Virus record (IMG/VR): IMGVR_UViG_3300050821_006531
Reading direction: 5' to 3' (one strand)
DNA: 61,319 nucleotides
From: a virus
In this document: in pieces, positions 1 to 61,319 of the stretch
Numbering within the stretch: position 1 is the stretch's first letter
How the letters are laid out: every line of letters begins with the position of its first letter
The notes under the pieces: generated by a model
Databases searched by the model: none
Told to the model about the DNA's origin: nothing
Seen by the model: only the letters and a program-made list of their open reading frames with translations
Position numbers and translations under genes: made by a program

Positions 1-150
1 CCAGGGCGCGTACCTCCAGGGCGCGTACCTCCGGGGCGCATACCTCCAGGGCGCGTACCTCCAGGGCGCGTACCTCCGGGGCGCATACCTCCAGGGCGCG
101 TACCTCCAGGGCGCGTACCTCCGGGGCGCGGACCTCCAGGGCGCGAAGGG
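1..150. repeat. 15-nt tandem repeat in a 45-nt super-period; this is the coding repeat of the pentapeptide gene
   Basis: Units ccagggcgcgtacct / ccggggcgcatacct are arranged AAB AAB AAC. Nt 1-37 are identical to nt 61283-61319. Confidence 0.95.
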
Positions 151-406
151 CATCACGCCCAAGGTGCTACAAATCGGCGGGTCAAGGGACTGGGTAATCG
201 TGCACAAGTACGGTCAAGTGCAAATTGGCTGCATGCAGGAAACACTTGAGTGGTGGGAAGATCACTACCGGGCGGTGGGAAGGAAGGAAGATTACACGGC
301 GGAAGAGGTGGAAGAGTACAGGGAACACATTGCAGCGTGTAGGAGGTTTATGGAGCGGTACGGGTTGTTGGTCGAACCAGCGGCAGAGCCGACGATGCCG
401 TGCTAG
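2..406 (+). CDS. Pentapeptide-repeat protein, C-terminal part; continues the ORF that leaves the window at 61319
   Basis: Frame 2 reads (QGAYL/RGAYL)n from nt 2, then GITPKVLQIGGSRDWVIVHKYGQVQIGCMQETLEWWEDHY..., with the stop at 404-406. There is no start codon at this edge. Confidence 0.85.
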   Translation, partial: QGAYLQGAYLRGAYLQGAYLQGAYLRGAYLQGAYLQGAYLRGADLQGAKGITPKVLQIGGSRDWVIVHKYGQVQIGCMQETLEWWEDHYRAVGRKEDYTAEEVEEYREHIAACRRFMERYGLLVEPAAEPTMPC

Positions 407-1362
407 TCCCCGCGCTTCTCCCACCCCCGCCTACACCCCGGCCTGTTTACACGCCAGACACCGTGGCCGCAGCTACAATAGCCAGCTTTGCCAGTGCCTC
501 AACACGTCGCAACTACAGCCGTGAGGTTGCCAGCTTCCTGACATTTGCCCGGTCCCGAGGCCCGGATGGGGGTAGAACGAGCCGAGATGGGGTCGGAGGT
601 AGTCTGGGTCCCCCCACCAGGGACAACGTAATGGCGTTTGTCGCAGCAAAACGCGAACAAGGGGCGAAAACGCAGACGTTAGCGGTGTCGATCGCCGCTG
701 TGAAAGCGTTCGCGCGGGAGTGCTGGGCTCGCGGGCTGCTGAGCGAGTTCGAGTACGTCGGCGTCGAGCGGCTCAGAGTCGAGCGCCAGCGCGGCGGCAC
801 GGTCGGCAATTGGCTCGACACGGAAGGGCTTGAGCGGCTGCTCCGCGCGGCCGGCACCACACTACACCCAGCGCGCGACCAAGCGCTCGTAGCTGTAATG
901 GTTGGCTGCGGGCTCAGACGCGCCGAAGTATGCGGGCTTGAGTGGGAACAGCTACGCCAGCGCGATAGCCGGTGGTGCCTGACGGACATACGCTCGAAAG
1001 CTCAGCGGGTCCGTACGGTGGCCGTGCCGGGGTGGGTCGCCCAGTACTTGCACGAGTACAGGCCCGAGGGCGCAGTCGGCAGCATGTTCCACGTAAAGCC
1101 GGGCCGGGTACACCAGCTACTACACGCACTGTGCATCAAGTGCGGCATGGAACCAATTGCCCCGCACGACCTGCGACGGACGTACGCGCGGCTGTGCCGG
1201 GCCGGGGGTGCAAGCCTCGAACACATCAGCAACCAGTTGGGTCACGCAAGCATTGCAGTGACTGAGCGGTATTTGGGGAGTGCGTTGGAGTTAAGGCCGG
1301 GGCTGGCGGCGGGCGACTACATACCTGTGCCAGACCCCAACCAGGAACAAGAAAGTGAGTAA
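400..1362 (+). CDS. int: Tyrosine recombinase / phage integrase
   Basis: The C-terminal catalytic region reads ...CGLRRAEV...HDLRRTYARLCRAGGASLEHISNQLGHASIAVTERYL (R..HxxR..Y). The N-terminus looks like a SAM-like domain. GTG start. Confidence 0.9.
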   Translation: MLVPALLPPPPTPRPVYTPDTVAAATIASFASASTRRNYSREVASFLTFARSRGPDGGRTSRDGVGGSLGPPTRDNVMAFVAAKREQGAKTQTLAVSIAAVKAFARECWARGLLSEFEYVGVERLRVERQRGGTVGNWLDTEGLERLLRAAGTTLHPARDQALVAVMVGCGLRRAEVCGLEWEQLRQRDSRWCLTDIRSKAQRVRTVAVPGWVAQYLHEYRPEGAVGSMFHVKPGRVHQLLHALCIKCGMEPIAPHDLRRTYARLCRAGGASLEHISNQLGHASIAVTERYLGSALELRPGLAAGDYIPVPDPNQEQESE

Positions 1363-1364
1363 AT

Positions 1365-1574
1365 TTGATGCCTGAAACCGAGACTTGGTATGAGATTCAG
1401 TACTTCCTGAGCGAGCTAAGCGGCTGGTCAAGCGCTGCCACGGGAGGTGCGAAAACACTCGAAGACGCCCGCGAAAGGCTTGCAGTGTTTCAATCCATGA
1501 AATCCGCCAAAGGACAGATCTTTCGCATTGTCAAGAAAACGACGACTTGGGAGGTAGTGGAGGCCCGGCGGTAA
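1365..1574 (+). CDS. Hypothetical small protein
   Basis: A 69-aa ORF directly after int, with balanced composition, ending inside a strong hairpin. Confidence 0.55.
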   Translation: MMPETETWYEIQYFLSELSGWSSAATGGAKTLEDARERLAVFQSMKSAKGQIFRIVKKTTTWEVVEARR

Positions 1575-1587
1575 GGGCCGGGCCTCC
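1559..1587. terminator. Bidirectional hairpin between convergent genes
   Basis: ggaggcccggc (1559-1569) pairs perfectly with gccgggcctcc (1577-1587) around a 7-nt loop. No clear U-tract. Confidence 0.55.
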
Positions 1588-1594
1588 GGGAGTG

Positions 1595-1957
1595 TCAGGA
1601 CGACGCAGGAAGCGACGGAGCGGCTGAGGGGGTAGTCTGAGCCCCCGGCGCGGGTTCAAGCGCTGCAATGGCGTTCAAAGCAGCAACAAGCTGGTCAATG
1701 CTTGCGGACAGGTGGGTCTGGTTCAGCCCCGGAACCTGGGCGTTCACGGCGGCCATGGCGGTTGCCTTTTTGACAGTACCCTGGCCACTGGTTGGGATCA
1801 GACCTTCAAGCGTGGCCACGGTGTTGAAGATTGTGGTGAAGGCTGTGCCAAAGCCGGGAATCAGCCCCGCGTACTGCACAAACGGCTGTGCGACCGTGAT
1901 TCCCTTCTTCACGTCGGTGTTGAGATGTTGGAAGAACGACAGGAAAGAGTTTGCCAT
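1595..1957 (-). CDS. Hypothetical protein with a Gly-rich hydrophobic segment
   Basis: The internal ATG at 1957 (MANSFLSFFQ...) lies 10 nt after the upstream stop. Contains YAGLIPGFGTAFTTIF. Confidence 0.5.
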   Translation of the reverse strand: MANSFLSFFQHLNTDVKKGITVAQPFVQYAGLIPGFGTAFTTIFNTVATLEGLIPTSGQGTVKKATAMAAVNAQVPGLNQTHLSASIDQLVAALNAIAALEPAPGAQTTPSAAPSLPASS

Positions 1958-1967
1958 GGGTAGCCCC

Positions 1968-2603
1968 TTAAGCTTTGGCAGCCAGTTTAGCGAGAGACGA
2001 AGCAATACTCGCATTGGAGTCCGAGAGGGTTTGGAGCAACGTGGTGTTGGTCGCATTCTGCTCCTGGACCAGCGCTGTGAGTTCGCCGAGCTGAATACTC
2101 ACGTTGTTCAGAGCGGACATGGCAGCGGCCGCGCTGATTGCTCCGCCGGCGACAGCGCCCGTGGTGTCGGTGATGCGGTTGGCAGGTACAGCACCCGCGC
2201 GGACATCGTCGCCCACGCCGGTCGTGACAGGGTTGCCTAGGTCATACGCTTGCTCGTAGGCCCACATGTCGGAATGGCGGGCGCGCATGGCGTCGATCTG
2301 AGCCAGCTTGACGCGAGTACCCTGCGAGCCGGCCATGTACTCGGCGTGGACTTTCTTCGAGAGCATGACCGACTCGTTGAGCGAGTCAACGCCAATGCGG
2401 CTCAGTTCGTCGAAGTGCGACTGCGAGCGCCGGGCGGCGGCGAGCCCGATGTCTTGGAACTCGTCAAACGTTCGCTTGGCGTTGAGTGCGTTCTTTTCGC
2501 TCTGGTCTTGGTAGAAGTCGGAGGTTGCCGCCATGACTGGGAAGGGCGGAGGCGGGGCAGCCGTGGTTCGAGTATCTGTGGTGCGGGTTTCTGTTTCGGG
2601 CAT
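1968..2603 (-). CDS. Hypothetical protein
   Basis: The ATG at 2603 (MPETETRTT...) is preceded by GGAGAA. The 5' extension of the track ORF looks non-coding. Confidence 0.6.
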   Translation of the reverse strand: MPETETRTTDTRTTAAPPPPFPVMAATSDFYQDQSEKNALNAKRTFDEFQDIGLAAARRSQSHFDELSRIGVDSLNESVMLSKKVHAEYMAGSQGTRVKLAQIDAMRARHSDMWAYEQAYDLGNPVTTGVGDDVRAGAVPANRITDTTGAVAGGAISAAAAMSALNNVSIQLGELTALVQEQNATNTTLLQTLSDSNASIASSLAKLAAKA

Positions 2604-2708
2604 TGTTGCAGGTTCTCCTGGGCCTAGAAGTAATTGCCGGTGTTGCGGAGCCAAGCGCACGGGCCTGAGCCTGAGAGACCGGAAGCGTATGCGAAGCTCC
2701 ACAGGGAA

Positions 2709-2726
2709 AAGTATAACCTAAAAACC
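2709..2726 (-). promoter_or_regulatory. Variant copy of the TAGGTTAAACT box
   Basis: The minus strand reads ggtttttaggttatactt, about 105 nt upstream of the 2603 start. Confidence 0.35.
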
Positions 2727-2784
2727 TTGACAGGTTGGTGTCAGGCGGGGACCGTCGCGGCCTCTGGACAACCCAAAAACAAAA

Positions 2785-3022
2785 AAGTGACGATCTTTTC
2801 CTTGCAACTTAAACATAACAAATCACAAGTGACAAAAAGGACGATTTTTTGGCCTTCCGTATACCTTTCCTGCGCGCGCGCGTATATGCAAGGGGCCATC
2901 TACTCTCTGTTCTAATAATCTTTTATACCTATGTCACTTATGTCACTTATATCACTTAGACTAGAAAAGAAAGGAGTTAGAAGGTGGAGGTTTGGTTTTT
3001 ACATATCCACCTTATGTCACTT
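2785..3022. repeat. Iteron cluster with core GTCACTT: candidate origin or integrase arm sites
   Basis: Tandem atgtcactt/atgtcactt/atatcactt at 2931-2957; tatgtcactt at 3013-3022; inverted aagtgac at 2785-2791 and 2827-2833. The surrounding sequence is AT-rich. Confidence 0.6.
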
Positions 3023-4231
3023 GGCTGATTTGCGATACCGTCGGTAGCCGTCCCTGCGGTAGAGTTCAAACCCGATCAAGGGGCTCCTGAGACAGTGGGA
3101 GATGATTCGTTCGTTTGAAAGATTGAGTTGGATGTTTTTAGGGAGTGCGGGGCACTGTTCGATGACTTCCCGGCTGGACACGTTGGTGAGTTTTTTGGCT
3201 TTGATCCATTCCGCGATTGGTTCAGTCCAGGGATGCTGACCGATGCGGGATTCCTGTTCCTTCTTTGCGGCCTGTTCCTCCCAGTCTTCGAGCCACCACA
3301 TGCCTACCGTGCGGTAGCGGTAGACGGCTTCGGCCCAAAGCTGGTCGCGGTCGCGGGCAAGACCGTCTATGTCCGCTTGGTCGGTGCAGCGCACAGGCCA
3401 GAAGCGTCGATTGCCGGTTGGGTCTACCAAGTACTCGTCTTCATTGGTGGTGCCGGCGAAGACACATTGGCGGGGAAAGCGTTCGGAGTATCGTCCATAC
3501 GGCGGTCGGTAGTGGTCCTCCACGCGACTGAAGAAAGCTTTGAGTGCTCCCAGGCCGCTGTTGCTCAAACTTTCCAATTCGGAATGTTCGATGATCCAGG
3601 CCCCGGCACACAGAATCGCCGAGTCCTTATTGCTCAAATCGTGGCCAATCATGTCAGAGAAGAATTCGTCGGAAGCGAGAGTGCGGAGGGCAGTGGACTT
3701 GCGGATACCCTGCGAGCCTTCCAGAATTAAGCAGTAATCAGCCTTGCATCCCGGCTTGAAGGCACGTGCCACGGCGCTCATGAGCCATTTATCGCCAACT
3801 GCCGAGGTAAAGTCTGTCAGGGGCACTTTGAGGTAGGTTTTGAGCCAACGTTCGTTCCGCACCACGCCATCCCAGGTAAGAGAACTGAGGTATTGACGCA
3901 CGGGGTGAAACCGGAACTGTTTGGAGGTGTCTTCGGCGGCCTGGCCAACGACGGACGTTGGGGCAAAAATTCTAAGGGAGTGGAACCATTTAGTGGCAAG
4001 TCCTACTTGGGTTGTGCCCCAGCGCTCGCCAGCGCAGCCGCTGGGACAATTTCGTTGGATGACTGTTGAGCGGCTCAGTTCGTTGTAAGTTAAAGCTCCG
4101 ATCCAGTCTGGAGACTCTTCAAACGCGAGAGCGCAGTTTCCGTAGATGGCTAAAGGTTTGGTTGGGTCACCGTTGACGCCTTGGAGTCGTTCTGTCCAGC
4201 GTGGTTCCGGGAACTCATGCAGCGTAGCCAC
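3017..4231 (-). CDS. VirE-family / P4-D5-type primase-helicase-like NTPase
   Basis: P-loop context ADYCLILEGSQGIRKSTALRTLA, then a VirE-like continuation ...FFSRVEDHYRPPYGRYSERFPRQCVFAGTTN. Confidence 0.75.
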   Translation of the reverse strand: MATLHEFPEPRWTERLQGVNGDPTKPLAIYGNCALAFEESPDWIGALTYNELSRSTVIQRNCPSGCAGERWGTTQVGLATKWFHSLRIFAPTSVVGQAAEDTSKQFRFHPVRQYLSSLTWDGVVRNERWLKTYLKVPLTDFTSAVGDKWLMSAVARAFKPGCKADYCLILEGSQGIRKSTALRTLASDEFFSDMIGHDLSNKDSAILCAGAWIIEHSELESLSNSGLGALKAFFSRVEDHYRPPYGRYSERFPRQCVFAGTTNEDEYLVDPTGNRRFWPVRCTDQADIDGLARDRDQLWAEAVYRYRTVGMWWLEDWEEQAAKKEQESRIGQHPWTEPIAEWIKAKKLTNVSSREVIEQCPALPKNIQLNLSNERIISHCLRSPLIGFELYRRDGYRRYRKSAK

Positions 4232-4439
4232 CCCGCGCCTCCTTGGATTGGGCGTGACCGCTCATGATAAGTCGGAGAACCTCGGGTTCATGGATACGCC
4301 AAATCTTACCCGAAAACTTCGTGGCAACGATTTTCCCTTCGCGGCACCAACGGTAAACAGTGTCAGGCCGGACTTGGAGCATCTTGGCAACTTGGTGTGG
4401 TGTGTAGTTTCTTAGGTATCGAGGTGTGGCTCTGGACAT
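4215..4439 (-). CDS. Excisionase/AlpA-type helix-turn-helix DNA-binding protein
   Basis: YTPHQVAKMLQVRPDTVYRWCREGKI is a typical HTH_17/Xis-like pattern. It overlaps the start of the VirE-like gene. Confidence 0.7.
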   Translation of the reverse strand: MSRATPRYLRNYTPHQVAKMLQVRPDTVYRWCREGKIVATKFSGKIWRIHEPEVLRLIMSGHAQSKEARGGYAA

Positions 4440-4501
4440 TCGACAAATCTATCACAACTCAACGCTTGAAAACACAAGTGGCAAACTGGGGCGTTTTGTG
4501 C

Positions 4502-4531
4502 TTGACAAGTTTAACCTAGAAAGTGTAAGAT
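4502..4531 (+). promoter_or_regulatory. Sigma70-like promoter for the ParB-like gene
   Basis: TTGACA (4502-4507), 18-nt spacer, TAAGAT (4526-4531). The GTG start at 4539 is only 7 nt further, so the mRNA may be leaderless. Confidence 0.45.
4508..4522 (-). promoter_or_regulatory. TAGGTTAAACT box, minus orientation
   Basis: The minus strand reads tttctaggttaaact, 67 nt upstream of the 4439 start. Confidence 0.45.
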
Positions 4532-4538
4532 CAATGTC

Positions 4539-5753
4539 GTGCTCACTCAGAAAAACCACCAGTTGTACCTTGCCCCGGACTCGCTTACGGCCAACGAAGC
4601 CAACGAAAAAGCGAGGCCCACCGAGACCCCGGACCAGCGAAAGGCCAGAGTCAAGACGATGGCTACGAGCATTGCGGATGCAGGCAAGCAACTGGTGCCC
4701 GTGCTGGTCGCCGAGGTGGACAACGGAGACGACACTTACTCGTACGAGTACGTGGACGGTGGGGCGAGAGTGGACGCTGTCAAGCTGATTCGCGAGCACC
4801 CGGACGACTTCGCGGACGGGCACGCCCCCGGCTGGGCCGCCAGCCTCGAAGTCTGGTGTGTGCTCGCGGACCCCGACGTGGACCTGTTCAGACAAGCGAT
4901 TGTCAGTAACTTGCACAGAACACAGAACTCGTTGCTGGACATGGCGAGCATTTGCAGGGAGGTGCGGGAGAGGAACGGGTGGAGCGGGCACGGGGCGCAG
5001 ACGAAGGTCGCCGGGTACCTGGGGCTGCTGCCGAGCCGGGTCAGCGAGTACGAGAAGTTGCTGATGGCCCCGAACTCGCTTGTGAGGCGCATTCAGTCTG
5101 GGGAAGTCCAAACGCTCGACGTGGCGCTCAGGCTCATGAGCCCGAGCATTCCAGAGGACAAGCGCGAGCAAGTGGCCGAGCGTGCAAGTGAGTTGGCTGC
5201 GGAAGAGGTTGAGGACACGGAGTTGGATGATCCAGAAGATATCCTGGCTGAGGACGCAGGTTTGACAATCATTACTCCCAAGACGTCAGACGAACCAGAC
5301 GGGCAGGCGGGAAATAGTCGCGCGGGTAAAACTGCTGCACAAGGGGGCTCTTCGAAGCCTGCCCCGAAGGCGGACAAGCCAAAACCAAAGCCCAAGGTCC
5401 AAGCCAAGCATGTACGTGAGGCCGCACGGGAGGTTGGCGTAAAGGGTGCGGTGACGGCCAGGACCAGAGACGAGATTGTGACTGGACTGGCCAAGCTGGG
5501 GGCGAAGGCCGGTACCAAAGGTCAGGTGCTCGTTTGGTTGGCAAAAGAATGGTGCACGGGACAGAAGTCCGACAAGGAAGCACTCCGTGTGGTGAACGCG
5601 GGACGCGCCGTCTTCTCCCCGGTCAAGCCCGCGCCCAAGAAGGCGTCAAAGCCAGCGAAGACCAAGAAGGCCGCGAAGCCGAAGAGAAAGGCGGCTAAGA
5701 AGTTAAATTCGAGATACGTAAAGCGTCCGCCAAGCAAGACGACGGCAACGTAA
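4539..5753 (+). CDS. ParB-like DNA-binding protein with a Lys/Ala/Pro-rich histone-H1-like tail
   Basis: YEYVDGGARVDAV (GxxR-like box) and IVSNLHRTQNSLLDMASICREV...LLPSRVSEYEKLL..IQSGEVQTLDVALRL (ParB HTH pattern). C-terminus: KPAPKKASKPAKTKKAAKPKRKAAKK. Confidence 0.6.
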   Translation: MLTQKNHQLYLAPDSLTANEANEKARPTETPDQRKARVKTMATSIADAGKQLVPVLVAEVDNGDDTYSYEYVDGGARVDAVKLIREHPDDFADGHAPGWAASLEVWCVLADPDVDLFRQAIVSNLHRTQNSLLDMASICREVRERNGWSGHGAQTKVAGYLGLLPSRVSEYEKLLMAPNSLVRRIQSGEVQTLDVALRLMSPSIPEDKREQVAERASELAAEEVEDTELDDPEDILAEDAGLTIITPKTSDEPDGQAGNSRAGKTAAQGGSSKPAPKADKPKPKPKVQAKHVREAAREVGVKGAVTARTRDEIVTGLAKLGAKAGTKGQVLVWLAKEWCTGQKSDKEALRVVNAGRAVFSPVKPAPKKASKPAKTKKAAKPKRKAAKKLNSRYVKRPPSKTTAT

Positions 5754-5985
5754 CACCGCCGATTTCCCTCCTGTCCAACTGTGAGGACGGCATGGTGCTC
5801 GGCGCGGCGCAGGGCACGTTTGCGCAGTGGGGTGAGGACGTGGACACAAATGGCTGAAAGTGCAAGCGAAGGCCTGGGCCGGGCGCGAGGACGTGGACTT
5901 TCTGGTGACGGAAGAAGAAGAAGAGGACCAGAGCAGGATTGTGGTCGCGCACGGGCCGCTGCCGCAACGAAAGATGTAAGCACAA

Positions 5986-6204
5986 ATGGGTATCGAAAAC
6001 GAACTCCGCTACTACGATGCTTTGAAGCAAATCACCAAGTACATGTCTGTCGAGAGTCTTCACAAGAACTCCCAGAGGGAGTATGGCCTGCCCCCACAAG
6101 AAGCTCTGGAGTATGCCTACGAAAACGTGATTGCTGACGCTCACATGGCAATTCGCGGGAGAAGCCGTCCCAAAGCGCCAGCTCTGGTAAAGAAAAGTGT
6201 TTAG
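5986..6204 (+). CDS. Hypothetical small protein
   Basis: A 72-aa ORF with an ATG start and protein-like composition. It overlaps the next start by 8 nt. Confidence 0.5.
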   Translation: MGIENELRYYDALKQITKYMSVESLHKNSQREYGLPPQEALEYAYENVIADAHMAIRGRSRPKAPALVKKSV

Positions 6205-7747
6205 CCCTCCCGAACTCGGCTTTCCCGAAAAGTTCCAAACCTTCCGCCCCGCGCAGGAAGAAGCAATACACCACGTACTCACGTCAGAGAAGCGCTTCGT
6301 TGGTATTGGAGCTCCTCCAGGCGTTGGTAAGACTGCTGTAGCGTTCGCGCTCGCGAAACTGCTGGGTGGTCGGACGGTCATTCTGACAGCCAACCTGGGC
6401 CTGGAGCGGCAGTACTTGAGCGAGCTGGGTTCGGCGGGGCTGGTTGGCATGCGTGGTCGAGCCAACTACGCTTGCTGGGAAGGGGGGTCGTGCGAGGACG
6501 GAGTGCGTTGGGGCTGCCGGGACCGCGCTGGCTGTCCGTACACGTCGGACCTCCGAGCCTTCAATGCAGCCAGTGTTGGCGTGACCAACTACGCCTGGTG
6601 GATGTCCGCACCAAAGATTGAAGAAGCTGACACACTAGTGTGCGACGAGTGCACCCAAGCCAGCGAATGGCTCTCCCGCGCACTCGACTACCGCATTACG
6701 GAGCGCGAGTGCCGGGAAGTCGGAGCCAAGCTCGCGCCCGTGCCCGGAGAGTCGCACGAGGAGTGGAAGGCGCTGGCCAGGCTGCTGCGCGAACGCTCGA
6801 ACTCGCGAATTACCGTGCTTAAGGCCAAGCTGAGTGACGCGCGCGGGTCCACGCGCGAACGTCTGGGCCGGGACCTCAAAGCAGCCGAGCGCCTGCACGA
6901 GAATGCAGGCAAGTTGAATGGCTTGGACGCAAACTGGGTTGTGACAGCGGACGAAGGGTCGGACGAAGGCCGGGCCTGGCGGTTCGAGTGTGTCTGGCCC
7001 GGACAGTTCCGGGAGAAGCTGTTTCGCTTCACGCCCCGCGTCGTGCTACTGAGCGCCACCTTGCGCCCCAAAACGCTCGAACTTTTGGGCATCAAACGCG
7101 CCGACTGTGACTTCCGCGAGTGGCCCCGGCAGTTCCCCCCAGCCAATGGACCCGTGCTGTGGGTGCCGACCGCCCGCGTCAAGCACTCGATGTCCACTGA
7201 AGACGAACAACGTTGGCTCAGACGCATTCGTGAAGTGTCGGACTGGGGCTCGTCCCGGCGCGGGTTGGTGCACACAGTGTCGTACGACCGGGCCAAGCAA
7301 ATTGCGAGTACGTTAGACCCTGCGCGAGTTGTATTGAACGGACGAGCCGACCCGGAGTCACTGACCGCCAGGAGGGCTTACGACAAATTCGTGAACGGCC
7401 CGGACAGTGGAGTTTTGGTTAGCCCCAGCTTTTCGACTGGCTGGGACTTTAAAGGTCGCCGGGGAGAGTGGCAGGTCATTGCTAAAATTGCATTCCCCGA
7501 CACACGGAGCAAGTTAATGCAGGTTCGTACGGACAAAGACCCCAGTTACCCAATGTACCTTGCGGCGCAGGAGCTGGTGCAGGGCAGCGGTAGAATTACC
7601 CGGAGTGAGCAGGACAGGGGAGTCACGCTAGTAGTTGACGACCAGATTGAGTGGTTCCAGCGCCGGGCGTCGGAGTACGTTCCGCGCTGGTTCCGCGTAA
7701 GACGGGAAACCGAGCTTCCAAAACTATTATCGCGCGCGGTAGATTGA
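6197..7747 (+). CDS. DinG/Rad3(XPD)-type SF2 helicase
   Basis: Walker A GAPPGVGKT. A Cys cluster ANYACWEGGSCEDGVRWGCRDRAGCPY lies between Walker A and the DECT (DEAH-like) box. Motif VI reads QGSGRITRS. Confidence 0.8.
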   Translation: MFSPPELGFPEKFQTFRPAQEEAIHHVLTSEKRFVGIGAPPGVGKTAVAFALAKLLGGRTVILTANLGLERQYLSELGSAGLVGMRGRANYACWEGGSCEDGVRWGCRDRAGCPYTSDLRAFNAASVGVTNYAWWMSAPKIEEADTLVCDECTQASEWLSRALDYRITERECREVGAKLAPVPGESHEEWKALARLLRERSNSRITVLKAKLSDARGSTRERLGRDLKAAERLHENAGKLNGLDANWVVTADEGSDEGRAWRFECVWPGQFREKLFRFTPRVVLLSATLRPKTLELLGIKRADCDFREWPRQFPPANGPVLWVPTARVKHSMSTEDEQRWLRRIREVSDWGSSRRGLVHTVSYDRAKQIASTLDPARVVLNGRADPESLTARRAYDKFVNGPDSGVLVSPSFSTGWDFKGRRGEWQVIAKIAFPDTRSKLMQVRTDKDPSYPMYLAAQELVQGSGRITRSEQDRGVTLVVDDQIEWFQRRASEYVPRWFRVRRETELPKLLSRAVD

Positions 7748-7773
7748 CCTTACGTGGATCAGGCAGGTAACCG

Positions 7774-7977
7774 ATGAGTAGACCTCTTAGAATCCCATGG
7801 TCCGCACTGGCTGAGTGCATAGCCGAGCGTGAATACTTGAAAGAAACTGTCAGGGAGTTGACGGAGGTGCTACGCCGAGCCAGCGGCTATCTGGTATTGA
7901 TGCCTAGCGAGGAGTTTGCGCAATTACGGGCGGACGCCAGCGCCGCCATCCTCAAGGGAGAGCAGGCAACGAAATGA
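7774..7977 (+). CDS. Hypothetical protein
   Basis: A 67-aa ORF, ATGA-coupled to the next gene. Confidence 0.5.
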   Translation: MSRPLRIPWSALAECIAEREYLKETVRELTEVLRRASGYLVLMPSEEFAQLRADASAAILKGEQATK

Positions 7978-8243
7978 GCGAATACACAAAAGGACCTTGG
8001 TCCGTGGAGTGTATGTGGTTCGTCAGAACGGATGGATGCACGATAGCTGAGGTTCGTAGCGCCAACACGCCAATCGGGGCGGCGAATGCGCAGTTGATAT
8101 CGGCGGCTCCTGATCTGGTGGAGGCGCTGCAAGATGCTGTCCGCCTGCTGGATCGTGCGCCTATGATCTACCCGTACAATAACGAATCAGACGATGTGCG
8201 CGTCAAGGCCCGCGCCGCGCTCAAGAAGGCAGGTGTGCTGTGA
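7974..8243 (+). CDS. Hypothetical phage protein (KGPW...ANAQLISAAPDLVEAL type)
   Basis: I recognise the motif KGPW...NAxLIxAAPDLxEAL from many small phage proteins. Its function is unknown. Confidence 0.6.
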   Translation: MSEYTKGPWSVECMWFVRTDGCTIAEVRSANTPIGAANAQLISAAPDLVEALQDAVRLLDRAPMIYPYNNESDDVRVKARAALKKAGVL

Positions 8244-8464
8244 CAGAGCGAATGAAGCAGTCCATATCGGCATCCGCCAGTCCACGCACGGACAAACAAC
8301 GTCTCGACTGGTGGGAGAAACAGAAGGGCTGGGTTTCGTGGCGAAACAAATCGTGGCGGTGGGTCGGGCACCTCGAACTGGTTCCATTAAAGGTCGATAA
8401 GTCGTGGCCGACCTTTGAAACCGCCCGTGAAGCCATAGATTGGGCGATGGAGCATGACAAATGA
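8240..8464 (+). CDS. Hypothetical protein
   Basis: A 74-aa ORF, translationally coupled. Confidence 0.5.
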   Translation: MTERMKQSISASASPRTDKQRLDWWEKQKGWVSWRNKSWRWVGHLELVPLKVDKSWPTFETAREAIDWAMEHDK

Positions 8465-8682
8465 AAAAGCGGAAAACAATACCCAAGTACATTCTTCGAG
8501 CCTGCCGAGGGCGACTTGGCGTAGAGGACAATGATAACGACATATCGAGGGATGCGGATATATTGGCAATGCCGCCGCGTAAAATCGTGGAACTGTACTA
8601 TGGGTGGACGCTCGGCGACGGATCTTGGAGCGATAGCATCATTGACGTAATCAACGCGGTATATGGAATCAAACTTAAATGA
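8461..8682 (+). CDS. Hypothetical protein
   Basis: A 73-aa ORF with ATGA coupling at both ends. Confidence 0.5.
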   Translation: MKKRKTIPKYILRACRGRLGVEDNDNDISRDADILAMPPRKIVELYYGWTLGDGSWSDSIIDVINAVYGIKLK

Positions 8683-8861
8683 AACAACCCAAGCCCAAGC
8701 GCCCGATAAAGAGCGTGGGCAAGTTGGCGTTTATACACACCGACGAGATTTACTTGGAGCGCGGTTTAGGACCGAAGTTGGCCGATGTTGAGCGAGCATT
8801 CCACGCTGGCTACCGCGCCGCACAGCGTGACGCACGCCGGGGAGTGAGGAGGCCACGATGA
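8679..8861 (+). CDS. Hypothetical protein
   Basis: A 60-aa ORF, ATGA-coupled. Confidence 0.45.
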   Translation: MKQPKPKRPIKSVGKLAFIHTDEIYLERGLGPKLADVERAFHAGYRAAQRDARRGVRRPR

Positions 8862-8998
8862 GCGACCCACGAAATCCAAAACGTCCCGATGGGGAAGCTG
8901 GTAGCAACTGGGTGCGTTGCCGGGATTGCGGGCGCGAGGCTCGCAAGATCGTGGCGATACGCCACCGGAAGTCCTGCCGAGCGAGGAGACCGCGATGA
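8858..8998 (+). CDS. Hypothetical 46-aa CxxC mini-protein (below the track length cut-off)
   Basis: My own reading: MSDPRNPKRPDGEAGSNWVRCRDCGREARKIVAIRHRKSCRARRPR. ATGA overlaps at both ends keep the coupling chain unbroken. Confidence 0.4.
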   Translation: MSDPRNPKRPDGEAGSNWVRCRDCGREARKIVAIRHRKSCRARRPR

Positions 8999-9183
8999 GT
9001 AAGGCGCTAATCCATGCCGCCGATCCCACGCGCACCGGTAGAAAAACAGTAACCGCGCTGTGCGGCAAACGGGTGTCCGTAAAGTACGTGTTGTCATCGG
9101 ATCGGTGGAAGCCGGATGATTACCCGTGCCTTGAATGTCGGAAAGAGGTTGTCCGCCGAAGGGGTAATCGGGTTGAAATATGA
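8995..9183 (+). CDS. Hypothetical zinc-ribbon-like protein
   Basis: The start is moved to the ATG at 8995 (ATGA overlap). Reads MSKALIHAAD...ALCGKR...CLECRKE. Confidence 0.5.
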   Translation: MSKALIHAADPTRTGRKTVTALCGKRVSVKYVLSSDRWKPDDYPCLECRKEVVRRRGNRVEI

Positions 9184-9392
9184 TCAACATCGCTGAAGCC
9201 ATCGAGCGGCTGAGCACCCGAACATACAGGTGGGATGATCCACAGCTTTGCTTGGATGTCTCTGCGCTCATCGCCGAAGTGAAGCGGCTCTCGGCTCCAG
9301 TAGCGGGGAGTTACGAAAAGGCCAAACGCGCGGCGTGCAAGTCGTGCGCTGAGGGGTTGCCATACTCAAGGGAATTATATACATGAGTACAG

Positions 9393-9518
9393 TTAGCCTT
9401 TCTTTGCATCGCGTTGCGCCTTTCGCTTCGCGCGCTTTTTCGCGGCCTTCGCCTTGGCGGGCGGTTTGTATGCAAGCACTACGTCAGTTATCGTGTCTAA
9501 CTGCTTGGGTGTGCTCAT
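9393..9518 (-). CDS. Possible 41-aa Lys-rich ORF inside the IS
   Basis: My own reading: MSTPKQLDTITDVVLAYKPPAKAKAAKKRAKRKAQRDAKKG. It has a TGATG overlap with the upstream stop and GAGGAGG upstream, and ends inside the IS inverted repeat. Confidence 0.3.
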   Translation of the reverse strand: MSTPKQLDTITDVVLAYKPPAKAKAAKKRAKRKAQRDAKKG

Positions 9519-10261
9519 CAATCCTCCTCACCGTCGAAGCATATACACGGAGTCTGCACCACTTCAGGGAACAGCCCACGTTGGGTCTCGGAATTCTTTA
9601 CAAGTTCTTCCCAGGACCAGTGTCGTCCAAGCCCCTTAATGGCGGTAAGCCCAACTGCTGCGCGTTCCATCGCTACAGCACGCGCGAAGAGATCGGGGTG
9701 TTCAACACTCAACTGGATAACCTCGGTCTTCTTAGAGGCTGGACAAAAGAAGCAAGCACTCTTTACCGGAATCGGCAATTGAGCGCGATTCAGGGCGGCA
9801 ATACATGCGTCACGATCCCAGCCCCAATCAATCAACGGGTGCCAGTACTTTATGCTCTCAGTATCAAAATTCTTGCCCACTCTTCGCGTCTCTCCCGCAT
9901 CGATACCCACAGCCATTGTGACTTCGCCCCAAGAACGAATGAATTTGTTGATAGGGCGTCGCTTATATTTGTCCGAGCAGGAGCGCCATCCGAAAACAAG
10001 AGAAGGCATCGTATTTCGCGTAAGGCAATCGCGTTCCAGCGTGCGATGGATACCGTCATTGGAAACGATTGTGATCGGCGGAAAGCCCCACTGCGCAAGC
10101 CATCCGACCATCTGATTCAGAAACGTGTATGTCTCCGGTTTCTCGCCGCCAGTATCCGCAAACAGAATGGCTTGTGGATAGACATTCCGCTCCTGCATCC
10201 CCACCAACATAGCGGCGGAGTTTACACCCCCGCCGAAGGAAGCGATAAGGGGGATACTCAC
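9518..10261 (-). CDS. PAPS-reductase / PP-loop ATP-pyrophosphatase family protein (IS passenger)
   Basis: PP-loop SFGGGVNSAAML, then ILFADTGGEKPETYTF and a C-terminal CFFCP. The start overlaps the transposase stop by 4 nt. Confidence 0.8.
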   Translation of the reverse strand: MSIPLIASFGGGVNSAAMLVGMQERNVYPQAILFADTGGEKPETYTFLNQMVGWLAQWGFPPITIVSNDGIHRTLERDCLTRNTMPSLVFGWRSCSDKYKRRPINKFIRSWGEVTMAVGIDAGETRRVGKNFDTESIKYWHPLIDWGWDRDACIAALNRAQLPIPVKSACFFCPASKKTEVIQLSVEHPDLFARAVAMERAAVGLTAIKGLGRHWSWEELVKNSETQRGLFPEVVQTPCICFDGEED

Positions 10262-11193
10262 GCCGACACCTTGGCAATGAGCCGAGCATATGTGAGGCGC
10301 TTGCCGACAATGGCGTCAATGAACGAATCCAGCCGTTCAAACGTGTGGCGAGCGACGTTGCCTTCGTTCAGCCGCCACGTGAACTCATTGACGTACCGGG
10401 TGAGATGCTTCGGGGACGCATGATGGTAAACACCATGCAGCCCGCGTTTCAGGACCGCCCAAACGCTCTCGATGCTATTGGTGTGCGCCGCGCCCTTCCT
10501 GTACTCGCCAGCGCTGTGATTGACCGAATCGTGCGAGTAGAACAGCCCGTCCAGGTCTTGAAAGAGAACGTGTTCGTCGGTGTAGATCTGCGTGCCAGTC
10601 TCGACGTTCGCAAAGATCTGATCGTTCACCGACTGAAGCGAGCGGATCGGCGTGACCTTGGCGATGGTGCGCCCGCCGCGCTCCCGCATTCCGAGAACGG
10701 TTTGCTTGCCGACCGAGCCGCGTCCGGCGTGGAGTTTCTTGTGCTCATGCTTGTTGCCTTCCAGACCGCCAACGAAGCATTCGTCGATCTCGACGATGCC
10801 TTTCAACTTGTCGATGGAATCGGGCGTGCTGCACGCCTCACGGAGCCGTCCGAGGATGAACCACGCCGTCTTCTGCGTGACGCCGATTTCCTTCGCCAGT
10901 TGCATCGAACTGATCCCCTTGCGCGCCGTGACGAGCAGATACATGGCGTAGACCCATTTGTGGAGCGGAACCTTGGACCGCTCGAACACCGTGCCGGTAC
11001 GGATCGTGAAATCGAAGTTGCAGGCGTTGCAGTGGTAGAAGCCGATCCGGGTCCGGGTGCTGATCGCCGCCGATTTGCAATCGGGGCAGACCGGCCCGTT
11101 CGGCCACAATCGGCCTTCGAGGTACAGCCGCGCCGACTCCTGATCCGGGAACATCTCGAAGAGTTTGAAAGTGCTGATGGTGCTCTTACTCAT
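10258..11193 (-). CDS. IS1595-family DDE transposase
   Basis: N-terminal zinc ribbon CPDC...CNAC, then KWVYAMYLL...GISSMQLAKEIGVTQKTAW, IVEIDECFVGG, IYTDEH and NSIESVWAVLKR. Confidence 0.9.
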   Translation of the reverse strand: MSKSTISTFKLFEMFPDQESARLYLEGRLWPNGPVCPDCKSAAISTRTRIGFYHCNACNFDFTIRTGTVFERSKVPLHKWVYAMYLLVTARKGISSMQLAKEIGVTQKTAWFILGRLREACSTPDSIDKLKGIVEIDECFVGGLEGNKHEHKKLHAGRGSVGKQTVLGMRERGGRTIAKVTPIRSLQSVNDQIFANVETGTQIYTDEHVLFQDLDGLFYSHDSVNHSAGEYRKGAAHTNSIESVWAVLKRGLHGVYHHASPKHLTRYVNEFTWRLNEGNVARHTFERLDSFIDAIVGKRLTYARLIAKVSA

Positions 11194-11410
11194 GTTTCAA
11201 TTGTAGCTGAGTACAGAGCCGTTGTCAACTGTACTCATGTATATAATTCCCATACTCAAGTCACGACCAGTATCATTGGACCGGGAAGGATAATGCACCG
11301 GCCTGCACCGCCCCCACACGCGAGCAATATGAAGCAGCGCTGCTGTGGAGAATCGCCGAACTGGAGCGCCAGCGCGATCAGACCATCCGCAGGATTGAGG
11401 AGCTGACCCG

Positions 11411-11773
11411 ATGAGCCCATTCGAACAGGCAGCGATCGAAGCATTGACGGACCTTGAAGGTAGCGCCCTGTGGCATAACCGTCACGGAAGGACTAGCAGC
11501 TCGTTGTCGTGGGCTCTGGCGATTCGAGTGAAGTTGGATGCCTTGCTAAAGTTGGTCAGGCAGGAGCCGTCGCGCATCGCCGAACTCGAATCTGAGAACG
11601 CGCGGCTCCGCGACCTCATCAGCAACGGACCGGCAGCGAGTTGCACCGTCCACGAAGGACATGACTACGACGCTCAAGGCGTTTGCGTGCGTGGGTGTGG
11701 AATACCAGAGGATGGATTCGCCCACGGATTGCAGCGGCAGGTTGCGCGGCTCCGCGCGGCGGTGGAGCAGTAA
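11411..11773 (+). CDS. Hypothetical protein
   Basis: A 120-aa ORF whose ATG overlaps the stop of the restored upstream gene. Confidence 0.6.
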   Translation: MSPFEQAAIEALTDLEGSALWHNRHGRTSSSLSWALAIRVKLDALLKLVRQEPSRIAELESENARLRDLISNGPAASCTVHEGHDYDAQGVCVRGCGIPEDGFAHGLQRQVARLRAAVEQ

Positions 11774-11804
11774 AAGAAAGTTTGTCCACTGCCCCACTTT
11801 CCGC

Positions 11805-11827
11805 TTGACAAGTTTCTAGGTTAAACT
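11805..11827 (+). promoter_or_regulatory. TTGACA plus TAGGTTAAACT box ahead of the replication/recombination operon
   Basis: ttgacaagtttctaggttaaact, 39 nt upstream of the GTG at 11866. Confidence 0.5.
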
Positions 11828-11865
11828 GTACACTTAAACTTCTTTGAAGGAGATCACCACCAAAA

Positions 11866-12759
11866 GTGCCAAAACCATCACTAGACCCGGCAAAAGCGAG
11901 GCAAGGAGGAACAGGACCCGAGTCCGGCGCATACGAAGTGCTCAGCGCTAAGTTCACCAACCTCAAGAGCGACTACAAGGCCACGTCGTTGACGTTAGTC
12001 CTGCACTCAGCGCTGCTCGACAAAGACGGCGACCGCGTGCGCGGAGCGGACGAGGTAGACATCAACCTGAGCTTTGGAGAGAAGAGTCTCGAAGCGTTCC
12101 AGCCGGCGCTTGTCAGCGGGCCACTCGACCCGGACCCGGAGCCTAAAGGCACCGAAGCGGACGCCGAAGGCAACTCGATCTACTGCGAAGAAGGCGCGGA
12201 AATCAATGGTTCGTGCGGAGCGACCGTGTTCAACACGAGCTTGGTCAAGCTTGGGTTTCCAAAGGACACGCTCGACCAGTGCTACGCGCCCAACTACGTA
12301 GGGCTGAAGTTCTTCTTGGAAACCTTGCCGTCCAAGGACTGCAACGAGCGGTTTGGAACGCGGCTCAACACAAAGCCGATGACTGGCAAGGACGGAGTCG
12401 AGAGGCCGATCACATACAAGGTGGCTACAAAGTGGCTCAACCCGAACTACCTAGCTGCTGGGAACTCAGGTCCCAAGTCCACCAAGAAGGCCGACGCGCC
12501 CGCGCAGACCGGTGCCAGCGCCGAGCAACTGGCCAAGGACGGACTAGCCCGCGTTGCCGCTTCGAAGTCCGGCAAGGCAATCAAGACAATGCAGGCTCTG
12601 ACAGGGTTCTTCACGAGCGAGTACTCGTCGGCGAAGATGCCGCCTGGACAGCTCGCGGCGGCGCAGAGGTTTGTCAAGGACGAGGCATGGGTGAAGGCTT
12701 ACCTGACGGACGAACTCGGGGCATCCCTGAATGACGACGGGTCGGTCCTGTTCCCGTAG
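11866..12759 (+). CDS. Hypothetical protein; possibly ssDNA-binding or recombination-associated, judged by position only
   Basis: A 297-aa ORF, first in the operon and directly before the nuclease. It has an acidic internal stretch and a Lys/Ala linker. No diagnostic motif was recognised. Confidence 0.6.
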   Translation: MPKPSLDPAKARQGGTGPESGAYEVLSAKFTNLKSDYKATSLTLVLHSALLDKDGDRVRGADEVDINLSFGEKSLEAFQPALVSGPLDPDPEPKGTEADAEGNSIYCEEGAEINGSCGATVFNTSLVKLGFPKDTLDQCYAPNYVGLKFFLETLPSKDCNERFGTRLNTKPMTGKDGVERPITYKVATKWLNPNYLAAGNSGPKSTKKADAPAQTGASAEQLAKDGLARVAASKSGKAIKTMQALTGFFTSEYSSAKMPPGQLAAAQRFVKDEAWVKAYLTDELGASLNDDGSVLFP

Positions 12760-12859
12760 TTGAGCGAGTTTGGCTGCCTGGGTCGCGGGGCGGGTTGAGT
12801 GCATTCCTCCTGTCAGCTAAGCTTCCTGGGCAGCCAGCGCGATCCAACCGGAGCGTCTA

Positions 12860-13504
12860 GTGAAAGTCCTTTACGAGCAACGAATCAAGCTAACTCCTGC
12901 TGTAATGGACTCACGAACACCCCGGTCGTGCCCAGTCAGGCCCCGGACCCCCGGCGTGCACGTACAGGCAATCAACAAAAGCCTGGGCATCGCGGCCGGC
13001 AAACTTTCCAACTTGGAAGACTCGTCCGGGGAGAGTGTGTTTGAACGGTTTAGCAGCGAGTCGTACCCGCTGCTGGCGGCGCTCGGAGTTGCATGGGAGG
13101 AGCTCCGGGCGTCGATGTACCCGGAAGACGAGTTGGTGTGGCAGCCGTGCGAGTTTGAGCGGGACCAAGTGTACGGGACGCCGGACGGCCTGCTGCCTGA
13201 GCTGGGTGCTCTCTGGGAGTGCAAGCTAACAACCAAGAAGCTCCAGCCTGTCCAAGATCTGTGGATGTACAACCGCCAGGGCATGAGCTACTGCGCGATG
13301 AGCGGGATGAACCAGGTTCTGTTTGATATTTGCTTTTTGCTGGGGGACTACTCGCGGCCCTACCAACCATACGGAATTACAGCGTTGGTTGAGTACAGCA
13401 GGGCAGAAATCGAAATGTGGTGGTCGCACGTGCTAAGAGCAAAGTCCAACGTGACGCCGGAAGGGGAAATTGTGCCAAGGGTTGTTCAAGAGGTGGAGTG
13501 GTGA
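12860..13504 (+). CDS. PD-(D/E)XK-type exonuclease (YqaJ/Cas4-like)
   Basis: YGTPDGLL...LWECKLTTKK fits the D...ExK catalytic pattern. GTG start, with GGAG 6 nt upstream. Confidence 0.6.
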   Translation: MKVLYEQRIKLTPAVMDSRTPRSCPVRPRTPGVHVQAINKSLGIAAGKLSNLEDSSGESVFERFSSESYPLLAALGVAWEELRASMYPEDELVWQPCEFERDQVYGTPDGLLPELGALWECKLTTKKLQPVQDLWMYNRQGMSYCAMSGMNQVLFDICFLLGDYSRPYQPYGITALVEYSRAEIEMWWSHVLRAKSNVTPEGEIVPRVVQEVEW

Positions 13505-13944
13505 GACCAGAACCTCAGTATGTTGAGCCGCCTCCTGCCATTCTACTGTTCCGGGGGAAGAACAGGTTCTTGTCCAACTTTTACATTGAGCCAGACGGCA
13601 CATGCGTGGAAGTTGAGTACCAGGCTGCTAAGTGCGCAGACCCTGAAGAGGCCAGGAGGTTCTCTGGAATGCGTCCTGGAGACGCCAAGCGTTTTGGAAG
13701 ACGCGTGAAGTTACGCAAAGACTGGGAGTCAGTCAAGATCCAGGTCATGCGGGAGTTCGTGTTCCAGAAATTCAAAGAACACTTGTCGCTACGTATCCAA
13801 CTGCTCGCGACTGGAGAAGCCGAGTTAATCGAAGGTAATCATTGGGGTGACAAGTTCTGGGGTAAGACAGAGGACGGCTTTGGTGGCGGGTCCAACTACC
13901 TGGGGAGAATTTTGATGGAAGTAAGGGAGACGCTTAAAAAGTGA
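13501..13944 (+). CDS. NADAR (YbiA/DUF1768) domain protein
   Basis: ILLFRGKNRFLSNFY...VEYQAAK...AKRFGR...DWESVKIQVMREFVFQKF...LLATGEAELIEGNHWGDKFWG. The start is trimmed to the GTG next to the AGAGGTGGAG RBS. Confidence 0.8.
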   Translation: MRPEPQYVEPPPAILLFRGKNRFLSNFYIEPDGTCVEVEYQAAKCADPEEARRFSGMRPGDAKRFGRRVKLRKDWESVKIQVMREFVFQKFKEHLSLRIQLLATGEAELIEGNHWGDKFWGKTEDGFGGGSNYLGRILMEVRETLKK

Positions 13945-14747
13945 GCGGAGGACTCAAGTTGCCGGAAGGGTTTTCACGTGAATGGACGGGCCGTGACTGT
14001 GCCTGTATTGGTGTGTTCGGGCCGCAGGGCTCGGGCAAGACCCGGCTGTGCGCCACGGCGTGCGCCTGGTCCGCCGAACGCGGCAAGGTCCCTGGCTGGC
14101 TTGTAATGGACCGCAAGACTCGCAAAACCGTACGTGACACCTGCGCGGCCCTGGGCTACGACTTGCCAGTAATCAACCGCGACGATTTTATTACACAGGC
14201 TGAGGCGTTGAAGCTGGCGACCAACGAGGCTGACGAGGTCAAGAAGAAGACCTACACGGTTGCGGTCGAGAAGGTGTTCAAGGCAGCGGTAGACCTCGCG
14301 GCCAACCCTGTGATCGATCCGATTGTGATCGACTCAGCGAGCGGGCTCTGGGACTGGATTGCGTACTCACACTTTGGCAAAAAGCAAGATGTGGGCAAAA
14401 GCCGGGTGTGGGGGCCGCCAAAGCAGGACTGGACGGACTTGCTGGACGGGATTGCGCACAAGACAGTGATTGTTACACTGCACGCTAAAGACCAGTGGAA
14501 AGACGACAAGTCTACGGGCAAGCTTACGTTTGACGGGCCGCCGCACCTTGGGTACACAGTCACGTCGCTCGTGCGTTTGAGGCAGTTCGACGGCAAGCTT
14601 GCGAGCGACCAGACGTACGTGGACAGGTTCAGACTGGACTTGATCGAGTCGCAGGACAACAAGGCGCTGGAAGGTCAGGAAGACTTGTTGAGCGGGGAGT
14701 CGGTGACGTTTGCGGATTTGATGAGTGTGCTGAGACCAGAGGAGTGA
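13941..14747 (+). CDS. RecA-fold ATPase (Sak4/AAA_24-like)
   Basis: Walker A GPQGSGKTRL and Walker B-like PIVIDSASGLWDW. Size and context fit phage Sak4-type recombination ATPases. Confidence 0.6.
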   Translation: MSGGLKLPEGFSREWTGRDCACIGVFGPQGSGKTRLCATACAWSAERGKVPGWLVMDRKTRKTVRDTCAALGYDLPVINRDDFITQAEALKLATNEADEVKKKTYTVAVEKVFKAAVDLAANPVIDPIVIDSASGLWDWIAYSHFGKKQDVGKSRVWGPPKQDWTDLLDGIAHKTVIVTLHAKDQWKDDKSTGKLTFDGPPHLGYTVTSLVRLRQFDGKLASDQTYVDRFRLDLIESQDNKALEGQEDLLSGESVTFADLMSVLRPEE

Positions 14748-14750
14748 CAA

Positions 14751-14984
14751 GTGCCTGACCGAAACTACGACGTACAGCTACGAGCCACCGTGACCGTTGG
14801 TGGAGTGTTCCGAGCCCCCGACGCGCAGGCGGCGTACGCAAACGCACTGCTGGAACTTCGAGCGCAAGGTGAGCTAAGCGACGTGGAAGTCGAACGTTTG
14901 GTGTTTCTGGATGACGAGGAGGTGACGGACAATGTCAGCACTGGCGAACCTGAACCCTTTGCCCCCACAACGGAAGAGACCTAG
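14751..14984 (+). CDS. Hypothetical acidic protein
   Basis: A 77-aa ORF with a GTG start. Confidence 0.45.
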   Translation: MPDRNYDVQLRATVTVGGVFRAPDAQAAYANALLELRAQGELSDVEVERLVFLDDEEVTDNVSTGEPEPFAPTTEET

Positions 14985-15003
14985 ACCGAGAAGGACTCCC
15001 CGC

Positions 15004-15204
15004 ATGTCCAGCTTCAAAGAGTCTCCGACGTGGACTACAGCCGACGAAATGGCTTACGTCAAGGGGCTCTGGGAGCGAGGCAACTGTAGAGCGCTAGAAG
15101 AGTGGCTTAGAGTGTCTGAGCACCGTGTGTGGCGGGGGTTCGGAATGGCGGTTGAGCTGGAGGTTGTCAGGCAGCAGGTCCGGGAGTGGCTCAAGGAGGG
15201 TTGA
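15004..15204 (+). CDS. Hypothetical protein
   Basis: The start is moved to the ATG at 15004 (MSSFKESPTW...) to avoid overlapping the previous gene. Confidence 0.45.
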   Translation: MSSFKESPTWTTADEMAYVKGLWERGNCRALEEWLRVSEHRVWRGFGMAVELEVVRQQVREWLKEG

Positions 15205-15209
15205 AATTT

Positions 15210-15497
15210 ATGATTTGGTTGGCAACCGAAGTTACTAACAAAGAACAACAAGGTAAAGCTCAGTGGTTTGTGGAGGAGAACTTTTTCGGCGGTCGAGTCT
15301 TCGCGGTTTCTATCATGCCAGTTGACATTGTAGTAGCAGCTCTACGGGAGGCCTGGGCCTGGATGCCACATGGAGATGGAAAGACACCAGCCCAAAGGGG
15401 CGCACTATGCGAGACGCAGAACGAGGCTCTCCGACTTGTTCGAGATACTTTCAGGACGCTAGAGGCAGCAGGCTTGGGTGTCCAGCAGAAATCCTAA
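15210..15497 (+). CDS. Hypothetical protein
   Basis: The ATG at 15210 is preceded by GGAGGG. TAATG coupling to the next gene. Confidence 0.5.
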   Translation: MIWLATEVTNKEQQGKAQWFVEENFFGGRVFAVSIMPVDIVVAALREAWAWMPHGDGKTPAQRGALCETQNEALRLVRDTFRTLEAAGLGVQQKS

Positions 15498-16246
15498 TGG
15501 TTCTGGTGGACGAACGTATCGGCAGCCGTGAGTTTCTCGAACCCCTCCGCAACCTGGGCGTGGACGCAGACCTGGCCCGGCTCGACGCGGACTTTCAGTG
15601 GGTCGGAAACGGCCCGGACGGAGCAGTGCTTGTAGGCGTGGAGCGCAAGGAGATTGGCGACTTTCTGACCAGCATGCGCGACCGCAGGCTTGGTGGCAAA
15701 CAAGCGATCGACATGGGGAACACTTACGACATTCAGTACTTGCTGGTTGAAGGGGCTTGGCGGCGCGGGGCCGGTGGAGTGCTTGAAACACTCAAAGGCC
15801 GGAACCAGTGGGCCTCAGCGCGCGGGTCGTTCAAGTGGGCCGAGGCTGTGAGCTTTATGACAAGTTTGGAAGAGTTGTACGGGATGCGGCTTTGGCGGTG
15901 CTTCGGTACCGAAGACACTTGTGCAACTGTGGCGGCAAAGTACCAGTGGTGGCAGAAGCCCTGGAGTGAGCACAAGTCCGACCGGCAGGTGTACGCACCG
16001 GAGCCTCAGGCAGGCACAGGTCGTCGCGCTCGCGCGTTCAGGCATACGGCTACGCTGCTGGAGCGGTGGCTGTGTGCGTTGCCTGGCGTGGACGGGCGGG
16101 CGCTGGAGTTGGCTAAGTACTTCAGCTCCGGGCATGATATGGCTACAGCGAGCGTGGAGCGGTGGCTTACAGTGCCTGGACTGAGAATTGGCAAGAAGAC
16201 CGCTGAGACGATTGTTGGAGCAGTGCGCGGGGAAGACAGTGTCTGA
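15497..16246 (+). CDS. ERCC4 (XPF/Mus81)-type structure-specific nuclease
   Basis: LVDERIGSRE...DADFQW...VGVERKEIGDFLTSMRDRRL matches the GDxn-ERKxxxD signature. Confidence 0.7.
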   Translation: MVLVDERIGSREFLEPLRNLGVDADLARLDADFQWVGNGPDGAVLVGVERKEIGDFLTSMRDRRLGGKQAIDMGNTYDIQYLLVEGAWRRGAGGVLETLKGRNQWASARGSFKWAEAVSFMTSLEELYGMRLWRCFGTEDTCATVAAKYQWWQKPWSEHKSDRQVYAPEPQAGTGRRARAFRHTATLLERWLCALPGVDGRALELAKYFSSGHDMATASVERWLTVPGLRIGKKTAETIVGAVRGEDSV

Positions 16247-16493
16247 CGTAGTCACGTTCTCGCCCCAGCAAACGCGCATTCTAAGGCTGCTGTGTCTGAA
16301 CGGCCTGACCGCCAAACAAGTCGGCGCTCGGCTTGGAATTAGCCCGAAGACAGTAGACACGCACCTGACCGCGTGTAAGAACAAGACAGGCGCGAAGACT
16401 CCCTGGGAGCTGGGCTGGAGGCTCGCGTACAACCAAGTGCTCAGGGACGCGATTGAAGATGACTGGAACAACGAGCTGGCAGGCTGTCCGTAG
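16239..16493 (+). CDS. LuxR/GerE-type HTH regulator
   Basis: FSPQQTRILRLLCLNGLTAKQVGARLGISPKTVDTHLTACKNKTGAKT. The GTG at 16239 overlaps the upstream stop. Confidence 0.7.
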   Translation: MSDVVTFSPQQTRILRLLCLNGLTAKQVGARLGISPKTVDTHLTACKNKTGAKTPWELGWRLAYNQVLRDAIEDDWNNELAGCP

Positions 16494-16511
16494 AGAGGAG
16501 TAGGAACTACC

Positions 16512-16754
16512 ATGACCTGGGGAAAAACACCTCCACCTTGTCCGAACTGTGGTGGCGTTGTGTACGTGGGGATCATGTCCCTGAAAGCAACATGCGAAGG
16601 CCCGGACAAGGAATCCAACTATTGCGGCTACTGGTGGGATGACGTGAATCATACTTGGAACCATCCCTTGGCAAGGCTGGAGACTGCTGACTTTACCGAA
16701 AGTGAGAGTCTCTGGGTGGCTGCGTTCAGGAAGCAGGTAGGGGGTTTAGTGTGA
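16512..16754 (+). CDS. Hypothetical zinc-ribbon protein
   Basis: Contains CPNCGG...C...C. 80 aa, with an RBS (GAGGAG) upstream. Confidence 0.55.
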   Translation: MTWGKTPPPCPNCGGVVYVGIMSLKATCEGPDKESNYCGYWWDDVNHTWNHPLARLETADFTESESLWVAAFRKQVGGLV

Positions 16755-16966
16755 CCAAGTTCAGAATCTTTGTTGAAGTCCCCGGCGCGGAGAAGCCCAT
16801 GCAAATGTTTTTCCCCACAGAGAGCACCTGCGAACGTGTTGTCAAGGAGATACTTGTCAAACAGCCAGCGGGCACGCGCGCGCGGATTTACTCGATTGTT
16901 GAGACGTGCGTGCATGACGAGACTGTGCCAGCGCCCGCGCCAGTCATGCTTAAAGCAGGAGCCTGA
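16751..16966 (+). CDS. Hypothetical protein
   Basis: A 71-aa ORF with GTGA coupling. Confidence 0.5.
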   Translation: MTKFRIFVEVPGAEKPMQMFFPTESTCERVVKEILVKQPAGTRARIYSIVETCVHDETVPAPAPVMLKAGA

Positions 16967-18358
16967 GTGTCACGGTGCGCGCTTTGTCCGAACACTCACC
17001 GGCAAGTGCTGCCGGACGGCCCAGAGGACGCCCAAGTCGCGGTTGTCGGCGAAGGTCCCGGCTACTGGGAGAACCGTAACGGCATACCCTTCAGTGGCCC
17101 GAGCGGACAAGAACTAAATCTGACGTACTTGCCACTCGCTGGTCTGACGCGGGAGGGAGTGTTCGTCACAAACGTGCTCCAGTGCCGCTGTGAAGCGAAC
17201 GGTGTGGACCGCAAGCCCAGCGACGAACTCGCCCGAGTCTGCGCGAACAACCACCTGTGGGCCGAGCTTGAGCGCGTCAACCCACGAATTGTAGTTGCGT
17301 GCGGAGCTACAGCGTGCGCTCAGTTCGACGACACGATCAACCTGGAGCTGGAGCATGGGTTTCCAAGACCAGCGAGTCACGGGGACTGGCAAGGGATGCT
17401 CGTGCCGATGTACCACCCGGCGGCAGGACTCCACAAGGGTCGATTCATGATCCCGCAGTTGGCCGACTGGGAGAACCTGGGGAAGTGGATGCGTGGGAAG
17501 TGGCGCGTTCCCGATAGTGGTGACGTGCCGTGGGCTCCCCTGGACTACCAGCTTGTCAGCGGCGGCGTGGAACGGAGCAGCCTTGACCAGTTCCTGGCGC
17601 TCGACACAGAAAGCGACGAGGGCAGACCTTACTCAATTCAATGGTCGAGCAAGGCAAATTCCGGAAGGATGCTGCTGGTGGCGGACAGCCACGCGCTCTC
17701 AGACTTCCGGGAGTACGTTCACAGCCGCAACCCTCTGGTCGTAATGCACAATGTGGTTCACGACCTGGAGACTCTCAGGCAGTTGGGCATACACGTTGAA
17801 CGCTTCCGGGACACCATGCAGGAGTTGTACCACTTGGGTAACCTACCCCAAGGACTCAAAGCCGCTGTCTACCGCGTGTTCGGCTACCGCATGACTTCCT
17901 ATGACGAAGTGGTCACACCACACTCGAAGAACGTGCTTGAGTCCTGGCTCGCCGAAGCGCTCGCTGTAGCGACTGAAATGCGGGAGACTACAGCGCACCC
18001 TGTAGGCCCGGACTGCCCGACTTGTGGCAAGAAGCACCGCAAGGACGTGTCCGTGGACAGGCCGCACGAGGCTGAGTCCGTGCTGCACAGGGTTCTGGGC
18101 AAGCTTGACACGGACTACGACCCATGGAAGCAGCCGTGGTTTGACAAAGGTGTTGAAAAGCGCCGGCTGCTGGGCCAGGACTGGCTGCCCGCGCTTGAGG
18201 GCTGCGTGGGGCGGATGCCAAGGCGTTCGATCGTACATGCGCCACTTGACCGGCAGGTTCAGTACGCGGTTGGGGACGCAGACTGGACTCTGCGTCTGGC
18301 GAACTGGCTGGACAAGGAACGAACCCGCATTGTAGCCGAGGAGTGGGCCGTTGCCTAA
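16967..18358 (+). CDS. Family-4 uracil-DNA glycosylase domain fused to a PolA-type 3'-5' exonuclease domain
   Basis: UDG motifs: GEGPGYWENRNGIPFSGPSGQEL, VFVTNVLQCR, MYHPAAGLH. Exonuclease motifs: LALDTESD (Exo I), VMHNVVHDLETL (Exo II), YAVGDADWTLRL (Exo III). Confidence 0.85.
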   Translation: MSRCALCPNTHRQVLPDGPEDAQVAVVGEGPGYWENRNGIPFSGPSGQELNLTYLPLAGLTREGVFVTNVLQCRCEANGVDRKPSDELARVCANNHLWAELERVNPRIVVACGATACAQFDDTINLELEHGFPRPASHGDWQGMLVPMYHPAAGLHKGRFMIPQLADWENLGKWMRGKWRVPDSGDVPWAPLDYQLVSGGVERSSLDQFLALDTESDEGRPYSIQWSSKANSGRMLLVADSHALSDFREYVHSRNPLVVMHNVVHDLETLRQLGIHVERFRDTMQELYHLGNLPQGLKAAVYRVFGYRMTSYDEVVTPHSKNVLESWLAEALAVATEMRETTAHPVGPDCPTCGKKHRKDVSVDRPHEAESVLHRVLGKLDTDYDPWKQPWFDKGVEKRRLLGQDWLPALEGCVGRMPRRSIVHAPLDRQVQYAVGDADWTLRLANWLDKERTRIVAEEWAVA

Positions 18359-18551
18359 ACCCTGGAGCAGTCAACCGCGCGAAGTGCTCGAAGAGTGGCT
18401 CAAAGCCTGTCTGTGGGTTAAGTACTCGAAGCTGACGGACTGGGAGCGGGACTTTTGCACCTCACTTGAGGATCAACTGGAGCGCCGGGGCACGCTCACC
18501 CAGAAGCAGCAAGAGATTCTCGAACGAATTTACGCGGAGCGTACCGACTAA
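18351..18551 (+). CDS. Hypothetical 66-aa protein between the exonuclease and polymerase ORFs
   Basis: A TTG start overlaps the upstream stop. TAATG coupling to the polymerase ORF. Reads LTDWERDFCTSLEDQLERRGTLTQKQQEILERIY. Confidence 0.45.
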   Translation: MPKPWSSQPREVLEEWLKACLWVKYSKLTDWERDFCTSLEDQLERRGTLTQKQQEILERIYAERTD

Positions 18552-21007
18552 TGGCTCTGTACGCAGGCGTCGAACTTCCCGGTCACCCCGATCCTGTCAA
18601 CGTTGCAAAGCTCGACCGGCTGCCACTACGCATGATCGGCGATATGCAAAGGTTTGGCTTTAAGATTGATCCCCCGCACTTCGCCGAACTGTCGTCGCGG
18701 CTGCAAGCAAGACAGCAAGCTCTGCGCAAAGAAATCGCCAACGAAATCCCACCCAAGGCACTGGACCGGTTTGTCGAGGTGCTGGCCGCAACCGACAACG
18801 AGGACGACGACTCAGACTCAGACGCAGTCGTGGACGACTCCGGCCTGTTCAACGTCGAATCGAGCAAGCGCGTGGCTGAACTACTCTACGACACCCTGCG
18901 CCTGGACCTGACCGCTGGCGTCAAAGTCAAAAAGACCAAGGGCGGGGACCGGCTCTCGACCGGCAAGAAAACCCTGGAGCAACTCAAGCGCGCGCACCCG
19001 GTCGTGCCTCTGATTCTTGAGTACCGTGAGTGTTCAAAGCTTGACGGAACGTATGCGCGAGCGATGCCACGAAGGGCCGTGCTGCACCCCAAGGGACCGG
19101 ACTGCCCCAGGTGCGGGCGCAAGCACTGGGAAGACGAGTGGCGGGTGCACACACAACTATTGACGACTCGCACAGCCACGGGTCGCACCGCGTCGAAGAA
19201 TCCGAACCTCGGCAACATACCCGGTAGGTCCGCACTGGGCCGCGAAATTCGCGCTGGTTTTATTCCGAGTGTTGGACACGTAATCTGCCAGCGCGATTGG
19301 GCACAAATAGAATTGCGATTAATGGCTGACAGGTCCGGTGACTCAACAATGATTGAAGTCTACCAAGCAGACGGAGATATTCACGTACGTACTGCAATGG
19401 GTACGTTTGAAATCTCCGATCCAGAAAAGGTAGATAAATTATTACATAGAGCGCCATCGAAAAATACAAATTTCGCGGTCTGCATAGCCGGTGGTCAAAA
19501 AGTCCTTACTGACCGTGGATTGATTCCCATAGAACGAGTAGGATATCATGATCGTGTATGGGATGGACAAGAATTTGTTTTTCATCAAGGTGTGATCTGC
19601 CAGGGCTTCAAGGAGGTCATCGAGTATGACGGACTCACAGCAACCCCGGACCACAAAGTCTGGCTCAAGGATGGTACCGTTTCGACGCTCGAAGGGGCGC
19701 GTTCAGCCAGACGACAACTTGCTCATACCGAGGTTGGCGGCATTGCCATTAGGTTCCTTGAGACTGAACTTGGACGGAATCCACCGGCGAGGCCCACGTC
19801 GAGAAAAGTGCATCTTCGCGACATGCGTGGAATGTGGACGTACGCGAGAAGTGACGTTGAGCAATTTGTTGCTGAGAAGAACAACGAACTGTACTTGCAA
19901 GAAAACCTATCCAGATCCACGCTCCACAATGCTTTTGAAGAGATGGCAGGCCATCCTTCAGCGATGCAACAACCCAAACAACGAGTCGTACCGAAACTAT
20001 GGAGGACGTGGCATCGAGTGCAAGTTTGGCTCCGCGAAAGAGTTTCTCGACTACGTTTTAAAGAGACTCCCACATCCTTCCTACAAAAAAGTGGACATTG
20101 GCAGGAAGAACAACGACGGCCATTACGAGAAGGGCAATCTACGGCTGGAGACCCGGAGTCAGAACTTACGCAACAGGCGCTCAAATCGGTTCGTGGAGTA
20201 TCGCGGGCGTTTGGTTACGCACGCGGACTTGTACGACCTGCTGAGACGCGACTATCCAGACTTCAAGCTCAGCCTAATACGCACACGCAATTTGGCTGCT
20301 CTTGGGGTTCCGTGGCAGGAAATACTCCAAAGAACCCCACGGAAACATTGGAAAAGGAAGGCAAAAAGTACGCCTGGGTCTTCGATATTCTAAATGCAGG
20401 ACCACGTCGCCGTTTCACCGTATCGGGCCGGCTGGTTAGTAACTGCTACCTCATCACCGGAGCTGGACTGTTGGACCTGATGGCCTCGACGTTCGCGACT
20501 GCTGGCCAACCAATGCCAGACTACATGACTGAGCGCTGGTGCAACGACTTCATTGAGAAGTGGTTTGGGTTGTACCCCGGTGTGAAGAAGTATTTGTCGA
20601 GCGAGGAAGAGAAAGCTCGCAGATACGGGATTGTATGGACAGCGACGGGCAGAGTCCGGCGCATCCCAGAAGCGCGAAGCTGCCACCCTTGGATACAAGA
20701 CGCCGGAGTGCGCCAGGGTTGTAATCACGGTATACAGGGCTATTCGGCGGATCTCATGAAGTTGGCAATGGGAGAATTGGACGAGAGATTAGCGAGCTTG
20801 CGCGAGTACGGAGTACAGTCATTTTGTTTGATGTCAATTTATGATGAATTACTGGTGGAAGCTCCCGAGGATGATGCTTTGACAGTCTCGGCCTGCATGG
20901 AGACTGTTATGGATAATGTTCTATTGGACCGCCAAACAGGCAGTCTTCTCTGCAAGGTTCCAATAAAGTCAGACGGGAGTATTCTTACCAGATGGAACAA
21001 GAACTAG
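18551..21007 (+). CDS. Family-A DNA polymerase, polymerase domain, containing an intein
   Basis: Motif A DWAQIELRLMA. Motif B RAPSKNTNFAV | intein | CYLITGAGL. Motif C MSIYDELLVEAP. Also NHGIQGYSADLMK. Confidence 0.85.
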   Translation: MALYAGVELPGHPDPVNVAKLDRLPLRMIGDMQRFGFKIDPPHFAELSSRLQARQQALRKEIANEIPPKALDRFVEVLAATDNEDDDSDSDAVVDDSGLFNVESSKRVAELLYDTLRLDLTAGVKVKKTKGGDRLSTGKKTLEQLKRAHPVVPLILEYRECSKLDGTYARAMPRRAVLHPKGPDCPRCGRKHWEDEWRVHTQLLTTRTATGRTASKNPNLGNIPGRSALGREIRAGFIPSVGHVICQRDWAQIELRLMADRSGDSTMIEVYQADGDIHVRTAMGTFEISDPEKVDKLLHRAPSKNTNFAVCIAGGQKVLTDRGLIPIERVGYHDRVWDGQEFVFHQGVICQGFKEVIEYDGLTATPDHKVWLKDGTVSTLEGARSARRQLAHTEVGGIAIRFLETELGRNPPARPTSRKVHLRDMRGMWTYARSDVEQFVAEKNNELYLQENLSRSTLHNAFEEMAGHPSAMQQPKQRVVPKLWRTWHRVQVWLRERVSRLRFKETPTSFLQKSGHWQEEQRRPLREGQSTAGDPESELTQQALKSVRGVSRAFGYARGLVRPAETRLSRLQAQPNTHTQFGCSWGSVAGNTPKNPTETLEKEGKKYAWVFDILNAGPRRRFTVSGRLVSNCYLITGAGLLDLMASTFATAGQPMPDYMTERWCNDFIEKWFGLYPGVKKYLSSEEEKARRYGIVWTATGRVRRIPEARSCHPWIQDAGVRQGCNHGIQGYSADLMKLAMGELDERLASLREYGVQSFCLMSIYDELLVEAPEDDALTVSACMETVMDNVLLDRQTGSLLCKVPIKSDGSILTRWNKN
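19481..20443 (+). mobile_element. Intein (321 codons) inserted in PolA motif B
   Basis: Cys1 in CIAGGQKVLTDRGLIPIERV; block B LTATPDHKVWL; blocks F/G VFDILNAGPRRRFTVSGRLVSN followed by the +1 Cys (tgc at 20444). Confidence 0.8.
19626..20393 (+). CDS. +1-frame ORF nested in the intein: homing-endonuclease-associated DNA-binding-like protein
   Basis: 255 codons are open in the +1 frame. Reads CVECGRTREVTLSNLLLRRTTNCTC...RWQAILQRCNNPNNESYRNYGGRGIECKF...DIGRKNNDGHYEKGNLRLETRSQNLRNRR. The true start is uncertain. Confidence 0.6.
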   Translation: MTDSQQPRTTKSGSRMVPFRRSKGRVQPDDNLLIPRLAALPLGSLRLNLDGIHRRGPRREKCIFATCVECGRTREVTLSNLLLRRTTNCTCKKTYPDPRSTMLLKRWQAILQRCNNPNNESYRNYGGRGIECKFGSAKEFLDYVLKRLPHPSYKKVDIGRKNNDGHYEKGNLRLETRSQNLRNRRSNRFVEYRGRLVTHADLYDLLRRDYPDFKLSLIRTRNLAALGVPWQEILQRTPRKHWKRKAKSTPGSSIF

Positions 21008-21537
21008 AACGCTGGCTACCTATACAAGATTGGCCAGACTATGAGGTCTCCAATTTGGGGCGGATCAAAAGCCACCACAACCGGAGCTACAAGAATCACA
21101 TTTTGCGCCCGGTGTTCACGACCAGAAACGGTTATATGAAAGTCACACTTTGTTATAACAGGATTCGCCGTGACGTTCTTGTGCATCGAATAGTGGCGAC
21201 GGCTTTCCTTCGGCCGCCTAAAGCCGGTGAAGAAGCCAATCACAAAAACCTTGATAAGGTGGATAACCGAGCAATCAATCTGGAATGGGTGACTCGCGCG
21301 GAGAATGCTTAACACGCCATGGCGTGGGGTCGTAAGTTCATCCCTTCCTTGCGCTGTCCAGAATGTATGGCTCGTGGAGAATCCAGCGGTCAAAGTAAGT
21401 TGAAGAATCGCCAAGTCCTAAAAATTAGAGAACTGGTGAAAACCGGCATTTCCATGAGCGAAGTGGCACGTAGGTTTTCAGTCAGCCCTCACACCATAAC
21501 TCGCATACGAGACAGAAAAAGTTGGAGACATATTTGA
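20992..21537 (+). pseudogene. HNH (NUMOD4 + HNH_3-type) homing endonuclease with an in-frame TAA
   Basis: WLPIQDWPDYEVSNLGRIKS...VHRIVATAFL...ANHKNLDKVDNRAINLEWVTRAENA, then TAA (21310-21312), then HAMAWGRK...SKLKNRQVLKIRELVKTGISMSEVARRFSVSPHTITRIRDRKSWRHI in the same frame. Confidence 0.75.
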
Positions 21538-21538
21538 A

Positions 21539-21913
21539 ATGGCAATGCGTAAAGACGAAGACCTGTACAACCTAGTCCCCGTGACCGAAACACCCCCGCA
21601 CTGCGCCGCCGAACTCAAGGCGTTGCTGGAGGAGGCTCACTCGCTCAAACTTGCGGTCGCACGGCTGGACGAAATCAAGACTCGTGTCAAAGAGCTTGTG
21701 TACGACAACGGCATTTGCAACGAAGCCGGCCACTTCGGAGTGCGGTCCGGGAGCTTTTGTGTAATGGTGGTGGAGAGAAGTGGACGGAAAACGCTGGACA
21801 GGGAAGCGTTGATTGACAACGGTGTGTCGCCAATGCAGATTGAAGCGAGCATGAAGCAAGGCAAGCCGTCCGTGTCGTGCGAGCTGCACGAGTTGGGCCA
21901 ACGCGGGTGGTGA
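21539..21913 (+). CDS. Hypothetical protein
   Basis: A 124-aa ORF with an ATG start, last gene of the operon. Confidence 0.6.
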   Translation: MAMRKDEDLYNLVPVTETPPHCAAELKALLEEAHSLKLAVARLDEIKTRVKELVYDNGICNEAGHFGVRSGSFCVMVVERSGRKTLDREALIDNGVSPMQIEASMKQGKPSVSCELHELGQRGW

Positions 21914-21930
21914 GCCCCAGGGCTGGGGCT
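21913..21930 (+). terminator. Candidate terminator hairpin
   Basis: agcccca-gggc-tggggct: a 7-bp stem directly at the stop codon, followed by a G-run rather than a T-run. Confidence 0.3.
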
Positions 21931-21955
21931 GGGGGATTGACCCCTCCCCGTTTAC

Positions 21956-21971
21956 CGGTTAAACTTGACAC
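21956..21971 (+). promoter_or_regulatory. GGTTAAACT box abutting the start of the HTH gene (possible leaderless transcript)
   Basis: ccggttaaacttgaca: TAAACT at 21960-21965, ATG at 21972. Confidence 0.4.
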
Positions 21972-22184
21972 ATGAACGACTCAAACGACCCACACCGCCT
22001 CCGGGTCCGCGCCTGGGTACTCGCCAACCACGGCGTGTTCAGTCGCTTGAGCCGTGAACTGGGTGTGTCGGTCGCATTTGTGCAGCGCATTGCCTACGGG
22101 TTGCAGGACTATGGCTCAAAGGACCAGCGGGTCGAACGCAGACTCAGAGCGCTCGGGTGTCCGCTCAAACAAAAAGTCGCGTAG
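21972..22184 (+). CDS. Small HTH DNA-binding protein (candidate regulator)
   Basis: FSRLSRELGVSVAFVQRIAYG is an HTH-like segment. A 70-aa stand-alone gene between two promoter boxes. Confidence 0.55.
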   Translation: MNDSNDPHRLRVRAWVLANHGVFSRLSRELGVSVAFVQRIAYGLQDYGSKDQRVERRLRALGCPLKQKVA

Positions 22185-22197
22185 AACAACTCTTCGC

Positions 22198-22227
22198 TTG
22201 ACTCCAGTCATGTTTCTAGGTTAAACT
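22198..22227 (+). promoter_or_regulatory. Sigma70-like promoter containing the TAGGTTAAACT box
   Basis: TTGACT (22198-22203), 18-nt spacer, TAAACT (22222-22227), embedded in tgtttctaggttaaact. Confidence 0.5.
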
Positions 22228-22264
22228 TTCCTTCGTAGTTAGTTTGGGGTTTGGGAGGACACCA

Positions 22265-22438
22265 GTGCCCAAGTTCCTAGAAACCAAGTTGAAAAGTGAG
22301 TATGGGGCCAACAGCAGCGTCCCGTACAAGATCATGAACAAGATTGGCGCAATGCGCGGCTCCAAAGAGACAGCACTCGGCCAGTCGATGGAGCGAAAAC
22401 ACGAATCCAAGCTCGGGCGGAAACGGAAGGCCAAGTGA
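22265..22438 (+). CDS. Hypothetical small basic protein
   Basis: The GTG at 22265 is preceded by GGAGGA. Reads VPKFLETKLKSEYGANSSVPYKIMNKIGAMRG. Confidence 0.45.
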   Translation: MPKFLETKLKSEYGANSSVPYKIMNKIGAMRGSKETALGQSMERKHESKLGRKRKAK

Positions 22439-22620
22439 GCTTGGGCGACCCACCTGTTGTCACACCTGTTGAAGAAGCGCCGCTCAAGTTGGGCGTGATG
22501 CTGATTTCTATGGCGGCGGTTGCTACCAGCATGTGGAGGCTGTCTTGGGCTGAGCGGCTGGTTGTGTTGTTCACCGGTCGAGTGTACTTGCAGCAGTTAG
22601 TCAGCCCGATCAAACAATGA
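22435..22620 (+). CDS. Hypothetical small protein with one hydrophobic segment
   Basis: A 61-aa ORF with GTGA/ATGA coupling. Contains LGVMLISMAAVATSMW. Confidence 0.4.
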   Translation: MSLGDPPVVTPVEEAPLKLGVMLISMAAVATSMWRLSWAERLVVLFTGRVYLQQLVSPIKQ

Positions 22621-23795
22621 AGCTCACGTACAAGCCCCTCGCCAATCCGCTCCTGATCCTGTCAGACTCACCGTCCCTGCTCTCCGGGCTCTCCCGCGCC
22701 GGTCGCGACATTGCTTCGCTCGCGGCTACGCTCCCACAATTTCGTGTTGGTTACCTGGGTCGAGGCGGTTTCAACCAGCGCAAGTTCCCCTGGCACCAGG
22801 TAGACTTTCCAGAGTCCGCGCAGTGGGGCGAGGGCTACCTTGAACGCGTCTGGAACGATTTCTCGGGCGGCGAACCCGGCGTGATACTGAGCAACTGGGA
22901 CCTCAGCCGACTACTGTGGTTCACGCACCCGCAAGGCACCGGCCTCGAAGCCTTCGCCGGTCCCAACCGGAACTTCCAGAAGTGGGTTTACAGCCCCGTG
23001 GACAGCACTGGCCCCAACGGACAAACGCTCAGTGTGGCCAGCCAAGCCTGCCTGCACGGGTTCGACCGTGCCTGCGTCGCCAGTGAGTTCGGATGCCAAG
23101 TCATGCGAGCGAGTGGCCGCACGGACGCGGACTGGTTGCCGCATGGGCTCTGGTTGGACAAGTTCCACCCATACGCCAACGCGAAGGCGTTGCTGGGTGG
23201 GGACGAGAACGGTGTCTACGTCGGGGCGAACATGACCAACCAGGCCAGGAAAGACATGCCCGCAGCCTTCGAGTGTGCAGCCGCTCTCCGGCAAGAGTAC
23301 GGCAGTAAGTTCAAGTTCTGGCTGCACACCGACGTGCTGGTGCGGTACTGGAACGTGTACGCGCTCGCGGCGGACTACGGAGTGCAGGACTGCCTCGAAG
23401 TCACAACCGAGTTGACGGACGAACAGCTCGCGGTCAGGTACTCGGCCTGTGACTGCACCGTGAACCCAACCGCTGGCGAAGGGTTTTCGTACGTGACAGC
23501 GGAGTCGCAGGCGTGCGGGACAGCCTGCGTGGTCACGGACTACGCGGCGGGCGCGGAGCTGGTCGAGGAAGACTGCCGGGTGCTGCCAGTCGCAATGCGC
23601 GTAGACACGCAGCACAATGTGTTGCGGGCTGTGCTGAGCGGGTATGGGTTTGCGGCAAAGGTCAAGGAGCAGGTGGAGCGTAAGCGCGGGGACTGGGAGT
23701 ACAGGAGTGAGCAGTTAGCAGACAGAGTTTCGTATTTGGGATGGGAAAAGTTGAAGCACCCGTGGACGAAGTGGTTGCTGGAGGGGTTGAAGTGA
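22617..23795 (+). CDS. GT-B fold glycosyltransferase (GT4-like)
   Basis: NPTAGEGFSYVTAESQACGTACVVTDYAAGAELVEE resembles the E-x7-E region of group-1 glycosyltransferases. Confidence 0.6.
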   Translation: MKLTYKPLANPLLILSDSPSLLSGLSRAGRDIASLAATLPQFRVGYLGRGGFNQRKFPWHQVDFPESAQWGEGYLERVWNDFSGGEPGVILSNWDLSRLLWFTHPQGTGLEAFAGPNRNFQKWVYSPVDSTGPNGQTLSVASQACLHGFDRACVASEFGCQVMRASGRTDADWLPHGLWLDKFHPYANAKALLGGDENGVYVGANMTNQARKDMPAAFECAAALRQEYGSKFKFWLHTDVLVRYWNVYALAADYGVQDCLEVTTELTDEQLAVRYSACDCTVNPTAGEGFSYVTAESQACGTACVVTDYAAGAELVEEDCRVLPVAMRVDTQHNVLRAVLSGYGFAAKVKEQVERKRGDWEYRSEQLADRVSYLGWEKLKHPWTKWLLEGLK

Positions 23796-24502
23796 CAGAG
23801 ACCAAACTGGACATTCAGGCATTCATTGTCGCTGCGGACAATTATACAGGTCCGAGTGTTGTTCCGTACCCGGTTCGAATTCGGAATAATCCAAACAATG
23901 AAGTCTCACCCTGTGCTGTCTACCAGAGAATCCTACAAGAAGAAACGTGTGACATTCTGGTATACCTACACTCAGACCTCACCATCCACGATCCAACTTG
24001 GATGACTCGGCTCGAAGCCATCTTCACCAACCCCAACTGCGTCGTGGCCGGCCTCGGTGGCGCGACCGCCCTGGGCCACCCCGACATCTACCGCAAGCCC
24101 TATGAACTCCAACAACTCGCTCGCTACGGCTACGCAAGTAACCAGTCCGACTGGCAAGTCCACGGCTCGCACGAAGCCGGTATCAAACGAGTCGCCGTAC
24201 TGGACGCTTTCCTGCTGGCCGTACGCAGGGACTGGTTGCTGGACGTAGGAGGCTGGCCCACCGAACACTTGACCTTTCACTGCCTCGACACATGGCTCGC
24301 GTGTGAAGCCGCGCGCCAGGGCAAGGAGACTTGGATGGTCGGGGTGCCGTGTCACCACGCAGGTGGAGGCACGAGCGTGACAGAGTCGTATGCAAAGGCC
24401 AAGTGGTTACAGGGCAACTCGGTTGAAGAGGATCACCGCCGTCCGCACGCCTTTCTGTACCACGAGTATCGAGACGTGCTGCCTCTGAGGGTACCTGAAT
24501 GA
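23792..24502 (+). CDS. GT-A-like glycosyltransferase family protein
   Basis: ILVYLHSDLTIHDPTW...VVAGLGGA...VAVLDAFLLAVRRDW...FHCLDTWLACEA...CHHAGGG follows the pattern of stand-alone GT2-like enzymes. Confidence 0.5.
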   Translation: MTETKLDIQAFIVAADNYTGPSVVPYPVRIRNNPNNEVSPCAVYQRILQEETCDILVYLHSDLTIHDPTWMTRLEAIFTNPNCVVAGLGGATALGHPDIYRKPYELQQLARYGYASNQSDWQVHGSHEAGIKRVAVLDAFLLAVRRDWLLDVGGWPTEHLTFHCLDTWLACEAARQGKETWMVGVPCHHAGGGTSVTESYAKAKWLQGNSVEEDHRRPHAFLYHEYRDVLPLRVPE

Positions 24503-25212
24503 CCAACATCGTTTTGACCGTGCGCGGGCGTTACCGCCTAACCGAGCAAGCTTTTCGAAGTTTGCTCGATCACACATCCCCCGACCAGTTCAATCTGACA
24601 ATTGTTCATGACGCGTCAGGAGACCTCAACTTTAAAGTTGGCCGACTCGTCGAAGCAGCCGCTGGGTGGCCAAATATAACCGCACTCTCGGTACTGAACT
24701 CCAACCACAAGCTCTCGTCGCTCAAACGCCTGGGTATCGAGTGGTCCTGCGCGCGCTTCGGCAGCGACGGCTGGCTCTGCACCGTAGACAGTGACGTGTA
24801 CTTTGGCAACGACTGGCTCTCCACAATGGTCACGGCAGCCGAGCTGACGCGCGGCCTGGGCTTTAAGCTGTGGGGCGGACAACAGCACCCCTACCACCAC
24901 GCGATTGCTGTAGTCGGTGGCACACAGACGCCAGAGACATATTTGGAGGAGTACGAGGCACTCCCCGGCACTCACTGGTTCATGCCTTGGTCTACTTGGT
25001 GGGAGTTCGGGAACTCGTTTGTGTCGAGCGCGCCAGGCGTGTGCCAGGGCGAAGACGTGAGCTTCTGCCAAGCAATTCGTAACCACGACGGGAGAATCGG
25101 CGTGGTCAAGCCGTTCTGCGTGGCCGACTGCGGGCTCACCAACACAGAGGGAAAGCCGCAGCCGGGGGCGGAGCTGAGAACGGAGCGTTGGCTGGGAGTG
25201 TTGTATGAGTAG
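24499..25212 (+). CDS. GT2-like glycosyltransferase
   Basis: IVLTVRGRYRLTEQAFRSLLDHTSPDQFNLTIVHDASGD plus VDSDV (DxD). Confidence 0.5.
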   Translation: MTNIVLTVRGRYRLTEQAFRSLLDHTSPDQFNLTIVHDASGDLNFKVGRLVEAAAGWPNITALSVLNSNHKLSSLKRLGIEWSCARFGSDGWLCTVDSDVYFGNDWLSTMVTAAELTRGLGFKLWGGQQHPYHHAIAVVGGTQTPETYLEEYEALPGTHWFMPWSTWWEFGNSFVSSAPGVCQGEDVSFCQAIRNHDGRIGVVKPFCVADCGLTNTEGKPQPGAELRTERWLGVLYE

Positions 25213-25894
25213 CGAATCGTTGTTGGTTTTTACTTGCGAATATACGGGTGGGGGCAACGACCCCAACTCCGCACTGCTCAGAGAATCGTGCGAACGAGTG
25301 GGCATTAAGCTGGGCTCGTACGGGCACGGTGAGCCCTGGCCTGGGTTCATGGGCAGGATCAAAGGTGCGGCTGAGTACTTGCGCGGGCGGACGGAGGAAC
25401 GAGTATTGTTTCTGGACTCGTCGGACACGTTCGTGTTGGACCCAGCCAGCAAACTAAGCGCATGGTTTGGGACTCGGATTCTGTTGGGTGGTGCGACTAT
25501 AATCGCAGGGGAGAAAAACTGCTACCCCGAGCCATCTCTGGCTCCGAAGTTCCGCTACACGAGAGGCCCCTACAAGTACCCCAATGGAGGCTGCTGGGGC
25601 GGCTGGCGGAAGTGGGTTCTTGAAGACCTGGACTTACTTGTTGAAGGTCAGACTCGTGATGACGACCAGTACGAGTGGTCGATTCTGCTCCCGCCACGCG
25701 CGGTAGACAACAAATGTGAGTTGTTCCAAACCATGTACGGCTTCCGCGACGGCGACATTGACTGGAACACTTTCCGAAACACTCTTACAGGCACGTACCC
25801 GTCCGTGTTTCACTTCAATGGTCGTGCACCAGGCCGGGAAGAGACTTACAGAAAAGCTCTGGAGGTAGGCCGTGTCAAACCCTTACAACCTTGA
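25205..25894 (+). CDS. Hypothetical protein, possible glycosyltransferase
   Basis: VLFLDSSDTFVL is DxD-like. The call rests mainly on context. Confidence 0.35.
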   Translation: MSSESLLVFTCEYTGGGNDPNSALLRESCERVGIKLGSYGHGEPWPGFMGRIKGAAEYLRGRTEERVLFLDSSDTFVLDPASKLSAWFGTRILLGGATIIAGEKNCYPEPSLAPKFRYTRGPYKYPNGGCWGGWRKWVLEDLDLLVEGQTRDDDQYEWSILLPPRAVDNKCELFQTMYGFRDGDIDWNTFRNTLTGTYPSVFHFNGRAPGREETYRKALEVGRVKPLQP

Positions 25895-26477
25895 CGAGTT
25901 CTACACAGCCGAGTTCTTCGCCGCCAACCAAGCGGAAGGTCTGAAACACGCGGAGTGGTTTGTCCCGCTGCTCAAGCGTTTGTTCGACCCAAAGTGGATG
26001 ATTGATGTTGGTTGTGGGACCGGACACTTTGTGCTGAAGGCACACTTCTTGGGCATTAACTGTGTTGGTGTAGATGGGGCGCATGAGGCCCTGGAGAAAA
26101 GCGTATCGATGGGGCTGGTGCGGCACGACCTGCGGATACCGCTCCGGCCAGCGATACGCTACGACCTGGCCCTGTGCATCGAAGTTGCTGAGCACCTGGA
26201 GCCTGAGTACGCGGACACACTGGTAGAGACGTTGTGCAACTGCTCGGACATGGTGGTGATGACAGCGGCGACTCCAGGCCAGGGTGGCCTGCAACACGTC
26301 AACGAGCAACCGCTTGATTACTGGTCTGATAAGTTCGCATTTCGGGGCTATGTGCTTACTGTATGGCGAACCCGATTACTTCGAAATGGAGTATTGGAAG
26401 CGGCCCAGAGTGATCACCACGTAGCCCCTTGGTTCCACAAAGTAGTATGTTTTGAGAGGAGCACTCCCAGTGTCTGA
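25872..26477 (+). CDS. Class I SAM-dependent methyltransferase
   Basis: Motif I MIDVGCGTGHFV; later DLALCIEVAEHLE. Confidence 0.75.
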   Translation: MSNPYNLDEFYTAEFFAANQAEGLKHAEWFVPLLKRLFDPKWMIDVGCGTGHFVLKAHFLGINCVGVDGAHEALEKSVSMGLVRHDLRIPLRPAIRYDLALCIEVAEHLEPEYADTLVETLCNCSDMVVMTAATPGQGGLQHVNEQPLDYWSDKFAFRGYVLTVWRTRLLRNGVLEAAQSDHHVAPWFHKVVCFERSTPSV

Positions 26478-27363
26478 GCGGCTAGACCTGCTCCGTCCCG
26501 CGCTTGACCGGTTCAAGCGACCGTTCACTGTGTTCGACTTCGGAGCGGGCATTCACGCCTGCGTCGGTCTTGAAATTGCTACCGCGTACGAGAACGCGAT
26601 TGTTGTCCTGGCCGAGAAAGACGCGCGCAACGTGTACGCGCCGCGCACGATGCATTTGCGGAAAGAACTGACGTGTGAGGACCTGGAAGGACTGAGCCGG
26701 TCTGAGGACTTCGATGTGGCACTTGCACTGAATATCTTACATTGGCTCAAGGACAACTGGGTGCGAGCGCTTGGAGCTTTGTTCGATTACGGCTCACTGT
26801 TTGTTCAGATACCCGGCCCTGATGATCTAAAAACCTGCAACGTGGAATACGCTCAGGAAATTTACTACTGGTGTAGCAAAACTTCCCGCTGCCTAGGTGA
26901 CACCGCTCAATTCGAGGGTCATCTGAAACGCCCACTTTACGAGATTTCGAAACAAGAACCTGGTAGTCAGTATTCAGTCATGCTCAATGCCAAGTCCGCA
27001 AAAGCAAAACCCCACGAAGTTCGATGCGTGGTCACAACCGGGCACGACCACAAAGACATCGCTCTGCTACACAAGCGCGGCCCGGTCTGGAACACTCAGC
27101 CATTCGTGCATGGCCTCACGCTCCAGAACTTCTGCGAACTCGGCGGCGTCTACCCAACTCGTGACACAGTGCTAAAACTCCTGCGAGACATGCCGGTGCC
27201 AAACCCACCGCACCGTGACATTCAGCCGTGGAATATTCGGTTTAACGGAACAGCAATGCACTTGATCGACCCTGGGGAGCCTGACTGGGTGAACTCGGAC
27301 GCGGCGAACATGCGGCATGTGGTTGAGTGGGTGGACGCGGAAATGAGGCGGTGGGAAAAGTGA
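26470..27363 (+). CDS. Putative methyltransferase-fold protein
   Basis: FTVFDFGAGIHACVG (motif I-like) and DVALALNILHWL. GTG start with overlap. Confidence 0.4.
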   Translation: MSERLDLLRPALDRFKRPFTVFDFGAGIHACVGLEIATAYENAIVVLAEKDARNVYAPRTMHLRKELTCEDLEGLSRSEDFDVALALNILHWLKDNWVRALGALFDYGSLFVQIPGPDDLKTCNVEYAQEIYYWCSKTSRCLGDTAQFEGHLKRPLYEISKQEPGSQYSVMLNAKSAKAKPHEVRCVVTTGHDHKDIALLHKRGPVWNTQPFVHGLTLQNFCELGGVYPTRDTVLKLLRDMPVPNPPHRDIQPWNIRFNGTAMHLIDPGEPDWVNSDAANMRHVVEWVDAEMRRWEK

Positions 27364-27866
27364 CCTGCATCAATATCAATCTCGGTTCTGGTCAAAGACC
27401 ATTTAAGAACTGGGTTAATGTTGACTTGAACCCGAAGTGGTCGCCAGACGTGGTGGCCGAGGGTGCAAACTACTTGTACCAACTGGAATCTGATTCAGTA
27501 GACAAGATCACGCTTCACCATGTTCTTGAACATTACGGTTGTGGTGAGGCAGCCAGACTGCTCGCTCAGTGCTACCGAACACTCAAGCCACTCGGCTCAC
27601 TGTTCGTGTTTGTACCGGACATGCGTGAGCTTGCTCAGATGTGGTTCGAGGGACGACTAGATGATGCCACCTACCTGATTAACGTGTACGGGGCCTACAT
27701 GCAGGACGAGGCTGACCGGCACAAGTTCGGGTTCACCAGACGCTCCTTGTTCAACGAGCTCCAGGGGCACGGCTTCAGAGTACGAATGTTCGACTGGAGG
27801 GAAGTTGAGGGGGCCGACTTCGCGCGAGCGCGTTGGGTGCTGGCAGTGGAGGCAATCAAGCCATGA
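27360..27866 (+). CDS. SAM-dependent methyltransferase (type 11-like)
   Basis: ININLGSGQRPFKNWVNVDL...DKITLHHVLEHYG...LKPLGSLFVFVPD. Confidence 0.7.
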   Translation: MTCININLGSGQRPFKNWVNVDLNPKWSPDVVAEGANYLYQLESDSVDKITLHHVLEHYGCGEAARLLAQCYRTLKPLGSLFVFVPDMRELAQMWFEGRLDDATYLINVYGAYMQDEADRHKFGFTRRSLFNELQGHGFRVRMFDWREVEGADFARARWVLAVEAIKP

Positions 27867-28576
27867 ACGAAAAAGGTCTAGTAATCATAATCGCTTTCAA
27901 CAACGCCCACCTGACCAAACACGCAGTCCGCACAGCACTCTCACAAGACATGCCGGTTGACGTGCTAGTGGTGAACAACCACTCACTCGACGGCACCGCC
28001 GACTGGCTCAAGACCAAGCAAGTCGCGACCGTCACGTTCAGCAGCCAGATCAGTCTAGCAGCCTGTTGGAACCGCGCTCTAAAGCTTGCCTGGATAGTTG
28101 GCTTTGAGCACGCGCTGGTGCTCAATAACGACGTGGAAGTCCGCCCGGACACTTACAGGCTGCTGCTCGCGCACGGCGGCCCGTTTGTGACTTGCGTGAG
28201 CGTGGATGACCCAGCAAGGCTTGGCGCTGCCGGTGACCGTACGATTGAAGAGTTGAGGCCCAAGGCGCGCGAGCACCCGGACTACAGCGCCTTCCTGATT
28301 CGGAAACAGGTGATGGAGAAGGTGGGCTGGTTTAACGAAGCATACCTAGGGGGCTACGGTGAGGACGCGGAGTTTCACGTGAGGTGTCACCGCAAGGGAG
28401 TCAAGTCGGTGTGCATTGACGTGCCGTTTCTGCACCACGGAGCAGCCACTGTGAAGAGCGCCAGTCCTGGTGAGGCTGCGAGGATTCGGCGCAACGCAGA
28501 CACGAACCGTGAAAGGTTCAAGCGGGAGTACGGAGCGGAGATCGGGTCGAAAGAGTATTACGAATTGTTCGAGTAG
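27863..28576 (+). CDS. GT2 family glycosyltransferase
   Basis: LVIIIAFNNAHLTKHAVRTALSQDMPVDVLVVNNHSLDGTADWL...ALVLNNDVEV. Confidence 0.7.
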   Translation: MNEKGLVIIIAFNNAHLTKHAVRTALSQDMPVDVLVVNNHSLDGTADWLKTKQVATVTFSSQISLAACWNRALKLAWIVGFEHALVLNNDVEVRPDTYRLLLAHGGPFVTCVSVDDPARLGAAGDRTIEELRPKAREHPDYSAFLIRKQVMEKVGWFNEAYLGGYGEDAEFHVRCHRKGVKSVCIDVPFLHHGAATVKSASPGEAARIRRNADTNRERFKREYGAEIGSKEYYELFE

Positions 28577-28584
28577 TTAGACTT

Positions 28585-28674
28585 GGGTGTCAGGCAGATA
28601 CGGTTAGCTGCGTTGGTCTGTAAAACCAATGGCCCTAGATGGTCTTGCGAGTTCGAATCTCGTGGCACCCACCA
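28585..28674 (+). tRNA. tRNA-Tyr (anticodon GTA), class II with a long variable arm; CCA encoded
   Basis: Hand-folded. Acceptor gggtgtc/ggcaccc; D stem gcag/ctgc; anticodon stem ttggt/accaa with loop ctGTAaa; 17-nt variable arm; T arm gcgag-ttcgaat-ctcgt. Confidence 0.9.
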
Positions 28675-28909
28675 CCACCAAAGATGCGATATTTACTTTA
28701 CCGACTGGAGTCCTGGTGTGTAAGGCACCGCTGGAAGCGGGCAGCCGCACTCTTCTTGAACACTGCGACTTGGCTGCTGTTTCGGAGTATCGGTCCAATC
28801 TACTCTTGCCCGGAACCTGCTTGCGTGTCGCGTGTTGTCAGCTCACGTGCGTGGTGACTAGCCGCTTTGGAGAATAGACCGGAGCATGTGTTTAGGCACA
28901 CTCGAACAC

Positions 28910-29161
28910 ATGAAAACTCTACTCTTCTTTCTTCTAATCGGTGTTTCAGTGCGAGCGGTCTCCCCGACACAAGCAGTCTCCAACCAACCCTACTGTCAGC
29001 GCTTTGTCCACGTGCTCAACAATGAAGGCACAATTGGCGTGCCTTTCGGGTTGCTGGCCTTGGATACTAAAACGGGACAACTGTGCCGCACGTACGATAT
29101 CGCGAACGGTCTCACAACCTGGAACGGAATTGTGGACTGCTACTCGCTCTCACTCCGGTAG
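28910..29161 (+). CDS. Small secreted Cys-containing protein
   Basis: Signal-peptide-like MKTLLFFLLIGVSVRAVSP. It converges on the late operon. Confidence 0.45.
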   Translation: MKTLLFFLLIGVSVRAVSPTQAVSNQPYCQRFVHVLNNEGTIGVPFGLLALDTKTGQLCRTYDIANGLTTWNGIVDCYSLSLR

Positions 29162-30253
29162 CAAGTCCCCCGGCTTCGTCGGCAACCCCTTGTTCTTAAG
29201 CATGTACTCGTGCAGCGCGAGCGCCTGGTCGTAGCTGAGCTGCGACAGACTCTTGCCATACACGTCGGTAGCTGCCTTGGACAAAGCCTTGGCGTCAAAG
29301 CCTAGCTCGCCACGGACTGCGTGCATTTGACGAATCAGGTCCGTGTGTACGGCTGGATGCTTGAAGGTTTGAGCGTTTGCTGGGACGACGGAGGAGCCCA
29401 GCGGGGCCATTGACTGCGCAGGCGTGGCTGTCACAGGCGGGATCGGTCCAGCCGGTGCCTGGGTTTCCTCCACGCCGGCCGCGGGCCATTCTGGCAGGTC
29501 TGGAATGCGCTGACTCGGGCGCACGGCAGGCACCCTCCCCGACTGGGCGCTCGGCATTCCTCCCCCACCCGGACCCGGCGTGAAAGCAATCTTCCGAGCG
29601 ATGTTAGGGTTGGGCGTGAACGGCTGGGGTAGGTCTTCGAGAGGAGCTACATCACCCCGTAACCCGCCAGCAGCAGACTTTCCGAGCGAGTGTAGGAAGT
29701 CGTAACCAGCCGGTAAAACGCTCAAGGGCTCGTTCAGCTTAACGTGCTTTGTGAGGTTGGTGAAGGCGTCGGGTAGACCAGAGACTGCCCCGTGCATGGC
29801 GTCTCCGACTGGACCACCACCGCGTACTGCGCCGAGAGCCATCAGCGCCGGACCGCTGATTGTGCCAGCGGGGTCTTCGGCGAACGATTCCTCGGGGTGT
29901 AGAGCGACATTGCCCAGTGACCGCAACGGGTCTAGCAGGCCGGCGTCCCAGCCCATGTCCGGGAACCCCCCACCCGGAGAGCCGGTTTCGAGACCACCCG
30001 GAGCACCGCTCAGCGTAGACATCGTGCGCGCGAGGTTCAGAGCGGACCCAGGCAAGTTAGACAGCGCTCGCTGTCCAATAGACAGAGGAGGACCGGAGAG
30101 CGCAGCCGGGATTGGAGCCTTGGGGTACGCCGGGGGCGCACTCACGCTGCCCTGCCTGCGCCGCAGCAACTCCTGCAACGCGGCCTTCTGCTCGGGCGAG
30201 TACGATTCCATGCGCCGTTGCAATTCAGCCAGCGCTGCGCTACTGTCCGCCAC
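29150..30253 (-). CDS. Hypothetical virion-associated protein, last gene of the late operon
   Basis: A 367-aa Pro/Gly/Ala-rich ORF contiguous with the upstream ORF. Confidence 0.55.
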   Translation of the reverse strand: MADSSAALAELQRRMESYSPEQKAALQELLRRRQGSVSAPPAYPKAPIPAALSGPPLSIGQRALSNLPGSALNLARTMSTLSGAPGGLETGSPGGGFPDMGWDAGLLDPLRSLGNVALHPEESFAEDPAGTISGPALMALGAVRGGGPVGDAMHGAVSGLPDAFTNLTKHVKLNEPLSVLPAGYDFLHSLGKSAAGGLRGDVAPLEDLPQPFTPNPNIARKIAFTPGPGGGGMPSAQSGRVPAVRPSQRIPDLPEWPAAGVEETQAPAGPIPPVTATPAQSMAPLGSSVVPANAQTFKHPAVHTDLIRQMHAVRGELGFDAKALSKAATDVYGKSLSQLSYDQALALHEYMLKNKGLPTKPGDLLPE

Positions 30254-32296
30254 TTACTTCTTGCCTCCGGTGACCAGTTGCAGGAGTTCAGCGTCGGACA
30301 AGTGCGAGAGGTCGCCCTCGACAGGTTTGACCACACCGCTCTTACGCTCGTCGTTCAGAATCATCTGCCGACCATCCCGAAGAATCCCTTCCATTGTGGT
30401 GAGTTTTTGGTAGATGGCTTTGGGGCTGTCGGGGAGGAGACCACCCATGCGATCGAGAATTGGAGCGTGCTCCCCGGCTTTGTTGAGAATCGGCAGCGCA
30501 CGTGAGTTCAGACCCTTGAGCGCGGCTGCGGTAGAGCGCAAGCCCTCGAAGCTTAGATTGGTGAACAAGTCGCTATGCGGCGTGTTCAGGCCGAGACGTT
30601 TGTATTGCTGGTACTCTTTTGTGAAGTAAGCCGCTGTGTTGTTGTTCTGGAGCTTCTCGTCTTCGATACCTTTCTTGAGGTCCTGGATTTGTTTCAGGAC
30701 CGGGTCAATTGACGCGAGGTCGGACTGGCCCTTGGCTGAGAGACGCTCAGGCTGTGAAAGACCCCGGCTGCGTAGCTCAGACTGGACAGCATCCTTTTCG
30801 CGGGCTGGAACGTCCGAAATAGCACTCCGACCGTTGGTGATATCGTCAGCCCACTGCTTGACTGCCGGAGTGACCGTCGAAGCGCCTCCCCCGGCACCGA
30901 CTGGAGCAATCCGAGCCCCACCCGGAGCAGCCGCGCCGCCGCGCTGCGAAGTGTGCGAGCTGACGGTCGGCAACTGTCCTGGCACCTGAGTCGTCGTGTG
31001 TGTGGTAACCGGCACAAAACTCGGGTTCACGCCAGCGCCCACACCCCCAGTCCGCAACTGGTCGCCAGTCTGGAACGTGGTGTGTCCCTGGCTGTCCACG
31101 CCAGTCGAGCGTTCGTTCAGGTTTGTCAGCGGCACGGCCCCAGTTGGAAGCGCCCCCGGACGAGTAGATACGTTGACAAAACTGCCACCTATGTCAACTG
31201 GCCGGGACCCGACACCAGCAGGTTCTGCTGCCCGCAAGGGCTGTTGTGTCAGCTTGTCTACGTACGTCCAATAAGGTCCCGTGGCATCTTCTGGAATGCC
31301 ATGCGCTCGCTTGGCTTCTGGGCTCATGACCCCGGCGTCCGCCCGACTGACTTGTGGACTGAACAAAGCCGGGCTCATGCCGGGGATTTGTGACCCCGGC
31401 GTCGCCGCCCAGAGTTCGTACTGAGCCTTCATTTGCGGGGCCAGGGCAGCCCAGCCTTCTGACCCCTTGAGGCCAGCGAGTGCCTTACGTTTGGTGCCTA
31501 GCTCGAACTCTCGTTGCTCGTAAGTCTGGCGCAGAGCTTCGTTGTGCTCAAGCTCGCGCTGCATGGCCGCTTGCAGAATTGGCCGGTTGGTCGGAGCAGC
31601 CCAGCGCGGGTCGGACATGTAGCGGTTGACGATGGCTTGCGAGTCTTGAATGGCTGGGGCACCCCCGCCACCACCGGCTGCCGAGACCGGGGGTAGCGGT
31701 GGGGCAGCCGCCGGGCCGGGAGACGGTGTGGCCAGCGGCGCGATTGCGTTGCCCGGACCCATGCCCAAACCAATCGTTCCAGGCATCGGCGTCAGCTCAC
31801 CCGCTTGGCTGGCCGGTGACACGGGGCTCGATGGAGCCTGAGCAGCATTAGGTGGTGCGGGTGCGGCCTGGGGACCGGCAATCAGCCCAGCCATCGGACT
31901 TGCCGGTGCAACAGTCTGCGGCCCAGCTGCTGTGCCAAGTGTTCCAGGTGCCGCGCCACCGGTCGCCGGTCCCGGCTGCACCGGCTGGGGTTTGCCCTGC
32001 TTGTCTCCCAGCCCCTGCGTCACAACCGGGTGCGGCATGAACGTCTCGTTTAAGTCTTTCAGGATTTTACTGGGGTCCTGACCGACCTTGAGGTTGTTCA
32101 CGTCAAACAAATGCTGAATGTAGTTAGAGCGCTTTTCGGGGTCAGACTCGGTAGCGATTAGCTGTGAGAGCTGGTTGGTTACAGCTTCTTTGTGCCGCTC
32201 CCAGCGGTTGAGCACCTGCTCCCGGTACGGAGCTGCCGCCGCGCCCGCGCCCGCCAGACCGCTCCCGAGGTTTGCTAAAAAACCACCCATGACCAA
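30254..32296 (-). CDS. Large Pro/Ala/Gly-rich protein, putative internal virion (ejection) protein
   Basis: 680 aa, located after the fibre gene as in podovirus core-protein modules. No catalytic motif was seen. Confidence 0.55.
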   Translation of the reverse strand: MVMGGFLANLGSGLAGAGAAAAPYREQVLNRWERHKEAVTNQLSQLIATESDPEKRSNYIQHLFDVNNLKVGQDPSKILKDLNETFMPHPVVTQGLGDKQGKPQPVQPGPATGGAAPGTLGTAAGPQTVAPASPMAGLIAGPQAAPAPPNAAQAPSSPVSPASQAGELTPMPGTIGLGMGPGNAIAPLATPSPGPAAAPPLPPVSAAGGGGGAPAIQDSQAIVNRYMSDPRWAAPTNRPILQAAMQRELEHNEALRQTYEQREFELGTKRKALAGLKGSEGWAALAPQMKAQYELWAATPGSQIPGMSPALFSPQVSRADAGVMSPEAKRAHGIPEDATGPYWTYVDKLTQQPLRAAEPAGVGSRPVDIGGSFVNVSTRPGALPTGAVPLTNLNERSTGVDSQGHTTFQTGDQLRTGGVGAGVNPSFVPVTTHTTTQVPGQLPTVSSHTSQRGGAAAPGGARIAPVGAGGGASTVTPAVKQWADDITNGRSAISDVPAREKDAVQSELRSRGLSQPERLSAKGQSDLASIDPVLKQIQDLKKGIEDEKLQNNNTAAYFTKEYQQYKRLGLNTPHSDLFTNLSFEGLRSTAAALKGLNSRALPILNKAGEHAPILDRMGGLLPDSPKAIYQKLTTMEGILRDGRQMILNDERKSGVVKPVEGDLSHLSDAELLQLVTGGKK

Positions 32297-32312
32297 AGCT
32301 CCTTATTGGTTC

Positions 32313-32609
32313 TCAATCAATCTTAGGCGGGACTTTGTCTTTGGGAAAGTTCCCACCCAAGAAGTTACCCCCTAGTATGTTCCCGCCCAGGAAGTTTCCC
32401 CCTAAGAAATTACCGTCCCGGAAATCTCCTTCCAGAAAGTTCCCTCCTCGGAAATTACCACCTCGGAACTGACCTCGGAAATCACCATCCAAGAAGTCTC
32501 CATCCCAAAAATGAATATGACCACCCACACTAAAAGTTATGTTCTCATTGCTCACGGTAGCGTTTTTCAGCCACTCGGGAACATTCTTCAACTGTGAAAC
32601 ACGTGGCAT
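32313..32609 (-). CDS. Pentapeptide-repeat protein (second copy type)
   Basis: DGDFLDGDFRGQFRGGNFRGGNFLEGDFRDGNFLGGNFLGGNILGGNFLGGNF. Confidence 0.75.
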   Translation of the reverse strand: MPRVSQLKNVPEWLKNATVSNENITFSVGGHIHFWDGDFLDGDFRGQFRGGNFRGGNFLEGDFRDGNFLGGNFLGGNILGGNFLGGNFPKDKVPPKID

Positions 32610-32643
32610 TACTCTTCCTCACTTTCTCGCGACAAGACTCCTT

Positions 32644-33291
32644 CTAGATCAAGCCGAGCAAGCCGTTTGCTGCCGCGCCTCCGCCGAAAGGCGTTGTGGC
32701 TAGATTGAACAGACCCGACCCTAGTCCGCTCCACAAACTGTTTGTGAGTTGCTGCTGCTGTTGCTGAGCCTGAATTTGGGATGTGTTCGCACCCGTGCCG
32801 ACTCCCAAGGCACTGTTAGCCCCCTGGAACAGGTTTGCCCCCAGGTTGCCTTGACCGAGACCAATCCCGGCCTGTGTCCCACCCGCCGAAATCAACGGGC
32901 TCGCTGCCGCTGAACGCGCCCCACTAAACAAGTTCTGAATTGCTTGATTTGGAGCAGTCTCGGCGCTGAACAACGTCCCAAACCTGCCACCACCACGAGG
33001 CATTAACGTGCTGGCAGCCTGGATGTTCTGCTGGTTAGCCTGCTTGATTTGCTGAATGTTCGGTGCAAGCAGGTTGGCGGTCTCAGCAGGCGACCCGCTC
33101 AGAATGTTCTGGAAGTAGTTAATTCCCGGCTGCATGGTCTTGAGACCCTGCTGAACAGTCTGGTTGCCGGCAGCAAGTTGCTGCGTGCCTGCGGCGTCAA
33201 GCGCCGGGACCTGTGTGTTTAGCGCGGTGTTGCTGATTCCCGAGAGGTTGTTCTCCGCAGCCTTTGTACCATTCGTAGCTCCAAAACTCAT
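32644..33291 (-). CDS. Gln/Gly/Asn/Ala-rich hypothetical virion protein
   Basis: 215 aa with low-complexity stretches. ATGA-type coupling. Confidence 0.5.
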   Translation of the reverse strand: MSFGATNGTKAAENNLSGISNTALNTQVPALDAAGTQQLAAGNQTVQQGLKTMQPGINYFQNILSGSPAETANLLAPNIQQIKQANQQNIQAASTLMPRGGGRFGTLFSAETAPNQAIQNLFSGARSAAASPLISAGGTQAGIGLGQGNLGANLFQGANSALGVGTGANTSQIQAQQQQQQLTNSLWSGLGSGLFNLATTPFGGGAAANGLLGLI

Positions 33292-33779
33292 TGCACTGGC
33301 TCCTTGGGTGAGTCTGTGGACTCGGGCGCAACCACCATGCTAAGCACGGTCCAGGGCTCGGGAGACATGCCGATTGCCTGGGCCATGCGTGAAATCTTGC
33401 CGGGAGTGGCAAACACGTACACGACCGCGCCGCCGAACTTTTCGAGGACCAACTGCTCGGCCTTGGTGGCGAGCGCCAGGAACATACCCTCGTCGCCCTG
33501 AAGCAGGTTCAGAGGCTGGGCGTGCAGGCAGAACTGCAAAACCAGAAACGACCCGGTTGGCACACCATCACGGACCACGCCAAGAGTGGTCGAAATGCCG
33601 GGATGTGGCTTGACCGCGCCAGCAGCTTCGTAGGCTTGAGCACAGTACTTGTCCACTTCCTCAGGGGTCAGTACCCGAACTTCGGTGACTGGGGTGGCAG
33701 CGAGGCTTGGCAGTTCAGCGGCAGTCTCTTGAGTGTCCGGCAAAGGCCGCGTCGGAGGCGGCAGCAGGTCGAGCGGCAT
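33288..33779 (-). CDS. Hypothetical protein
   Basis: A 163-aa ORF following the fibre gene. Confidence 0.5.
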   Translation of the reverse strand: MPLDLLPPPTRPLPDTQETAAELPSLAATPVTEVRVLTPEEVDKYCAQAYEAAGAVKPHPGISTTLGVVRDGVPTGSFLVLQFCLHAQPLNLLQGDEGMFLALATKAEQLVLEKFGGAVVYVFATPGKISRMAQAIGMSPEPWTVLSMVVAPESTDSPKEPVQ

Positions 33780-33809
33780 GAATACAATTGTACAGCGTTG
33801 TACAATGTC

Positions 33810-35450
33810 TCAGGCATGGAGCCAGACAGCCGTGAGTGTTCCGGTTTCAGCGGACCCTGTTGTGTAGGTAAACCCACCGCCTGACCCCGATTTGGCCTGG
33901 AGCTTAACTATATCGTTGACTGCCGCTGCGTAAACCCATGTTTGAGAGGTTGCGTAGAGCGCACTCCCGCTGCCGTTTGCCGAAACCGGCGGAGCAAACG
34001 GACTTTGAGGTGTTCCAGCCGCCACTAATTGCATGAACGCACCGCCATTGGTCGCGAGCAAACCAAAAGACTCACAACCGGTAATAACCCAGGTCCCGGC
34101 CCTGGACAGGGTCAAGGTCAACCCTGGAATGTCCTGGTAGGACGTTGTAAGAACTAATTGCGAGGACTCGACAGCAGACTGAACAATCGGTGTCAGTACG
34201 GCATTCCGCGTAATTGCCAGCACGTCCCAGTTGGTGCCTGTAAGTGGAGCCTGAAGAATACAACCCTCGCCGGGAGCGAACGAGAAAGCCGAACTGCCGT
34301 CGATGGTTTGGGCAGCCGCCGCGTTCAGGGTCAGAACACTGGTGGAAAGTGCCGAGTTCTTGACCGCGAAGACTTGGCCCGGAACCGTGGTTACGTCAGG
34401 TAGCGTGAAGGTCTCGACACCTGAGTTGTTGCTCTCGTAGGTGAAGTTGGCTGCTGTAATGCTGACTGAGCCGGCACTTGTTGCAAAGTTCAGAACAAGA
34501 ATGCCGGGGAGGTGCGCCCAAGCGCTCCCAGTCCAGTACAGAATCCCAAGCGTGTCACTAGCAACAAACAAAAATCCGGCGTCGGCGGTCCCGAGCGTGG
34601 GCAAGCTGGAGAACGCGGCAATCATGACCCCGGTCAGGTACACCCAGGTGGGTGTGGCTGTGATTAGCTTGTTTATGTAGGTGACTGTCCGGTCGGTTTC
34701 GTAGAACAACGTGCCAATTGGGTAGTTTGCGGGAGCATAGTTGCTGAGACGGTTGGCGTGTGTGTCTTCGAGCACGGGTAGGAGTTCACGTACCCAGGCC
34801 GAGCCGGTCCAGCGCCAGAGCGTGACCGGGGTGTCCGTAGCCAGGAACAAAAACCCGGCGTCGTGAGTGCCGAGGTCGGCAGGCTTGCTGGCTACCGCTG
34901 CCTGCATCACACCCCCGGCGTAGATCCAGTTGGTGCCGTTCGACTCGTAGAGGATTTGCCGGTCGCTCTCGAAGAACAACGTGAGCTTGTAGGACGCAGC
35001 CGCGTAGTTCGCGACTCGGTTGGCGTGTGTGTCTACCTGGATACCACCAAGTTCAGGCCCGGACCACTGGTAGTAAGGCTTGGCGGCGTAGCGGTACAAT
35101 GACCCAGGCTTGTTCGCGTTGGGCGTGAACAGGATCGCCAGGCCGTCCTGCGCGTAGGGCGCTCCCTGAGTTGGGTTGTTGGACGGAATAGTTGGCAGAG
35201 CGGGCAGAAACGCAAACTGTGGAGCGCCGGTCAGGTCGGTTACGTTGGGGTTGTAGAGGTTAGTGATTGCTGCCTGAAGTGCTGTGACCTGCTGCTGAAG
35301 TGTAGCAATCTCCGAGTTGATTGTTGTTAGGTTGGGTGGGGTAGTCTGGTTCGACTCGACCTTGTCATAGAGGTCGCTGATCGCGGCGGCGTTCGCCGAG
35401 CCATCAGGCAGCGTGACGGGCAGCCGCGAGAATGGGTTTACGGAAGCCAC
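33810..35450 (-). CDS. Tail fibre protein
   Basis: N-terminal coiled segment NSEIATLQQQVTALQAAITNL. An internal ~88-aa duplication (THANRVANY.../THANRLSNY...). A beta-rich C-terminus. Confidence 0.65.
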   Translation of the reverse strand: MASVNPFSRLPVTLPDGSANAAAISDLYDKVESNQTTPPNLTTINSEIATLQQQVTALQAAITNLYNPNVTDLTGAPQFAFLPALPTIPSNNPTQGAPYAQDGLAILFTPNANKPGSLYRYAAKPYYQWSGPELGGIQVDTHANRVANYAAASYKLTLFFESDRQILYESNGTNWIYAGGVMQAAVASKPADLGTHDAGFLFLATDTPVTLWRWTGSAWVRELLPVLEDTHANRLSNYAPANYPIGTLFYETDRTVTYINKLITATPTWVYLTGVMIAAFSSLPTLGTADAGFLFVASDTLGILYWTGSAWAHLPGILVLNFATSAGSVSITAANFTYESNNSGVETFTLPDVTTVPGQVFAVKNSALSTSVLTLNAAAAQTIDGSSAFSFAPGEGCILQAPLTGTNWDVLAITRNAVLTPIVQSAVESSQLVLTTSYQDIPGLTLTLSRAGTWVITGCESFGLLATNGGAFMQLVAAGTPQSPFAPPVSANGSGSALYATSQTWVYAAAVNDIVKLQAKSGSGGGFTYTTGSAETGTLTAVWLHA

Positions 35451-35816
35451 TTACTGCAAGTAGTTGTACGTGATTGAGTCGCCGCTAACCGTGCAGGCAA
35501 AGTAGATGTTTGTGGCCTGGTAGGGGAACGTGTTGGCGACCGGCAGGAAGGCATAGTTGCCACCAGCCAGAATGAAATTGCCCGTAGAGGTGGTCACGGC
35601 AGACCCGCCGAAGTACACCCGGCCTGTGTTGGCAAGTGGAGCCTGGAACGAAATCCACATGTAGGCAGCAGCAGTCGAGGACAGTTGTTTGGCTCCACTT
35701 GACGGGCAGGTCGCCGAACCCTGACCGATGTTGCCCGCGTGCGCAAGACTTTGCCGGGCCGGAGCAGCCGAAAACACAAGCAGCAAAACAAGGAGTAAGA
35801 GTCGAAAACGTTGCAT
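35451..35816 (-). CDS. Small protein with a signal peptide
   Basis: The start is trimmed to MQRFRLLLLVLLLVFSAAPARQSLA. Confidence 0.5.
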   Translation of the reverse strand: MQRFRLLLLVLLLVFSAAPARQSLAHAGNIGQGSATCPSSGAKQLSSTAAAYMWISFQAPLANTGRVYFGGSAVTTSTGNFILAGGNYAFLPVANTFPYQATNIYFACTVSGDSITYNYLQ

Positions 35817-35841
35817 GCCCGCAATTATAACCCGAGCACCC

Positions 35842-38800
35842 TTACGTGCGGAACACAGCCAGCTCAATGTAGTCGGGTTGCGTCCACTCCTTCAGCTCAA
35901 TTGTGAAGGCGTCGGGGAACAGTGCGAACGGTTGCGCGGACGTGAGCGAGTACGCAAAAGCCAAGTCTTTGATGCGGTAATCGAGCATCTGCTGGAGCAC
36001 CTGGAACTGACCGTTCGTGGATGGAATCGAGTAGCTGAACTGCCGCCCGTCCTGTGTCATGATGAGCAGCGTGACCGGGCTTGTGGAAATCAGCCCCGCG
36101 TAGAGCCGGCGGTGATACTTCCAGCCAGGGTCAGCCAAGTTAATAAATTGGGTTGTGACGCTCGTGGACAGGTACGGCTGCGGGTACCAGGAGGGTTCAC
36201 AAGCGTAAAGCCGAGGACCGTCTGGTCCGCCTGTCCAGGAGTACTTCACTGCGATGTTGCGGTAGAGCGCCATGCCGCCGCCAGCAATAGCCTGCAAACT
36301 CGCGATGTTGTTCTGGACCTGAATACGGGCTCCAGCGACCGCTACTTGCAATAAAGCAATAAACGACTGCGCGTCGTTCACCCCAACAGCCATGTTGAGC
36401 GCACCGGTCCCGTCACAGTCGGTCATCTGGTCAATGTAAAGCTTTTGTGAACGCTCGTCACCGCCGTCGAGCGCCGGGGTGAGTACGATCGACGTAAACG
36501 GAGCACCGTTGTCAGAGTCCCCACCCGACTGGTAAATCTGAGTCTTTGCCCGGTCAAGCAGCAAAATCTCTTGCTGATTCGGGTCGGTCGCGGAAGCTTC
36601 TACCAGGTAGTGGTAACGGACATTGTCAGTGTAGTGGTGCAGGAACCAGCGCTGTTTGGTGATTTCGTACCGCAGCGTGACAGGGTTGTTGTCCACGTCG
36701 ATGTAGTCGAAGTACAGGTCCTGGTCGCAGCACGACAAGCGCAAGTCCGTGAGCCGGGTCATATCCACAGGCAGAATGATGTTGGTCCCTGAGTTGACCG
36801 CCACGGCGGGCGATCCGTCGTGTGGAAAGATCGGGTAGAGCTTGGCGTCACTGATGTTGACCGCCCCGGCTTCGGTGGCTTTGTAGATACCGTCGCGGCC
36901 CAGGTAATAGACGCCGTCAGGGCCACGGCAGCAGGCCCAGGTGGACCACATGCCCGAGAAGGCTGGGATACGTGAGAACTGGTAGACAACAGGACCGGCG
37001 GAGACTCCAAGCGACGTTAGGTAGGAGTACCGGACGACAAACACGTTGTCGCGAGAACCTACGAACACAAGGCCGTTCCAGACCTCGCCGGAAATCAGTG
37101 GTTCGGACGGCGGACAGACCTCAAGTGTGTTCGCGTCAGACGCACTATCCAAGTTGGAAGAATTGGTGTAGTAGAGCGTGCCGGGGTTGACCGGGTCCCC
37201 GAGTCCGAACGCGACGGGAGCGAAAGGCCCTTCCAAGGGACCGAACACATAGTTCAGAGTTTGCCCGTACAGAACCGGGTTTTCGATCTGGTAGGGAACG
37301 CCACCAAGCAGCCCGCCCTGGACCGAGGTAGCAATTTCAAGAAAGCTTGCGGAGTGCGGCTGGCCATACGTCTGGTAAGCCACACCATTAATTGTGATTA
37401 TGGTACCGCTGAGCAGTTGGAGGTCGAAGTTGGAACCGCCAGCAAGAATCACTGAGGTTCCGTAGACCGTGACCAGCCCAGTGCGTGCGGGCTGGAGCGT
37501 GGGCCAGGGCTGGATTTGTGTGAGGTCGGTTGTGGGGCTGCCCGCCACCACACCGTCTGAAAGCACATCGTTGAAGACGTTCGGTGTCGCAGTGTTGTTT
37601 GGAACCGTACCTACGTACGTAAAGTCGGTGAGGCCGCCGCCCTGCCGGTAAATGTCCAGACTGTCCACGCCAACCTGCATGGACGTAGCCGGTGTGACCA
37701 CAAGCTCTTCACGCATTGGAGACAGGTCATAGCGTGGCGCGGGCGAGGGCACCGACTCCGCTCCAGTGAGTGAGTCCCGAGCTACTACCTCGTACAAGAG
37801 TCCAACTGGCGAGTTCGACAACACGGCAGGCCCATACGTTCCAAAGAAGTACCAGCCACTCGTCTGAATGGGACCGACTGAGCCTGTGGTTACGAACAGA
37901 ATTTGAATGGCTTGAACGCCTGCAAACGTGAGCGTCGGGTCGGCCCCACTCTGCACTCCTGTGTTGATTGTCAGAACGAGTTCGTTCCACTGCGACATCG
38001 AGTCCTGAAGCTGGCTTGGTAGGATTGTCCAAGTCCAGTAGTTGCCTGTGAAAGCATTCCCCAAGCCTGTCGTTGCCGGGTCGATGTCAATCATGACCTG
38101 GACGTTAACCAAATTGGTTGGGTTGGTGACGAACAGCGACAAGTGAAAGTTGTCCAGGACTGAGATTGGCCGGGAGCCAATCGCGGTATTTGAGGCATCT
38201 ACCGAGAGTTGGAGACCCATGCCGCCAGTCCCCGCCGTCGTGAGTCCCCCGAGCGCGGTGGATGGAATATGAATGACTTCAGTAGCCGCGTGGTTGACCG
38301 TGGTGTAGGCCCTCCAACAGGTCAGCCCAGACACCGACTCGCCGGCCGCGTGAGTGCCTGACGTAGAAGCGCGGATCGAGTACGTAAGTCCGTCCGGGGC
38401 CTGAGTCACCGACAGAACCCGGACCACTTCAGACGAATTAACGTAGATCAGGGAGTTCCGGGCAATGTTTACCGGGTTGGCTGAGAACGCAATCGTGCAA
38501 GGGCCACTCGTGCCAGAGTCGTAGTTGATTGCAAGAATCGTCGTCGAAGCAATCGGGTTGTGGATTTCCCGGACGGTGACGACTTCCTGCGACATGCCAG
38601 GGTTGAGAATGACCTGCATGAACGGGACTGCGTAGTCGAAGTTGCCTGAGTCTCCGACTGCGACGTTGATGCATGCCCAACCAGTGTTGCCGGAATCATA
38701 GGAGATCGACGTGACTGTCGGGAAGGTGGAAGTGGTTTGTGTGCGGTCCCCGAGCGTGATCGAGCCACCAGTGCCGGACGCAACCCAGGAGGCGTAGTCA

Positions 38801-39297
38801 GCGAACGCTGTGTCGATTTCGGCTATGCCGGGGACGCCGAACTCAACCGTTGGGGGACTCACAGGGGCCACACCAATGTTGCGGAGTGTGCCGTCTGCCT
38901 TGAACTTGTTCTGACGTTGGATGTCGTAGACGTACATCCAGGAATCCGGGGAGTTGTTAGGCCGGAAGGTCAGGAACGACAAAGGGTTGTTTGAGTAACC
39001 AGTGTCTACCTTGGGCATGAAGCCGGGCTGGCCCGCGTAGAGGTTGGCGTTGCCAGCACCAACAAAGTAAGCGTAGGCAGGGGACAGAAGTGCGTCGTTG
39101 AGACGACGGATTGAGTTGGGGATGTCAGCTACCCAAGAGAAGATTGAGTAACCAGGTCGGGCTTCGAGACGACCCTCCTGCACCACACGGCAATTGAAAA
39201 TATACGGGTACGCGCCGGGGGGCATCCGGTCGATAGTAGAGACAAGGTCAATCCCGGTGCAGTTCATGCGCCACGGAGCCCTTTGTATCTCAGGCAT
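35842..39297 (-). CDS. Large tail/nozzle structural protein
   Basis: 1151 aa. Assigned by its position between the adaptor-like genes and the fibre. Confidence 0.65.
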   Translation of the reverse strand: MPEIQRAPWRMNCTGIDLVSTIDRMPPGAYPYIFNCRVVQEGRLEARPGYSIFSWVADIPNSIRRLNDALLSPAYAYFVGAGNANLYAGQPGFMPKVDTGYSNNPLSFLTFRPNNSPDSWMYVYDIQRQNKFKADGTLRNIGVAPVSPPTVEFGVPGIAEIDTAFADYASWVASGTGGSITLGDRTQTTSTFPTVTSISYDSGNTGWACINVAVGDSGNFDYAVPFMQVILNPGMSQEVVTVREIHNPIASTTILAINYDSGTSGPCTIAFSANPVNIARNSLIYVNSSEVVRVLSVTQAPDGLTYSIRASTSGTHAAGESVSGLTCWRAYTTVNHAATEVIHIPSTALGGLTTAGTGGMGLQLSVDASNTAIGSRPISVLDNFHLSLFVTNPTNLVNVQVMIDIDPATTGLGNAFTGNYWTWTILPSQLQDSMSQWNELVLTINTGVQSGADPTLTFAGVQAIQILFVTTGSVGPIQTSGWYFFGTYGPAVLSNSPVGLLYEVVARDSLTGAESVPSPAPRYDLSPMREELVVTPATSMQVGVDSLDIYRQGGGLTDFTYVGTVPNNTATPNVFNDVLSDGVVAGSPTTDLTQIQPWPTLQPARTGLVTVYGTSVILAGGSNFDLQLLSGTIITINGVAYQTYGQPHSASFLEIATSVQGGLLGGVPYQIENPVLYGQTLNYVFGPLEGPFAPVAFGLGDPVNPGTLYYTNSSNLDSASDANTLEVCPPSEPLISGEVWNGLVFVGSRDNVFVVRYSYLTSLGVSAGPVVYQFSRIPAFSGMWSTWACCRGPDGVYYLGRDGIYKATEAGAVNISDAKLYPIFPHDGSPAVAVNSGTNIILPVDMTRLTDLRLSCCDQDLYFDYIDVDNNPVTLRYEITKQRWFLHHYTDNVRYHYLVEASATDPNQQEILLLDRAKTQIYQSGGDSDNGAPFTSIVLTPALDGGDERSQKLYIDQMTDCDGTGALNMAVGVNDAQSFIALLQVAVAGARIQVQNNIASLQAIAGGGMALYRNIAVKYSWTGGPDGPRLYACEPSWYPQPYLSTSVTTQFINLADPGWKYHRRLYAGLISTSPVTLLIMTQDGRQFSYSIPSTNGQFQVLQQMLDYRIKDLAFAYSLTSAQPFALFPDAFTIELKEWTQPDYIELAVFRT

Positions 39298-40624
39298 TCG
39301 CGCCCTCCGCAGCTTCGGCCATCACGTCCGGGCGTGCAGCCTCTTCACGCTGAGGCTGACCGAACAGCGGCTCAAGGTACCGAATCTTAGCGGCGTTGAT
39401 GCGTCCACGCAGCGCCGCACGCTTCATAAAAGCGTCGTACTGGGCAAAGGACGTTTTCAGGTTGTTGCCGCCGCACTTGAGTGACAGGTAGTTTGCGCAG
39501 TAGTTCACGAGTGCTGGAATGTCTTCCTCACCCAAGGGTATAAAGTTGATCGGACTGATTGGGATGGGCGCGGATTGAATCACGTCCACAGAGACGCCGT
39601 AAGCTTGGTCCGGGAGTCCGGGGGCTACAACAAAAGCGTCGTAGAGGACACCAGCCAACACGGGAGAGCCGGTCTGGTTGCGCCAGTAAGGTAGTGCCGC
39701 GTCGATTGCCTGGAACGAGTCGATTGGCGAGGGCACACCGCCAAGCGTGAGTCGCTGCACCGAACGTGCAGTCTGAGCCATCGTGACCGACTGTTCGTAC
39801 CGTCGCTTGGCGTACTCGGCCCGGAAGTCGTCCCGAACCTGGCTCTCGCTGCTGTAGATGTCCCACAACGCCGCGTACTTTACAGCGTGAATCCACTCAT
39901 CAGGAATGTTGAACGTAGCTGCCGGGTTGGTGATATCTACCTGCAACGAGTCCACAGAGATTATTTCGAGCGTTCCGCTGTTGAGCGGTGCGGGCACAAG
40001 CTGAAGCGTGAGAGGGGCAAGCTCAGACTCTGAGTAGGTTGCTGGGAGGTCCGGCGTGAGTGGCCACTGCCAGTTGGCTTTGTCCAGGCTCCAGGCGTCT
40101 TCCCGCCAGAGGTTGTTCCACCGGCCCGTGAACTGGTCCTGCCACGTAGCCCTGTGAACGTACACTGAAGCCTGCGGGAACGAAATCGTGCCTTGGGGCG
40201 ACGGCGGCGACGTGATCTTGTGCGTGGAGAACGGAAAGTGCACGTCGATCACAAACCGGTCGCGCGCCCGCTGAATTGCCAGGAGTATGTTTTGAACTGT
40301 GACTTGGCCGGTCATGCCGCCGCCACTCACCCCACCCGCGCTTTCAAGCAAGTGGTACTGGATCTCGTTAACCATTGCGTTGAGAGTCCAAGTCCGGGTG
40401 CGTAGCAGGGGGAGTTGCGCGGAAATGTCGTAGTAGGAAACGTTCGGGGTAAGGCTGAATGCGCCACGGGAGCGCCAGTAGTTGGTCAGTGCTCCCCAGT
40501 AATACAACCCTTCCCAGATCGCGTACTGGAGTTCGTTGGGCTGCCAGTACAGGGAGCTGGGGTCGTCGAGCAGCGTCGAGAGTTGGTTTTGGAGTTGCCC
40601 GAGCGAGACTTGGGAGTAAGGCAC
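39290..40624 (-). CDS. Virion structural protein (tail/adaptor-like)
   Basis: 444 aa, overlapping the start of the 1151-aa gene. Confidence 0.6.
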   Translation of the reverse strand: MPYSQVSLGQLQNQLSTLLDDPSSLYWQPNELQYAIWEGLYYWGALTNYWRSRGAFSLTPNVSYYDISAQLPLLRTRTWTLNAMVNEIQYHLLESAGGVSGGGMTGQVTVQNILLAIQRARDRFVIDVHFPFSTHKITSPPSPQGTISFPQASVYVHRATWQDQFTGRWNNLWREDAWSLDKANWQWPLTPDLPATYSESELAPLTLQLVPAPLNSGTLEIISVDSLQVDITNPAATFNIPDEWIHAVKYAALWDIYSSESQVRDDFRAEYAKRRYEQSVTMAQTARSVQRLTLGGVPSPIDSFQAIDAALPYWRNQTGSPVLAGVLYDAFVVAPGLPDQAYGVSVDVIQSAPIPISPINFIPLGEEDIPALVNYCANYLSLKCGGNNLKTSFAQYDAFMKRAALRGRINAAKIRYLEPLFGQPQREEAARPDVMAEAAEGANA

Positions 40625-40639
40625 GGGGCAGTCCTCAGG

Positions 40640-40834
40640 CTACTCCTTGCCGTTGTAGCAGGCGTCGTCCGCCGGGCCTTCGATGACTCCGCCGCCTGAG
40701 TTTGCGAGTTTGCTGGAGCCAGGGTACTTCTTGACGGGAGCAGCAATTGAGCTGGGGGCTTTGCCGTTGTAGCCAGCGGGGCCAGCGATCCCGCTCTTGG
40801 ACGGTCGTTCGGATTTGGGCTCGGACTCGCGCAT
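40640..40834 (-). CDS. Hypothetical small protein
   Basis: It exactly fills the 40625-40861 gap. AAGGAGA lies 8 nt upstream of the ATG. Confidence 0.5.
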   Translation of the reverse strand: MRESEPKSERPSKSGIAGPAGYNGKAPSSIAAPVKKYPGSSKLANSGGGVIEGPADDACYNGKE

Positions 40835-40861
40835 GTAAGGTGTCTCCTTGCAGTCAGTGTA

Positions 40862-41419
40862 CTACATGGAGGCCAGGGCAGCGGTCTGAGCCGCCGGGAG
40901 GTGGGACTCGTAACGAGTTTGGTAAACGCCGGGATGGTCGATGTACCAGGCCAGGGAGAGGTTCTTGTTGTTCCCAGCCCAAAGTTTGTACCCGGCACGC
41001 ATGTTGGTGAGTGGATCCAGGAGTTGGCTTTCGTCAGTAATACCAAACAGTTTCATACGTGGAGCCTTCAACGCACCAGCAAGATTTATTTGTAGTAATC
41101 CCCAGGAATCGTCACCCGTGGCTGAGTCGCCATTGTAAGCGCTCGGGACGCCCGCTGACTCGCGCAGCGCGATTGCCGTCATGGTAGTCGCAACCACGGA
41201 CGGGAAGCCCGCCTGAATAGCGAGCTTGTAAATTGCCGCTGGGGAAAGTGGCACATTCGGATTGTACACAGTTGAAGGATTAGCGGGGGGTGTGGGTAGC
41301 ATGGTTTCGTGAGTCTCCAGAGGGCTAAGCGCTAGTACTGTCCAAAGGGCCGCGCGTCGGAGGGGGCGGGCGGCCCTCAAACGCTGAAAACCCCAGCGCC
41401 GGGTCTTCCGTCGAGTCAA
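40862..41419 (-). CDS. Lytic transglycosylase (SLT domain) endolysin-like protein
   Basis: ALRESAGVPSAYNGDSATGDDSWGLLQINL gives the catalytic E-S and GLxQI motifs. The N-terminus is basic then hydrophobic. Confidence 0.8.
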   Translation of the reverse strand: MTRRKTRRWGFQRLRAARPLRRAALWTVLALSPLETHETMLPTPPANPSTVYNPNVPLSPAAIYKLAIQAGFPSVVATTMTAIALRESAGVPSAYNGDSATGDDSWGLLQINLAGALKAPRMKLFGITDESQLLDPLTNMRAGYKLWAGNNKNLSLAWYIDHPGVYQTRYESHLPAAQTAALASM

Positions 41420-41553
41420 CGGAAATTTGTCAGAATCAGCCGCTGCTGGACCGTGAGCGGCTGAAGAGCGATTGCGCAGCGAAGCGTCTCACGGTAGGAG
41501 TCGGCGGCCCGGCCAGTGCCGAACCTGAGTTTGAGCCATTCCAAGTGTGTCAT
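41416..41553 (-). CDS. Possible 45-aa ORF
   Basis: The start is trimmed to MTHLEW..., just after the upstream stop. Confidence 0.3.
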   Translation of the reverse strand: MTHLEWLKLRFGTGRAADSYRETLRCAIALQPLTVQQRLILTNFR

Positions 41554-41554
41554 A

Positions 41555-41764
41555 TCATCGAAGCGCATGTGGCGTAAACAGCGAGGTCCCAGCCCCCGCA
41601 AACTGGCTCGCGACAAACAGAAGTAGAACGATCAACAGAAGCGCGCCGCACAGCCAAAGGACAGGTTGTGGAAGCCCAAACCTTTGGCAAACCCACAACA
41701 TGCCGTAAGCAACCACACAAAAAATAATGATCCAGATAATAATCTGAACGATTTGAGGAATCAC
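41555..41764 (-). CDS. Small membrane protein with two predicted TM helices (holin-like)
   Basis: IVQIIIWIIIFCVVAYGMLWV and VLWLCGALLLIVLLLFVA. Confidence 0.6.
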   Translation of the reverse strand: MIPQIVQIIIWIIIFCVVAYGMLWVCQRFGLPQPVLWLCGALLLIVLLLFVASQFAGAGTSLFTPHALR

Positions 41765-41801
41765 GGGGAAGTCCCCTTTCTCAGTTCACAATAGCACGTG
41801 G

Positions 41802-42221
41802 TCAGTGCCGTCCGTTCGCGTCGATCTTGGCTTCGATGCGCACCAGCGTATCTTTCAAATCCAACTGTGACCTATCGATTGTGGCAAACCTCAAATTGTC
41901 TTCGGCGGTGTGAACCGCAATCGACTGTGAGTTTTCGTGATCCTTCCTGGACAACTCTTCCTTGATGCTGTTTTGCGCCGCTAGAATCTCCACGTGCTTT
42001 CGTTGGAGCTCTTCCTTGCTCTCAACGTACTTCATCTCCAACTGCTCTTTTACGTTAACCTGGCTCGCGAGCAGCTCTGCCTTGACCTTCTCCTGGGTCA
42101 GTTTGATGTCCGCGAGCGAGTTTTTAATGAACAGGCTGACGACTAACCACGCGACAGTGACACACGCGGAGATCGCTTCGAAAATGACGTGCGGGTCGAT
42201 TGGCGGCATCCACAGTCTCAC
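41802..42221 (-). CDS. N-terminally anchored coiled-coil protein (i-spanin-like)
   Basis: A TM segment ISACVTVAWLVVSLFI followed by heptad-like KEQLEMKYVESKEELQRKHVEILAAQNSIKEEL. Confidence 0.55.
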   Translation of the reverse strand: MRLWMPPIDPHVIFEAISACVTVAWLVVSLFIKNSLADIKLTQEKVKAELLASQVNVKEQLEMKYVESKEELQRKHVEILAAQNSIKEELSRKDHENSQSIAVHTAEDNLRFATIDRSQLDLKDTLVRIEAKIDANGRH

Positions 42222-42562
42222 TGCTTAGAAGATGAGATTGGCTCCACGTGTGTTTCGGAAGTAGTCGTGGTGATCACAGGAGGCTTGGAGCCTTGCGCGG
42301 TAATTGCTGTGGTTGTGGTGACCTCTTTCACTGACGGAAGCGGCTGCCCCTGCAAGAACTTCGCCATGCTCACCACGGCGTTGGTCGCAAACAAAATCCC
42401 AATTAGCAGCCAGAACTTACTTCCCTGGAAGTGCTCCGGGTCCATGGTGGTGACCGCGAGGCCGCCTGTGATGGCGGAAGCGCCACCGCTGATGCCGGCT
42501 GAGAACAGGCCACGAAGCCATCCGTCAACGTCCAGGTTTGAGACTGTGCTAAAAAGTTTCAC
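42218..42562 (-). CDS. Membrane protein (holin-like)
   Basis: GTG at 42562 with AAGGAAG upstream. Contains GLFSAGISGGASAITGGLAV and FWLLIGILFATNAVVSM. Confidence 0.5.
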   Translation of the reverse strand: MKLFSTVSNLDVDGWLRGLFSAGISGGASAITGGLAVTTMDPEHFQGSKFWLLIGILFATNAVVSMAKFLQGQPLPSVKEVTTTTAITAQGSKPPVITTTTSETHVEPISSSKQ

Positions 42563-42573
42563 GTGACTCTTCC

Positions 42574-43824
42574 TTACCCGCCCCTGAGGTACGGCGCATG
42601 TTTTTGCATCCATTCTCCAGTCTCGAACGGAGCGAACGGCAAGCTCTTGTAATCGACGTTGTAGATCCCGACTTCCTGATCATTGCGTTCTAAATCCCAC
42701 AGCATCTTCTCGGCGGTGACCATGTGCTGTCCGTAGAGCGCGAGGTTGAAGTAGGGGTTTTTGTGCTCTGCGTCCGGGCCTGGGTAAGACGCAGCCTTCG
42801 CAAGCGCCATTTCGAGAAGGACCTCGCCACGATTTGCAATAAAGGGCGGAAGCTGCGGTTGCTGCGGAGTCAGGTCGTACTCCTTGGCGATGTAGATGTA
42901 CGGGTAGAGGTACGTGTTGCTGGTCGGCGAAGGCCACAGTTCGAAGCGCGGGACACCACTGGTCATTTGTGAGGTCGCGTTAATCACGAACAGATCGTTA
43001 GAGACGTAGGAGACCACGTCCGGCCAGTAAATCTGCACACCGTCCATCAAATCCTGAGCTTGGTCTGAAGTCGTCACTGGCCCCGTGAAAGTGCTTTGAC
43101 CAGCCCGCATCCACTGGAAAGTAGCAGTGCCACTTACCCCACCAGTTACAACTTGGATGATGTAGGTTGCATTCGCTACGTAAGAGTACCCAGTTGTCGT
43201 CGTCGAGATCGGTGCCGGGTCCGTCGCACTTGTCACACCTAGCACTGGGCCGATTGTTCCGCCGAAATTCGGCGAGAAATCGTAGAAAGAAACGGCGTAC
43301 GTCTGTTGCTGGTTGGTGCGTTGTGGGTCGAGGATCGACAGTTCTTCCTCAGTAACGTTCGTCCAAAGCTGGAAGGCATCTTTGACCGACCAGACCACGT
43401 ACCAATAACCGAAGTCGGCTGGAGCGGGGTAGTAGATTTGAAGGACCTGGTAAGTGACACCGGTCACGTCCGGGCCAGCCCACGGCTGGTCAATCAACAA
43501 ACTCGTCGGTGACAGATAGCCGACAATCGTGTAGTACGGATAGAGCAGGCCACCGAGACGGATCTGCTGACCGACCATGGCCGGTGTCCAGGTTGTGCCG
43601 GAGCCTGTTATCAGATTGGGGTTGCCGGTCGCGACATTGCTGGATGCAGTGCCAGTAATGTACATGTTCGGCGGGGCAAAGGTACCGTGGCGGCGACGGA
43701 AGCTCCACATGCCACGGCTCTGGAGCGTTCTCCAGCTGTCATTCACTAATTGTTGCGAAAGTGCAATTCCGACTTGTGGAGCCCGGCTGAGCAAGCGGTT
43801 CGACAATGTGAAGAAGTCATCCAT
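42574..43824 (-). CDS. Virion structural protein
   Basis: 416 aa, lying between the capsid-accessory genes and the lysis cassette. Confidence 0.6.
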   Translation of the reverse strand: MDDFFTLSNRLLSRAPQVGIALSQQLVNDSWRTLQSRGMWSFRRRHGTFAPPNMYITGTASSNVATGNPNLITGSGTTWTPAMVGQQIRLGGLLYPYYTIVGYLSPTSLLIDQPWAGPDVTGVTYQVLQIYYPAPADFGYWYVVWSVKDAFQLWTNVTEEELSILDPQRTNQQQTYAVSFYDFSPNFGGTIGPVLGVTSATDPAPISTTTTGYSYVANATYIIQVVTGGVSGTATFQWMRAGQSTFTGPVTTSDQAQDLMDGVQIYWPDVVSYVSNDLFVINATSQMTSGVPRFELWPSPTSNTYLYPYIYIAKEYDLTPQQPQLPPFIANRGEVLLEMALAKAASYPGPDAEHKNPYFNLALYGQHMVTAEKMLWDLERNDQEVGIYNVDYKSLPFAPFETGEWMQKHAPYLRGG

Positions 43825-43833
43825 GTCACGGGT

Positions 43834-44082
43834 TTACGAGTCCTCGTTCAAGTCGAAAGCATGACCAAGGTGCAAGAGGTGTGTCTGAGCTTCCTTCATG
43901 CTGGAGTGGATCGCAGACTCGGGCTCGTGGTACTCGCCGCCCTTGTGCTTCTTGTGGGTCTTGGAGATCAGACCGCCGTGAGCAACTTCGAACTCGATCC
44001 GATGTGGGTGGCCTGAGACTTCGTGCTCGCGGTTGACGCTGCTGTCAGCCTTCTTGACCGCGATTGCGCCGGACTTCGCCAC
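43834..44082 (-). CDS. Small His-rich protein
   Basis: GTG start. Reads HEVSGHPHRIEFEVAHGG...THKKHKGGEYHEPE...THLLHLGH. Confidence 0.5.
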   Translation of the reverse strand: MAKSGAIAVKKADSSVNREHEVSGHPHRIEFEVAHGGLISKTHKKHKGGEYHEPESAIHSSMKEAQTHLLHLGHAFDLNEDS

Positions 44083-44084
44083 GG

Positions 44085-44309
44085 TTACTTCTTACCTCCG
44101 TGGTGGAAACTCTTGAGGGTCTCAGCCAAGCGGGCGCGCTTACCGAGTTTGCCGCCGGCCTTCTCGGCGCGGCGCAGAGTCTTCTCGGGGATTTTCTTCC
44201 CTTCGGAAATACCCAGCTCGCGGTGGAGTGCTCCGGGCTTCTTAATCGCGCCTTGAATCCATTTCTCGGACAACGGATCACCCCCTTTACGACTTACTCC
44301 ACACAGCAA
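44085..44309 (-). CDS. Small basic protein (KKPGALHRELGI type); start uncertain
   Basis: IKKPGALHRELGISEGKKIPEKTLRRAEKAGGKLGKRARLAETLK. The 5' end overlaps the upstream gene. Confidence 0.45.
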   Translation of the reverse strand: MLCGVSRKGGDPLSEKWIQGAIKKPGALHRELGISEGKKIPEKTLRRAEKAGGKLGKRARLAETLKSFHHGGKK

Positions 44310-44583
44310 TCAGTTCGTTCACCATGGGCGCGGACGAGCTGATTGTCAGCGTCACATTCGCACCGTTGGTGTAAGTGATACCTGTAATCAGTGACGCCGA
44401 TGACGTTGACCCCAGCGGGTTCCCGGCCTGGGTCACCTTCTGGATGTCAATGAACATGATGTTGTTCTGGCCTGTGGCGAGCGTCGAGCCGGAAGCCCCA
44501 GTGATATTGAAGAACCGAACGATCAGGTCGCCGATTACGTGCCGGTTGCCATACTGCGAGTTGTTGACGGTAACGGCTGCCAT
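44287..44583 (-). CDS. Small beta-rich virion protein
   Basis: 98 aa, immediately after the decoration-like gene. Confidence 0.5.
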   Translation of the reverse strand: MAAVTVNNSQYGNRHVIGDLIVRFFNITGASGSTLATGQNNIMFIDIQKVTQAGNPLGSTSSASLITGITYTNGANVTLTISSSAPMVNELIAVWSKS

Positions 44584-44604
44584 TCAAATGTCTCCCTTAC
44601 TGCA

Positions 44605-45189
44605 CTACTGGATGAACCCGAGCTGAACGTCTACCGGGGCCTGGGAACTGGTGATTGTCGAAGAGGCAAAAACACCAACAGGTTGGGACACAGGCGCGGT
44701 ATTGACACCTGTGGTGTAGACCACACGCGAGGTGTTCGCAGTCGTGTCAGCAGTTGCGACCGCGCCGATCAGGGCGGAGTTGGCCGCTACATTGATCTGG
44801 CCTTGAATCAGCAAGTCGCACATATAGAGCACGGGCTGACCGGTTGAATCATTGGTGCCGGGCGCGGTGGATACAGCGACAGTGAAAATTCCGGCTACGC
44901 GATTGATTGCGCCGGATGGGCCAACGTCGCACATGCGCTTGTCGTTCGTGACTGTGGCAGTTGCCTGGTTCTTCCAGAATGCGAGCTGGCCGGCAGCAAC
45001 AGCACCAACAGGAGTTGAGGCAGTCGCGCCAGAGTCGAGTTGCACGCGAAGATACGCGGAGCCGGTGTTCTGGTCATTGAAGGCACAGCCGAGTTCTCCC
45101 GGAGCGTAGTAGGGTGACTTCGCGTTTGTTGCCGTGGGCACGCCGTTGGGCATGTACGGTGTGGAAATTCTTGGGTAGACTTGAGCCAT
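44605..45189 (-). CDS. Putative capsid accessory/decoration protein
   Basis: 194 aa directly downstream of the capsid gene, with a Thr/Ser/Ala-rich C-terminus. Confidence 0.5.
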   Translation of the reverse strand: MAQVYPRISTPYMPNGVPTATNAKSPYYAPGELGCAFNDQNTGSAYLRVQLDSGATASTPVGAVAAGQLAFWKNQATATVTNDKRMCDVGPSGAINRVAGIFTVAVSTAPGTNDSTGQPVLYMCDLLIQGQINVAANSALIGAVATADTTANTSRVVYTTGVNTAPVSQPVGVFASSTITSSQAPVDVQLGFIQ

Positions 45190-45229
45190 GAACTTTGTCT
45201 CTCCTGGGTCTGTAAATTACTGATTCTAA

Positions 45230-46339
45230 TCAACTTTGGAAGTTCATCCCGTATGTGTGGTACCCCGGCAACACTGTCAGGTTGTGTGCCAAAAGCACCT
45301 TGCCCACAATCTTGGTGTTCCCGGCGCTCGGGATAAACCCGTCGTCGTCCAAGCTGCCGTTGAACGGAGCCTGCTTGGAAATCCGGTACTTGATCATGGG
45401 CTTGCGCACATTCATGATCCAGATGCTTTCACCCGTCGAGTTGCCGGACAGGGTCGGGTAGGCGGTGACCGCGCCTCCGGTGGTGTAGCTGAAGTACCGG
45501 ACAGCCACCCGGTCGTTGGTGCCGGACGAGGCCGACAGGTACGACCCTGGCACATACCGGGATGCCATGATTACCGCACCGTCGTATTCCAGGCCCCGGA
45601 AGCCGCCCTTGGCGACAGAGACATTCTGGAACCGTTGCTGGGTCTGGTAGTTGGACCGGATGTACCCAAAGCCCTTGACCGTGGTCATGATGACGTTGGG
45701 CTCGTACTCGCCTGAGCCGAAGTTGACTGACTGGTACATGTTTTCAAGAAGAGGGAGAGTGATTGAGCCGCCCCCGAAATTGGTCGGAGCCGGAGCGAGC
45801 ATACGACCACCGTAGTTGGCGCGGGTCAGCGTGCCGTAAACCGCATAGGCGTTGCCGTCCAGGCCCGAGGTGGTGCCATCCGACAGCGCCTCCATCAAGC
45901 CGTTGATGAGCTTGACGTAGTTGCCGGTCTGACCCTGGAGGTAGAGCTGGAGCGCGGTCTGCGCGCCGAGCTGCATATACGCCGAATCCACCCGCTCCTC
46001 GACCAGCTTGACGACCGCCAGCGGCCCGTTGTTCAAGACCTTGATGTCTTCCTTGTAGAACGGAATCATCACGGTCTGGTACTTGGGGTCAAAGCGGAGC
46101 TGCTGCTCGATTTGCCGCTGGTCGGCGGGCAGGTCCTGGCCCTTGGAGTACGAACCGCCATCCTGCACATCGTACTCGATGTTGTCGTTCCAGGTGGAAC
46201 CGCCCTCGACTTCGTCCAGGCATTGCTCGTCGAGCATGGACATGAGCGGGTCTTTGTTGAAGACCAGGTCGCGGAGCTTGGGCTGCTCGTCGATGTAGCG
46301 TCGAGTCGTTACTTCGATTTGACTGAGAGTGTCAGGCAC
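45230..46339 (-). CDS. Putative major capsid protein
   Basis: 369 aa. Assigned by its position after the scaffold-like gene and by its size. Confidence 0.6.
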   Translation of the reverse strand: MPDTLSQIEVTTRRYIDEQPKLRDLVFNKDPLMSMLDEQCLDEVEGGSTWNDNIEYDVQDGGSYSKGQDLPADQRQIEQQLRFDPKYQTVMIPFYKEDIKVLNNGPLAVVKLVEERVDSAYMQLGAQTALQLYLQGQTGNYVKLINGLMEALSDGTTSGLDGNAYAVYGTLTRANYGGRMLAPAPTNFGGGSITLPLLENMYQSVNFGSGEYEPNVIMTTVKGFGYIRSNYQTQQRFQNVSVAKGGFRGLEYDGAVIMASRYVPGSYLSASSGTNDRVAVRYFSYTTGGAVTAYPTLSGNSTGESIWIMNVRKPMIKYRISKQAPFNGSLDDDGFIPSAGNTKIVGKVLLAHNLTVLPGYHTYGMNFQS

Positions 46340-46371
46340 GTAAATACCTCATTCCAAAGGACTTAGTCCAG

Positions 46372-47187
46372 TTAATTGGCCTTGCTACTATCTCCAAAAC
46401 CTTCGTACTTGCCAGTCATGGCTGCTGCAACCACGCTTTCGCGGTTGTAGACCGGCTTCTTGTCGGCGGTTACAGGCTCCCGACGACGTAGCCCCTGGGC
46501 CTCGCCCGAGCCGCTACCTGAGTCAGCACCGGCAGGGAAGAACGTCGAAGCGGACTTCTTGCGCTCGGCTTCAAGGCGAGCCTGGACACGCTTCTCGACT
46601 TCCTTCTCGTCAGCCTGCTCCTTGAGCTTCTTGGCCTCGGGGGCGATCCACTCGTCGTAGGCCCCGGCGAGGTCGCCGTTGCGGGTTGCAGCCAACTCGC
46701 TGACTTTGTCCCAGTCGATGTCTTGTTTATAGCCGGCACGCATGTGGCGCTCGATGAGCTGGCCAGAGCCTTTGAGAAGCTGGGTCCAGCGCGGGGCGTA
46801 GTTGGTCTGGATTTGTTCGTTGACCAGGCGCGCGACTTCGTCCTTGGTCAGACCGCCCCCGCCCGCAGCCTGGGGTGTGCCGGGCTTCGGCGCGGACAAG
46901 TCACCGTACTGCGCCTTGTAGGCTTCGACGTCAGCCTGGAGTTTCTGCACGGCAGCGTAGTTGTCCTGGTACCACTTCTGGTACTGGCTCGCACCCGGCT
47001 TGTCCTTGGTGCCGTTGAGGGACATTTCAAGGTCGGCGGCACGGCTTTCGAGCTGGTCGTACTCGGCCTTGCGGACCAGAGCGGTCTGTTTGTTGGCAGC
47101 AGCATCGTCCGACATCAACCGCTTGGCATCATCAGAACTGAGACCCGCTGTTTCTGTCAAGTACTGGTAAACTTCTTTGTACGTCAC
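46372..47187 (-). CDS. Putative scaffolding protein
   Basis: 271 aa, charged and helix-prone (KAEYDQLESRAADLEMSL, KLKEQADEKEVEKRVQARLEAERKK). Located between portal and capsid. Confidence 0.6.
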   Translation of the reverse strand: MTYKEVYQYLTETAGLSSDDAKRLMSDDAAANKQTALVRKAEYDQLESRAADLEMSLNGTKDKPGASQYQKWYQDNYAAVQKLQADVEAYKAQYGDLSAPKPGTPQAAGGGGLTKDEVARLVNEQIQTNYAPRWTQLLKGSGQLIERHMRAGYKQDIDWDKVSELAATRNGDLAGAYDEWIAPEAKKLKEQADEKEVEKRVQARLEAERKKSASTFFPAGADSGSGSGEAQGLRRREPVTADKKPVYNRESVVAAAMTGKYEGFGDSSKAN

Positions 47188-47561
47188 TGGTTAGGTCCTC
47201 CGACTGGAGCGAGGCCGCCGCCGGGGCCACCCGGACCACCCAAGCCCCCGCCCGGAGTAGGGCCGGGCGCGGGACCGGTTGGTTGAAGAGCTTGTTGAGC
47301 CGCCATGGGCAACAAAGACTGGGCCAGAGCCACGATCTGACCGCATACCTGCTCAGCTCCCGGCACACTACCGGACTGGACAATCTGCTTGCATGCCGCG
47401 TTGATGCTGTCTACTGCGTTCTTGACTGGAGCGATTCCGCTCATGATGGAAGCGAGGAAAGACGGGGGCGTGGAAGGTCCAGACCCGCCCCCGTTCGCCG
47501 AGAAGTCCGGCAGCGGTGGAAGCTGGGAAGCGGAAGCGGTGGATGGTGTAACAGGGTCCAT
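47184..47561 (-). CDS. Pro/Gly-rich hypothetical protein
   Basis: 125 aa, GTGA-coupled to the scaffold gene. Confidence 0.45.
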   Translation of the reverse strand: MDPVTPSTASASQLPPLPDFSANGGGSGPSTPPSFLASIMSGIAPVKNAVDSINAACKQIVQSGSVPGAEQVCGQIVALAQSLLPMAAQQALQPTGPAPGPTPGGGLGGPGGPGGGLAPVGGPNQ

Positions 47562-47565
47562 TGCG

Positions 47566-47754
47566 TCAGTGAGTCATCGCGTCGTGCGCGGGAGACATTT
47601 CCTTGCCAAATTTCTTGTGGTGCTTGCCGACTTTCGCGCCGAAGCCTTTTTCTTTCTTGCCGAAGCCCGGCTGGCCCTTGGAGCCCATGCCACCGTGTTT
47701 CGCACCCATGCCGCCGTGCTTGGCCTTGTGCTCACCGTGTCCTTCGTGTTTCAC
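47566..47754 (-). CDS. His/Gly/Lys-rich 62-aa protein
   Basis: GTG start with AAGGAG 7 nt upstream. Contains AKHGGMG twice. Confidence 0.5.
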   Translation of the reverse strand: MKHEGHGEHKAKHGGMGAKHGGMGSKGQPGFGKKEKGFGAKVGKHHKKFGKEMSPAHDAMTH

Positions 47755-47948
47755 GTGGTTGCTCCTTTGGCTCGTAGCTTCGACAGGGACTGTTCCAACT
47801 TGGATGCTTTGGAACCTAGCTTACCGGGAGACCCGGCTTTCTTGCGTGCGAACGAACTTACTGCACCGGCGCTGGCCAGCTTGGGCTTGGAGAGCTTGGG
47901 TGCCAGGGAAGTACTGGTGCTACCGGTATCGTTGTCGTCCCATGCCAT
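47751..47948 (-). CDS. Small Ser/Lys/Ala-rich protein
   Basis: 65 aa, the first gene after the promoter-like box that follows the portal gene. Confidence 0.4.
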   Translation of the reverse strand: MAWDDNDTGSTSTSLAPKLSKPKLASAGAVSSFARKKAGSPGKLGSKASKLEQSLSKLRAKGATT

Positions 47949-47996
47949 TGATTGGAAGAATACGCGAGTAGGGACAGGGCTGTCAAGTTATTGAAA

Positions 47997-48013
47997 AGTT
48001 TAACCTTTAAACC
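47997..48013 (-). promoter_or_regulatory. TAGGTTAAACT-box variant downstream of the portal stop
   Basis: The minus strand reads ggtttaaaggttaaact, 50 nt upstream of the 47948 start. Confidence 0.4.
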
Positions 48014-48019
48014 ACACGC

Positions 48020-49978
48020 TCAGGAGGTCTTCAGAGTCACGTCCCCGGCCCCATCGTTTGAGAGCTTGGGAGGCGCTTCGTCAGTGGCTTTGCGGCCTTG
48101 AGCGTTCGCAATCATGCCAATGCCAAGCTGGGCCTGGAGCTGGAGCCGACTGAGTTCATCGTTGGGCACTTGCAGACTTGGCGGCGCGAAGTTCATCTTG
48201 CCCAAATTCTCCATCAGAGTGAACACCGACAGGTAACCCATCTTGCTCAGCATCAGATCTTCCATGCGTTCTTGCATGGCGGCACTGTTGAGCAGGCTGC
48301 CGGGCTTGAACGTAAACGTGAACGAGTCGAACATTTGCCGGGCACGCATATACTGCGGGCGCGGATTGTCGGCGGCGAGCGCGTCTTCGGTCGCGCCGAT
48401 GTCGCCGGGGGTGCCGTCCGGCACGTCGTCAGGAATGAAGGTTCCGGGGTCGTAGTCGAAGTCCTCGGGAGTGACGGCTTGTGGGCCAAACTTAGCAACT
48501 CGCTTGGAGATCGTGTCGAACTCGGCAATGCAGTAGAGGTATTGCTCGGCGAAGTCTTTCATGAATCCTTCAAGGATTCGGGACCGGAGGCGGTTCCCCG
48601 GCGTCATCATTTTCATGAGAGTGTCGAGAGTGTCGTCGGAGGGGAGCTGGCCGAGTTGGCTGACCTGGGTCATGTCGGCGGTGCCGGACAGCTTCTGAAT
48701 CATTGTCTCGATCCAGTTGACGTGCTGCCAGAGGGACTGCTGAAGAGGCGGTTCGACTTGGATTTGGATGCCCTTGCCGGCCGCCATGTTGGTACGGATC
48801 TGGTAGCCAGGGGTGCGGGAGTTGAACTTGTTGAGTTCGGCGCGCGAGACGTTGCGGTCAGCCACGACGCCAGGCTGGGCCAGCTTCGCCGCGTGGTCAT
48901 CAATCACACGCAACAAGCTGTTCAAGCTTTCGTTCAGGGGCATCACGTCCCACAGCGGGGCCTTGCCGAGCCAGGACATCGGCCACGGGTTGAGAGTCAG
49001 CTTCAGCAGTGGGAACTGTGCGTGCCAGTACGGACTCGTGTCGTCGTAGAGCAGGCAGTTGCCACCCCAGACAATCAGTCGTTTGAACGGGTAGAGCGGC
49101 GCGCCGGGCGGGACTTGGTACGACCAGGGAGCGGTGGGCTCACCGTCCTTCCACGGACCCATGTACTGGGTTTTGTTCGACTCGTTCGTGCGTGTGTCGT
49201 TCAAGTACATCGTGTTGACGAACACGGTGGGAGTCGCGGGGATTGGTTGGTCGTCGCCGCGCGACTTGCTGAGCGGCCCGGAGTGCTTGTTCTTGGACGT
49301 GCCGCCGAAGGTGCGGGTGAACCAGCCAAACATGCCAGCACTGCCAATGTCTGGCTTTACGTCCTTGCCGTATTCGGCCTGAACCCAATGCGGGGTGCGC
49401 GGCTGACGCAGAATTACCCCGAGCGCGTCTTGGATCGAGTGGTAGGAAATGGGTTCGATCGGGAAGACATTGCGCGGGTCGAGTGCTTCGAGCATCATGT
49501 CTTCGAGGCGACGGTTGTAGTAGAGGTGGCCCCAACCGGTGCCTGCGATTGTGTAGTAGCGCACAAGGTCAGCGAGGCGCAGGTCGATGTTGCGGGAGGT
49601 GTACCAGTCTTCCGCTTCCTTGTTGCAGATTCTGGCCTGGGACTCGTACTTCGGGTTGCGGGTCGCGTAGTTCCAGAAGATGCGGGTGTCGGTCAGGTCA
49701 GCGGTTAAGTCCTCGGCTGTTTTGGCGCAGAGGTTGGCACGGGTGCGGGACAGGGGTTTCGGGGTCGGGACGTACGAAGCCCCGGACTCGCGTTCGTACG
49801 AGAAGATGGAGTTGAGAGCGTTGTCGATCTTGTCAAAGCCCACGGCGGCCTCGACGAACCTGCGGCCTTCCTGCAAGCGCGACTCACACCACTCTAACGT
49901 TTGGTAGTCGCGGGTGCCAGGCTTGACCTCGTCAGCTTCGACGCGGGCGTCGGGGAGTCCGTAGAAGTCGTTGGGCAT
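48020..49978 (-). CDS. Putative portal protein
   Basis: 652 aa, the first large gene after the terminase block. Confidence 0.65.
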   Translation of the reverse strand: MPNDFYGLPDARVEADEVKPGTRDYQTLEWCESRLQEGRRFVEAAVGFDKIDNALNSIFSYERESGASYVPTPKPLSRTRANLCAKTAEDLTADLTDTRIFWNYATRNPKYESQARICNKEAEDWYTSRNIDLRLADLVRYYTIAGTGWGHLYYNRRLEDMMLEALDPRNVFPIEPISYHSIQDALGVILRQPRTPHWVQAEYGKDVKPDIGSAGMFGWFTRTFGGTSKNKHSGPLSKSRGDDQPIPATPTVFVNTMYLNDTRTNESNKTQYMGPWKDGEPTAPWSYQVPPGAPLYPFKRLIVWGGNCLLYDDTSPYWHAQFPLLKLTLNPWPMSWLGKAPLWDVMPLNESLNSLLRVIDDHAAKLAQPGVVADRNVSRAELNKFNSRTPGYQIRTNMAAGKGIQIQVEPPLQQSLWQHVNWIETMIQKLSGTADMTQVSQLGQLPSDDTLDTLMKMMTPGNRLRSRILEGFMKDFAEQYLYCIAEFDTISKRVAKFGPQAVTPEDFDYDPGTFIPDDVPDGTPGDIGATEDALAADNPRPQYMRARQMFDSFTFTFKPGSLLNSAAMQERMEDLMLSKMGYLSVFTLMENLGKMNFAPPSLQVPNDELSRLQLQAQLGIGMIANAQGRKATDEAPPKLSNDGAGDVTLKTS

Positions 49979-50012
49979 TAGCCCGATTGTACGCTAGAAC
50001 GCGCGGAAACTA

Positions 50013-50417
50013 CTATGCTGGCTGGTCCAGTCCCTTGGGCTGCGGGGCATCGAGCGCTGGGGCACATACGTCACGCTCAGCCCCACCGTTGTTACCGTAA
50101 CTCGAAGCTTCGTGTACACGCCCGCTCGACTTCTCAAACTGAAGCATGTTGGTGATTTCCTCACGTTCGTAGCCTTGACGAGCGTAGACTGCGGGGACTG
50201 GCTGGTCGGCACGGGCAGGGAAGCGGAGCTCGCCCGTGCGGGGGTTGCGGTAGACGACTGCTCGGCTGGAGGCGTGCGGGAGGGCGTGGCGCTCGCGGCG
50301 CGGCGTGCCGCAGTTGCCGCAGACTTCGTGAGACGGACCACGGTTGATGTGCTTGCAGGTACAAACCCAAAGGACTAACACGATAGTGCGCTGCCTCCCG
50401 GCAATGACTTTGAACAC
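50013..50417 (-). CDS. Hypothetical zinc-ribbon protein
   Basis: CTCKH...CGNCG; YRNPRTGELRFPARADQPVP. Confidence 0.5.
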   Translation of the reverse strand: MFKVIAGRQRTIVLVLWVCTCKHINRGPSHEVCGNCGTPRRERHALPHASSRAVVYRNPRTGELRFPARADQPVPAVYARQGYEREEITNMLQFEKSSGRVHEASSYGNNGGAERDVCAPALDAPQPKGLDQPA

Positions 50418-50426
50418 CCAGACATT

Positions 50427-50654
50427 CTAGAACACGGCGGTTTCAAGCGCCTTACGAAAGATGTTTTCCCAACAGTACAGAGCCAGGTCCTGCTTGTACG
50501 CACGCTTTTGCAAGCGTGTCAGCACGACTGGATCAATTCTAACGTAAGCGATTGCGCTGCCGTCCGGCTGGTCGAGGTCGATCACGCAGTTGGTGGGCCG
50601 GGCGGTGGCGGGTTTGGGCTTGGTGTGGATTGGGCGGTCTTGAACGGCTGGCAT
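50427..50654 (-). CDS. Hypothetical protein
   Basis: A 75-aa ORF. Confidence 0.45.
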   Translation of the reverse strand: MPAVQDRPIHTKPKPATARPTNCVIDLDQPDGSAIAYVRIDPVVLTRLQKRAYKQDLALYCWENIFRKALETAVF

Positions 50655-50715
50655 GTAGGCTAGTTTACCTCAAGAGGCGGATCATCTCGCAATCCGCCTC
50701 TTTCGTCTCAGGTTT

Positions 50716-50967
50716 CTAGGTCTTCGTCTCAGTTTTGGGAACTTCTACCGGAGTAAAGTCCACATACATCTCAGCCCCCAGCGGGAACTGCTCCCACGCT
50801 TTGTGATTAAGTGTACCAATCTCAATCGTGCCTGACGGCGTCCAGCGGAAGAACTGCTTGTTCTCGTCGCTGCCGTCCACCACCACTTGAAGCTTGATCC
50901 GGCGAAGCTCCTCGCCCCGATCCAAAAACGTCTCGTAACTGCTTACTCGGAATTTGCAACGTACCAT
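50716..50967 (-). CDS. Hypothetical phage protein
   Basis: MVRCKFRVSS...ENKQFFRWTPSGTIEIGT...YVDFTPV is a pattern common in small phage proteins. Confidence 0.55.
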   Translation of the reverse strand: MVRCKFRVSSYETFLDRGEELRRIKLQVVVDGSDENKQFFRWTPSGTIEIGTLNHKAWEQFPLGAEMYVDFTPVEVPKTETKT

Positions 50968-51017
50968 TTTAGTCTCCTTGAAAGATCGGACATTGGCTCA
51001 TTCCATGCCAAAGCCGT

Positions 51018-51917
51018 CTACCAGGAGTCTACCGCATCCGCCCAGGCGTCACGCACGCTACGGTACTCGCCAAGGACTGGCGCGTACTGCTGGTGGTCGA
51101 GGATTGCACGTTCGGTCACTGGCTCGTTGGTACGCTCGGGGTCATACGTCCACTTGTGAGCTGCCCAAAATAACATGTTGGCTGTTTGCAGCAGGTCGTC
51201 ATGCATCCCGTAAGCTGCCCGAGCCCGCATCTTCTCCACGTCCAGCACAGCGTTTGCGTACTCGGCCAGCAGCCAAGGCGAGTAAATCAGCGCTCGGTCT
51301 TCCATGAGATGCCGGCGCGAGCGGTACCAAAGAATCTTCTGCGTTTCGCGGCCCGAGTACCAGCCAATGTGCTGGGTTTGCTGAGCGACGTTGTCCGCAA
51401 TCTTCTCCCACTGCCACAGGTTCCCGTAGCCCAGGCGCAGGAGTTCTTGTAGGGTTAACATGCCGGGGCCTGGGTAGGACTCAAAAATAAACTCACACTG
51501 GTCGTCTTCGTCGCCGGCGTAGATACGGCCAAGGACGTTGGCTACGCGGGCCGCTTCGACTGCGTCGATTGGAGCGAAGTACTCGGCACACTGAACGTCC
51601 TGGTAGTAGAACTCCTGCTGGTTCGTCTGCTCGCTCAGCTTGGGGCTTCCGTCTTTGTTGTAACGGAGGACTTTGAAAGCGTCTACTTCGAAGATTTCAA
51701 TGGCGGCGTTGTCGGTCTTGTGGTCGCCTTCGGTGCGGCTGGACCGAGTCCAATTTGTAATTCCGACTGTCGGATCACACGACATTACATACTTGGCGTG
51801 GGGCCGGGGCTCGCGCCAGACGTGAACGAAACCGCGCGGGTCTTGGAGCACGCTCTCGTCGGACTCGATGGTGCGCAAGAGATTTGACCCTGCAACATGA
51901 TAACTGTCTAGAATCAT
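51018..51917 (-). CDS. terL: Large terminase, nuclease (RNase H-like) domain as a separate ORF
   Basis: YVMSCDPTVG, DNAAIEIFEV and AYGMHDDLLQTANM (acidic catalytic residues). ATGA coupling to the HNH gene. Confidence 0.7.
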   Translation of the reverse strand: MILDSYHVAGSNLLRTIESDESVLQDPRGFVHVWREPRPHAKYVMSCDPTVGITNWTRSSRTEGDHKTDNAAIEIFEVDAFKVLRYNKDGSPKLSEQTNQQEFYYQDVQCAEYFAPIDAVEAARVANVLGRIYAGDEDDQCEFIFESYPGPGMLTLQELLRLGYGNLWQWEKIADNVAQQTQHIGWYSGRETQKILWYRSRRHLMEDRALIYSPWLLAEYANAVLDVEKMRARAAYGMHDDLLQTANMLFWAAHKWTYDPERTNEPVTERAILDHQQYAPVLGEYRSVRDAWADAVDSW

Positions 51918-52387
51918 CCGCGCCTTCCATATTGGGCTTCTCGATACTGAACTGCATAGACAGTTCTAATTGCTACACCAAAATCCCGTGCTATTTCTGG
52001 AGCGGTGTCCCCTCGTGATCGACGCTGTCTTATCTCGGCAAGATCGGAGTCACTAAGACGTTTGTTGTATGAATGAAGTTCCTTGATCTTTCTTATACAC
52101 TTTGCAGAACCGCAGGTCTTAGCCCGCCCCCGCTTGGATTTTGGCGGGGCAAATTCTATACCACATATAAAACAGTTTTTTGTTGCTGGATGCCTGGTTC
52201 TGTGAAGCCGCTGGTGCTCCGATGCTGACAAGACCTCCAGATTCTCTAACCGGTTGTCTCTTTTGTTGTGATTCTTGTGATGAACGTGTTCCTTCGTATC
52301 TAATTTCCGTCCCAGATGTTTTTCCATGATAAGACGGTGCTCGCCCACTGGCTTGCCATTAACCCGAATGTTTTTGTAACTGTTCAT
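51914..52387 (-). CDS. HNH endonuclease
   Basis: EHRLIMEKHLGRKLDTKEHVHHKNHNKRDNRLENLEVLSASEHQRLH. Visibly more AT-rich than its flanks. Confidence 0.85.
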   Translation of the reverse strand: MNSYKNIRVNGKPVGEHRLIMEKHLGRKLDTKEHVHHKNHNKRDNRLENLEVLSASEHQRLHRTRHPATKNCFICGIEFAPPKSKRGRAKTCGSAKCIRKIKELHSYNKRLSDSDLAEIRQRRSRGDTAPEIARDFGVAIRTVYAVQYREAQYGRRG

Positions 52388-52405
52388 GTGGTACTCGCCT
52401 TGGAC

Positions 52406-53662
52406 CTAGGCTGCTGTTAGTATCTCAGGCTCAAACACCGCGTCGGGGAACTTGGTTCGTTGCTCCATGCGTTCGATGAGCTCGACCGGCAAAGCGCCTG
52501 CGCTTGGAGACTGGAACGACTGCTCGGGCGTGGCCGGGTAATTGGTCAGAAACGTGGCCAGCTCGCCATTTTGCGCGTGCAGGGCGCGGGCCGACTCCCA
52601 CCAGAACAATTGTTCGCGCGTCAGGTGGTACGTGCGACCGTCGAGGAACTCAGGACTCGTGCGCTCAATTAGAACGGCGTGACGGAGAGTGTGTTCTTCA
52701 GGGACCCAGTTCGGAGAAGGGTTCGCCCTGTACTTAAGCTTGTTGTAGTACCAAGGTATAAACGCGTAAATCCATGACTCGTAGCCCCGGCGCTTGTGCC
52801 GGGCGGCCTCGGTGACTTCGTGCCAGTAGTTGCCCTTGCCGTCGGCGGTGGACTCTTGGACGTGCAAGGTTGTGATGGCTTTGGGCATTGCGGGGACGAA
52901 TGAGTAGCGGATTCGACCGGGGTACTGCCAGAGCGCGACTTCGGTCAGGTGCGACACGTCAACCTGCGACCCGACGCCGATGCCAGCGGTTTGGTTCTCA
53001 GCCTGGTAGGAAATGCGGGAACTGATTGGCGGTGCAAACCCAATCTCGGAGTCCTTCACGTCAGGGTAGATTTTCGGACTCATCCAAAACGGAAGATTGT
53101 CCAGAATCAGGTGGTCGCGTTTGAAGAGTTCGCCGACACGGTCGGCATCGAGCGAGGCGGCGAAGGCGCGAGTGCCGGGCCAGAACAGCATGCGGTGTTG
53201 CGTGACACCGCGCACCAGCGCGGTCGCCATGACTTGGCGGCACTTGTGCACATACACGAGTATGCCTTCTGTGAACTTGTGCTTGGCCAGTTCTTCGTGA
53301 CACTGCTCCTCGCGGCGGCCGAACAGGTCCACGTAGCGGTGCTGCGACTCAGCCATGACCGGGGGACCAATGCCTGAGTTGTCGCACACGCCAGGGTCCA
53401 GCTCCACGTTGGCGTAGCGTTCGTACCAGTACTTGAAGTCGTTTTTGCACAAGAGGCGCTCCGAGTCCACGAAGGCTTGTTCGCGGGGGTCGAAAGGCCG
53501 GGAGGTGTTACCGTCTGGAATGAGGTGGCCCCGGCGGTCGTAGCGCAGGGCTTCGAGTTCGTGGGCTATTTCAATGGAGCGGGAGCGGTCCTCGCGCTTG
53601 TACTTGAGACCGGCCTTGCGGGCGGCGAAGAGGCGTTTGTCTACGATGATGTCGCTGTACAC
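52406..53662 (-). CDS. terL: Large terminase, ATPase domain as a separate ORF
   Basis: Deviant P-loop VYVHKCRQVMATAL (KxxxxGx[ST]-like, as in lambda gpA and P22-type TerL). Walker B-like QVDVSHLTEVALW. Confidence 0.7.
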   Translation of the reverse strand: MYSDIIVDKRLFAARKAGLKYKREDRSRSIEIAHELEALRYDRRGHLIPDGNTSRPFDPREQAFVDSERLLCKNDFKYWYERYANVELDPGVCDNSGIGPPVMAESQHRYVDLFGRREEQCHEELAKHKFTEGILVYVHKCRQVMATALVRGVTQHRMLFWPGTRAFAASLDADRVGELFKRDHLILDNLPFWMSPKIYPDVKDSEIGFAPPISSRISYQAENQTAGIGVGSQVDVSHLTEVALWQYPGRIRYSFVPAMPKAITTLHVQESTADGKGNYWHEVTEAARHKRRGYESWIYAFIPWYYNKLKYRANPSPNWVPEEHTLRHAVLIERTSPEFLDGRTYHLTREQLFWWESARALHAQNGELATFLTNYPATPEQSFQSPSAGALPVELIERMEQRTKFPDAVFEPEILTAA

Positions 53663-53946
53663 AGGGCAGTCTGGATTGCTTTCATGTCTCTAAAGACGGT
53701 TGCTTTGGACCACTGATTCTCGCGAGCGATCTGTCCCACTGACAAGCCACGGTTCATTCCAAGGTAGATCCGTCGAGCCCGGTCCAGCAAAGAGGTGTTC
53801 TTGCGCACTCCCCCCGTCGCGAGCAGCCACAGGCACATTCTGCACCTTCCCCGATTGCCTCCACACTCCCAGAAGCCGTGTTCGTGGCGGCAGTTTGACC
53901 AGTCCATCATTGCGACTTTCGGCAGATGCTCTTCCAGGTCGTCCAC
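53641..53946 (-). CDS. Small HTH protein (candidate small terminase or regulator)
   Basis: GLSVGQIARENQWSKATVFRDMKAI. Immediately upstream of TerL. Confidence 0.45.
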   Translation of the reverse strand: MDDLEEHLPKVAMMDWSNCRHEHGFWECGGNRGRCRMCLWLLATGGVRKNTSLLDRARRIYLGMNRGLSVGQIARENQWSKATVFRDMKAIQTALCTATSS

Positions 53947-53955
53947 ACCACAAGA

Positions 53956-54252
53956 CTACTTCTCGGTCCCGGACGTAATCAAGCAGACTTGGCGCTTGGG
54001 CTCAGGCGCACGGTGGCCCAGGCGTTTCCAGGAACGATGCTGACGCGGGAGGACCGGCTGCGGGATTTCAGTGCACATCAGCATCAGGACTTGTTTGCTT
54101 ACCGTGCTGACCGGGATTCGTGTTGGTCCTGGGCAGTCCACTGGCACGGGGCCGGTTTCGGTGAACTTCACACACGTGTTAAGCAATGAAGGACCGGTCG
54201 CCGGCGCGGCGGGCTGAAGCAACAAGAACATTCCTACTATGGTGTTTAACAC
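53956..54252 (-). CDS. Hypothetical protein
   Basis: A 98-aa ORF with weak coding character. Confidence 0.3.
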   Translation of the reverse strand: MLNTIVGMFLLLQPAAPATGPSLLNTCVKFTETGPVPVDCPGPTRIPVSTVSKQVLMLMCTEIPQPVLPRQHRSWKRLGHRAPEPKRQVCLITSGTEK

Positions 54253-54257
54253 TACAG

Positions 54258-54491
54258 TTACTCTTCCTCTTGTTCGTCAGGATCGCCGGGGCTCCACAAG
54301 CGCTTCCAGAGCGGGCGGTCCTCGGTCACTCCCTGGTAGCTGACTTCGGTGTTGCGAACGTTTGGCGACTCGGTCACAAGGTAGACCGGTGGAGTGCGGG
54401 ACGCAAGGTCGGCTTCGTAGAGTTGGCGCAGTTTGGTGAGTTCTTGAGCGATTGTACGGAAGGGTCGGAGAACTTGGAGCCATTTACGCAC
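54258..54491 (-). CDS. Hypothetical acidic-tailed protein
   Basis: The start is trimmed to the GTG at 54491 (VRKWLQVLRPF...). Confidence 0.4.
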   Translation of the reverse strand: MRKWLQVLRPFRTIAQELTKLRQLYEADLASRTPPVYLVTESPNVRNTEVSYQGVTEDRPLWKRLWSPGDPDEQEEE

Positions 54492-55272
54492 CTTCAGGCT
54501 CCGCTGGCTCGTCCGGCGCTTCGATAGCTTGTGTTGTGTCCAAGTCAACCGCAAAGTTCACCTTGTGCAGCTTGTCGAACACGCTCGGAGCGTCCATGCC
54601 GCTAAAGTTCATGTTCACACTGACCCCGCCGCCGGACTTCTTGCCCACTACCTGTGCGGCTTCGAGCACCTTACTGACGGCTGCCGGGTCGGGCGCTTTC
54701 TGTGTTCGACCAGCACCCTCACAAATCGGGCAGCGACGCACGTGCCGGACTTCGCCCTTTTTGTTCTTGGACTCACGAATGCCCAGGTCTTTGCGGTTAG
54801 CAGCCATTGTCACAAGATCGTCGGGGACAGGGATTTCGCCCAGGCCGTCACAGCGTTCGCAGTTGGTCCACTGGCCGACCGCTTGCTGGCCCTGCCGGCG
54901 CATGACTTCGAAACCATCCTCTTGAGCTTGCACCAGCGTGCGCGCGGTCTGGGCTTCACTCCAGAACTGCTTGAACTGTTTGAGCGTGATGTTGTTGATC
55001 TTTGCGATTGCGGCCAGGCACATCTTGTCAGACGAGGGTTTGCCCAGGTCTTCGAGCACCCGGTTGAACCTGTGGTCGCCCGAGAGCGCGAGCGCGTGTC
55101 TGGCTGCTTCGCCGCGCGGTGTGGACTGGCGAAGTTCGAGCGAGTCCAGGTAAGCGTTGTACTCAAAGTCGAGCTTTGCGTAGGTTGACGTGGGGACAAG
55201 GCCACGTTCGGTGGTGGTGTGGGGCTTGCCGGATTGGCGCTCGATCATGAGCTTGGGACGTTTGACGGACAT
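54484..55272 (-). CDS. Protein with a DnaJ-type CxxCxGxG zinc-finger pair; first gene of the late operon
   Basis: The start is trimmed to MSVKRPKL. Contains CERCDGLG and CPICEGAG. Confidence 0.6.
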   Translation of the reverse strand: MSVKRPKLMIERQSGKPHTTTERGLVPTSTYAKLDFEYNAYLDSLELRQSTPRGEAARHALALSGDHRFNRVLEDLGKPSSDKMCLAAIAKINNITLKQFKQFWSEAQTARTLVQAQEDGFEVMRRQGQQAVGQWTNCERCDGLGEIPVPDDLVTMAANRKDLGIRESKNKKGEVRHVRRCPICEGAGRTQKAPDPAAVSKVLEAAQVVGKKSGGGVSVNMNFSGMDAPSVFDKLHKVNFAVDLDTTQAIEAPDEPAEPEGA

Positions 55273-55286
55273 TGCAGTACACAGGA

Positions 55287-55300
55287 AGTTTAACCTATAA
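55287..55300 (-). promoter_or_regulatory. TAGGTTAAACT box ahead of the late operon
   Basis: The minus strand reads ttataggttaaact, with TTGTGC 17 nt upstream. It lies 14 nt before the ATG at 55272. Confidence 0.45.
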
Positions 55301-55405
55301 TTGCGGGTATGCACAAGGGTTACTTGAGGCTGTTGGTGCAGGTGGTTGTGGCCGCGCTGGCACTCGCGGCGGTTTGCTATGTGTCTTGTAAGGTACGATA
55401 GCAGC

Positions 55406-56329
55406 ATGAACTTTCGAAGACTTGTGTTGTTGTTCGCGGCACTGCTGTGGCTGGCTCCGGCTGTGCCAGCTCAGGAAATTCGCGGGGTGGAGTTGTGGTT
55501 GCCGGGGTTGCCGCCTGGTGGGGCCGGGGGAGCTTGCCTCGTGCCAACCATTGCGTATTTCAACCTCGCGACCGGTGTGCCGTACGTTTGTCCGTCGGGT
55601 ACGCTGGTGTGGACAGCGCTCGCAACGAGTGGCTCCGCAATTACTGGGGGGACTTGCACCAACCAAGCCGTAACAGCAATATCGACAGCGGGCGTGCCTA
55701 CCTGCACCACGCTCACAAGCTCCTACGTAGACACTTCGATTGCAAAGACCGGGACGGACATCAACACCAGCAACCAGGTTACAGCAACGCACTTGGCTTC
55801 CGCGCTGCCGGTCAACCAGGGAGGCACGGCGGCCACGACGGCAATCGGCGCGGTGACCAACCTCGCGTCGGGGTACATACTGTGCAGACAGACGACCGCT
55901 GTCTCGACCGGAGCTGACACTACCGTGGACTTGCTCTTTGGGTGTACCGTTCCAATCGACACACTCACGGCCAACTCCACTCTTAAAGCCGAGGGGCATT
56001 TCCTGGTATCGGCTGGGGTTACCTGCACCGCTTTTATTCACTGGTCCAACAGCGCCTCGACAAACACTGGAACCGGAATGGTGATTACGACTGCTCTAAC
56101 TCCGACCCGAGCTGTCGAGGCATTTGCGACACTGTCCAACCGGAACTCGGTAAGTTCTCAAAGCTACGGTGCGTTTTGGAACGGAACGGCGAGCACGATG
56201 AACCAAAACCAGGGTACGACTTCCCTCAATACTCACACAACCACATTGTTTGTTAACTTCGAAATGCAAAACGGAGCGAACACAGACACATGCACACTCA
56301 ACGACGCAATTGTTACGATTTGGCCCTGA
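55406..56329 (+). CDS. Secreted fibre-like protein
   Basis: Signal peptide MNFRRLVLLFAALLWLAPAVPAQE. LPVNQGGTAATTAIGAVTNL resembles the GGTG-type motif of tail fibres. Confidence 0.55.
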   Translation: MNFRRLVLLFAALLWLAPAVPAQEIRGVELWLPGLPPGGAGGACLVPTIAYFNLATGVPYVCPSGTLVWTALATSGSAITGGTCTNQAVTAISTAGVPTCTTLTSSYVDTSIAKTGTDINTSNQVTATHLASALPVNQGGTAATTAIGAVTNLASGYILCRQTTAVSTGADTTVDLLFGCTVPIDTLTANSTLKAEGHFLVSAGVTCTAFIHWSNSASTNTGTGMVITTALTPTRAVEAFATLSNRNSVSSQSYGAFWNGTASTMNQNQGTTSLNTHTTTLFVNFEMQNGANTDTCTLNDAIVTIWP

Positions 56330-56334
56330 CCTGG

Positions 56335-56691
56335 CTACTGTTGTTTTGGCGGGTCTGGGTGTAGACCGTTGGGGTGCAGGCGCGGGTCGCCGTTAGGAGC
56401 GGTTGGAGTCGGCTTTGCAGGGTCGGTCGCGGGAGCGTACGCGGGAGTGCTTGCTGGGGCCGGTGGCGGAGCCACACAGGACATTTTGCCTTCCTGGTCC
56501 CGGCCCAGGCGCTTCCCGACTGCCTGACACTCAAGCTGCCAGCGATACAAGTACTCGTCAGTCTTGGCCTTGAGCTTCTGGTACTCACGGTTTTGCCGGG
56601 CCACGCGACGGTACTCGGCGAGATTAGGGTCCACCGCGAGCGCGGGCAGCGCCAGCACTAATAAGGTTAAGAGTGGTTTTCTCACTAGCAC
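56335..56691 (-). CDS. Secreted Pro-rich small protein
   Basis: Signal peptide MLVRKPLLTLLVLALPALA. Confidence 0.5.
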   Translation of the reverse strand: MLVRKPLLTLLVLALPALAVDPNLAEYRRVARQNREYQKLKAKTDEYLYRWQLECQAVGKRLGRDQEGKMSCVAPPPAPASTPAYAPATDPAKPTPTAPNGDPRLHPNGLHPDPPKQQ

Positions 56692-58718
56692 CCTCCGCTG
56701 ACCAGTTTACCGACTGCGCTGACGCAGGCTTTGTGCACGCTCCCAGTAGCGAGACCAGTCACAATTATGTCCCCACCGACATTCAGAAACACCCCGCTCA
56801 CGTCCCCAACGGGAGCTACGTTAATCAACATATGGCCGTTGTCCATGAACTCAAAGACACCACCGGAGCCGCCGACATTAGTGAGAATTCTGACAGGGAG
56901 GCCCAAGCCTTCATAGTAGGCGTAGTTGGAGTCGGCGGTAACTTTGGCTCCCGTGGAGCCATTGCCGGGCTGAAGCAGAAAGTTCGGCGCGGTCCCCAGC
57001 ATGTGAAAGTTACCATTGTTATCCCCGTCAAAAACGTCAACAAACGTCGTCCCGTCGTTACGCATGATCTGGAAAGCTTTACCGGACTGAGAACCGCCGA
57101 TTTGTACGGTCAGGGTGCTGGTGCCGGTTGTGTCGTAGATTCGGGCGTTGCCGCCGACTTCGAGCACATTGCCGGTAGAGGCAGTGTTCGGGGCCAGAAT
57201 CAGCGAGGGCATAAAGCTCGCGTTGCCGGGAGACAAGTAGATCACATTGGTGGTAGTGCCGGAGAAGACTGGGCTGACCACGGAAGAGTTATTGATGACC
57301 GTGGTATCGAGCACGGTAGAGCCGGACTCAAACACGTACGAAATCGTGGCGTCGTTCAGGTAGGACCCGGTGACGTTGCCGAAGAAGTGCATTACAGGTT
57401 CGGTCGAGGACCGGTTGTTCACGATGCGTGCACTAATAAGGTTGCCACTGGTGGTCGTATCCATAAACGACACGCCTGGGTTGTCCACCGTGCAGTTTTC
57501 GATCACCAAGCCGCGCAGGTTGGCGGTAGTGTTGTCACCGTCCATGAAAAAGCCGTAGTTTGCGCCTTCCATGCGGATAGACCGGAAGCCGAACGGGCCG
57601 AGGCCGTTTGAAGCGGTGTGGTTGGTGACTGAGATCCCGGTGCCTTCGCCGGACGTTAGTCCGAGGTAGGAGTCGGTGATCCAAATGTCACCCGAGCCAC
57701 CCTTGGCGTCAATGTAGAAGCCGGCGGAGTTGGCCGCTCCGTTGAGGCTCAGCAAGTGGAGCGCGCGCCACCACTGGGATAGGTTGGATGCACTGGTGTA
57801 GGTACCGACGCTCAAGTCGTCGGCTTGGCTGGTGTAGACGGCAAAGCGGGCACCGCCGCCGTTGAGGTTCACGTACACGTCTTCCCAGGAGCACTCTTCG
57901 GAGGCAATGGAGTAAACAGCGGCGGCGGTCGCGTAGCCAGTGATTGACACTCGTTTAAACAAATGGTTGCCGTAGGCAGCGCTCGAAATGCGACCCAGGG
58001 TCACGATTGTCTTGGGCGGGGTCGCGGACACTTGTTCGGTAGAGATGTGGAGGTCCTTGACTGTGACGTACTTAGCTCCAAGCAGGCTGAAGACGGACTT
58101 GGTCGTGTTGGACGTGCCTACGTACTGGATCACGCTGTTCAAGGAGTCAGAGCCTTTGACGGTTATGCCGGTCAGACCGTTGAACGAGAGTTGGCCTTTG
58201 ACGTTACAGTAGCCGCCGGGGATTGCCAGGGTTTGGCCTACTTGCAGGTTGTTGATTGCGTTCTGGAACGTGGTCGTGTTGTCGGTACCCGCCGTGGTCG
58301 ATGGGTTGCCGTCGCAGACCACGCCGTAGTCAGTCACGGAGTAGCCGTCGAGCAGGGTAATGTCACCAAAAGTGAACGGTGTGGCTAGGCCACCACCGCT
58401 GATTTGTACGTCGTAGCGGCCATTGGCGGCGTAGAAGAACCAGTAGCCAAGGTTAGAGGCGTTGAAAGGGTTGGCGAGCGAGGTCGGGGAGGCGAGGTTG
58501 TCAGAGTAAAGAGTCGCTTTGGTCACGGTGCCAGCGAGGTACACGGTCACGGAGCACGTGGGGTAGGAGGCTTGGACTTTGGGGCTGGAGGCGTTAACGC
58601 CACCGGTTACCACCACTTTCGCGCCCACTTCGCACCAGGACGAGGCGCGGGCATTGGCCAGTGCGGGCGAACAAGCGGCGGCAAGGGCAGCGGCAAGGAC
58701 AAGCAGTCGAGAGGTCAT
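56685..58718 (-). CDS. Right-handed beta-helix (pectate-lyase-fold) tailspike/depolymerase-like protein with a signal peptide
   Basis: MTSRLLVLAAALAAACSPALA, then VTDYGVVCDGNPSTTAGTDNTTTFQNAINNLQVGQTLAIPGGYC (pectate_lyase_3-like). Confidence 0.7.
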   Translation of the reverse strand: MTSRLLVLAAALAAACSPALANARASSWCEVGAKVVVTGGVNASSPKVQASYPTCSVTVYLAGTVTKATLYSDNLASPTSLANPFNASNLGYWFFYAANGRYDVQISGGGLATPFTFGDITLLDGYSVTDYGVVCDGNPSTTAGTDNTTTFQNAINNLQVGQTLAIPGGYCNVKGQLSFNGLTGITVKGSDSLNSVIQYVGTSNTTKSVFSLLGAKYVTVKDLHISTEQVSATPPKTIVTLGRISSAAYGNHLFKRVSITGYATAAAVYSIASEECSWEDVYVNLNGGGARFAVYTSQADDLSVGTYTSASNLSQWWRALHLLSLNGAANSAGFYIDAKGGSGDIWITDSYLGLTSGEGTGISVTNHTASNGLGPFGFRSIRMEGANYGFFMDGDNTTANLRGLVIENCTVDNPGVSFMDTTTSGNLISARIVNNRSSTEPVMHFFGNVTGSYLNDATISYVFESGSTVLDTTVINNSSVVSPVFSGTTTNVIYLSPGNASFMPSLILAPNTASTGNVLEVGGNARIYDTTGTSTLTVQIGGSQSGKAFQIMRNDGTTFVDVFDGDNNGNFHMLGTAPNFLLQPGNGSTGAKVTADSNYAYYEGLGLPVRILTNVGGSGGVFEFMDNGHMLINVAPVGDVSGVFLNVGGDIIVTGLATGSVHKACVSAVGKLVSGGC

Positions 58719-59036
58719 GCGAACAGTTTAGCGCATGGTCAACAGGCCGGGGTGGAGGTGGTGCGGGGCAAACCAGCCGGGGGTGGAGGCCGGGGTGCGG
58801 GGAAGGCCAAAACCAGGGTCAGTGTGGGGTGAAAACCAGGCGAAAAGTTGTTACAAAAGTCGTTACAAAACAGCCTCTAAACGCCTCAAAAAAGGACGGT
58901 TTTCGGGCACCGCGCGGACCGGTAGACTCCCTCCCGTGATTGGCCGCCTTCGGCGTCAAATCAATGGTCGGTCCTAACCGGTCCGCTCCCGCTCCAAACC
59001 TCAACCCCCGTATACCTGTAACAGTATGGGTCGCAT

Positions 59037-59067
59037 AGGACAAATGGCCCTCCGGGCCATTTGTCCT
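59037..59067. other. Perfect 14-bp hairpin
   Basis: aggacaaatggccc-tcc-gggccatttgtcct. Confidence 0.7.
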
Positions 59068-59205
59068 CGCTCTGGCCGTGGCCTCGTCCGGCCCGCGCCC
59101 TCGCCTAGCTGCGCTCGCTCGTCTAGAGCGTACCACACTGTGTCAAGTGTGGGGAGCCAACAACATACAGACAATTGTGTGTTCTGTTCTAAGTTGGATG
59201 ATTCG

Positions 59206-59228
59206 TTCTAGGTTTTAACCTTTAAACT
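59206..59228. promoter_or_regulatory. Back-to-back TAGGTT/AACCT box in the large intergenic region
   Basis: ttctaggttttaacctttaaact reads as the box on both strands. Confidence 0.35.
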
Positions 59229-59345
59229 ATTTTTGTTTTATTTTCATGTACATACGTCCGGCGCGCGCCCCCGTCGGCCTCCCCTAACCCCTTCAACAAT
59301 GGCTTTGGGGGCTTAAACGCTCCACTCGATCGCGCAGCGAGCGAA

Positions 59346-59370
59346 GGTGAGACGGCGTAGCCGTCTCACC
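59346..59370. other. Perfect 11-bp hairpin (module 1)
   Basis: ggtgagacggc-gta-gccgtctcacc, flanked by cgcgcagcgagcgaa and gtagcgagctag. Confidence 0.7.
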
Positions 59371-59482
59371 GTAGCGAGCTAGTAATAGTGTTACGTGTGA
59401 GTGTGACGCTAACGTGTGTTAGCAATCGAAGCATTGAGCATTTGGGGAGCAATCCTTCCAAGTTGGATGGTTGCGGTTGAGA

Positions 59483-59526
59483 CTCCGCGCAGCGGAGGAT
59501 CAAATACCCGTTAGGGTATTTGATCC
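59483..59526. other. Tandem hairpins (module 2)
   Basis: ctccgc-gca-gcggag, then ggatcaaataccc-gtta-gggtatttgatcc, followed by gtagcgtctag. Confidence 0.7.
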
Positions 59527-59797
59527 GTAGCGTCTAGTCACGTAGTTTGCGCAACGCGCGCGCGACCTGCATCGACGCTTTGAGCGACCGCAAGCCGGCT
59601 ATCGTCCGTTTCTTGTGTCTTGTTTCCCCGCACTCTTTACACGACACTGTCGTGTGTAAACGCCACTTTCCACACTTACACTTCCAAGAATCCGGTCTTT
59701 CGTGCCTTGGCATGTCTCTAGTTTAGTCAAGACTAGTGTAGTAGCTGTAATTTGGGCCGGAAAAGTGGCTTGGGTACTGGTAGGTTCAAAGTGCGGT

Positions 59798-59817
59798 CTA
59801 GGTCTTGAAGTTTAACT
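59798..59817 (+). promoter_or_regulatory. Degenerate TAGGT...GTTTAACT box ahead of the early genes
   Basis: tctaggtcttgaagtttaact, about 75 nt upstream of 59892. taggttcaaa is also present at 59781. Confidence 0.3.
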
Positions 59818-59891
59818 AGTGAAAGTTTATCATTCATACCAGGTAAGGGACACAGCCGGCCGGTAAGGCTGGTAAAGGAGTGAATCAACCA

Positions 59892-60185
59892 ATGACCGCA
59901 CAACAGTTAACCAAGCTTCACTATCAACCGCTCCACTCAAACGCGGGCCTGAACCGCGATTCCGCGCTTCGTTGCCTCAAGGCTGGTATGACTCCTCAAG
60001 AGATCGCGGATGAGTGGCCCAAGGTCTGGCGGTGTATCGATGGCAAACTCAGTCAAATCTACGATTCCGAGTTCTGCGACGATCGCGGCAACCGAACCGG
60101 ACGATTCGAGACGAAGTACACCGTTACGAAGGCTTCCGTCGATAAGGCCATCCGTCAGCACACCAAGAGGCCGGTTACCGCGTAG
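59892..60185 (+). CDS. Hypothetical early protein
   Basis: ATG at 59892 after AAGGAG. The track start (GTG at 59880) overlaps the RBS itself. Confidence 0.55.
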   Translation: MTAQQLTKLHYQPLHSNAGLNRDSALRCLKAGMTPQEIADEWPKVWRCIDGKLSQIYDSEFCDDRGNRTGRFETKYTVTKASVDKAIRQHTKRPVTA

Positions 60186-60233
60186 CACGCGCGTCCTATC
60201 TCACGCACTTGAAAACAAAGGAGAAAACACAAC

Positions 60234-60572
60234 ATGCCGATCTCTAAATCATCCGAGAAACGAATCAAGCGGTTTGTCGATTGGTTCATCCGCTCCGAAT
60301 GCGTCGAAGCGCTCACGTCCGACCGCGACTGCGACTTTATCAATAAATCCGACCGGGCCGAACGTTGCTATGACGCAGCCGAAGACGGAGCGGACGGGAA
60401 GACGCACGCCGAGGTAATCGGCGATTGGCGCGATGCGTTCGAAAACTGGATTCGCGACACTCGCAAGTGGAAAGAAGATCCCGACCGGTTCATTGCAGCG
60501 GTAAACGCACATTTCGACCGGGTTGAAGATTGGCATGACAAGCACGGAAGCCTGCATCAACAGATTGGCTAG
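60234..60572 (+). CDS. Hypothetical early protein
   Basis: 112 aa, with AAGGAGA upstream. Confidence 0.6.
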   Translation: MPISKSSEKRIKRFVDWFIRSECVEALTSDRDCDFINKSDRAERCYDAAEDGADGKTHAEVIGDWRDAFENWIRDTRKWKEDPDRFIAAVNAHFDRVEDWHDKHGSLHQQIG

Positions 60573-60631
60573 TCCACAGCGTAGGTATGCCGGTTACATG
60601 ATCGGCATGCCGGCGAAGGGGATTACAACCA

Positions 60632-60823
60632 ATGCGCGACACACTTAACGACACGGATCGGTCTCAGTGGATCGATAACGACGAAGGTCTGTATAACTGG
60701 TTTCGGTCCAGTCGTCAGACCAAGCAAGAGTTTATCAAGGCCAATCGCACCGAGTTAGACGCTTGCATCCGAAACGTAACAGACGGGCGAAAACCTGCCC
60801 ATTACCTTGCATACGGGAGTTAA
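60632..60823 (+). CDS. Hypothetical early protein
   Basis: 63 aa. WIDNDEGLYNWFRSSRQTKQEFIKANRTELDACI is a pattern seen in small phage/plasmid proteins. Confidence 0.55.
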   Translation: MRDTLNDTDRSQWIDNDEGLYNWFRSSRQTKQEFIKANRTELDACIRNVTDGRKPAHYLAYGS

Positions 60824-60951
60824 GTCATGCTCAGAACCACGCGACCGTCCGACTGACTGAGCCGGACGGTAATGTCAGGTGGGTTTGCTGGCAGCACAAC
60901 CCAAAACGTCTGACGAGCAAACAACAAAGGGAAGGACAAGAGAGCAAATGA
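60763..60951 (+). CDS. Possible small ORF; start uncertain
   Basis: The stop forms an ATGA overlap with the pentapeptide gene start. The 5' third overlaps the previous ORF. Confidence 0.3.
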   Translation: MHPKRNRRAKTCPLPCIRELSHAQNHATVRLTEPDGNVRWVCWQHNPKRLTSKQQREGQESK

Positions 60952-61319
60952 GTTTTGAAATTCTACATCGCCACACAAAAGCCGTACTCTACACGAGCGC
61001 GACGGCAACGGAAGTCTTGAGTGCTTTAACTGAGGCTGTAAGGGCGGGCGCGAACCTCCAGGGCGCGGACCTCCAGGACGCGTACTTCCGGGGCGCGTAC
61101 CTCCGGGGCGCGGACCTCCGGGACGCGTACCTCCGGGGCGCGAACCTCCGGGGCGCGGACCTCCGGAGCGCATGCCTCCAGGACGCATGCCTCCAGGGCG
61201 CGGACCTCCGGGGCGCATACCTCCAGGGCGCATACCTCCAGGACGCATACCTCCAGGGCGCGTACCTCCGGGGCGCATACCTCCAGGGCGCGTACCTCCA
61301 GGGCGCGTACCTCCGGGGC
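60948..61319 (+). CDS. Pentapeptide-repeat protein, N-terminal part; runs off the window and continues at nt 2
   Basis: MSFEILHRHTKAVLYTSATATEVLSALTEAVRAGANLQGADLQDAYFRGAYLRGADL... No stop before the window end. Confidence 0.85.
   Translation, partial: MSFEILHRHTKAVLYTSATATEVLSALTEAVRAGANLQGADLQDAYFRGAYLRGADLRDAYLRGANLRGADLRSACLQDACLQGADLRGAYLQGAYLQDAYLQGAYLRGAYLQGAYLQGAYLRG
61050..61319. repeat. 15-nt coding tandem repeat, more diverged 5' and near-identical 3'
   Basis: About 18 units of the form cc(a/g)gg(g/a)cgc(g/a)(t/g/a)acct, merging into the repeat at 1-150. Confidence 0.9.

Follow-up and report, generated by a model that had tools for sequence, protein, structure and literature searches.

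Structure of the locus

The window analyzed here is a 61,319-nucleotide stretch of viral DNA (IMG/VR record IMGVR_UViG_3300050821_006531), both ends of which lie within one tandem-repeat array, consistent with a circular assembly. It represents a temperate soil phage of about 61 kb in which a tyrosine integrase, a DNA polymerase, a helicase, a portal protein and a major head protein were found. An IS1595-type element of 1882 bp (about 1.9 kb) occupies positions 9370-11251 inside a small phage gene and adds 3.1% to the phage genome. The element together with 15 kb of its flanks had no nucleotide match in GenBank phages or PLSDB plasmids, a neighbouring 297-aa gene had no relatives in viral contigs, and Rfam returned nothing in the window.

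The terminal inverted repeats were identified by a repeat search and by direct reading, and were found to be perfect over 25 nt. The repeat distal to the transposase (IRR, 9370..9394, plus strand) reads GGGAATTATATACATGAGTACAGTT, with its inner three bases serving as the stop codon of a small ORF, whereas the repeat adjoining the transposase (IRL, 11227..11251, minus strand) is its reverse complement; the tip is GGGAATT. Inverted repeats starting with GG are typical of the IS1595 family. The initial annotation had recognized this perfect pair at 9371-9394 and 11227-11250, at 24 bp one base too short on each side. A fuzzy search of the window allowing up to six mismatches found no further copy of the repeat and, with one transposase gene and one repeat pair present, a composite transposon was rejected. 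Chance cannot account for a full-length transposase gene bracketed by a perfect 25-nt inverted repeat and, next to it, an exact direct repeat of 8 nt or more.

The transposase gene (10258..11193, minus strand) is a single ORF of 311 codons' worth of protein without a programmed frameshift. Its product matches PF12762 over the entire profile in the Pfam scan (positions 1-153 of 153, E 1.4e-41), PF12760 at residues 16-59 (E 5.9e-10) with a zinc ribbon at C36-C58 (motifs CPDC at 36 and CNAC at 55), and NCBIfam NF033547 with 198 bits against a cut-off of 75. The catalytic residues D137, D206 and E242, as well as K249 and the zinc-ribbon cysteines, are conserved in an alignment of four that includes three full-length relatives. 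On these matches the element is assigned to the IS1595 family, and the earlier description of its transposase as intact is upheld. An N-terminal zinc ribbon is found in all IS1595 subgroups except IS1016, and the element may belong to the ISNwi1 subgroup of ISfinder (DDE-K with a zinc finger, ends ggnnatTAT). The closest transposase to that of the element is 78% identical, and identity to any annotated plasmid-borne IS1595 transposase is at most 43%, which makes the element a new IS. A predicted promoter, TTGACA-17 nt-TACAAT (11200..11228, minus strand), lies partly within the inverted repeat, matches 11 of 12 consensus positions and is kept in relatives. As the transposase ATG follows only 7 nt after the -10 box, the transposase mRNA would be leaderless, and the enzyme itself is probably active.

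Two further genes, overlooked when the element was initially read as a simple IS, follow on the minus strand. The first (9518..10261) encodes a PAPS-reductase-like PP-loop protein of 247 aa matching PF01507 and phrog_424 (E 1.2e-37), and its GTG start overlaps the transposase stop (GTGA). The closest homologue of this cargo protein (P0003) is 85% identical, while homologues of 53-58% identity are ordinary genes in phage-like contigs without a transposase; a PDB sequence search gave no match. Phage PAPS reductases have been discussed as DndC/SspD-like anti-defence candidates (PMC13551039), and the cargo may likewise function in DNA modification or counter-defence. The second gene (9393..9518) encodes the basic 41-aa protein MSTPKQLDTITDVVLAYKPPAKAKAAKKRAKRKAQRDAKKG, whose ATG shares one base with the passenger stop (TGATG). 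Its 23 distinct intact copies contain no indels across the last 36 codons and differ about twice as often at third codon positions (15.5) as at first and second positions (7.9 and 7.4), a pattern that shows conservation of this ORF. The product may be an accessory protein of the element; as an unannotated IS-associated gene it is worth testing. Transposase, cargo and 41-aa ORF form a single minus-strand operon with overlapping stop and start codons, and one target duplication surrounds all three. The assignment to an IS1595 element was right as far as it went, but this is a transporter IS and not a plain IS.

Relatives with the same ends

Elements with the same ends were found in soil and peat metagenomes, in other phage contigs and in Bryobacterales and Phycisphaerales MAGs. 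Many of them lack a transposase and contain only DNA methylase, PAPS-reductase-like, TGT-like or radical-SAM genes or small unknown ORFs, with the same inverted repeats surrounding one or two genes and 8-bp duplications outside them; on account of these shared features they are presumably mobilised in trans. Where its function is recognisable, the cargo is mostly of DNA-modification or candidate counter-defence type, namely C5 and N4/N6 methylases, DndC-like PAPS reductases, a radical-SAM protein and a TGT-like protein, the last belonging to the phage family of which DpdA is a member. Ten small cassette proteins gave essentially no Pfam matches. Unrelated cargo accompanies two transposases that share 96.5% identity.

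A related phage, with 60-70% amino-acid identity in structural genes, holds two decayed elements. Both have lost the transposase 5' end and the proximal repeat, while the cargo (a DNA methylase in one, TGT-like and PAPS-reductase-like genes in the other) and the small ORF are intact. The genes flanking the relatives are a mixture of phage, defence-island and chromosomal genes, and one relative lies within a 2.56-Mb Bryobacterales contig, so that a family restricted to phages was ruled out.

Target site, interrupted gene and age of the insertion

The exact direct repeat at the borders of the element is 11 nt long (CCATACTCAAG, 9360-9370 and 11250-11260) and shares bases with the inverted repeat at both ends, which makes the boundary between inverted repeat and duplication ambiguous from the window alone. 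The 10-bp repeat catactcaag reported initially is present (9361-9370 and 11251-11260), but 10 bp does not hold as the length of the duplication. Of 31 independent insertions by elements whose termini are the same, 24 have exact 8-bp duplications with GGG...CCC ends, and by flank reading and comparison with these insertions the duplication is read here as the 8-bp ATACTCAA, with its left copy at 9362..9369 and its right copy at 11252..11259; the apparent 10 bp is coincidental. Eight bp was already named as the usual IS1595 length in the initial annotation, in agreement both with the related insertions and with the norm given where PMC8101967 summarises the family (Siguier, Gagnevin & Chandler 2009). 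The targets of the related insertions are 80% A+T with the pattern NWWNNWWN.

The 5' part of the interrupted ORF (9180..9369, plus strand) has a coding signature and begins with an ATG overlapping the upstream stop (ATGA, 9180-9183), and now reads into the element as far as a stop at 9384-9386 to give 68 aa. The 3' part (11260..11414, plus strand) has no start codon of its own. Joining 9180..9370 to 11261..11414, which is equivalent to 9180..9369 plus 11260..11414, was recomputed and yields 345 nt, i.e. the 114 codons and stop of the originally proposed in-frame restoration; the empty site, with the element and one duplication copy removed, would read GGGGTTGCCATACTCAAGTCACGACCAG. The restored stop overlaps the next ATG (ATGA, 11411-11414) in the same manner as at 9180-9183, again as proposed. 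In the restored frame the right half has a GC content by codon position of 0.66/0.47/0.71, resembling the neighbouring genes, and by codon usage this frame scores above the other two forward frames but ties with one reverse-strand frame, over only 51 codons. The frame continuity, the 51-codon coding statistics and the ATGA overlap argue for the two halves being one former gene. Together with the phage marker genes, this in-frame join with its coding signature bears out the placement of the IS inside a phage gene. The restored 114-aa protein had no homologue among 5.8 billion proteins except its own 68-aa truncated form and matched no Pfam family or PHROG; the target is an ORFan in the early region of the phage.

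Several other readings of these borders were weighed. An atypical IS1595 lineage, with 24-nt repeats and true duplications of 10 bp, fits the window alone as well as 25-nt repeats with 8 bp do, but is very improbable in view of the related insertions: 30 of the 31 have a G outside GGAATT and 29 a C outside AATTCC, the 24 exact 8-bp duplications lie outside GGG/CCC while a 9-bp duplication fits two, and, the present insertion aside, no inspected flank has a 10-bp repeat under the 24-nt reading. It might also be held that the flanking fragments were never one gene, the insertion having hit non-coding DNA or the space between a pair of short, unrelated ORFs, with an in-frame join by coincidence. 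The lack of database matches for the restored protein is compatible with this, and by our own estimate 51 codons would be open in the right one of three frames by chance in about 5% of cases, a small figure though not a negligible one. We nevertheless regard it as quite unlikely, since the right fragment has no in-frame start codon after the stop at 11244, has the GC1/GC2/GC3 pattern of the neighbouring genes in the restored frame and ends in the stop/start overlap seen in the neighbouring operon genes. Misassembly of a bacterial IS onto phage sequence deserves mention for a metagenome-type contig, as repeats such as IS elements often cause chimeras; here it is scarcely conceivable. An exact target-site duplication with flanks that rejoin into an ORF would not arise from a chimera, and both junctions recur with 100% identity in four further assemblies, for a total of five; the four come from three pipelines, namely Logan, ENA (with MEGAHIT-style k141 contig names) and JGI. 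The insertion is not an assembly artefact.

The initial annotation had called the insertion a very recent event, which is unproven: the restored protein has no homologue, the four other assemblies hold the identical insertion, and neither the empty site nor an identical IS copy was found. The empty site was looked for with an exact 27-mer among viral contigs and with a codon-degenerate 36-mer among contigs of metagenomes and genomes, and neither matched. The IS turned up in no second identical copy, and its exact transposase sequence is confined to this phage context, so neither a donor nor any direct sign of present activity emerges. An old and fixed insertion, kept because the passenger and perhaps the small protein are useful, is a possibility that we take seriously while doubting it; the intactness of the element would then reflect selection or too little time for decay. 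All five assemblies carry the element, no empty site appeared in the collections searched, and the two decayed relatives with intact cargo and small ORF show that such cargo persists in the lineage. On the other side, neither the duplication nor the 25-nt repeats contain a single mismatch, the transposase is full length, and the start-less 3' target fragment has kept its codon bias without acquiring a stop or frameshift. The 100% identity of the five assemblies over up to 7 kb also means that one clone was sampled, which says little on age.

Proposed mechanism and comparison with known systems

Taken together, we are confident that a 1882-bp transporter IS of the IS1595 family moved by transposition into a 114-codon gene of this temperate phage (about 61 kb). 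By analogy with the family, the DDE transposase would bind the 25-nt terminal inverted repeats and join the element to an AT-rich target cut with an 8-bp stagger, with gap repair generating the duplication ATACTCAA. The operon runs from the promoter in the transposase-proximal repeat through the transposase and a cargo slot to the 41-aa protein ending in the distal repeat, the slot being filled here by a PAPS-reductase-like gene, a type common in phage anti-defence regions. The insertion truncates the target protein to 68 aa, a loss that the phage evidently tolerates.

The DDE_Tnp_IS1595 domain, N-terminal zinc ribbon, single transposase ORF, 8-bp duplication and GG ends are shared with the IS1595 family, whereas the two extra genes and the low identity (43% or less) to annotated plasmid transposases set the element apart from its known members. 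For the related Merlin elements, GG tips are stated in PMC8101967. Transporter IS (tIS), i.e. IS copies with passenger genes, were first defined in the IS1595 family, as cited in PMC3129680. Like these, the element combines a transposase and a transposition-unrelated passenger within one inverted-repeat pair and one target duplication. It differs in that the position of the passenger is fixed, with the transposase on one side, a conserved small ORF on the other and stop codons overlapping start codons, in that two nearly identical transposases (96.5%) carry unrelated cargo, and in that this cargo is a phage-type DNA-modification candidate and not a resistance or metabolic gene. The transposase-less relatives, with the element's inverted repeats around one or two genes and presumed mobilisation in trans, resemble the mobile insertion cassette MIC231 of the IS231 family in Bacillus cereus (PMC3129680), but they belong to another IS family, come from metagenomes of soil and peat, from contigs of phages and from Bryobacterales and Phycisphaerales MAGs, and carry mostly DNA methylases, PAPS-reductase-like and small unknown proteins.

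IS insertions in temperate phages are known, for example as transposases in Stx prophages (PMC8136144). As in those, an IS resides in an integrase-encoding phage, for which acquisition during lysogeny is the simplest explanation; this phage, however, is environmental, and IS1595 is almost absent from GenBank phages. The scarcity of IS copies in phages asserted initially agrees with the 92% of phages reported to be without any IS (PMC3429520) and with our counts, in which the transposase family matches 5 of 50,697 phage records (at most 36% identity) as against 466 of 72,556 plasmids.

Given this scarcity, a complete temperate phage with a structurally intact IS offers a useful example from nature, showing that a phage can carry a transposon plus the transposon's own load, and the puzzle of a 10-bp duplication is resolved as ordinary. 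The process itself is already known and this is a tidy example of it; the main interest lies in the passenger and in the similarly loaded relatives. Tentatively, and with somewhat more doubt than conviction, we propose that these elements represent an undescribed IS1595 lineage acting as a gene shuttle for soil phages and their hosts, with a fixed chassis, swappable cargo and transposase-less cassettes, in which modification or counter-defence cargo is kept after the transposase decays. The chassis would consist of the promoter-bearing 25-nt repeat, the transposase, the cargo slot, the 41-aa accessory protein and the second repeat, and the Bryobacterales MAGs among the carriers belong to the Acidobacteriota. 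The occurrence of the same ends around changing DNA-modification-type genes in phages, defence islands and chromosomes suggests a transposon route by which phages may gain and exchange counter-defence genes.

Structure of the element and its target site duplication

The 1882-bp element (9370-11251) contains three genes, all on the minus strand. The transposase (311 aa, 10258-11193) matches DDE_Tnp_IS1595 over the whole profile together with the IS1595 zinc ribbon, and scored 198 bits against NCBIfam NF033547, for which the cut-off is 75. The zinc-ribbon cysteines as well as D137, D206, E242 and K249 are kept in three full-length relatives. All of the testable features that define the IS1595 family were found in the element, which may belong to an ISNwi1-like subgroup. 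The second gene, the passenger (247 aa, 9518-10261), contains a PAPS_reduct domain and is a strong match to phrog_424 "phosphoadenosine phosphosulfate reductase" (E 1.2e-37), with its GTG start overlapping the transposase stop (GTGA). As it carries a passenger gene, the element is a transporter IS, and it was in the IS1595 family that this category was originally defined (PMC3129680). The third gene is a small ORF of 41 aa (9393-9518) whose ATG shares one base with the passenger stop codon and whose own stop codon falls within the distal inverted repeat. A near-consensus promoter (TTGACA-17 nt-TACAAT; 11228-11200, minus strand) starts within the proximal repeat, and the transposase ATG is positioned 7 nt past the end of the -10 box, which suggests a leaderless transcript.

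Direct reading of 9000-11700 together with a repeat finder gave a perfect inverted repeat of 25 nt, which reads GGGAATTATATACATGAGTACAGTT at 9370-9394 and is matched by its complement at 11227-11251. The initial annotation was therefore right in calling the repeats perfect but not in giving their length as 24 bp. No further copies were found in the window with up to six mismatches allowed. The direct repeat catactcaag occurs at 9361-9370 and 11251-11260, and the full exact direct repeat is 11 nt, CCATACTCAAG, overlapping the inverted repeat on both sides.

Related ends were collected by scanning public collections with the terminal 22-24-mer, which was present in three IMG/VR viral contigs, three MAG contigs (two Bryobacterales and one Phycisphaerales) and 89 stretches of soil and peat metagenome contigs. 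Among 31 independent insertions with both ends, 24 have an exact 8-bp duplication when 25-nt repeats are taken and 9 bp fits two, the remaining insertions having mispaired or rearranged ends. GGAATT is preceded by G in 30 of the 31 insertions, and AATTCC is followed by C in 29. The insertion targets are 80% A+T, with positions 2, 3, 6 and 7 nearly always A or T. Given the 8-bp duplication in the relatives, the duplication in the window is ATACTCAA (9362-9369 and 11252-11259), and the additional C and G match by coincidence, the target having read C-ATACTCAA-G beside the G...C ends of the element. The 10-bp duplication claimed earlier is thereby explained away, and the usual IS1595 length of 8 bp, which had also been stated, agrees with the literature (PMC8101967).

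The probable interrupted gene and its host phage

Once the element and one copy of the repeat are removed, the flanks join into a 345-nt ORF (114 codons and a stop), reproducing the in-frame join that had been proposed. The restored ORF is coupled to both neighbours through ATGA overlaps, at its start with the upstream stop codon (9180-9183) and at its stop, as predicted, with the following start codon (11411-11414). After the stop at 11244 the right fragment lacks an in-frame start, and it terminates in the same ATGA coupling as the neighbouring genes of the operon. Its GC content by codon position in the restored frame is 0.66/0.47/0.71, compared with 0.66/0.48/0.68 in the next gene, and in codon-usage score this frame is the top of the three forward frames and tied with one reverse-strand frame. 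From the missing start, GC pattern, codon usage and coupling, the two fragments very probably represent a single former gene. No empty site, for which a search of related genomes had been suggested, turned up in the viral, metagenome and genome collections, even with a codon-degenerate pattern, and a homologue search with the restored protein returned nothing except its own 68-aa truncation.

At the right junction (11247-11276, plus strand) a weak promoter-like site matches 9 of 12 positions; its -35-like element, TTCCCA, belongs to the IS tip and its -10-like element, TATCAT, to the phage DNA. An outward-facing TATAAT also occurs in the repeat 4 bp from each tip. These putative promoters could allow the phage genes further downstream to be transcribed again.

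The window contains genes for a DNA polymerase, portal, major head protein, helicase, VapE-like protein and adaptor protein. It also has a tyrosine integrase (400-1362, plus strand) and a single tRNA-Tyr (28585-28674, plus strand). The host phage is temperate, which makes lysogeny a simple route to acquisition of the IS. A single 15-bp tandem-repeat array, CCAGGGCGCGTACCT, with about 28 units in total, takes in the two ends of the window (1-145 and 61046-61319), so that the contig is probably a circular assembly of about 61.2 kb, broken in the array and representing a complete temperate phage genome; the array itself may consist of iterons or a coding repeat. The genome gains 3.1% from the element, an increase that falls inside the packaging tolerance quoted as 105-106% (PMC3429520).

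The same phage with the same insertion was found at 100% identity in four other assemblies (two Logan, one ENA and one JGI), which excludes misassembly. All known copies of the phage therefore carry the element, leaving the very recent insertion proposed earlier unproven, and the exact transposase sequence is recorded only in this phage context. The location of an IS1595 element in a phage is unusual. The rarity of IS in phages noted in the initial annotation is borne out by an earlier survey in which 92% of phages were without any IS (PMC3429520) and by our counts, where 5 of 50,697 GenBank phage records match the transposase family as against 466 of 72,556 plasmids, all at no more than 43% identity.

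Cargo exchange and a conserved small protein

Full-length relatives have transposases 76-78% identical to that of the window and a common architecture of proximal repeat with promoter, transposase, cargo, small ORF and distal repeat, with a different cargo in each. The loci concerned carry a 384-aa C5 DNA methylase (L049), proteins of 173 and 65 aa (L079) and a 187-aa protein (L009), the last two cargoes having no assigned function. The transposases of L049 (7838-10135) and L079 (5340-7548) are 96.5% identical in amino acids whereas their cargo is unrelated, and cargo turnover is therefore faster than transposase divergence. Of the four full-length elements, three have a 4-nt overlap between transposase stop and cargo start, and in L049 the start comes directly after the stop. 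The simplest way to account for the exchange would be recombination within the conserved flanks. Decayed relatives of the element occur in phages related to that of the window, at loci L002 (2370-4090), L004 (4420-7258) and L001 (9070 to the end) in IMG/VR contigs 3300009177_000030 and 3300025941_000520. One such phage, whose structural genes show 60-70% amino-acid identity, has two decayed copies. Both have lost the 5' end of the transposase gene along with the proximal repeat but have cargo and small ORF intact, one carrying an N4/N6 DNA methylase and the other a TGT-like protein (phrog_887) with a PAPS-reductase-like protein. It looks as if the cargo was retained after immobilisation.

The cargo in the window has more than 2000 homologues. 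Two were examined (53-58% identity); both are ordinary, co-oriented genes of phage-like contigs with no transposase nearby, and one overlaps a UvrD helicase gene. Phage PAPS reductases have been discussed as DndC/SspD homologues clustered in anti-defence hotspots, and one reportedly aids phage evasion of Dnd (PMC13551039). A candidate role in DNA modification or counter-defence is thus a reasonable inference for this cargo.

The small ORF is a real gene. Its 23 distinct copies are all open and indel-free across the last 36 codons, and they differ in a coding-type pattern, with third-position differences twice as many as first- and second-position ones. In relatives (L049, L009, L079, L036 and L045 among the carriers) the protein is 41-45 aa, adjoins the distal repeat and has the consensus ..PKELDxIADVVLxY[KR]PPxKAKAxKRREKRKxKRxAKKG, ending within that repeat. 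The protein collection contains 17 unnamed homologues, 40-60 aa long, and no family or name was found in any source searched. Since descriptions of IS1595 elements give them one gene only, the small protein may be an accessory factor that has gone unrecognised; its very basic tail is consistent with options that include a DNA-binding accessory or regulatory factor.

Transposase-less cassettes and spread of the family

Dozens of transposase-less elements share the 23-25-nt ends and 8-bp duplications, with one gene each. Their cargoes include C5 DNA methylases (L011 and L086), an N4/N6 DNA methylase (L025), PAPS-reductase-like proteins (L035, L036 and L045), a radical-SAM protein (L057) and a 219-aa protein without a family match, in which an HD motif was seen on reading the sequence (L055). 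Elements of 183-581 bp, spanning L018-L087, mostly contain a single ORF of 54-180 aa; several of these ORFs have a visible Shine-Dalgarno sequence and belong to no known family. In minimal elements the two repeats stand back to back (L073, 49 bp, 377-425; L083, 53 bp, 4504-4556), and the perfect 8-bp duplication of L073 suggests that the ends alone are sufficient for mobilisation. The transposase-less relatives resemble mobile insertion cassettes, whose definition fits them, rather than non-coding MITEs.

A 1205-bp element with the same ends was also observed in a bacterial chromosome (L010, 706-1910, on a 2.56-Mb contig of a Bryobacterales MAG). It contains frameshifted ORFs, TnpB-like on reading of the sequence alone, instead of an IS1595 transposase, and its duplication has a 1-nt mismatch.

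Family members lie beside phage genes (helicases, methylases, HNH endonucleases, integrases, Gam and endolysin), defence-island genes (AIPR, Z1 and ABC-3C) and ordinary chromosomal genes, and the family is therefore not phage-restricted. The insertion is real and its core interpretation is correct, and the apparent cargo specialisation of the element family is unusual. The finding is more than a routine IS annotation on account of its cargo-slot architecture, its conserved small protein and the related DNA-modification-type cassettes in phages.

Follow-up and report, generated by a model that had tools for sequence, protein, structure and literature searches.

How can one stretch of a viral polymerase gene be open in two reading frames at once, and what does each frame encode? 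This question is raised by the polA gene in IMG/VR record IMGVR_UViG_3300050821_006531, a DNA of 61,319 nt that we refer to, at its full length, as the window. The polymerase frame is called frame 0. The main features of the gene are:

18551..21007, + strand: polA precursor ORF (listed ORF, 818 codons), family-A DNA polymerase (pol domain)
18551-19480 and 20444-21007, + strand: N-extein and C-extein, parts of the polA ORF 18551..21007
19481..20443, + strand: class-1 intein of 321 codons, inserted in motif B (KNTNFAV/C...N/CYL)
19481..19720, + strand: Hint N-lobe (blocks A and B) in the polymerase frame, AF2 pLDDT 83-91, beta strands
19733..20329, + strand: frame-0 intein linker, stop-free, Arg/Gln-rich and unconserved
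20345..20443, + strand: Hint C-lobe (blocks F and G), ending in Asn, AF2 strands, pLDDT 64-90
19626..20393, + strand: nested +1 ORF of 255 codons, entirely inside the intein, TAA at 20391-20393

Two separate stretches of the host protein matched the Pfam family DNA_pol_A (E 6e-75); the first stops at residue 319, just past the junction. A Foldseek search using the AF2 model of the PolA precursor revealed Taq and Bst Pol I as matches. When the spliced extein was compared with GenBank phages by tblastn, the best matches crossed the insertion site as single unbroken pieces. The polA translation reads ...SKNTNFAV/CIAGGQKV...TATPDHKV...VFDILNAGPRRRFTVSGRLVSN/CYLITGAGL, which confirms the sequence facts of the original prediction, namely an intein at 19481-20443 in PolA motif B with Cys1, a terminal Asn and a Cys at +1. 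Cys1 (19481-19483) and the TPDH of block B (19643-19654) are invariant in 18-20 relatives. The C-terminal end, VFDILNAGPRRRFTVSGRLVSN with its terminal Asn and the Cys at +1, is similarly constrained, since D, N, G, RFT, LV, N and C of blocks F/G and the junction are invariant across relatives. The insert thus combines Cys1 and TxxH with blocks F/G, Asn and Cys+1, and it lies in frame in a conserved host motif of which alleles without the insert are known, as is characteristic of class-1 inteins. GC content is 0.45-0.54 over the intein and about 0.56-0.64 in most flanking intervals.

The profile of the two Hint lobes aligned over both lobes with the Npu DnaE intein (hhalign probability 84.6%, E 6.8e-6), and PDB entry 4kl6 matched the intein with an E value of 0.02. 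In the relatives, the Hint N-lobe shows wobble variability at position 3 of frame 0. Curated models gave TIGR01445 scores of 14-20 bits, under the cut-off of 24.5, and a weak Pfam Hint_2 match in 4/18 members; Pfam Hint had no match above threshold on the window intein. The Foldseek search with the precursor model returned PolA matches only and no Hint-fold match. Like the DnaE-type class-1 mini-inteins, of which Npu DnaE is an example, the insert has Cys1, TxxH, a terminal Asn and Cys+1, and its Hint lobes are probably homologous to theirs. Unlike Npu DnaE, it is contiguous rather than split and has a junk linker of about 200 residues; its penultimate residue, usually His in inteins, is Ser, as in close relatives. 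Taken together, the motifs and profile homology support the assignment of 19481..20443 as a DnaE-like class-1 intein in PolA motif B that is predicted to be self-splicing.

The centre of this intein in frame 0 has AF2 pLDDT values of 26-54 and lies between confident beta-rich lobes. It gave no endonuclease match in Pfam, NCBIfam or PHROG, in agreement with the earlier statement that no endonuclease motif could be recognised there. Natural mini-intein alleles without the centre occupy the same polA site, one of them being a precise deletion of the centre. Judged from these alleles, the centre of the intein is dispensable.

The +1 ORF was present as predicted, with its TAA within Hint block F. 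The features of its product, and of a neighbouring gene, are:

19626..20393, + strand: putative free-standing-type homing endonuclease, an I-HmuI-like HNH variant with an HTH-like tail
19824..19898, + strand: four-Cys cluster (C67, C70, C89, C91), 93-99% conserved among 114 family members
19962..20015, + strand: RCxNP...YGGRGI motif, with R113, G126, R128 and I130 100% conserved
20094..20180, + strand: beta-beta-alpha (His-Me finger-like) core, DIGR...N171...N183, with AF2 strands 157-160 and 172-175 and helix 177-182
20220..20330, + strand: C-terminal three-helix (HTH-like) tail, AF2 helices 199-209, 217-225 and 230-235, pLDDT about 95
20992..21537, + strand: free-standing NUMOD4 + HNH_3 gene (Pfam NUMOD4 E 8e-15, HNH_3 E 6e-9, HTH_7 E 2e-5)

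The nested product matched PHROG HNH families, phrog_374 with an E value of 9e-26, and 45 homologues were found. The AF2 model has a mean pLDDT of 86.4, with the first 30 and last 15 residues forming low-confidence tails, and its 88 structural matches in BFVD are annotated as HNH, HTH homing endonuclease or AP2. A Foldseek search against the PDB gave no match at E < 0.5; Pfam HNH did not match the product, and the HNH_3 threshold was not reached. The best sequence match with a solved structure is that of the core with D74-H75...N of I-HmuI (1u3e, E 0.015). Alignment of the core with the window's own HNH_3 ORF gave an hhalign E value of 0.0024 and a probability of just 12%. As in I-HmuI and other HNH_3 phage endonucleases, a helical, predicted DNA-binding tail comes after what appears to be a beta-beta-alpha core, and there are free-standing phage relatives. 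The nested protein differs from I-HmuI in having Arg in place of H75 and in the extra four-Cys cluster and RCxNP...YGGRGI module. This Arg occupies the general-base His site at the end of strand 1 in 99% of the 114 family members, so that the defining His of an HNH motif is lacking, and in the window copy, which reads G159-R160, the adjacent Asp is missing too. The Asn residues of the HN(N/H) motif are kept (N171 in 100% and N183 in 95% of the 114 members). Because Arg stands for the catalytic His, a canonical HNH mechanism is doubtful and the chemistry uncertain. By its family matches, the nested protein appears to belong to a large phage family of I-HmuI-like HNH proteins and is a putative endonuclease. 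The view that the +1 gene is genuine is borne out by comparative evidence.

The two long frames had been considered unlikely to coexist by chance, and permutation in both directions upheld this. When synonymous codons were permuted with the +1 protein and codon usage kept, frame 0 acquired a mean of 11.2 stops, and zero stops were obtained in 0/20,000 permutations. With the roles of the frames exchanged, the +1 frame acquired 5.9 stops on average, and the observed zero was again reached in 0/20,000. In the +1 frame of the window, codons ending in T precede codons starting with AA, AG or GA in 0/72 cases and other codons in 39/182. Nested genes in general strongly avoid T before AA/AG/GA (p ~1e-306), whereas free-standing homologues (n=22) have 8-44 stops in the equivalent frame and no such avoidance (p 0.31). 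The overlap would be cheap to keep, because frame 0 needs just that no T-ending nested codon stands ahead of AA, AG or GA. We conclude that the double open frame lies far beyond chance.

The same nesting was found in about 100 or more independent loci, in GenBank phages, on IMG/VR contigs and in the genomes of bacteria from several phyla (54 IMG/VR, 45 bacterial-genome and 5 metagenome loci). They include Gardnerella phage AB1 and Streptococcus Javan phages, in which the nested gene starts at the same intein offset, 145 nt. Relatives with stops in one of the two frames could have undone the prediction, but frame 0 was open in 49/49 nested inteins of the cellular-genome and metagenome sets. At no locus of any collection was the nested-type HNH-like gene found in the polymerase frame. 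Among relatives whose intein boundaries are well defined, the nested stop falls between about 70 nt before and 60 nt past the end of the intein. Other organisations also occur: relatives from this intein family, e.g., L088, are in a split (fractured) state at another polA site, and L005 has a canonical intein with an in-frame HNH domain.

Frame-specific substitution patterns agreed with the nested gene. In the codon-position entropy of 17 lineages (57-73% nucleotide identity), the most variable position changes from 3 to 1 of frame 0 over intein nucleotides ~200-860 and then changes back; position 1 of frame 0 is the wobble position of the +1 frame. Pairwise amino-acid identity over the centre among relatives is 0.66 in the +1 frame and 0.35 in frame 0, and between the window and relative L083 the corresponding values are 50.7% and 28.6%. 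These patterns indicate that, at the level of the family, purifying selection acts on the +1 frame and is relaxed in the centre of frame 0. The closest relative of the window found has a nested-protein identity of only 49-51%, and selection is therefore demonstrated for the family and not for the window copy. The proposal of selection on both frames thus stood for the +1 protein; for frame 0 it stood as regards the absence of stops, to which selection on the centre appears to be limited, and failed as regards the amino-acid sequence. Inteins 93-99% identical occur in polA genes whose exteins are 68-90% identical, suggesting that the intein and the nested gene move as a unit between diverged polA alleles and lending indirect support to a putative site-specific cleavage or nicking activity.

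The nested gene also appears to have its own translation start. Its Shine-Dalgarno sequence is located as follows:

19610..19617, + strand: Shine-Dalgarno AAGGAGGT, 8 nt upstream of the nested ATG, from the block-B K-E-V codons

Both signals, the Shine-Dalgarno sequence and the ATG, are encoded within the block-B codons K-E-V-I-E-Y-D and are conserved. GAGGT is nearly invariant across 34 distinct relatives. At the Glu codon of the Shine-Dalgarno sequence the ratio of GAG to GAA is 26:3, compared with a background of 530:554 (p 6.5e-6), and TAT is favoured synonymously where the nested ATG needs it (p 1.3e-6). The ATG stands at intein offset 145 in 43/49 nested inteins and 29/34 distinct upstream sequences. 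RNA structure in the region of the nested start was not unusual (z +1.1). From this conservation we infer independent initiation at 19626.

The element is therefore very probably a mini-intein with a separately translated, overlapping homing-endonuclease gene in the +1 frame. This had been one of the two arrangements originally proposed, and it fits both the conserved ATG/GAGGT and the natural mini-intein alleles. Such a composite selfish element would consist of a small DnaE-like class-1 intein with a free-standing-type endonuclease gene lying over the inter-lobe loop. Ribosomes translating polA would remain in frame 0 and cross about 200 codons of meaningless, stop-free linker, after which the Hint lobes would fold, excise the whole 321-residue insert and restore motif B. 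Separate ribosomes, directed by AAGGAGGT at 19610-19617, would initiate at ATG 19626 and yield the 255-residue I-HmuI-like HNH/HTH protein. Presumably this protein would cleave or nick polA alleles that lack the intein, within the sequence coding for motif B, and repair of the cut allele would copy the intein together with the nested gene, i.e., homing.

Other readings of the locus were weighed against this one. Two compensating sequencing or assembly indels might have moved an in-frame endonuclease domain, but nothing beyond the formal possibility speaks for such an artefact. The same frame relation is seen in >100 independent assemblies, which include complete genomes of cultured Gardnerella, Ruminococcus and Allobaculum as well as isolated phages, and a stop-free frame 0 has P < 5e-5 under the compensating-indel model. 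Its probability is negligible, and we consider sequencing error excluded. The second arrangement originally proposed was a frameshift-dependent fusion through a slip at the A5 run, which is indeed present at 20363-20367, near the end of the nested ORF. With two programmed frameshifts, +1 after block B and -1 near A5, a canonical intein-endonuclease fusion would result, and canonical inteins with in-frame HNH domains do occur, e.g., L005. However, neither the A5 run nor the neighbourhood of the ATG contains an X XXY YYZ heptamer, and the three intein heptamers found elsewhere fall inside the conserved domain. The position of the nested stop differs widely between relatives, whereas the start is marked by a conserved Shine-Dalgarno sequence and ATG. 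Ribosomes leaving frame 0 would not require about 200 stop-free codons in >100 loci, and the terminal residues of the nested protein are modelled as low-confidence tails, not as domain linkers. We therefore regard programmed frameshifting as very improbable and the A5 slip as unsupported.

A 321-residue insertion in the catalytic motif B of a family-A polymerase is expected to abolish function. Were the insert a tolerated, non-splicing insertion that merely hides an endonuclease gene, the sub-threshold scores of the curated Hint and intein models would be accounted for, and the ShiLan domain in a phage methylase offers a precedent (PMC11855218). Nevertheless, Cys1, TxxH, blocks F/G, the terminal Asn and Cys+1 are all conserved and the profile homology to the Npu DnaE intein spans both lobes, so that this explanation is, if anything, slightly less probable still than frameshifting. 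A different doubt concerns the nested protein itself, which might descend from an HNH homing endonuclease and now only bind DNA sequence-specifically, or be defunct, with the intein mobilised in trans by another endonuclease or no longer mobile in this phage. Such a reading would agree with the Arg at the general-base site in 99% of the family, the loss of the neighbouring Asp in the window copy, the lack of a Pfam HNH match and of a PDB fold match, and the presence of another HNH gene directly downstream of polA. On the other hand, the nested family is large, is under strong purifying selection, behaves as free-standing mobile genes and is transferred jointly with the intein among diverged polA alleles; the downstream HNH gene, moreover, has an in-frame stop. 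A protein that is not a nuclease is in our view unlikely, though far from implausible.

The favoured arrangement, a mini-intein overlapped by its endonuclease gene, had been noted as not known from a described intein. It has precedents, since out-of-frame intein endonucleases were reported in 1998 (Gorbalenya, as cited in two preprints) and again in 2025-26 (bioRxiv 10.1101/2025.01.02.630785 and 10.64898/2026.09.14.751524). Gosselin, Arsenault and Gogarten (10.1101/2025.01.02.630785) described 'non-canonical' inteins of actinobacteriophages whose endonuclease VII-like homing endonuclease is encoded in reading frame 3; their survey gives DNA polymerase III alpha as the polymerase-type host and includes 'DNA polymerase' among the hosts of these inteins. 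As in our case, the endonuclease ORF lies on the same strand between the splicing blocks in another frame, the in-frame centre is without recognisable structure, and the arrangement is proposed to have arisen when a free-standing endonuclease gene invaded an intein. Here, however, the host site is motif B of family-A PolA, the nested protein is I-HmuI-like HNH plus HTH rather than EndoVII-like, and its frame is +1. The conserved Shine-Dalgarno sequence and ATG formed from block-B codons, and the spread over several bacterial phyla, go beyond the actinobacteriophage case. The cyanobacterial DnaX intein has a LAGLIDADG endonuclease in an out-of-frame +2 ORF (Phillips et al., bioRxiv 10.64898/2026.09.14.751524, citing Gorbalenya 1998). 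There, too, an ORF overlaps a contiguous intein, the alternative frame is under purifying selection while the intein-frame centre is relaxed, and mini-inteins coexist; its host is cellular dnaX, in contrast to the phage and prophage polA genes with an HNH-like gene mostly in +1.

The fractured genes of Dassa et al. (2009, PMC2677866), in which a free-standing endonuclease gene lies between the parts of a split intein, resemble the present locus in having a free-standing-type endonuclease gene in the intein's endonuclease position and short coding overlaps with the intein parts. Unlike them, the window polA is one unbroken 818-codon ORF, the fractured state being seen only in relatives at another site, and since frame 0 is kept stop-free the window intein would splice in cis. 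The ShiLan domain of a mycobacteriophage methylase (Arsenault et al. 2025, PMC11855218) likewise hides an HNH gene, which lies in the alternative frame of an insertion whose host frame is open. Splicing domains are absent from ShiLan, no ribosome-binding site could be detected and leaderless initiation has been suggested, whereas Hint lobes and a strong Shine-Dalgarno sequence are found here. Measured against these systems, the polA intein/HNH-like composite is a new and unusually widespread case of an out-of-frame intein endonuclease.

We suggest, tentatively, that the overlapped layout may be an ancient and selectively maintained design and not a transient intermediate. If so, it would exceed every known family of overlapped-frame intein/endonuclease composites in size and spread, and the ribosome-binding site and start codon in block-B codons would lock its two selfish parts together physically. 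The endonuclease would represent an unrecognised catalytic variant of the His-Me finger, with D-R...N...N for D-H...N...N, and one polA family would keep free-standing, nested +1, nested +2, split (fractured) and mini states, and an in-frame state with a different canonical HNH_3 domain. The natural series of free-standing gene, overlapped nesting, split intein and mini-intein may inform how inteins gained homing endonucleases and bears on the "splicing first, endonuclease invades later" model, with an overlapped state able to persist over deep divergence. The locus would also be a clear example of dual coding, with selection on one frame solely for the absence of stops and with translation signals inside a catalytic protein motif. 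Possible tools are natural mini-inteins of about 110-130 residues and a possibly new enzyme specificity, by which a conserved polymerase motif would be nicked or cleaved.

In the GenBank phages examined the gene is annotated merely "DNA polymerase", and on the examined metagenome contigs the gene calls either cut the polymerase short or overlook the nested gene. An intein and an entire gene can therefore go unannotated, in prophages of gut Firmicutes and Gardnerella and elsewhere. The NUMOD4/HNH_3 gene downstream, which lies outside the intein and represents a second mobile element at the polA locus, is broken by an in-frame TAA (21310-21312) ahead of its HTH part.

The window encodes a PolA precursor whose Pfam DNA_pol_A match falls into two stretches, the first of which stops just past the junction at residue 319. 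The features of the locus are as follows, with frame 0 denoting the polymerase and intein frame and slashes marking junctions.

18551-21007, plus strand: PolA precursor ORF, 818 codons (Pfam DNA_pol_A, E 6e-75)
19481, plus strand: intein N-junction, frame 0 reading ...SKNTNFAV/CIAGGQKVLTDRGLIPIERV...GLTATPDHKVW...
19610-19617, plus strand: Shine-Dalgarno sequence AAGGAGGT, 8 nt ahead of ATG 19626
19626-20393, +1 frame: nested ORF, 255 codons, wholly within the insert
321 codons downstream of 19481, plus strand: intein C-junction, ...VFDILNAGPRRRFTVSGRLVSN/CYLITGAGL

A re-check of ORFs and junctions found every coordinate of the original prediction, a motif-B intein overlapped by an endonuclease-like ORF, to be correct. 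Once the insert is taken out, a motif-B-like KNTNFAVCYL is regained, and the intein-less junction at the DNA level is ...AAAAATACAAATTTCGCGGTC/TGCTACCTCATCACCGGA... The penultimate intein residue is Ser, as in the nearest relatives of the window, and the GC content of the intein (0.45-0.54) is below that of most flanks (roughly 0.56-0.64). An hhalign comparison of the two-lobe profile with the Npu DnaE intein (sequence consistent with the 4kl6 alignment) covered 99 columns across both lobes with a probability of 84.6% and an E-value of 6.8e-6. Pfam searches with 18 mini-intein sequences gave weak Hint_2 matches only, and a Foldseek search of the PDB with the precursor model returned PolA structures only, leaving the Hint fold without confirmation by that route. 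Because the curated models stay below threshold, the Hint family of this intein is considered divergent. A non-splicing insertion with a hidden HNH, as in ShiLan, is a related concept (PMC11855218); it was rejected as a reading of the insert, given that intein motifs A, B, F and G, Cys1, the terminal Asn and Cys+1 are all conserved in the family comparison.

The double open frame of the window intein is not due to chance. When the nested ORF was permuted synonymously, keeping the +1 protein and codon usage, frame 0 acquired a mean of 11.2 stops and was stop-free in 0 of 20,000 permutations; in the converse test the mean was 5.9 stops, and again 0 of 20,000 permutations had none. A frame-0 stop can arise only where a T-ending +1-frame codon precedes a codon starting with AA, AG or GA. 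In the window, T-ending codons occur at 0 of 72 junctions before AA, AG or GA versus 39 of 182 other codon junctions, and in nested homologues at 23 of 3506 versus 2205 of 9095 (p about 1e-306). In free-standing homologues, which serve as a natural control, the equivalent frame contains 8-44 stops and there is no such avoidance (523/1471 versus 975/2868, p 0.31).

A blastn search of GenBank phages using the window polA region revealed no match, and the window polymerase has no close relative there (about 30% amino-acid identity). A tblastn search using the +1 product revealed matches within genes annotated simply "DNA polymerase" in Gardnerella phage vB_Gva_AB1 and several Streptococcus Javan prophages. 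Their polymerases carry a homologous motif-B intein (KGKIAELA/CIAEGE...LVHN/CGYGG) with a junk-like centre, the match being an intact +1-frame ORF of 257-267 codons, and the nested ATG lies exactly 145 nt into the intein in the window and both phages. When viral contigs were scanned with the three nested proteins as an aligned query, 80 loci were recovered. The HNH-like ORF lay in the +1 frame of a long PolA-type ORF (mostly 900-1040 codons, some cut by contig ends) at 54 loci and in the +2 frame of one at 4, and about 25 were free-standing; none of these loci had it in frame. A bacterial scan (one genome per species, Hint-lobe profile as query) also returned 80 loci, from Clostridia, Lachnospiraceae, Ruminococcus, Streptococcus, Gardnerella, Selenomonas, Megasphaera, Acidithiobacillus, Methylobacterium, Spirochaetes and Bacteroidetes, among others; about 34 were mini-inteins without any endonuclease, and 45 had the HNH-like gene between the lobes, in the +1 frame every time. 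Among nested inteins from cellular genomes and metagenomes, frame 0 was stop-free in 49/49 and the nested match intact in 47/49. The window's closest relatives, L083 (JGI metagenome) and L084 (ENA), reached via the related proteins P0001 and P0004, are nested likewise. No relative was found in a spliced-extein scan of genome contigs, and no close relative of the window in a metagenome scan (best 38% identity over full length). The overlapping layout is thus conserved in phages, viral contigs and bacterial genomes and is therefore not an error, and a sequencing artefact was rejected.

Two variants of the layout were also seen. In a minority of loci (L019, L024-L026, L174 and L175), the HNH-like gene is nested in the +2 frame of an intein with CFG[KE]DT..., and the PolA host was confirmed by Pfam for L024, with no Pfam match for L019. 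The +2 nesting points to a separate origin or to an indel that shifted the frame. Four other loci (L100, L123, L125 and L157) have a related intein, again with a +1-nested HNH-like gene, at a second polA site about 375 nt downstream of motif B (...VEN/C...); their nested genes are the most similar to that of the window.

Selection on each frame was measured as column entropy by codon position in a gap-free set of 28 distinct inteins of exactly 309 codons (17 lineages, 57-73% nucleotide identity). In the exteins and both Hint lobes, frame-0 position 3 is the most variable (about 1.5 bits versus 0.4-0.8). From about intein nucleotide 200 to 860, the most variable is frame-0 position 1 (1.31 versus 0.67 and 0.53), which is the wobble position of the +1 frame, and the pattern returns to position 3 at about nucleotide 870. 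For the centre, pairwise amino-acid identity reaches 0.66 in the +1 frame, against 0.35 in both frame 0 and the unused frame; between the window and L083 it is 50.7% in the +1 frame and 28.6% in frame 0. Together, the entropy switch and the identity values indicate that the selected protein of the centre is written in the +1 frame, with frame 0 under selection only for the absence of stops. The main interpretation of the original prediction, an intein plus a genuine +1 gene, holds on the permutation tests, the conserved nesting and this frame-specific selection.

Structure prediction agrees with this frame assignment. The model of the +1 product has a mean pLDDT of 86.4 and is of low confidence only over residues 1-30 and the final 15, where the protein has to overlap blocks B and F. 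The precursor model, built on a shallow alignment, is of low overall quality (mean pLDDT 55.6), so only its contrast between lobes and centre was used: the beta-rich N- and C-lobes reach 83-91 and 64-90, respectively, and the 200 residues between them 26-54. The centre is dispensable for the intein, since natural alleles without it exist at the same site; in one of them, the mini-intein P0060, the centre appears to have been deleted precisely. In L077, L135 and L141 a stop lies within the nested ORF and frame 0 is still stop-free. These loci and P0060 are apparent decay stages.

The Shine-Dalgarno sequence and ATG of the nested gene are formed by the block-B codons K-E-V-I-E-Y-D (AAG GAG GTC ... 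GAG TAT GAC). Among 34 distinct relatives, GAGGT is almost invariant at that spacing. The Glu codon at the Shine-Dalgarno site is GAG in 26 and GAA in 3 (background 530:554, p 6.5e-6), and the Tyr codon at the start site is TAT in 29 and TAC in 3 (background 221:244, p 1.3e-6); synonymous choice in frame 0 is thus skewed in just the way that a ribosome-binding site and a start codon for the +1 frame require. The nested ATG lies at intein offset 145 in 43/49 inteins from cellular genomes and metagenomes. RNA folding near the start shows nothing unusual (z +1.1). A weak sigma-70-like match (TTGATT-18-TATCAT, 19520-19549), a candidate internal promoter, is found 75 nt ahead of the ATG, but the number of such matches in the region (4 versus 1.6 +/- 1.3 expected) is not convincing. 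The original prediction had offered a frameshift-dependent fusion, with slippage at an A5 run, as an alternative. We rejected it because a heptamer search found no canonical slippery heptamer at the run and the nested stop lies at widely differing positions relative to the intein end among relatives. Independent internal initiation is therefore favoured, by which the nested gene would be translated from ATG 19626; double frameshifting is unlikely.

The nested protein matches PHROG HNH families. No Pfam or NCBIfam match reached threshold in either frame of the intein region. Its relatives number 57,347 cluster representatives at E <= 1e-3 and 4,707 at E <= 1e-10, yet this very large family matches no Pfam model. 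The predicted structure matched 88 viral structure models annotated as HNH endonuclease, HTH homing endonuclease or AP2-domain protein, and nothing in the PDB with E < 0.5 (Foldseek). The best solved sequence relative is I-HmuI (1u3e, E 0.015), whose D74-H75...N aligns with the family D-R...N...N. Over 114 members, the signature comprises four Cys, RCxNP, the invariant YGxRGI, D159 (85%), R160 (99%), N171 (100%) and N183 (95%). Given the conservation of R160, the general-base His is replaced by Arg in nearly all members; the window copy has G-R at the D-R position. The nuclease activity of the nested protein is regarded as putative. In some locus pairs the inteins are 93-99% identical and the flanking polA exteins 68-90% (for example, 99.2% versus 81% and 85%, and 96.3% versus 79% and 70%). 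Such a gap is what recent horizontal transfer of the intein together with its nested gene would be expected to leave behind, and it indirectly supports an active homing function.

Inteins usually carry their endonuclease in frame. Non-canonical inteins are attributed to Gorbalenya 1998, as cited in bioRxiv 10.1101/2025.01.02.630785 and 10.64898/2026.09.14.751524. The former, an actinobacteriophage survey from the Gogarten laboratory, describes antisense LAGLIDADG and VSR-like endonucleases and an endonuclease VII-like gene "in reading frame 3", and terms such architectures rare; the latter, a 2026 preprint, describes a cyanobacterial DnaX intein whose LAGLIDADG gene, a +2 ORF, evolves under purifying selection. 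Since out-of-frame intein endonucleases are already described, the window element is a new member of a recently recognised kind, and its novelty is moderate because the principle is published. It differs from the described cases in host site, endonuclease family and frame, and is set apart by a clear, conserved Shine-Dalgarno sequence and ATG embedded in block B. Its family is further distinguished by wide spread and apparent long-term stability (17 or more deep lineages, no in-frame derivative seen). No family-A polymerase intein of this layout was reported in the literature searched, whose coverage is incomplete, so that this is absence of evidence only. The observation of a PolA intein with an overlapping nested gene is real and significant.

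Related polA loci showed further arrangements. L005 (3-4257) has a single polA ORF with three apparent inteins, the first with a nested +1 HNH-like gene and another with a canonical in-frame HNH_3 domain. In L088 (1856-5455, human gut metagenome ERZ918240), L085 and L086, polA is fractured: the upstream ORF ends with a split-intein N fragment (CIAEST...ATPEH) followed by a GIY-YIG gene, and the downstream ORF opens with the intein C fragment MKTYDILNAGPHNRFMANGRIVSN/S and has a motif-B mini-intein. Fractured genes with split inteins are a related concept (Dassa 2009, PMC2677866). The window polymerase is itself encoded in pieces, with a UDG-superfamily domain fused to a 3'-5' exonuclease (16967-18358) and a 66-codon ORF (18351-18551) standing between that gene and the pol-domain gene. 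A free-standing NUMOD4 + HNH_3 gene (20992-21537) overlaps the polA stop codon; it is interrupted by TAA 21310-21312, and the same frame resumes as an HTH_7 ORF (21319-21537). In this gene the polA locus appears to have a second homing endonuclease, broken by the in-frame stop. With a tyrosine integrase (400-1362), a glycosyltransferase (22617-23795), an SU10-like portal (48020-49978) and about 60% GC, the window is apparently from a temperate phage or a prophage.

Follow-up and report, generated by a model that had tools for sequence, protein, structure and literature searches.

An eight-gene glycosyltransferase and methyltransferase island in an uncultivated phage, predicted to build a methylated glycan in the cytoplasm

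An uncultivated 61-kb soil-type phage (IMGVR_UViG_3300050821_006531; the whole 61,319-nt stretch analyzed is called the window) carries eight overlap-coupled genes on the + strand, at positions 22617-28576, whose enzyme families, coupling and solubility predict that soluble enzymes assemble a methylated glycan in the cytoplasm. Glycosylation of the phage's own virion is the best-supported reading of this island, and we hold it tentatively. The island had been described in an earlier note, from the letters of the sequence, as glycosyltransferases and methyltransferases lacking membrane parts; that observation as a whole was confirmed in gene structure, enzyme families and lack of membrane components.

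Gene calling done independently on this contig reproduced all eight starts given in the earlier note (Table 1), with overlaps of 4-23 nt at 7/7 junctions. The island covers 5960 of the 61319 bases (9.7%, matching the previous estimate of about a tenth of the genome), and its GC content is 0.578, versus 0.579 for the genome. It ends, as had been noted, at a tRNA-Tyr gene, which begins after a gap of 8 nt. The weakest point of the earlier observation is the promoter box assigned to the island: sigma-70-like matches were not commoner than in shuffled sequence (3 found versus 1.7 expected), a twin with an identical -10 element lies at 21937-21965, and two small called ORFs intervene between the match and g1. 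The 70-aa ORF upstream is a possible regulator; relative L094, which lacks the island, also has a homologue of it at its junction.

Table 1. Coordinates of the island genes and associated features in the window
Feature	Position	Strand	Basis or remark
70-aa ORF	21972..22184	+	Homologues adjoin g1 in relatives L062, L063, L082, L087, L089
Sigma-70-like promoter match, TTGACT-18-TAAACT	22198..22227	+	9/12 positions match
g1, GT-B fold GT4-type glycosyltransferase, core gene	22617..23795	+	Pfam Glyco_trans_1_4 8e-11, Glycos_transf_1 4.5e-9
g2, GT-A glycosyltransferase, PF13712 family, core gene	23792..24502	+	Pfam Glyco_tranf_2_5 8.4e-12
g3, GT2-like GT-A glycosyltransferase, core gene	24499..25212	+	Sub-threshold Pfam GT2 match, 0.03
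g4, PLOD/R699-like GT-A glycosyltransferase, variable gene	25205..25894	+	Pfam GT_PLOD PF25342 3.3e-9, above cut-off
g5, class I SAM methyltransferase, variable gene	25872..26477	+	Pfam Methyltransf_23 3.4e-8
g6, short WbdD-like methyltransferase + kinase-like protein, variable gene	26470..27363	+	Profile A1 vs PDB; AlphaFold2/Foldseek
g7, class I SAM methyltransferase, core gene	27360..27866	+	Pfam Methyltransf_11 4e-6, above cut-off
g8, GT2 glycosyltransferase, core gene	27863..28576	+	Pfam Glycos_transf_2 1e-5, above cut-off
tRNA-Tyr (GTA)	28585-28674	+	ARAGORN; end of + strand block
194-aa capsid decoration (cement)-like protein, candidate acceptor	44605..45189	-	Directly after major capsid gene; AlphaFold2 pLDDT 80; 322 homologues

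Profile searches, the check that the earlier note had proposed, identified one GT-B/GT4 transferase, four GT-A transferases (PF13712, GT2-like, PLOD/R699-like and GT2), two class I methyltransferases and, as the eighth enzyme, a WbdD homologue of the O-antigen-capping type. The Pfam matches back both enzyme families and the individual calls for g1, g2, g8 and the two clear methyltransferases, g5 and g7; g3, itself below threshold, is supported through its orthologue in L006 (2e-73), which matches PF00535. g1 also matches phrog_2170 (5e-17) and, weakly, the PDB entries for Tll1590, chlorovirus B736L and MshA-type enzymes. For g2, 207 homologues were found, the best 120 of which share 50-62% identity and lie, every one, on contigs of ≤96 kb. 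The suggestion that g4 might be a fourth GT-A enzyme was borne out by its GT_PLOD match and by similarity to the mimivirus collagen glucosyltransferase R699 (PDB 9dyt; 8e-11).

Pfam gave only a weak methyltransferase match for g6. In a PDB search with profile A1, WbdD took the first four places (E 3e-5), aligning colinearly across both domains, and AlphaFold2/Foldseek placed g6 in the class I methyltransferase fold. The earlier label of methyltransferase-like holds, and a WbdD-like kinase motif (H-x-D-x-x-P-W-N...L-I-D, invariant) makes the identity more specific than had been claimed: by profile and motif, g6 is a short homologue of WbdD, which is new relative to the earlier note. WbdD, a methyltransferase and kinase, ends chain growth of the polymannose O-antigen of E. 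coli O9a by capping it (PMC3482155). The two proteins share the order methyltransferase then kinase and an unusual catalytic-loop signature, H-x-D-x-x-P-W-N followed by L-I-D-x-G, in which the Trp stacks on the G-rich loop of WbdD (PMC3482155) and is retained in g6; each also acts alongside GT4 transferases. However, g6 has 297 aa against 708 aa in WbdD, and about 135 aa follow its methyltransferase domain, compared with a WbdD kinase domain of about 250 aa. Kinase activity of g6 is uncertain, because the kinase part is shortened, the presumed N-lobe (residues 162-215) is poorly modelled at pLDDT <50, the coiled-coil ruler and a Wzm/Wzt partner are missing, and the setting is a phage. In IMG/VR, g6 has homologues in 31 viral loci, and a GT4, MT11 or GT9 domain is fused to some of them. 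Such fusions include MT(+kinase)+GT4 in L033, g6+g7 in L018 and, in L034, a single 1471-aa protein combining GT4, FkbM methyltransferase, g6-like, MT11 and GT9 parts; these natural fusions suggest that the parts of the island share one pathway.

The same polymerase/tail junction holds the island in about 17 related ~60-kb phage contigs. Among island-bearing relatives the core consists of g1, g2, g3, g7 and g8, and g4-g6 vary: g1 was present wherever the fetched sequence extends to its position, g8 in all and g7 in nearly all, g4 went undetected in several, and g5 was found in L006 only. The island is reduced in one distant relative, L091, and absent from another, L094; its absence there makes it dispensable for building this virion type and counts against the virion reading. 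Island proteins are 36-61% identical between relatives, versus 42-59% for the adaptor and tail proteins. Given the shared junction, the tail-like divergence and the genome-like GC content, the island is a long-standing resident of this genome. In this lineage it lies with the replication block, outside the structural operon, which counts against a virion target.

Elsewhere, homologous glycosyltransferase and methyltransferase cassettes lie inside the head/tail operons of many unrelated phages, which points to the virion as the target. Of 27 unrelated IMG/VR loci, at least 16 place the g6 homologue ≤7 kb from identified structural genes (head-tail adaptor, tail terminator, major tail protein, head protease, portal, major head protein), often adjoined by glycosyltransferase or methyltransferase genes. 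A similar neighborhood has also been reported for some DNA-glycosylation clusters (Pyle preprint), an observation that counts against the virion reading. The isolated phages S-CBS4 (Synechococcus) and phiPsal1 (Pontimonas) resemble the window in that a homologue of g1 (GT4) is accompanied by another glycosyltransferase and by a SAM methyltransferase. Their cassettes have three genes and adjoin the portal gene (S-CBS4) or lie between the major capsid and neck genes (phiPsal1), whereas the island has eight genes at a replication/tail junction; to our knowledge, neither cassette has been characterized.

We infer the glycan structure and its benefit to the phage as follows. Host nucleotide sugars and SAM would feed the enzymes; the GT4 and the four GT-A transferases would build an oligosaccharide or short polysaccharide, which the two small-substrate methyltransferases would O-methylate, and g6, where present, would methylate the non-reducing end, possibly after phosphorylation. 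Judging from the context of homologues and from mycobacteriophage precedent, the glycan is probably attached to a protein on the surface of the virion during assembly, with the decoration protein or the tail/fibre proteins as candidates. Progeny particles would be released already coated with methylated glycan, which may mask or stabilize them or tune adsorption. Coating its own particle with glycan is a known phage strategy, of which the island is most likely a larger version. The earlier note had proposed a methylated oligosaccharide on a cytoplasmic target; its enzymology stood, strengthened by the WbdD-like capping enzyme and the fusions, and for the virion target the backing is purely contextual.

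That note had also named the Ser/Thr-rich C terminus of the decoration protein among its candidate acceptors. The protein is a sensible candidate, since it is surface-exposed and gpD/SHP-like, its best Foldseek matches being phage capsid decoration proteins, but its conserved Thr/Ser-rich C-terminal segment is a confidently folded beta region, unlike the disordered tails that hold the C-terminal acceptor sites reported for mycobacteriophages. This folding counts against the virion reading, as does the C terminus of the major capsid protein, which is conserved and not Ser/Thr-rich.

In cluster O mycobacteriophages, the capsid and tail tube are modified by an O-methyltransferase and three tandem glycosyltransferases (PMC11600133, citing Freeman 2023). 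Like the island, the cassettes of Corndog/cluster O and Che8 (gp107-110) comprise phage-encoded soluble tandem glycosyltransferases and a methyltransferase without export machinery, and the glycan they make ends up on capsid and tail proteins, whose assembly is cytoplasmic (PMC11600133; PMC12363180). The island differs in being twice as large, with five glycosyltransferases and three methyltransferase-fold proteins, and in adding the WbdD-like capping enzyme and the PLOD/R699-like transferase; its proteins have no BLAST-level similarity to the mycobacteriophage enzymes, a point against the virion reading. The virion also differs, being podovirus-like (SU10-type adaptor match), with no tail tube gene recognized in the window and no free Ser/Thr-rich C-terminal tail on the capsid protein.

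Alternatively, the enzymes could extend, methylate and prematurely cap a host undecaprenyl-linked polysaccharide at the cytoplasmic face, using the host's initiating transferase and exporter; the changed cell surface would bring superinfection exclusion or serotype conversion. We consider this rather unlikely, but the most probable of the alternatives. As the earlier note had stated, membrane and export components are lacking: no 19-residue window in any of the eight island proteins reached a Kyte-Doolittle value of ≥1.6, which indicates no transmembrane segments, the sole protein in the genome with at least two such hydrophobic segments is a 69-aa holin-like ORF, and precomputed Pfam matches for the whole contig included no flippase, polymerase, ABC transporter, acyl carrier or sugar-nucleotide enzyme. 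The argument that this excludes the host envelope was overstated. ABC-transporter-dependent O-antigen synthesis, the WbdD system, uses solely soluble or peripheral enzymes (GT4 transferases) at the cytoplasmic face, so a lack of membrane proteins is expected there too and a host glycan stays in play. The closest characterized relative of g6, moreover, modifies lipid-linked O-antigen rather than protein (PMC3482155), which counts against a virion target.

Several further features fit envelope remodelling: the phage encodes an integrase, the island looks like cargo (at an operon end by a tRNA, absent from L094 and reduced in L091), its accessory enzymes differ among relatives as in O-antigen loci, and the g6 homologue of L030/L032 shares its cluster with sugar-nucleotide enzymes and families of LPS type (GT25, WavE). 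Known lysogenic conversion modules, however, are small and membrane-linked, unlike the island. Also missing are an initiating phosphoglycosyl transferase, Wzm/Wzt and a carbohydrate-binding export component, and g6 lacks the ruler and about half of the WbdD kinase domain (PMC3482155). Long vertical conservation, with divergence equal to that of tail genes, argues against this explanation, as do the cassettes within late operons, since altering the envelope of a cell near lysis would be of little use.

It is improbable that the product is instead a methylated oligosaccharide left free, a glycolipid or a glycosylated host protein, serving for example in counter-defence or cell reprogramming. Nothing in the sequence fixes the acceptor, and other phages have, beside a g6 homologue, GT4 enzymes that match the Pfam family "GT4 in conflict systems"; g1, however, had no match to that family at E values up to 0.1, there is no lipid or carrier-protein gene, and the recurrent placement among head/tail genes would be left unexplained.

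Sugars placed and elaborated on phage DNA bases, blocking restriction enzymes and other nucleases, are the least probable product: phage GT-A/GT-B enzymes, soluble, sometimes two or three in a row and sometimes near structural genes, can place mono- to trisaccharides on 5hmC (Pyle preprint), the island follows the DNA polymerase genes, and g6 homologues lie downstream of nucleotide-metabolism genes in L009 and, in the distant locus L015, are flanked by a glycosyltransferase weakly resembling TAGT and by a ThyX-ACP fusion, but that glycosyltransferase is unrelated to the window's enzymes, the island methyltransferases are of the small-molecule type rather than DNA methyltransferases, and with five transferases and added methyl groups the product would exceed in bulk every glycan reported on DNA. 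Known clusters (T4 alpha/beta-GT; 5mYOX/ThyS-associated GTs, Pyle et al.) further differ in glycosyltransferase families and in having partner enzymes that create 5hmC/5hmU; precomputed Pfam matches for the whole window included no thymidylate-synthase-like hydroxymethylase, C5 DNA methyltransferase or TET/JBP dioxygenase, and the island glycosyltransferases had no match to TAGT or T4 alpha/beta-glucosyltransferase families at E values up to 0.1. The earlier ranking of DNA as a less likely target, in a window with no enzyme making 5-hydroxymethyl-pyrimidines, was justified.

Virion glycosylation also has parallels among chloroviruses and mimivirus, in which cytoplasmic glycosyltransferases and sugar methyltransferases (PBCV-1 A064R, GT-GT-MT; mimivirus R699/L230) provide capsid or fibril proteins with methylated glycans (PMC9614988). 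The island belongs to a bacterial virus and the similarity is at the family level alone; in an unsystematic look, no collagen-like acceptor of the mimivirus kind was noticed among the window's translated proteins. Shared features are virus-encoded cytoplasmic enzymes of both kinds, the homology of g4 to R699, the weak match of g1 to B736L, and the multi-domain GT/MT fusions in phage loci related to the island.

The eight genes of the island, g1 to g8, run between the polymerase genes and tRNA-Tyr. Independent gene calls reproduced all eight starts proposed in the earlier note, and adjacent genes overlap by 4 to 23 nt at each of the seven junctions. Profile searches of the Pfam type confirmed the glycosyltransferase (GT) and methyltransferase (MT) families that had been read from the sequence alone, including g4, previously listed as a possible fourth GT-A enzyme; it scores 36.7 bits against PF25342 (cut-off, 27), and its match in the PDB is mimivirus R699, of the collagen glucosyltransferase family (PMC9546862). 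No collagen-like repeat was noticed on reading the translated structural proteins by eye, and the hydroxylase family is absent from the Pfam record. A search of the island with NCBIfam gave only matches far below threshold, and the enzymes therefore cannot be named more specifically. PDB sequence searches returned nothing beyond generic methyltransferases for g5 and no matches for g2, g6 (as a single sequence), or g7.

The described lack of membrane components also holds. None of the island proteins contains a hydrophobic segment; genome-wide, two such segments occur in a single protein, a 69-aa holin-like ORF, and no protein anywhere in the window has three or more. The Pfam record shows no flippase, glycan polymerase, acyl carrier, or sugar-nucleotide enzyme for any gene, as the note had stated, and the precomputed record for the whole contig contains no ABC exporter. 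The island does end at tRNA-Tyr, which follows g8 by 8 nt, and its share of the genome, put at about 10%, is 9.7%; its GC content equals that of the genome. The promoter box attributed to it, on the other hand, is a mere consensus match, found no more often than expected by chance. We conclude that the island is a real, conserved, soluble pathway that builds and methylates a glycan.

Coordinates of the island genes and of other features discussed in the text
Feature	Position	Strand	Assignment	Match
g1	22617-23795	+	GT-B / GT4	Glyco_trans_1_4, 8e-11
g2	23792-24502	+	GT-A, PF13712	8.4e-12
g3	24499-25212	+	GT2-like	own match 0.03; orthologue in viral contig L006 matches PF00535
g4	25205-25894	+	PLOD-type GT-A	3.3e-9; mimivirus R699, 8e-11
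g5	25872-26477	+	class I methyltransferase	Methyltransf_23, 3.4e-8
g6	26470-27363	+	WbdD-like MT + kinase	profile vs PDB
g7	27360-27866	+	class I methyltransferase	Methyltransf_11, 4e-6
g8	27863-28576	+	GT2	1e-5
IS1595-family transposase and PAPS-reductase-like gene	9518-11193	-
NADAR-domain protein	~13500-13944	+
PolA	18551-21007	+
HNH/NUMOD4 gene	20992-21312
ORF with signal-peptide-like N-terminus	28886-29161	+
98-aa ORF	32313-32609	-
ORF with signal-peptide-like N-terminus	35451-35816	-
114-aa membrane protein	42218-42562	-
194-aa decoration protein	44605-45189	-
418-aa and 299-aa ORFs	51018-53662	-
HNH_3 endonuclease gene	51914-52387
ORF region with signal-peptide-like N-terminus	56335-58718	-

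The g6 product had been called methyltransferase-like. In an AlphaFold2 model (mean pLDDT, 70), its first 160 residues indeed form a class I methyltransferase fold, with Foldseek matches to methyltransferases. Profile comparison further identifies it as a homologue of WbdD, the methyltransferase and kinase that caps the E. coli O9a O-antigen, a relationship that the note had missed. Searched as a full-length profile against the PDB, g6 ranks the four WbdD entries first (E 3e-5), and its two domains align colinearly: the methyltransferase domain with WbdD residues 48-225, and the catalytic loop of the kinase, with its Mg-binding motif (H-x-D-x-x-P-W-N ... D-F-G type), with residues 350-386. The Trp that stacks on the G-rich loop of WbdD falls within this aligned motif (PMC3482155). 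Six g6 homologues have in common a SAM-binding region at the N-terminus and the motif H-x-D-x-x-P-W-N ... L-I-D, which is invariant, and the C-terminal 135 residues, used as a profile, matched the hinge, catalytic-loop, and DFG regions of protein kinases weakly but consistently. When the whole model was submitted to Foldseek, matches to the methyltransferase domain prevailed and the kinase part went unseen; the profile search revealed it.

WbdD phosphorylates and then methylates the nonreducing end of the polymannose O9a O-antigen, which terminates the chain, and its partners are soluble GT4 mannosyltransferases (PMC3482155). Whereas its kinase domain comprises about 250 aa, with a G-rich loop and an N-lobe, g6 has only about 135 aa after the methyltransferase domain, approximately half as many, and the presumed N-lobe is poorly modeled (pLDDT below 50 for residues 162-215). 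The g6 protein ends at residue 297, without the C-terminal coiled-coil ruler of WbdD; moreover, WbdD is partnered by the Wzm/Wzt exporter, whereas the Pfam record and a hydrophobic-segment scan gave no ABC transporter in the window. Because the kinase domain is half-sized and its N-lobe poorly modeled, we regard methyltransfer by g6 as likely and kinase activity as possible. To our knowledge, WbdD-type chemistry is so far known from lipopolysaccharide synthesis only, and a phage family of WbdD-like capping enzymes has not been described before.

Members of the g6 family were found in 31 IMG/VR loci, 27 of them outside the lineage of the window. In at least 16 of these 27, the homologue lies no more than 7 kb from identified structural genes. 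Its usual place is between the head-tail adaptor and tail terminator genes or immediately behind the gene for the portal or the major head protein, and GT or methyltransferase genes often adjoin it. Among isolated phages, only S-CBS4 and phiPsal1 carry a g1 homologue. The gene order is portal, hypothetical, GT, galactosyltransferase, and SAM methyltransferase in S-CBS4, with the protease and head protein further on, and capsid, GT, methyltransferase, GT2, neck, and tail in phiPsal1. The contexts of homologues elsewhere thus point to the virion as the target. There are exceptions: the g6 homologue adjoins nucleotide-metabolism genes in one viral contig (L009) and lies inside a large sugar-nucleotide and LPS-type cluster in L030/L032, and in L015 (7964-11646) it is flanked by a ThyX-ACP fusion and a weak TAGT-like (TET-associated) glycosyltransferase, which may represent a DNA-modification use of the WbdD-like family. 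The parts of the island also appear to act together, judging from the fusion of the same domains elsewhere in viral contigs: MT(+kinase)-GT4 in L033, g6-g7 in L018, g6-MT11-GT9 in L037, and, in L034, GT4, an FkbM methyltransferase, a g6-like methyltransferase, MT11, and GT9 within a single 1471-aa protein. A fused GT/MT architecture is known from chlorovirus A064R (PMC9614988).

Relatives of the window were found using a conserved 215-aa tail-region protein as the anchor. Such alignment-based anchors succeeded where scanning IMG/VR with one protein at a time (g1, PolA, or the 1151-aa tail protein) had confirmed no relatives, owing to exact peptide patterns that were too specific. In about 17 related contigs, of roughly 44-66 kb, the island occupies the identical junction between PolA and the tail genes; g1, g2, g3, g7, and g8 are nearly constant, and g4, g5, and g6 vary. 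In contig L072 (10699-15872), the island has three further genes, for a B12-binding radical SAM enzyme, an FkbM methyltransferase, and a protein of Rv2179c-like exonuclease fold; tailoring enzymes are swapped between relatives. Identity between relatives is 36-61% for the island proteins, 42-59% for the adaptor and tail proteins, and 81-88% for the capsid protein, a pattern that fits what would be a long residence of the island rather than its recent capture. Recent horizontal acquisition was ruled out, since GC content and divergence match those of the remaining genome.

At the same junction, a more distant relative, L094 (Ga0134125_10003095), has only a NADAR gene and small ORFs and no island, and L091 (Ga0193753_10000386) contains an integrase plus a single weak GT2-like gene, which marks the island as accessory. 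Both contigs are fragments without capsid regions; with complete genomes, they could serve as natural knock-outs. The NADAR gene of L094 (14037-14489) sits exactly where the island would be; the window has a NADAR-domain protein of its own within the replication block. Homologues of g2 (n = 207) and of the decoration protein, a candidate glycan acceptor (n = 322), were found in metagenomes, and the island-bearing lineage is abundant.

The 194-aa decoration-like protein is encoded immediately after the capsid gene. The best structural matches of its model (pLDDT, 80) are all capsid decoration or cement proteins, at weak E values of 0.01-0.04: the phi29 gp8.5 base, T1, Adjutor, HFTV1, Pam3, and lambda gpD/SHP. 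The earlier note had proposed the Ser/Thr-rich C-terminus of this protein as a candidate acceptor. A disordered tail was ruled out, as the segment is folded in the model; the Thr/Ser/Asn-rich C-terminal stretch, conserved across the lineage, lies in confident beta strands and is predicted to be surface material. In cassettes of the mycobacteriophage type, the acceptor is a C-terminal extension of capsid or tail tube subunits; the major capsid protein of the window (45230-46339) has a conserved C-terminus that is not rich in Ser/Thr. Of all tails in the genome, the richest in Thr (VTTTTAITAQGSKPPVITTTTSE) belongs to a 114-aa membrane protein of the lysis region and exceeds in this respect the segment considered in the note.

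The most likely product of the island is a glycan coat on the virion, a reading that we favor tentatively and at slightly short of an even chance. Mycobacteriophage-type cassettes combine tandem soluble glycosyltransferases with an O-methyltransferase in the phage genome, and this arrangement is present in the window; compared with the Che8, Corndog, and Myrna enzymes, g1, g2, g4, and g8 gave no mycobacteriophage match (tblastn, E ≤ 1e-3, 50,697 phage records). The island is a known phage strategy in a larger, differently composed version, plus a new phage family of WbdD-like proteins. We know of phage-encoded virion glycosylation in a few mycobacteriophages only and, outside bacteria, in giant viruses. 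In those viruses, it alters antibody recognition.

Remodeling of a host polysaccharide is unlikely, though plausible, because the synthetic side of the WbdD system is itself free of membrane proteins. However, the initiating transferase and the exporter are absent, and the late-operon context in other phages is a misfit; in addition, lysogenic-conversion O-antigen modules (GtrABC, O-acetylases, Wzy-type) employ a multipass flippase, a bactoprenol GT, and a polymerase, none of which the window has. Hypermodification of phage DNA, which requires a source of hydroxymethyl-pyrimidine (Pyle preprint), is very improbable, as no island GT falls in the TAGT or T4 alpha/beta-GT families (Pfam, E ≤ 0.1) and the contig-wide Pfam record, in which many ORFs have no match, shows neither a ThyS-like hydroxymethylase nor a C5-MT with TET/5mYOX.

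Together with the more than 200 g2 homologues and the 322 of the decoration protein, the island suggests that virion glycosylation is widespread, and takes a more elaborate form, among abundant soil-type phages that remain uncultivated. If the virion is the target, the island is relevant to phage stability, adsorption, immune or defense evasion, and therapeutic phage engineering. A bolder form of the virion reading, which we consider rather doubtful, is that many uncultivated phages end-cap glycans polymerized directly on their own decoration or tail proteins by WbdD-type chemistry. Virions would in that case bear a small "capsule" of controlled length that ends in methyl or methyl-phosphate, and swaps of accessory enzymes among relatives (g4 to g6, radical SAM, FkbM) would diversify the glycan. 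A host polysaccharide target would imply a new, membrane-free route to surface conversion. Whichever the target, the enzymes provide compact and soluble tools for tailoring glycans.

The window, about 61 kb long, is a phage genome that assembled as a complete circle, and three assemblies contain the identical contig. Its ends share an exact 37-nt overlap (1-60 versus 61260-61319) inside a 15-bp tandem repeat, which belongs to a pentapeptide-repeat gene adjoining the integrase; the circular assembly was cut inside that gene. The plus strand up to 28.6 kb carries the integrase and a replication block (helicase, VapE-like protein, ERCC4 nuclease, UDG-exonuclease protein, and PolA), and the minus strand from 29 to 59 kb carries the structural and lysis block, with tail proteins at 33810-35450 and 35842-39297. 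No DNA-level match to the island was found among the 50,697 phage records (megablast). The nearest isolates, Tunturiibacter (Acidobacteriota) phages, are very distant, their portal and capsid proteins being 22-23% identical to those of the window; searches with four island proteins (g1, g2, g4, and g8) gave no match to them, and the first 50 kb of a Tunturiibacter phage contain no annotated GT. A scan of GTDB species genomes with the capsid alignment found no prophage that would indicate the host.

Several further features were observed. PolA is interrupted at roughly residues 333-629 by an insertion, about 290 aa long, beginning C-IAGGQKVLT and finishing LVSN|C, which looks like an intein because it is missing from PolA of the relatives L018 and L094; an HNH/NUMOD4 gene follows PolA. 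Upstream of the portal gene, an HNH_3 endonuclease gene lies between the 418-aa and 299-aa ORFs, possibly the two halves of a split large terminase; no Pfam match is on record for either. The IS1595-family transposase and PAPS-reductase-like gene, antisense within the plus-strand early block, look like an insertion sequence with cargo inside the phage genome. One ORF of the tail region, 98 aa long, is made up mostly of GGNF/GDF pentapeptide-like repeats. Finally, signal-peptide-like N-termini occur in several ORFs, among them one of 91 aa that directly follows the tRNA and one for a 677-aa protein located where the structural block ends. Instead of being virion components, these ORFs may be morons, secreted or of the lipoprotein kind.
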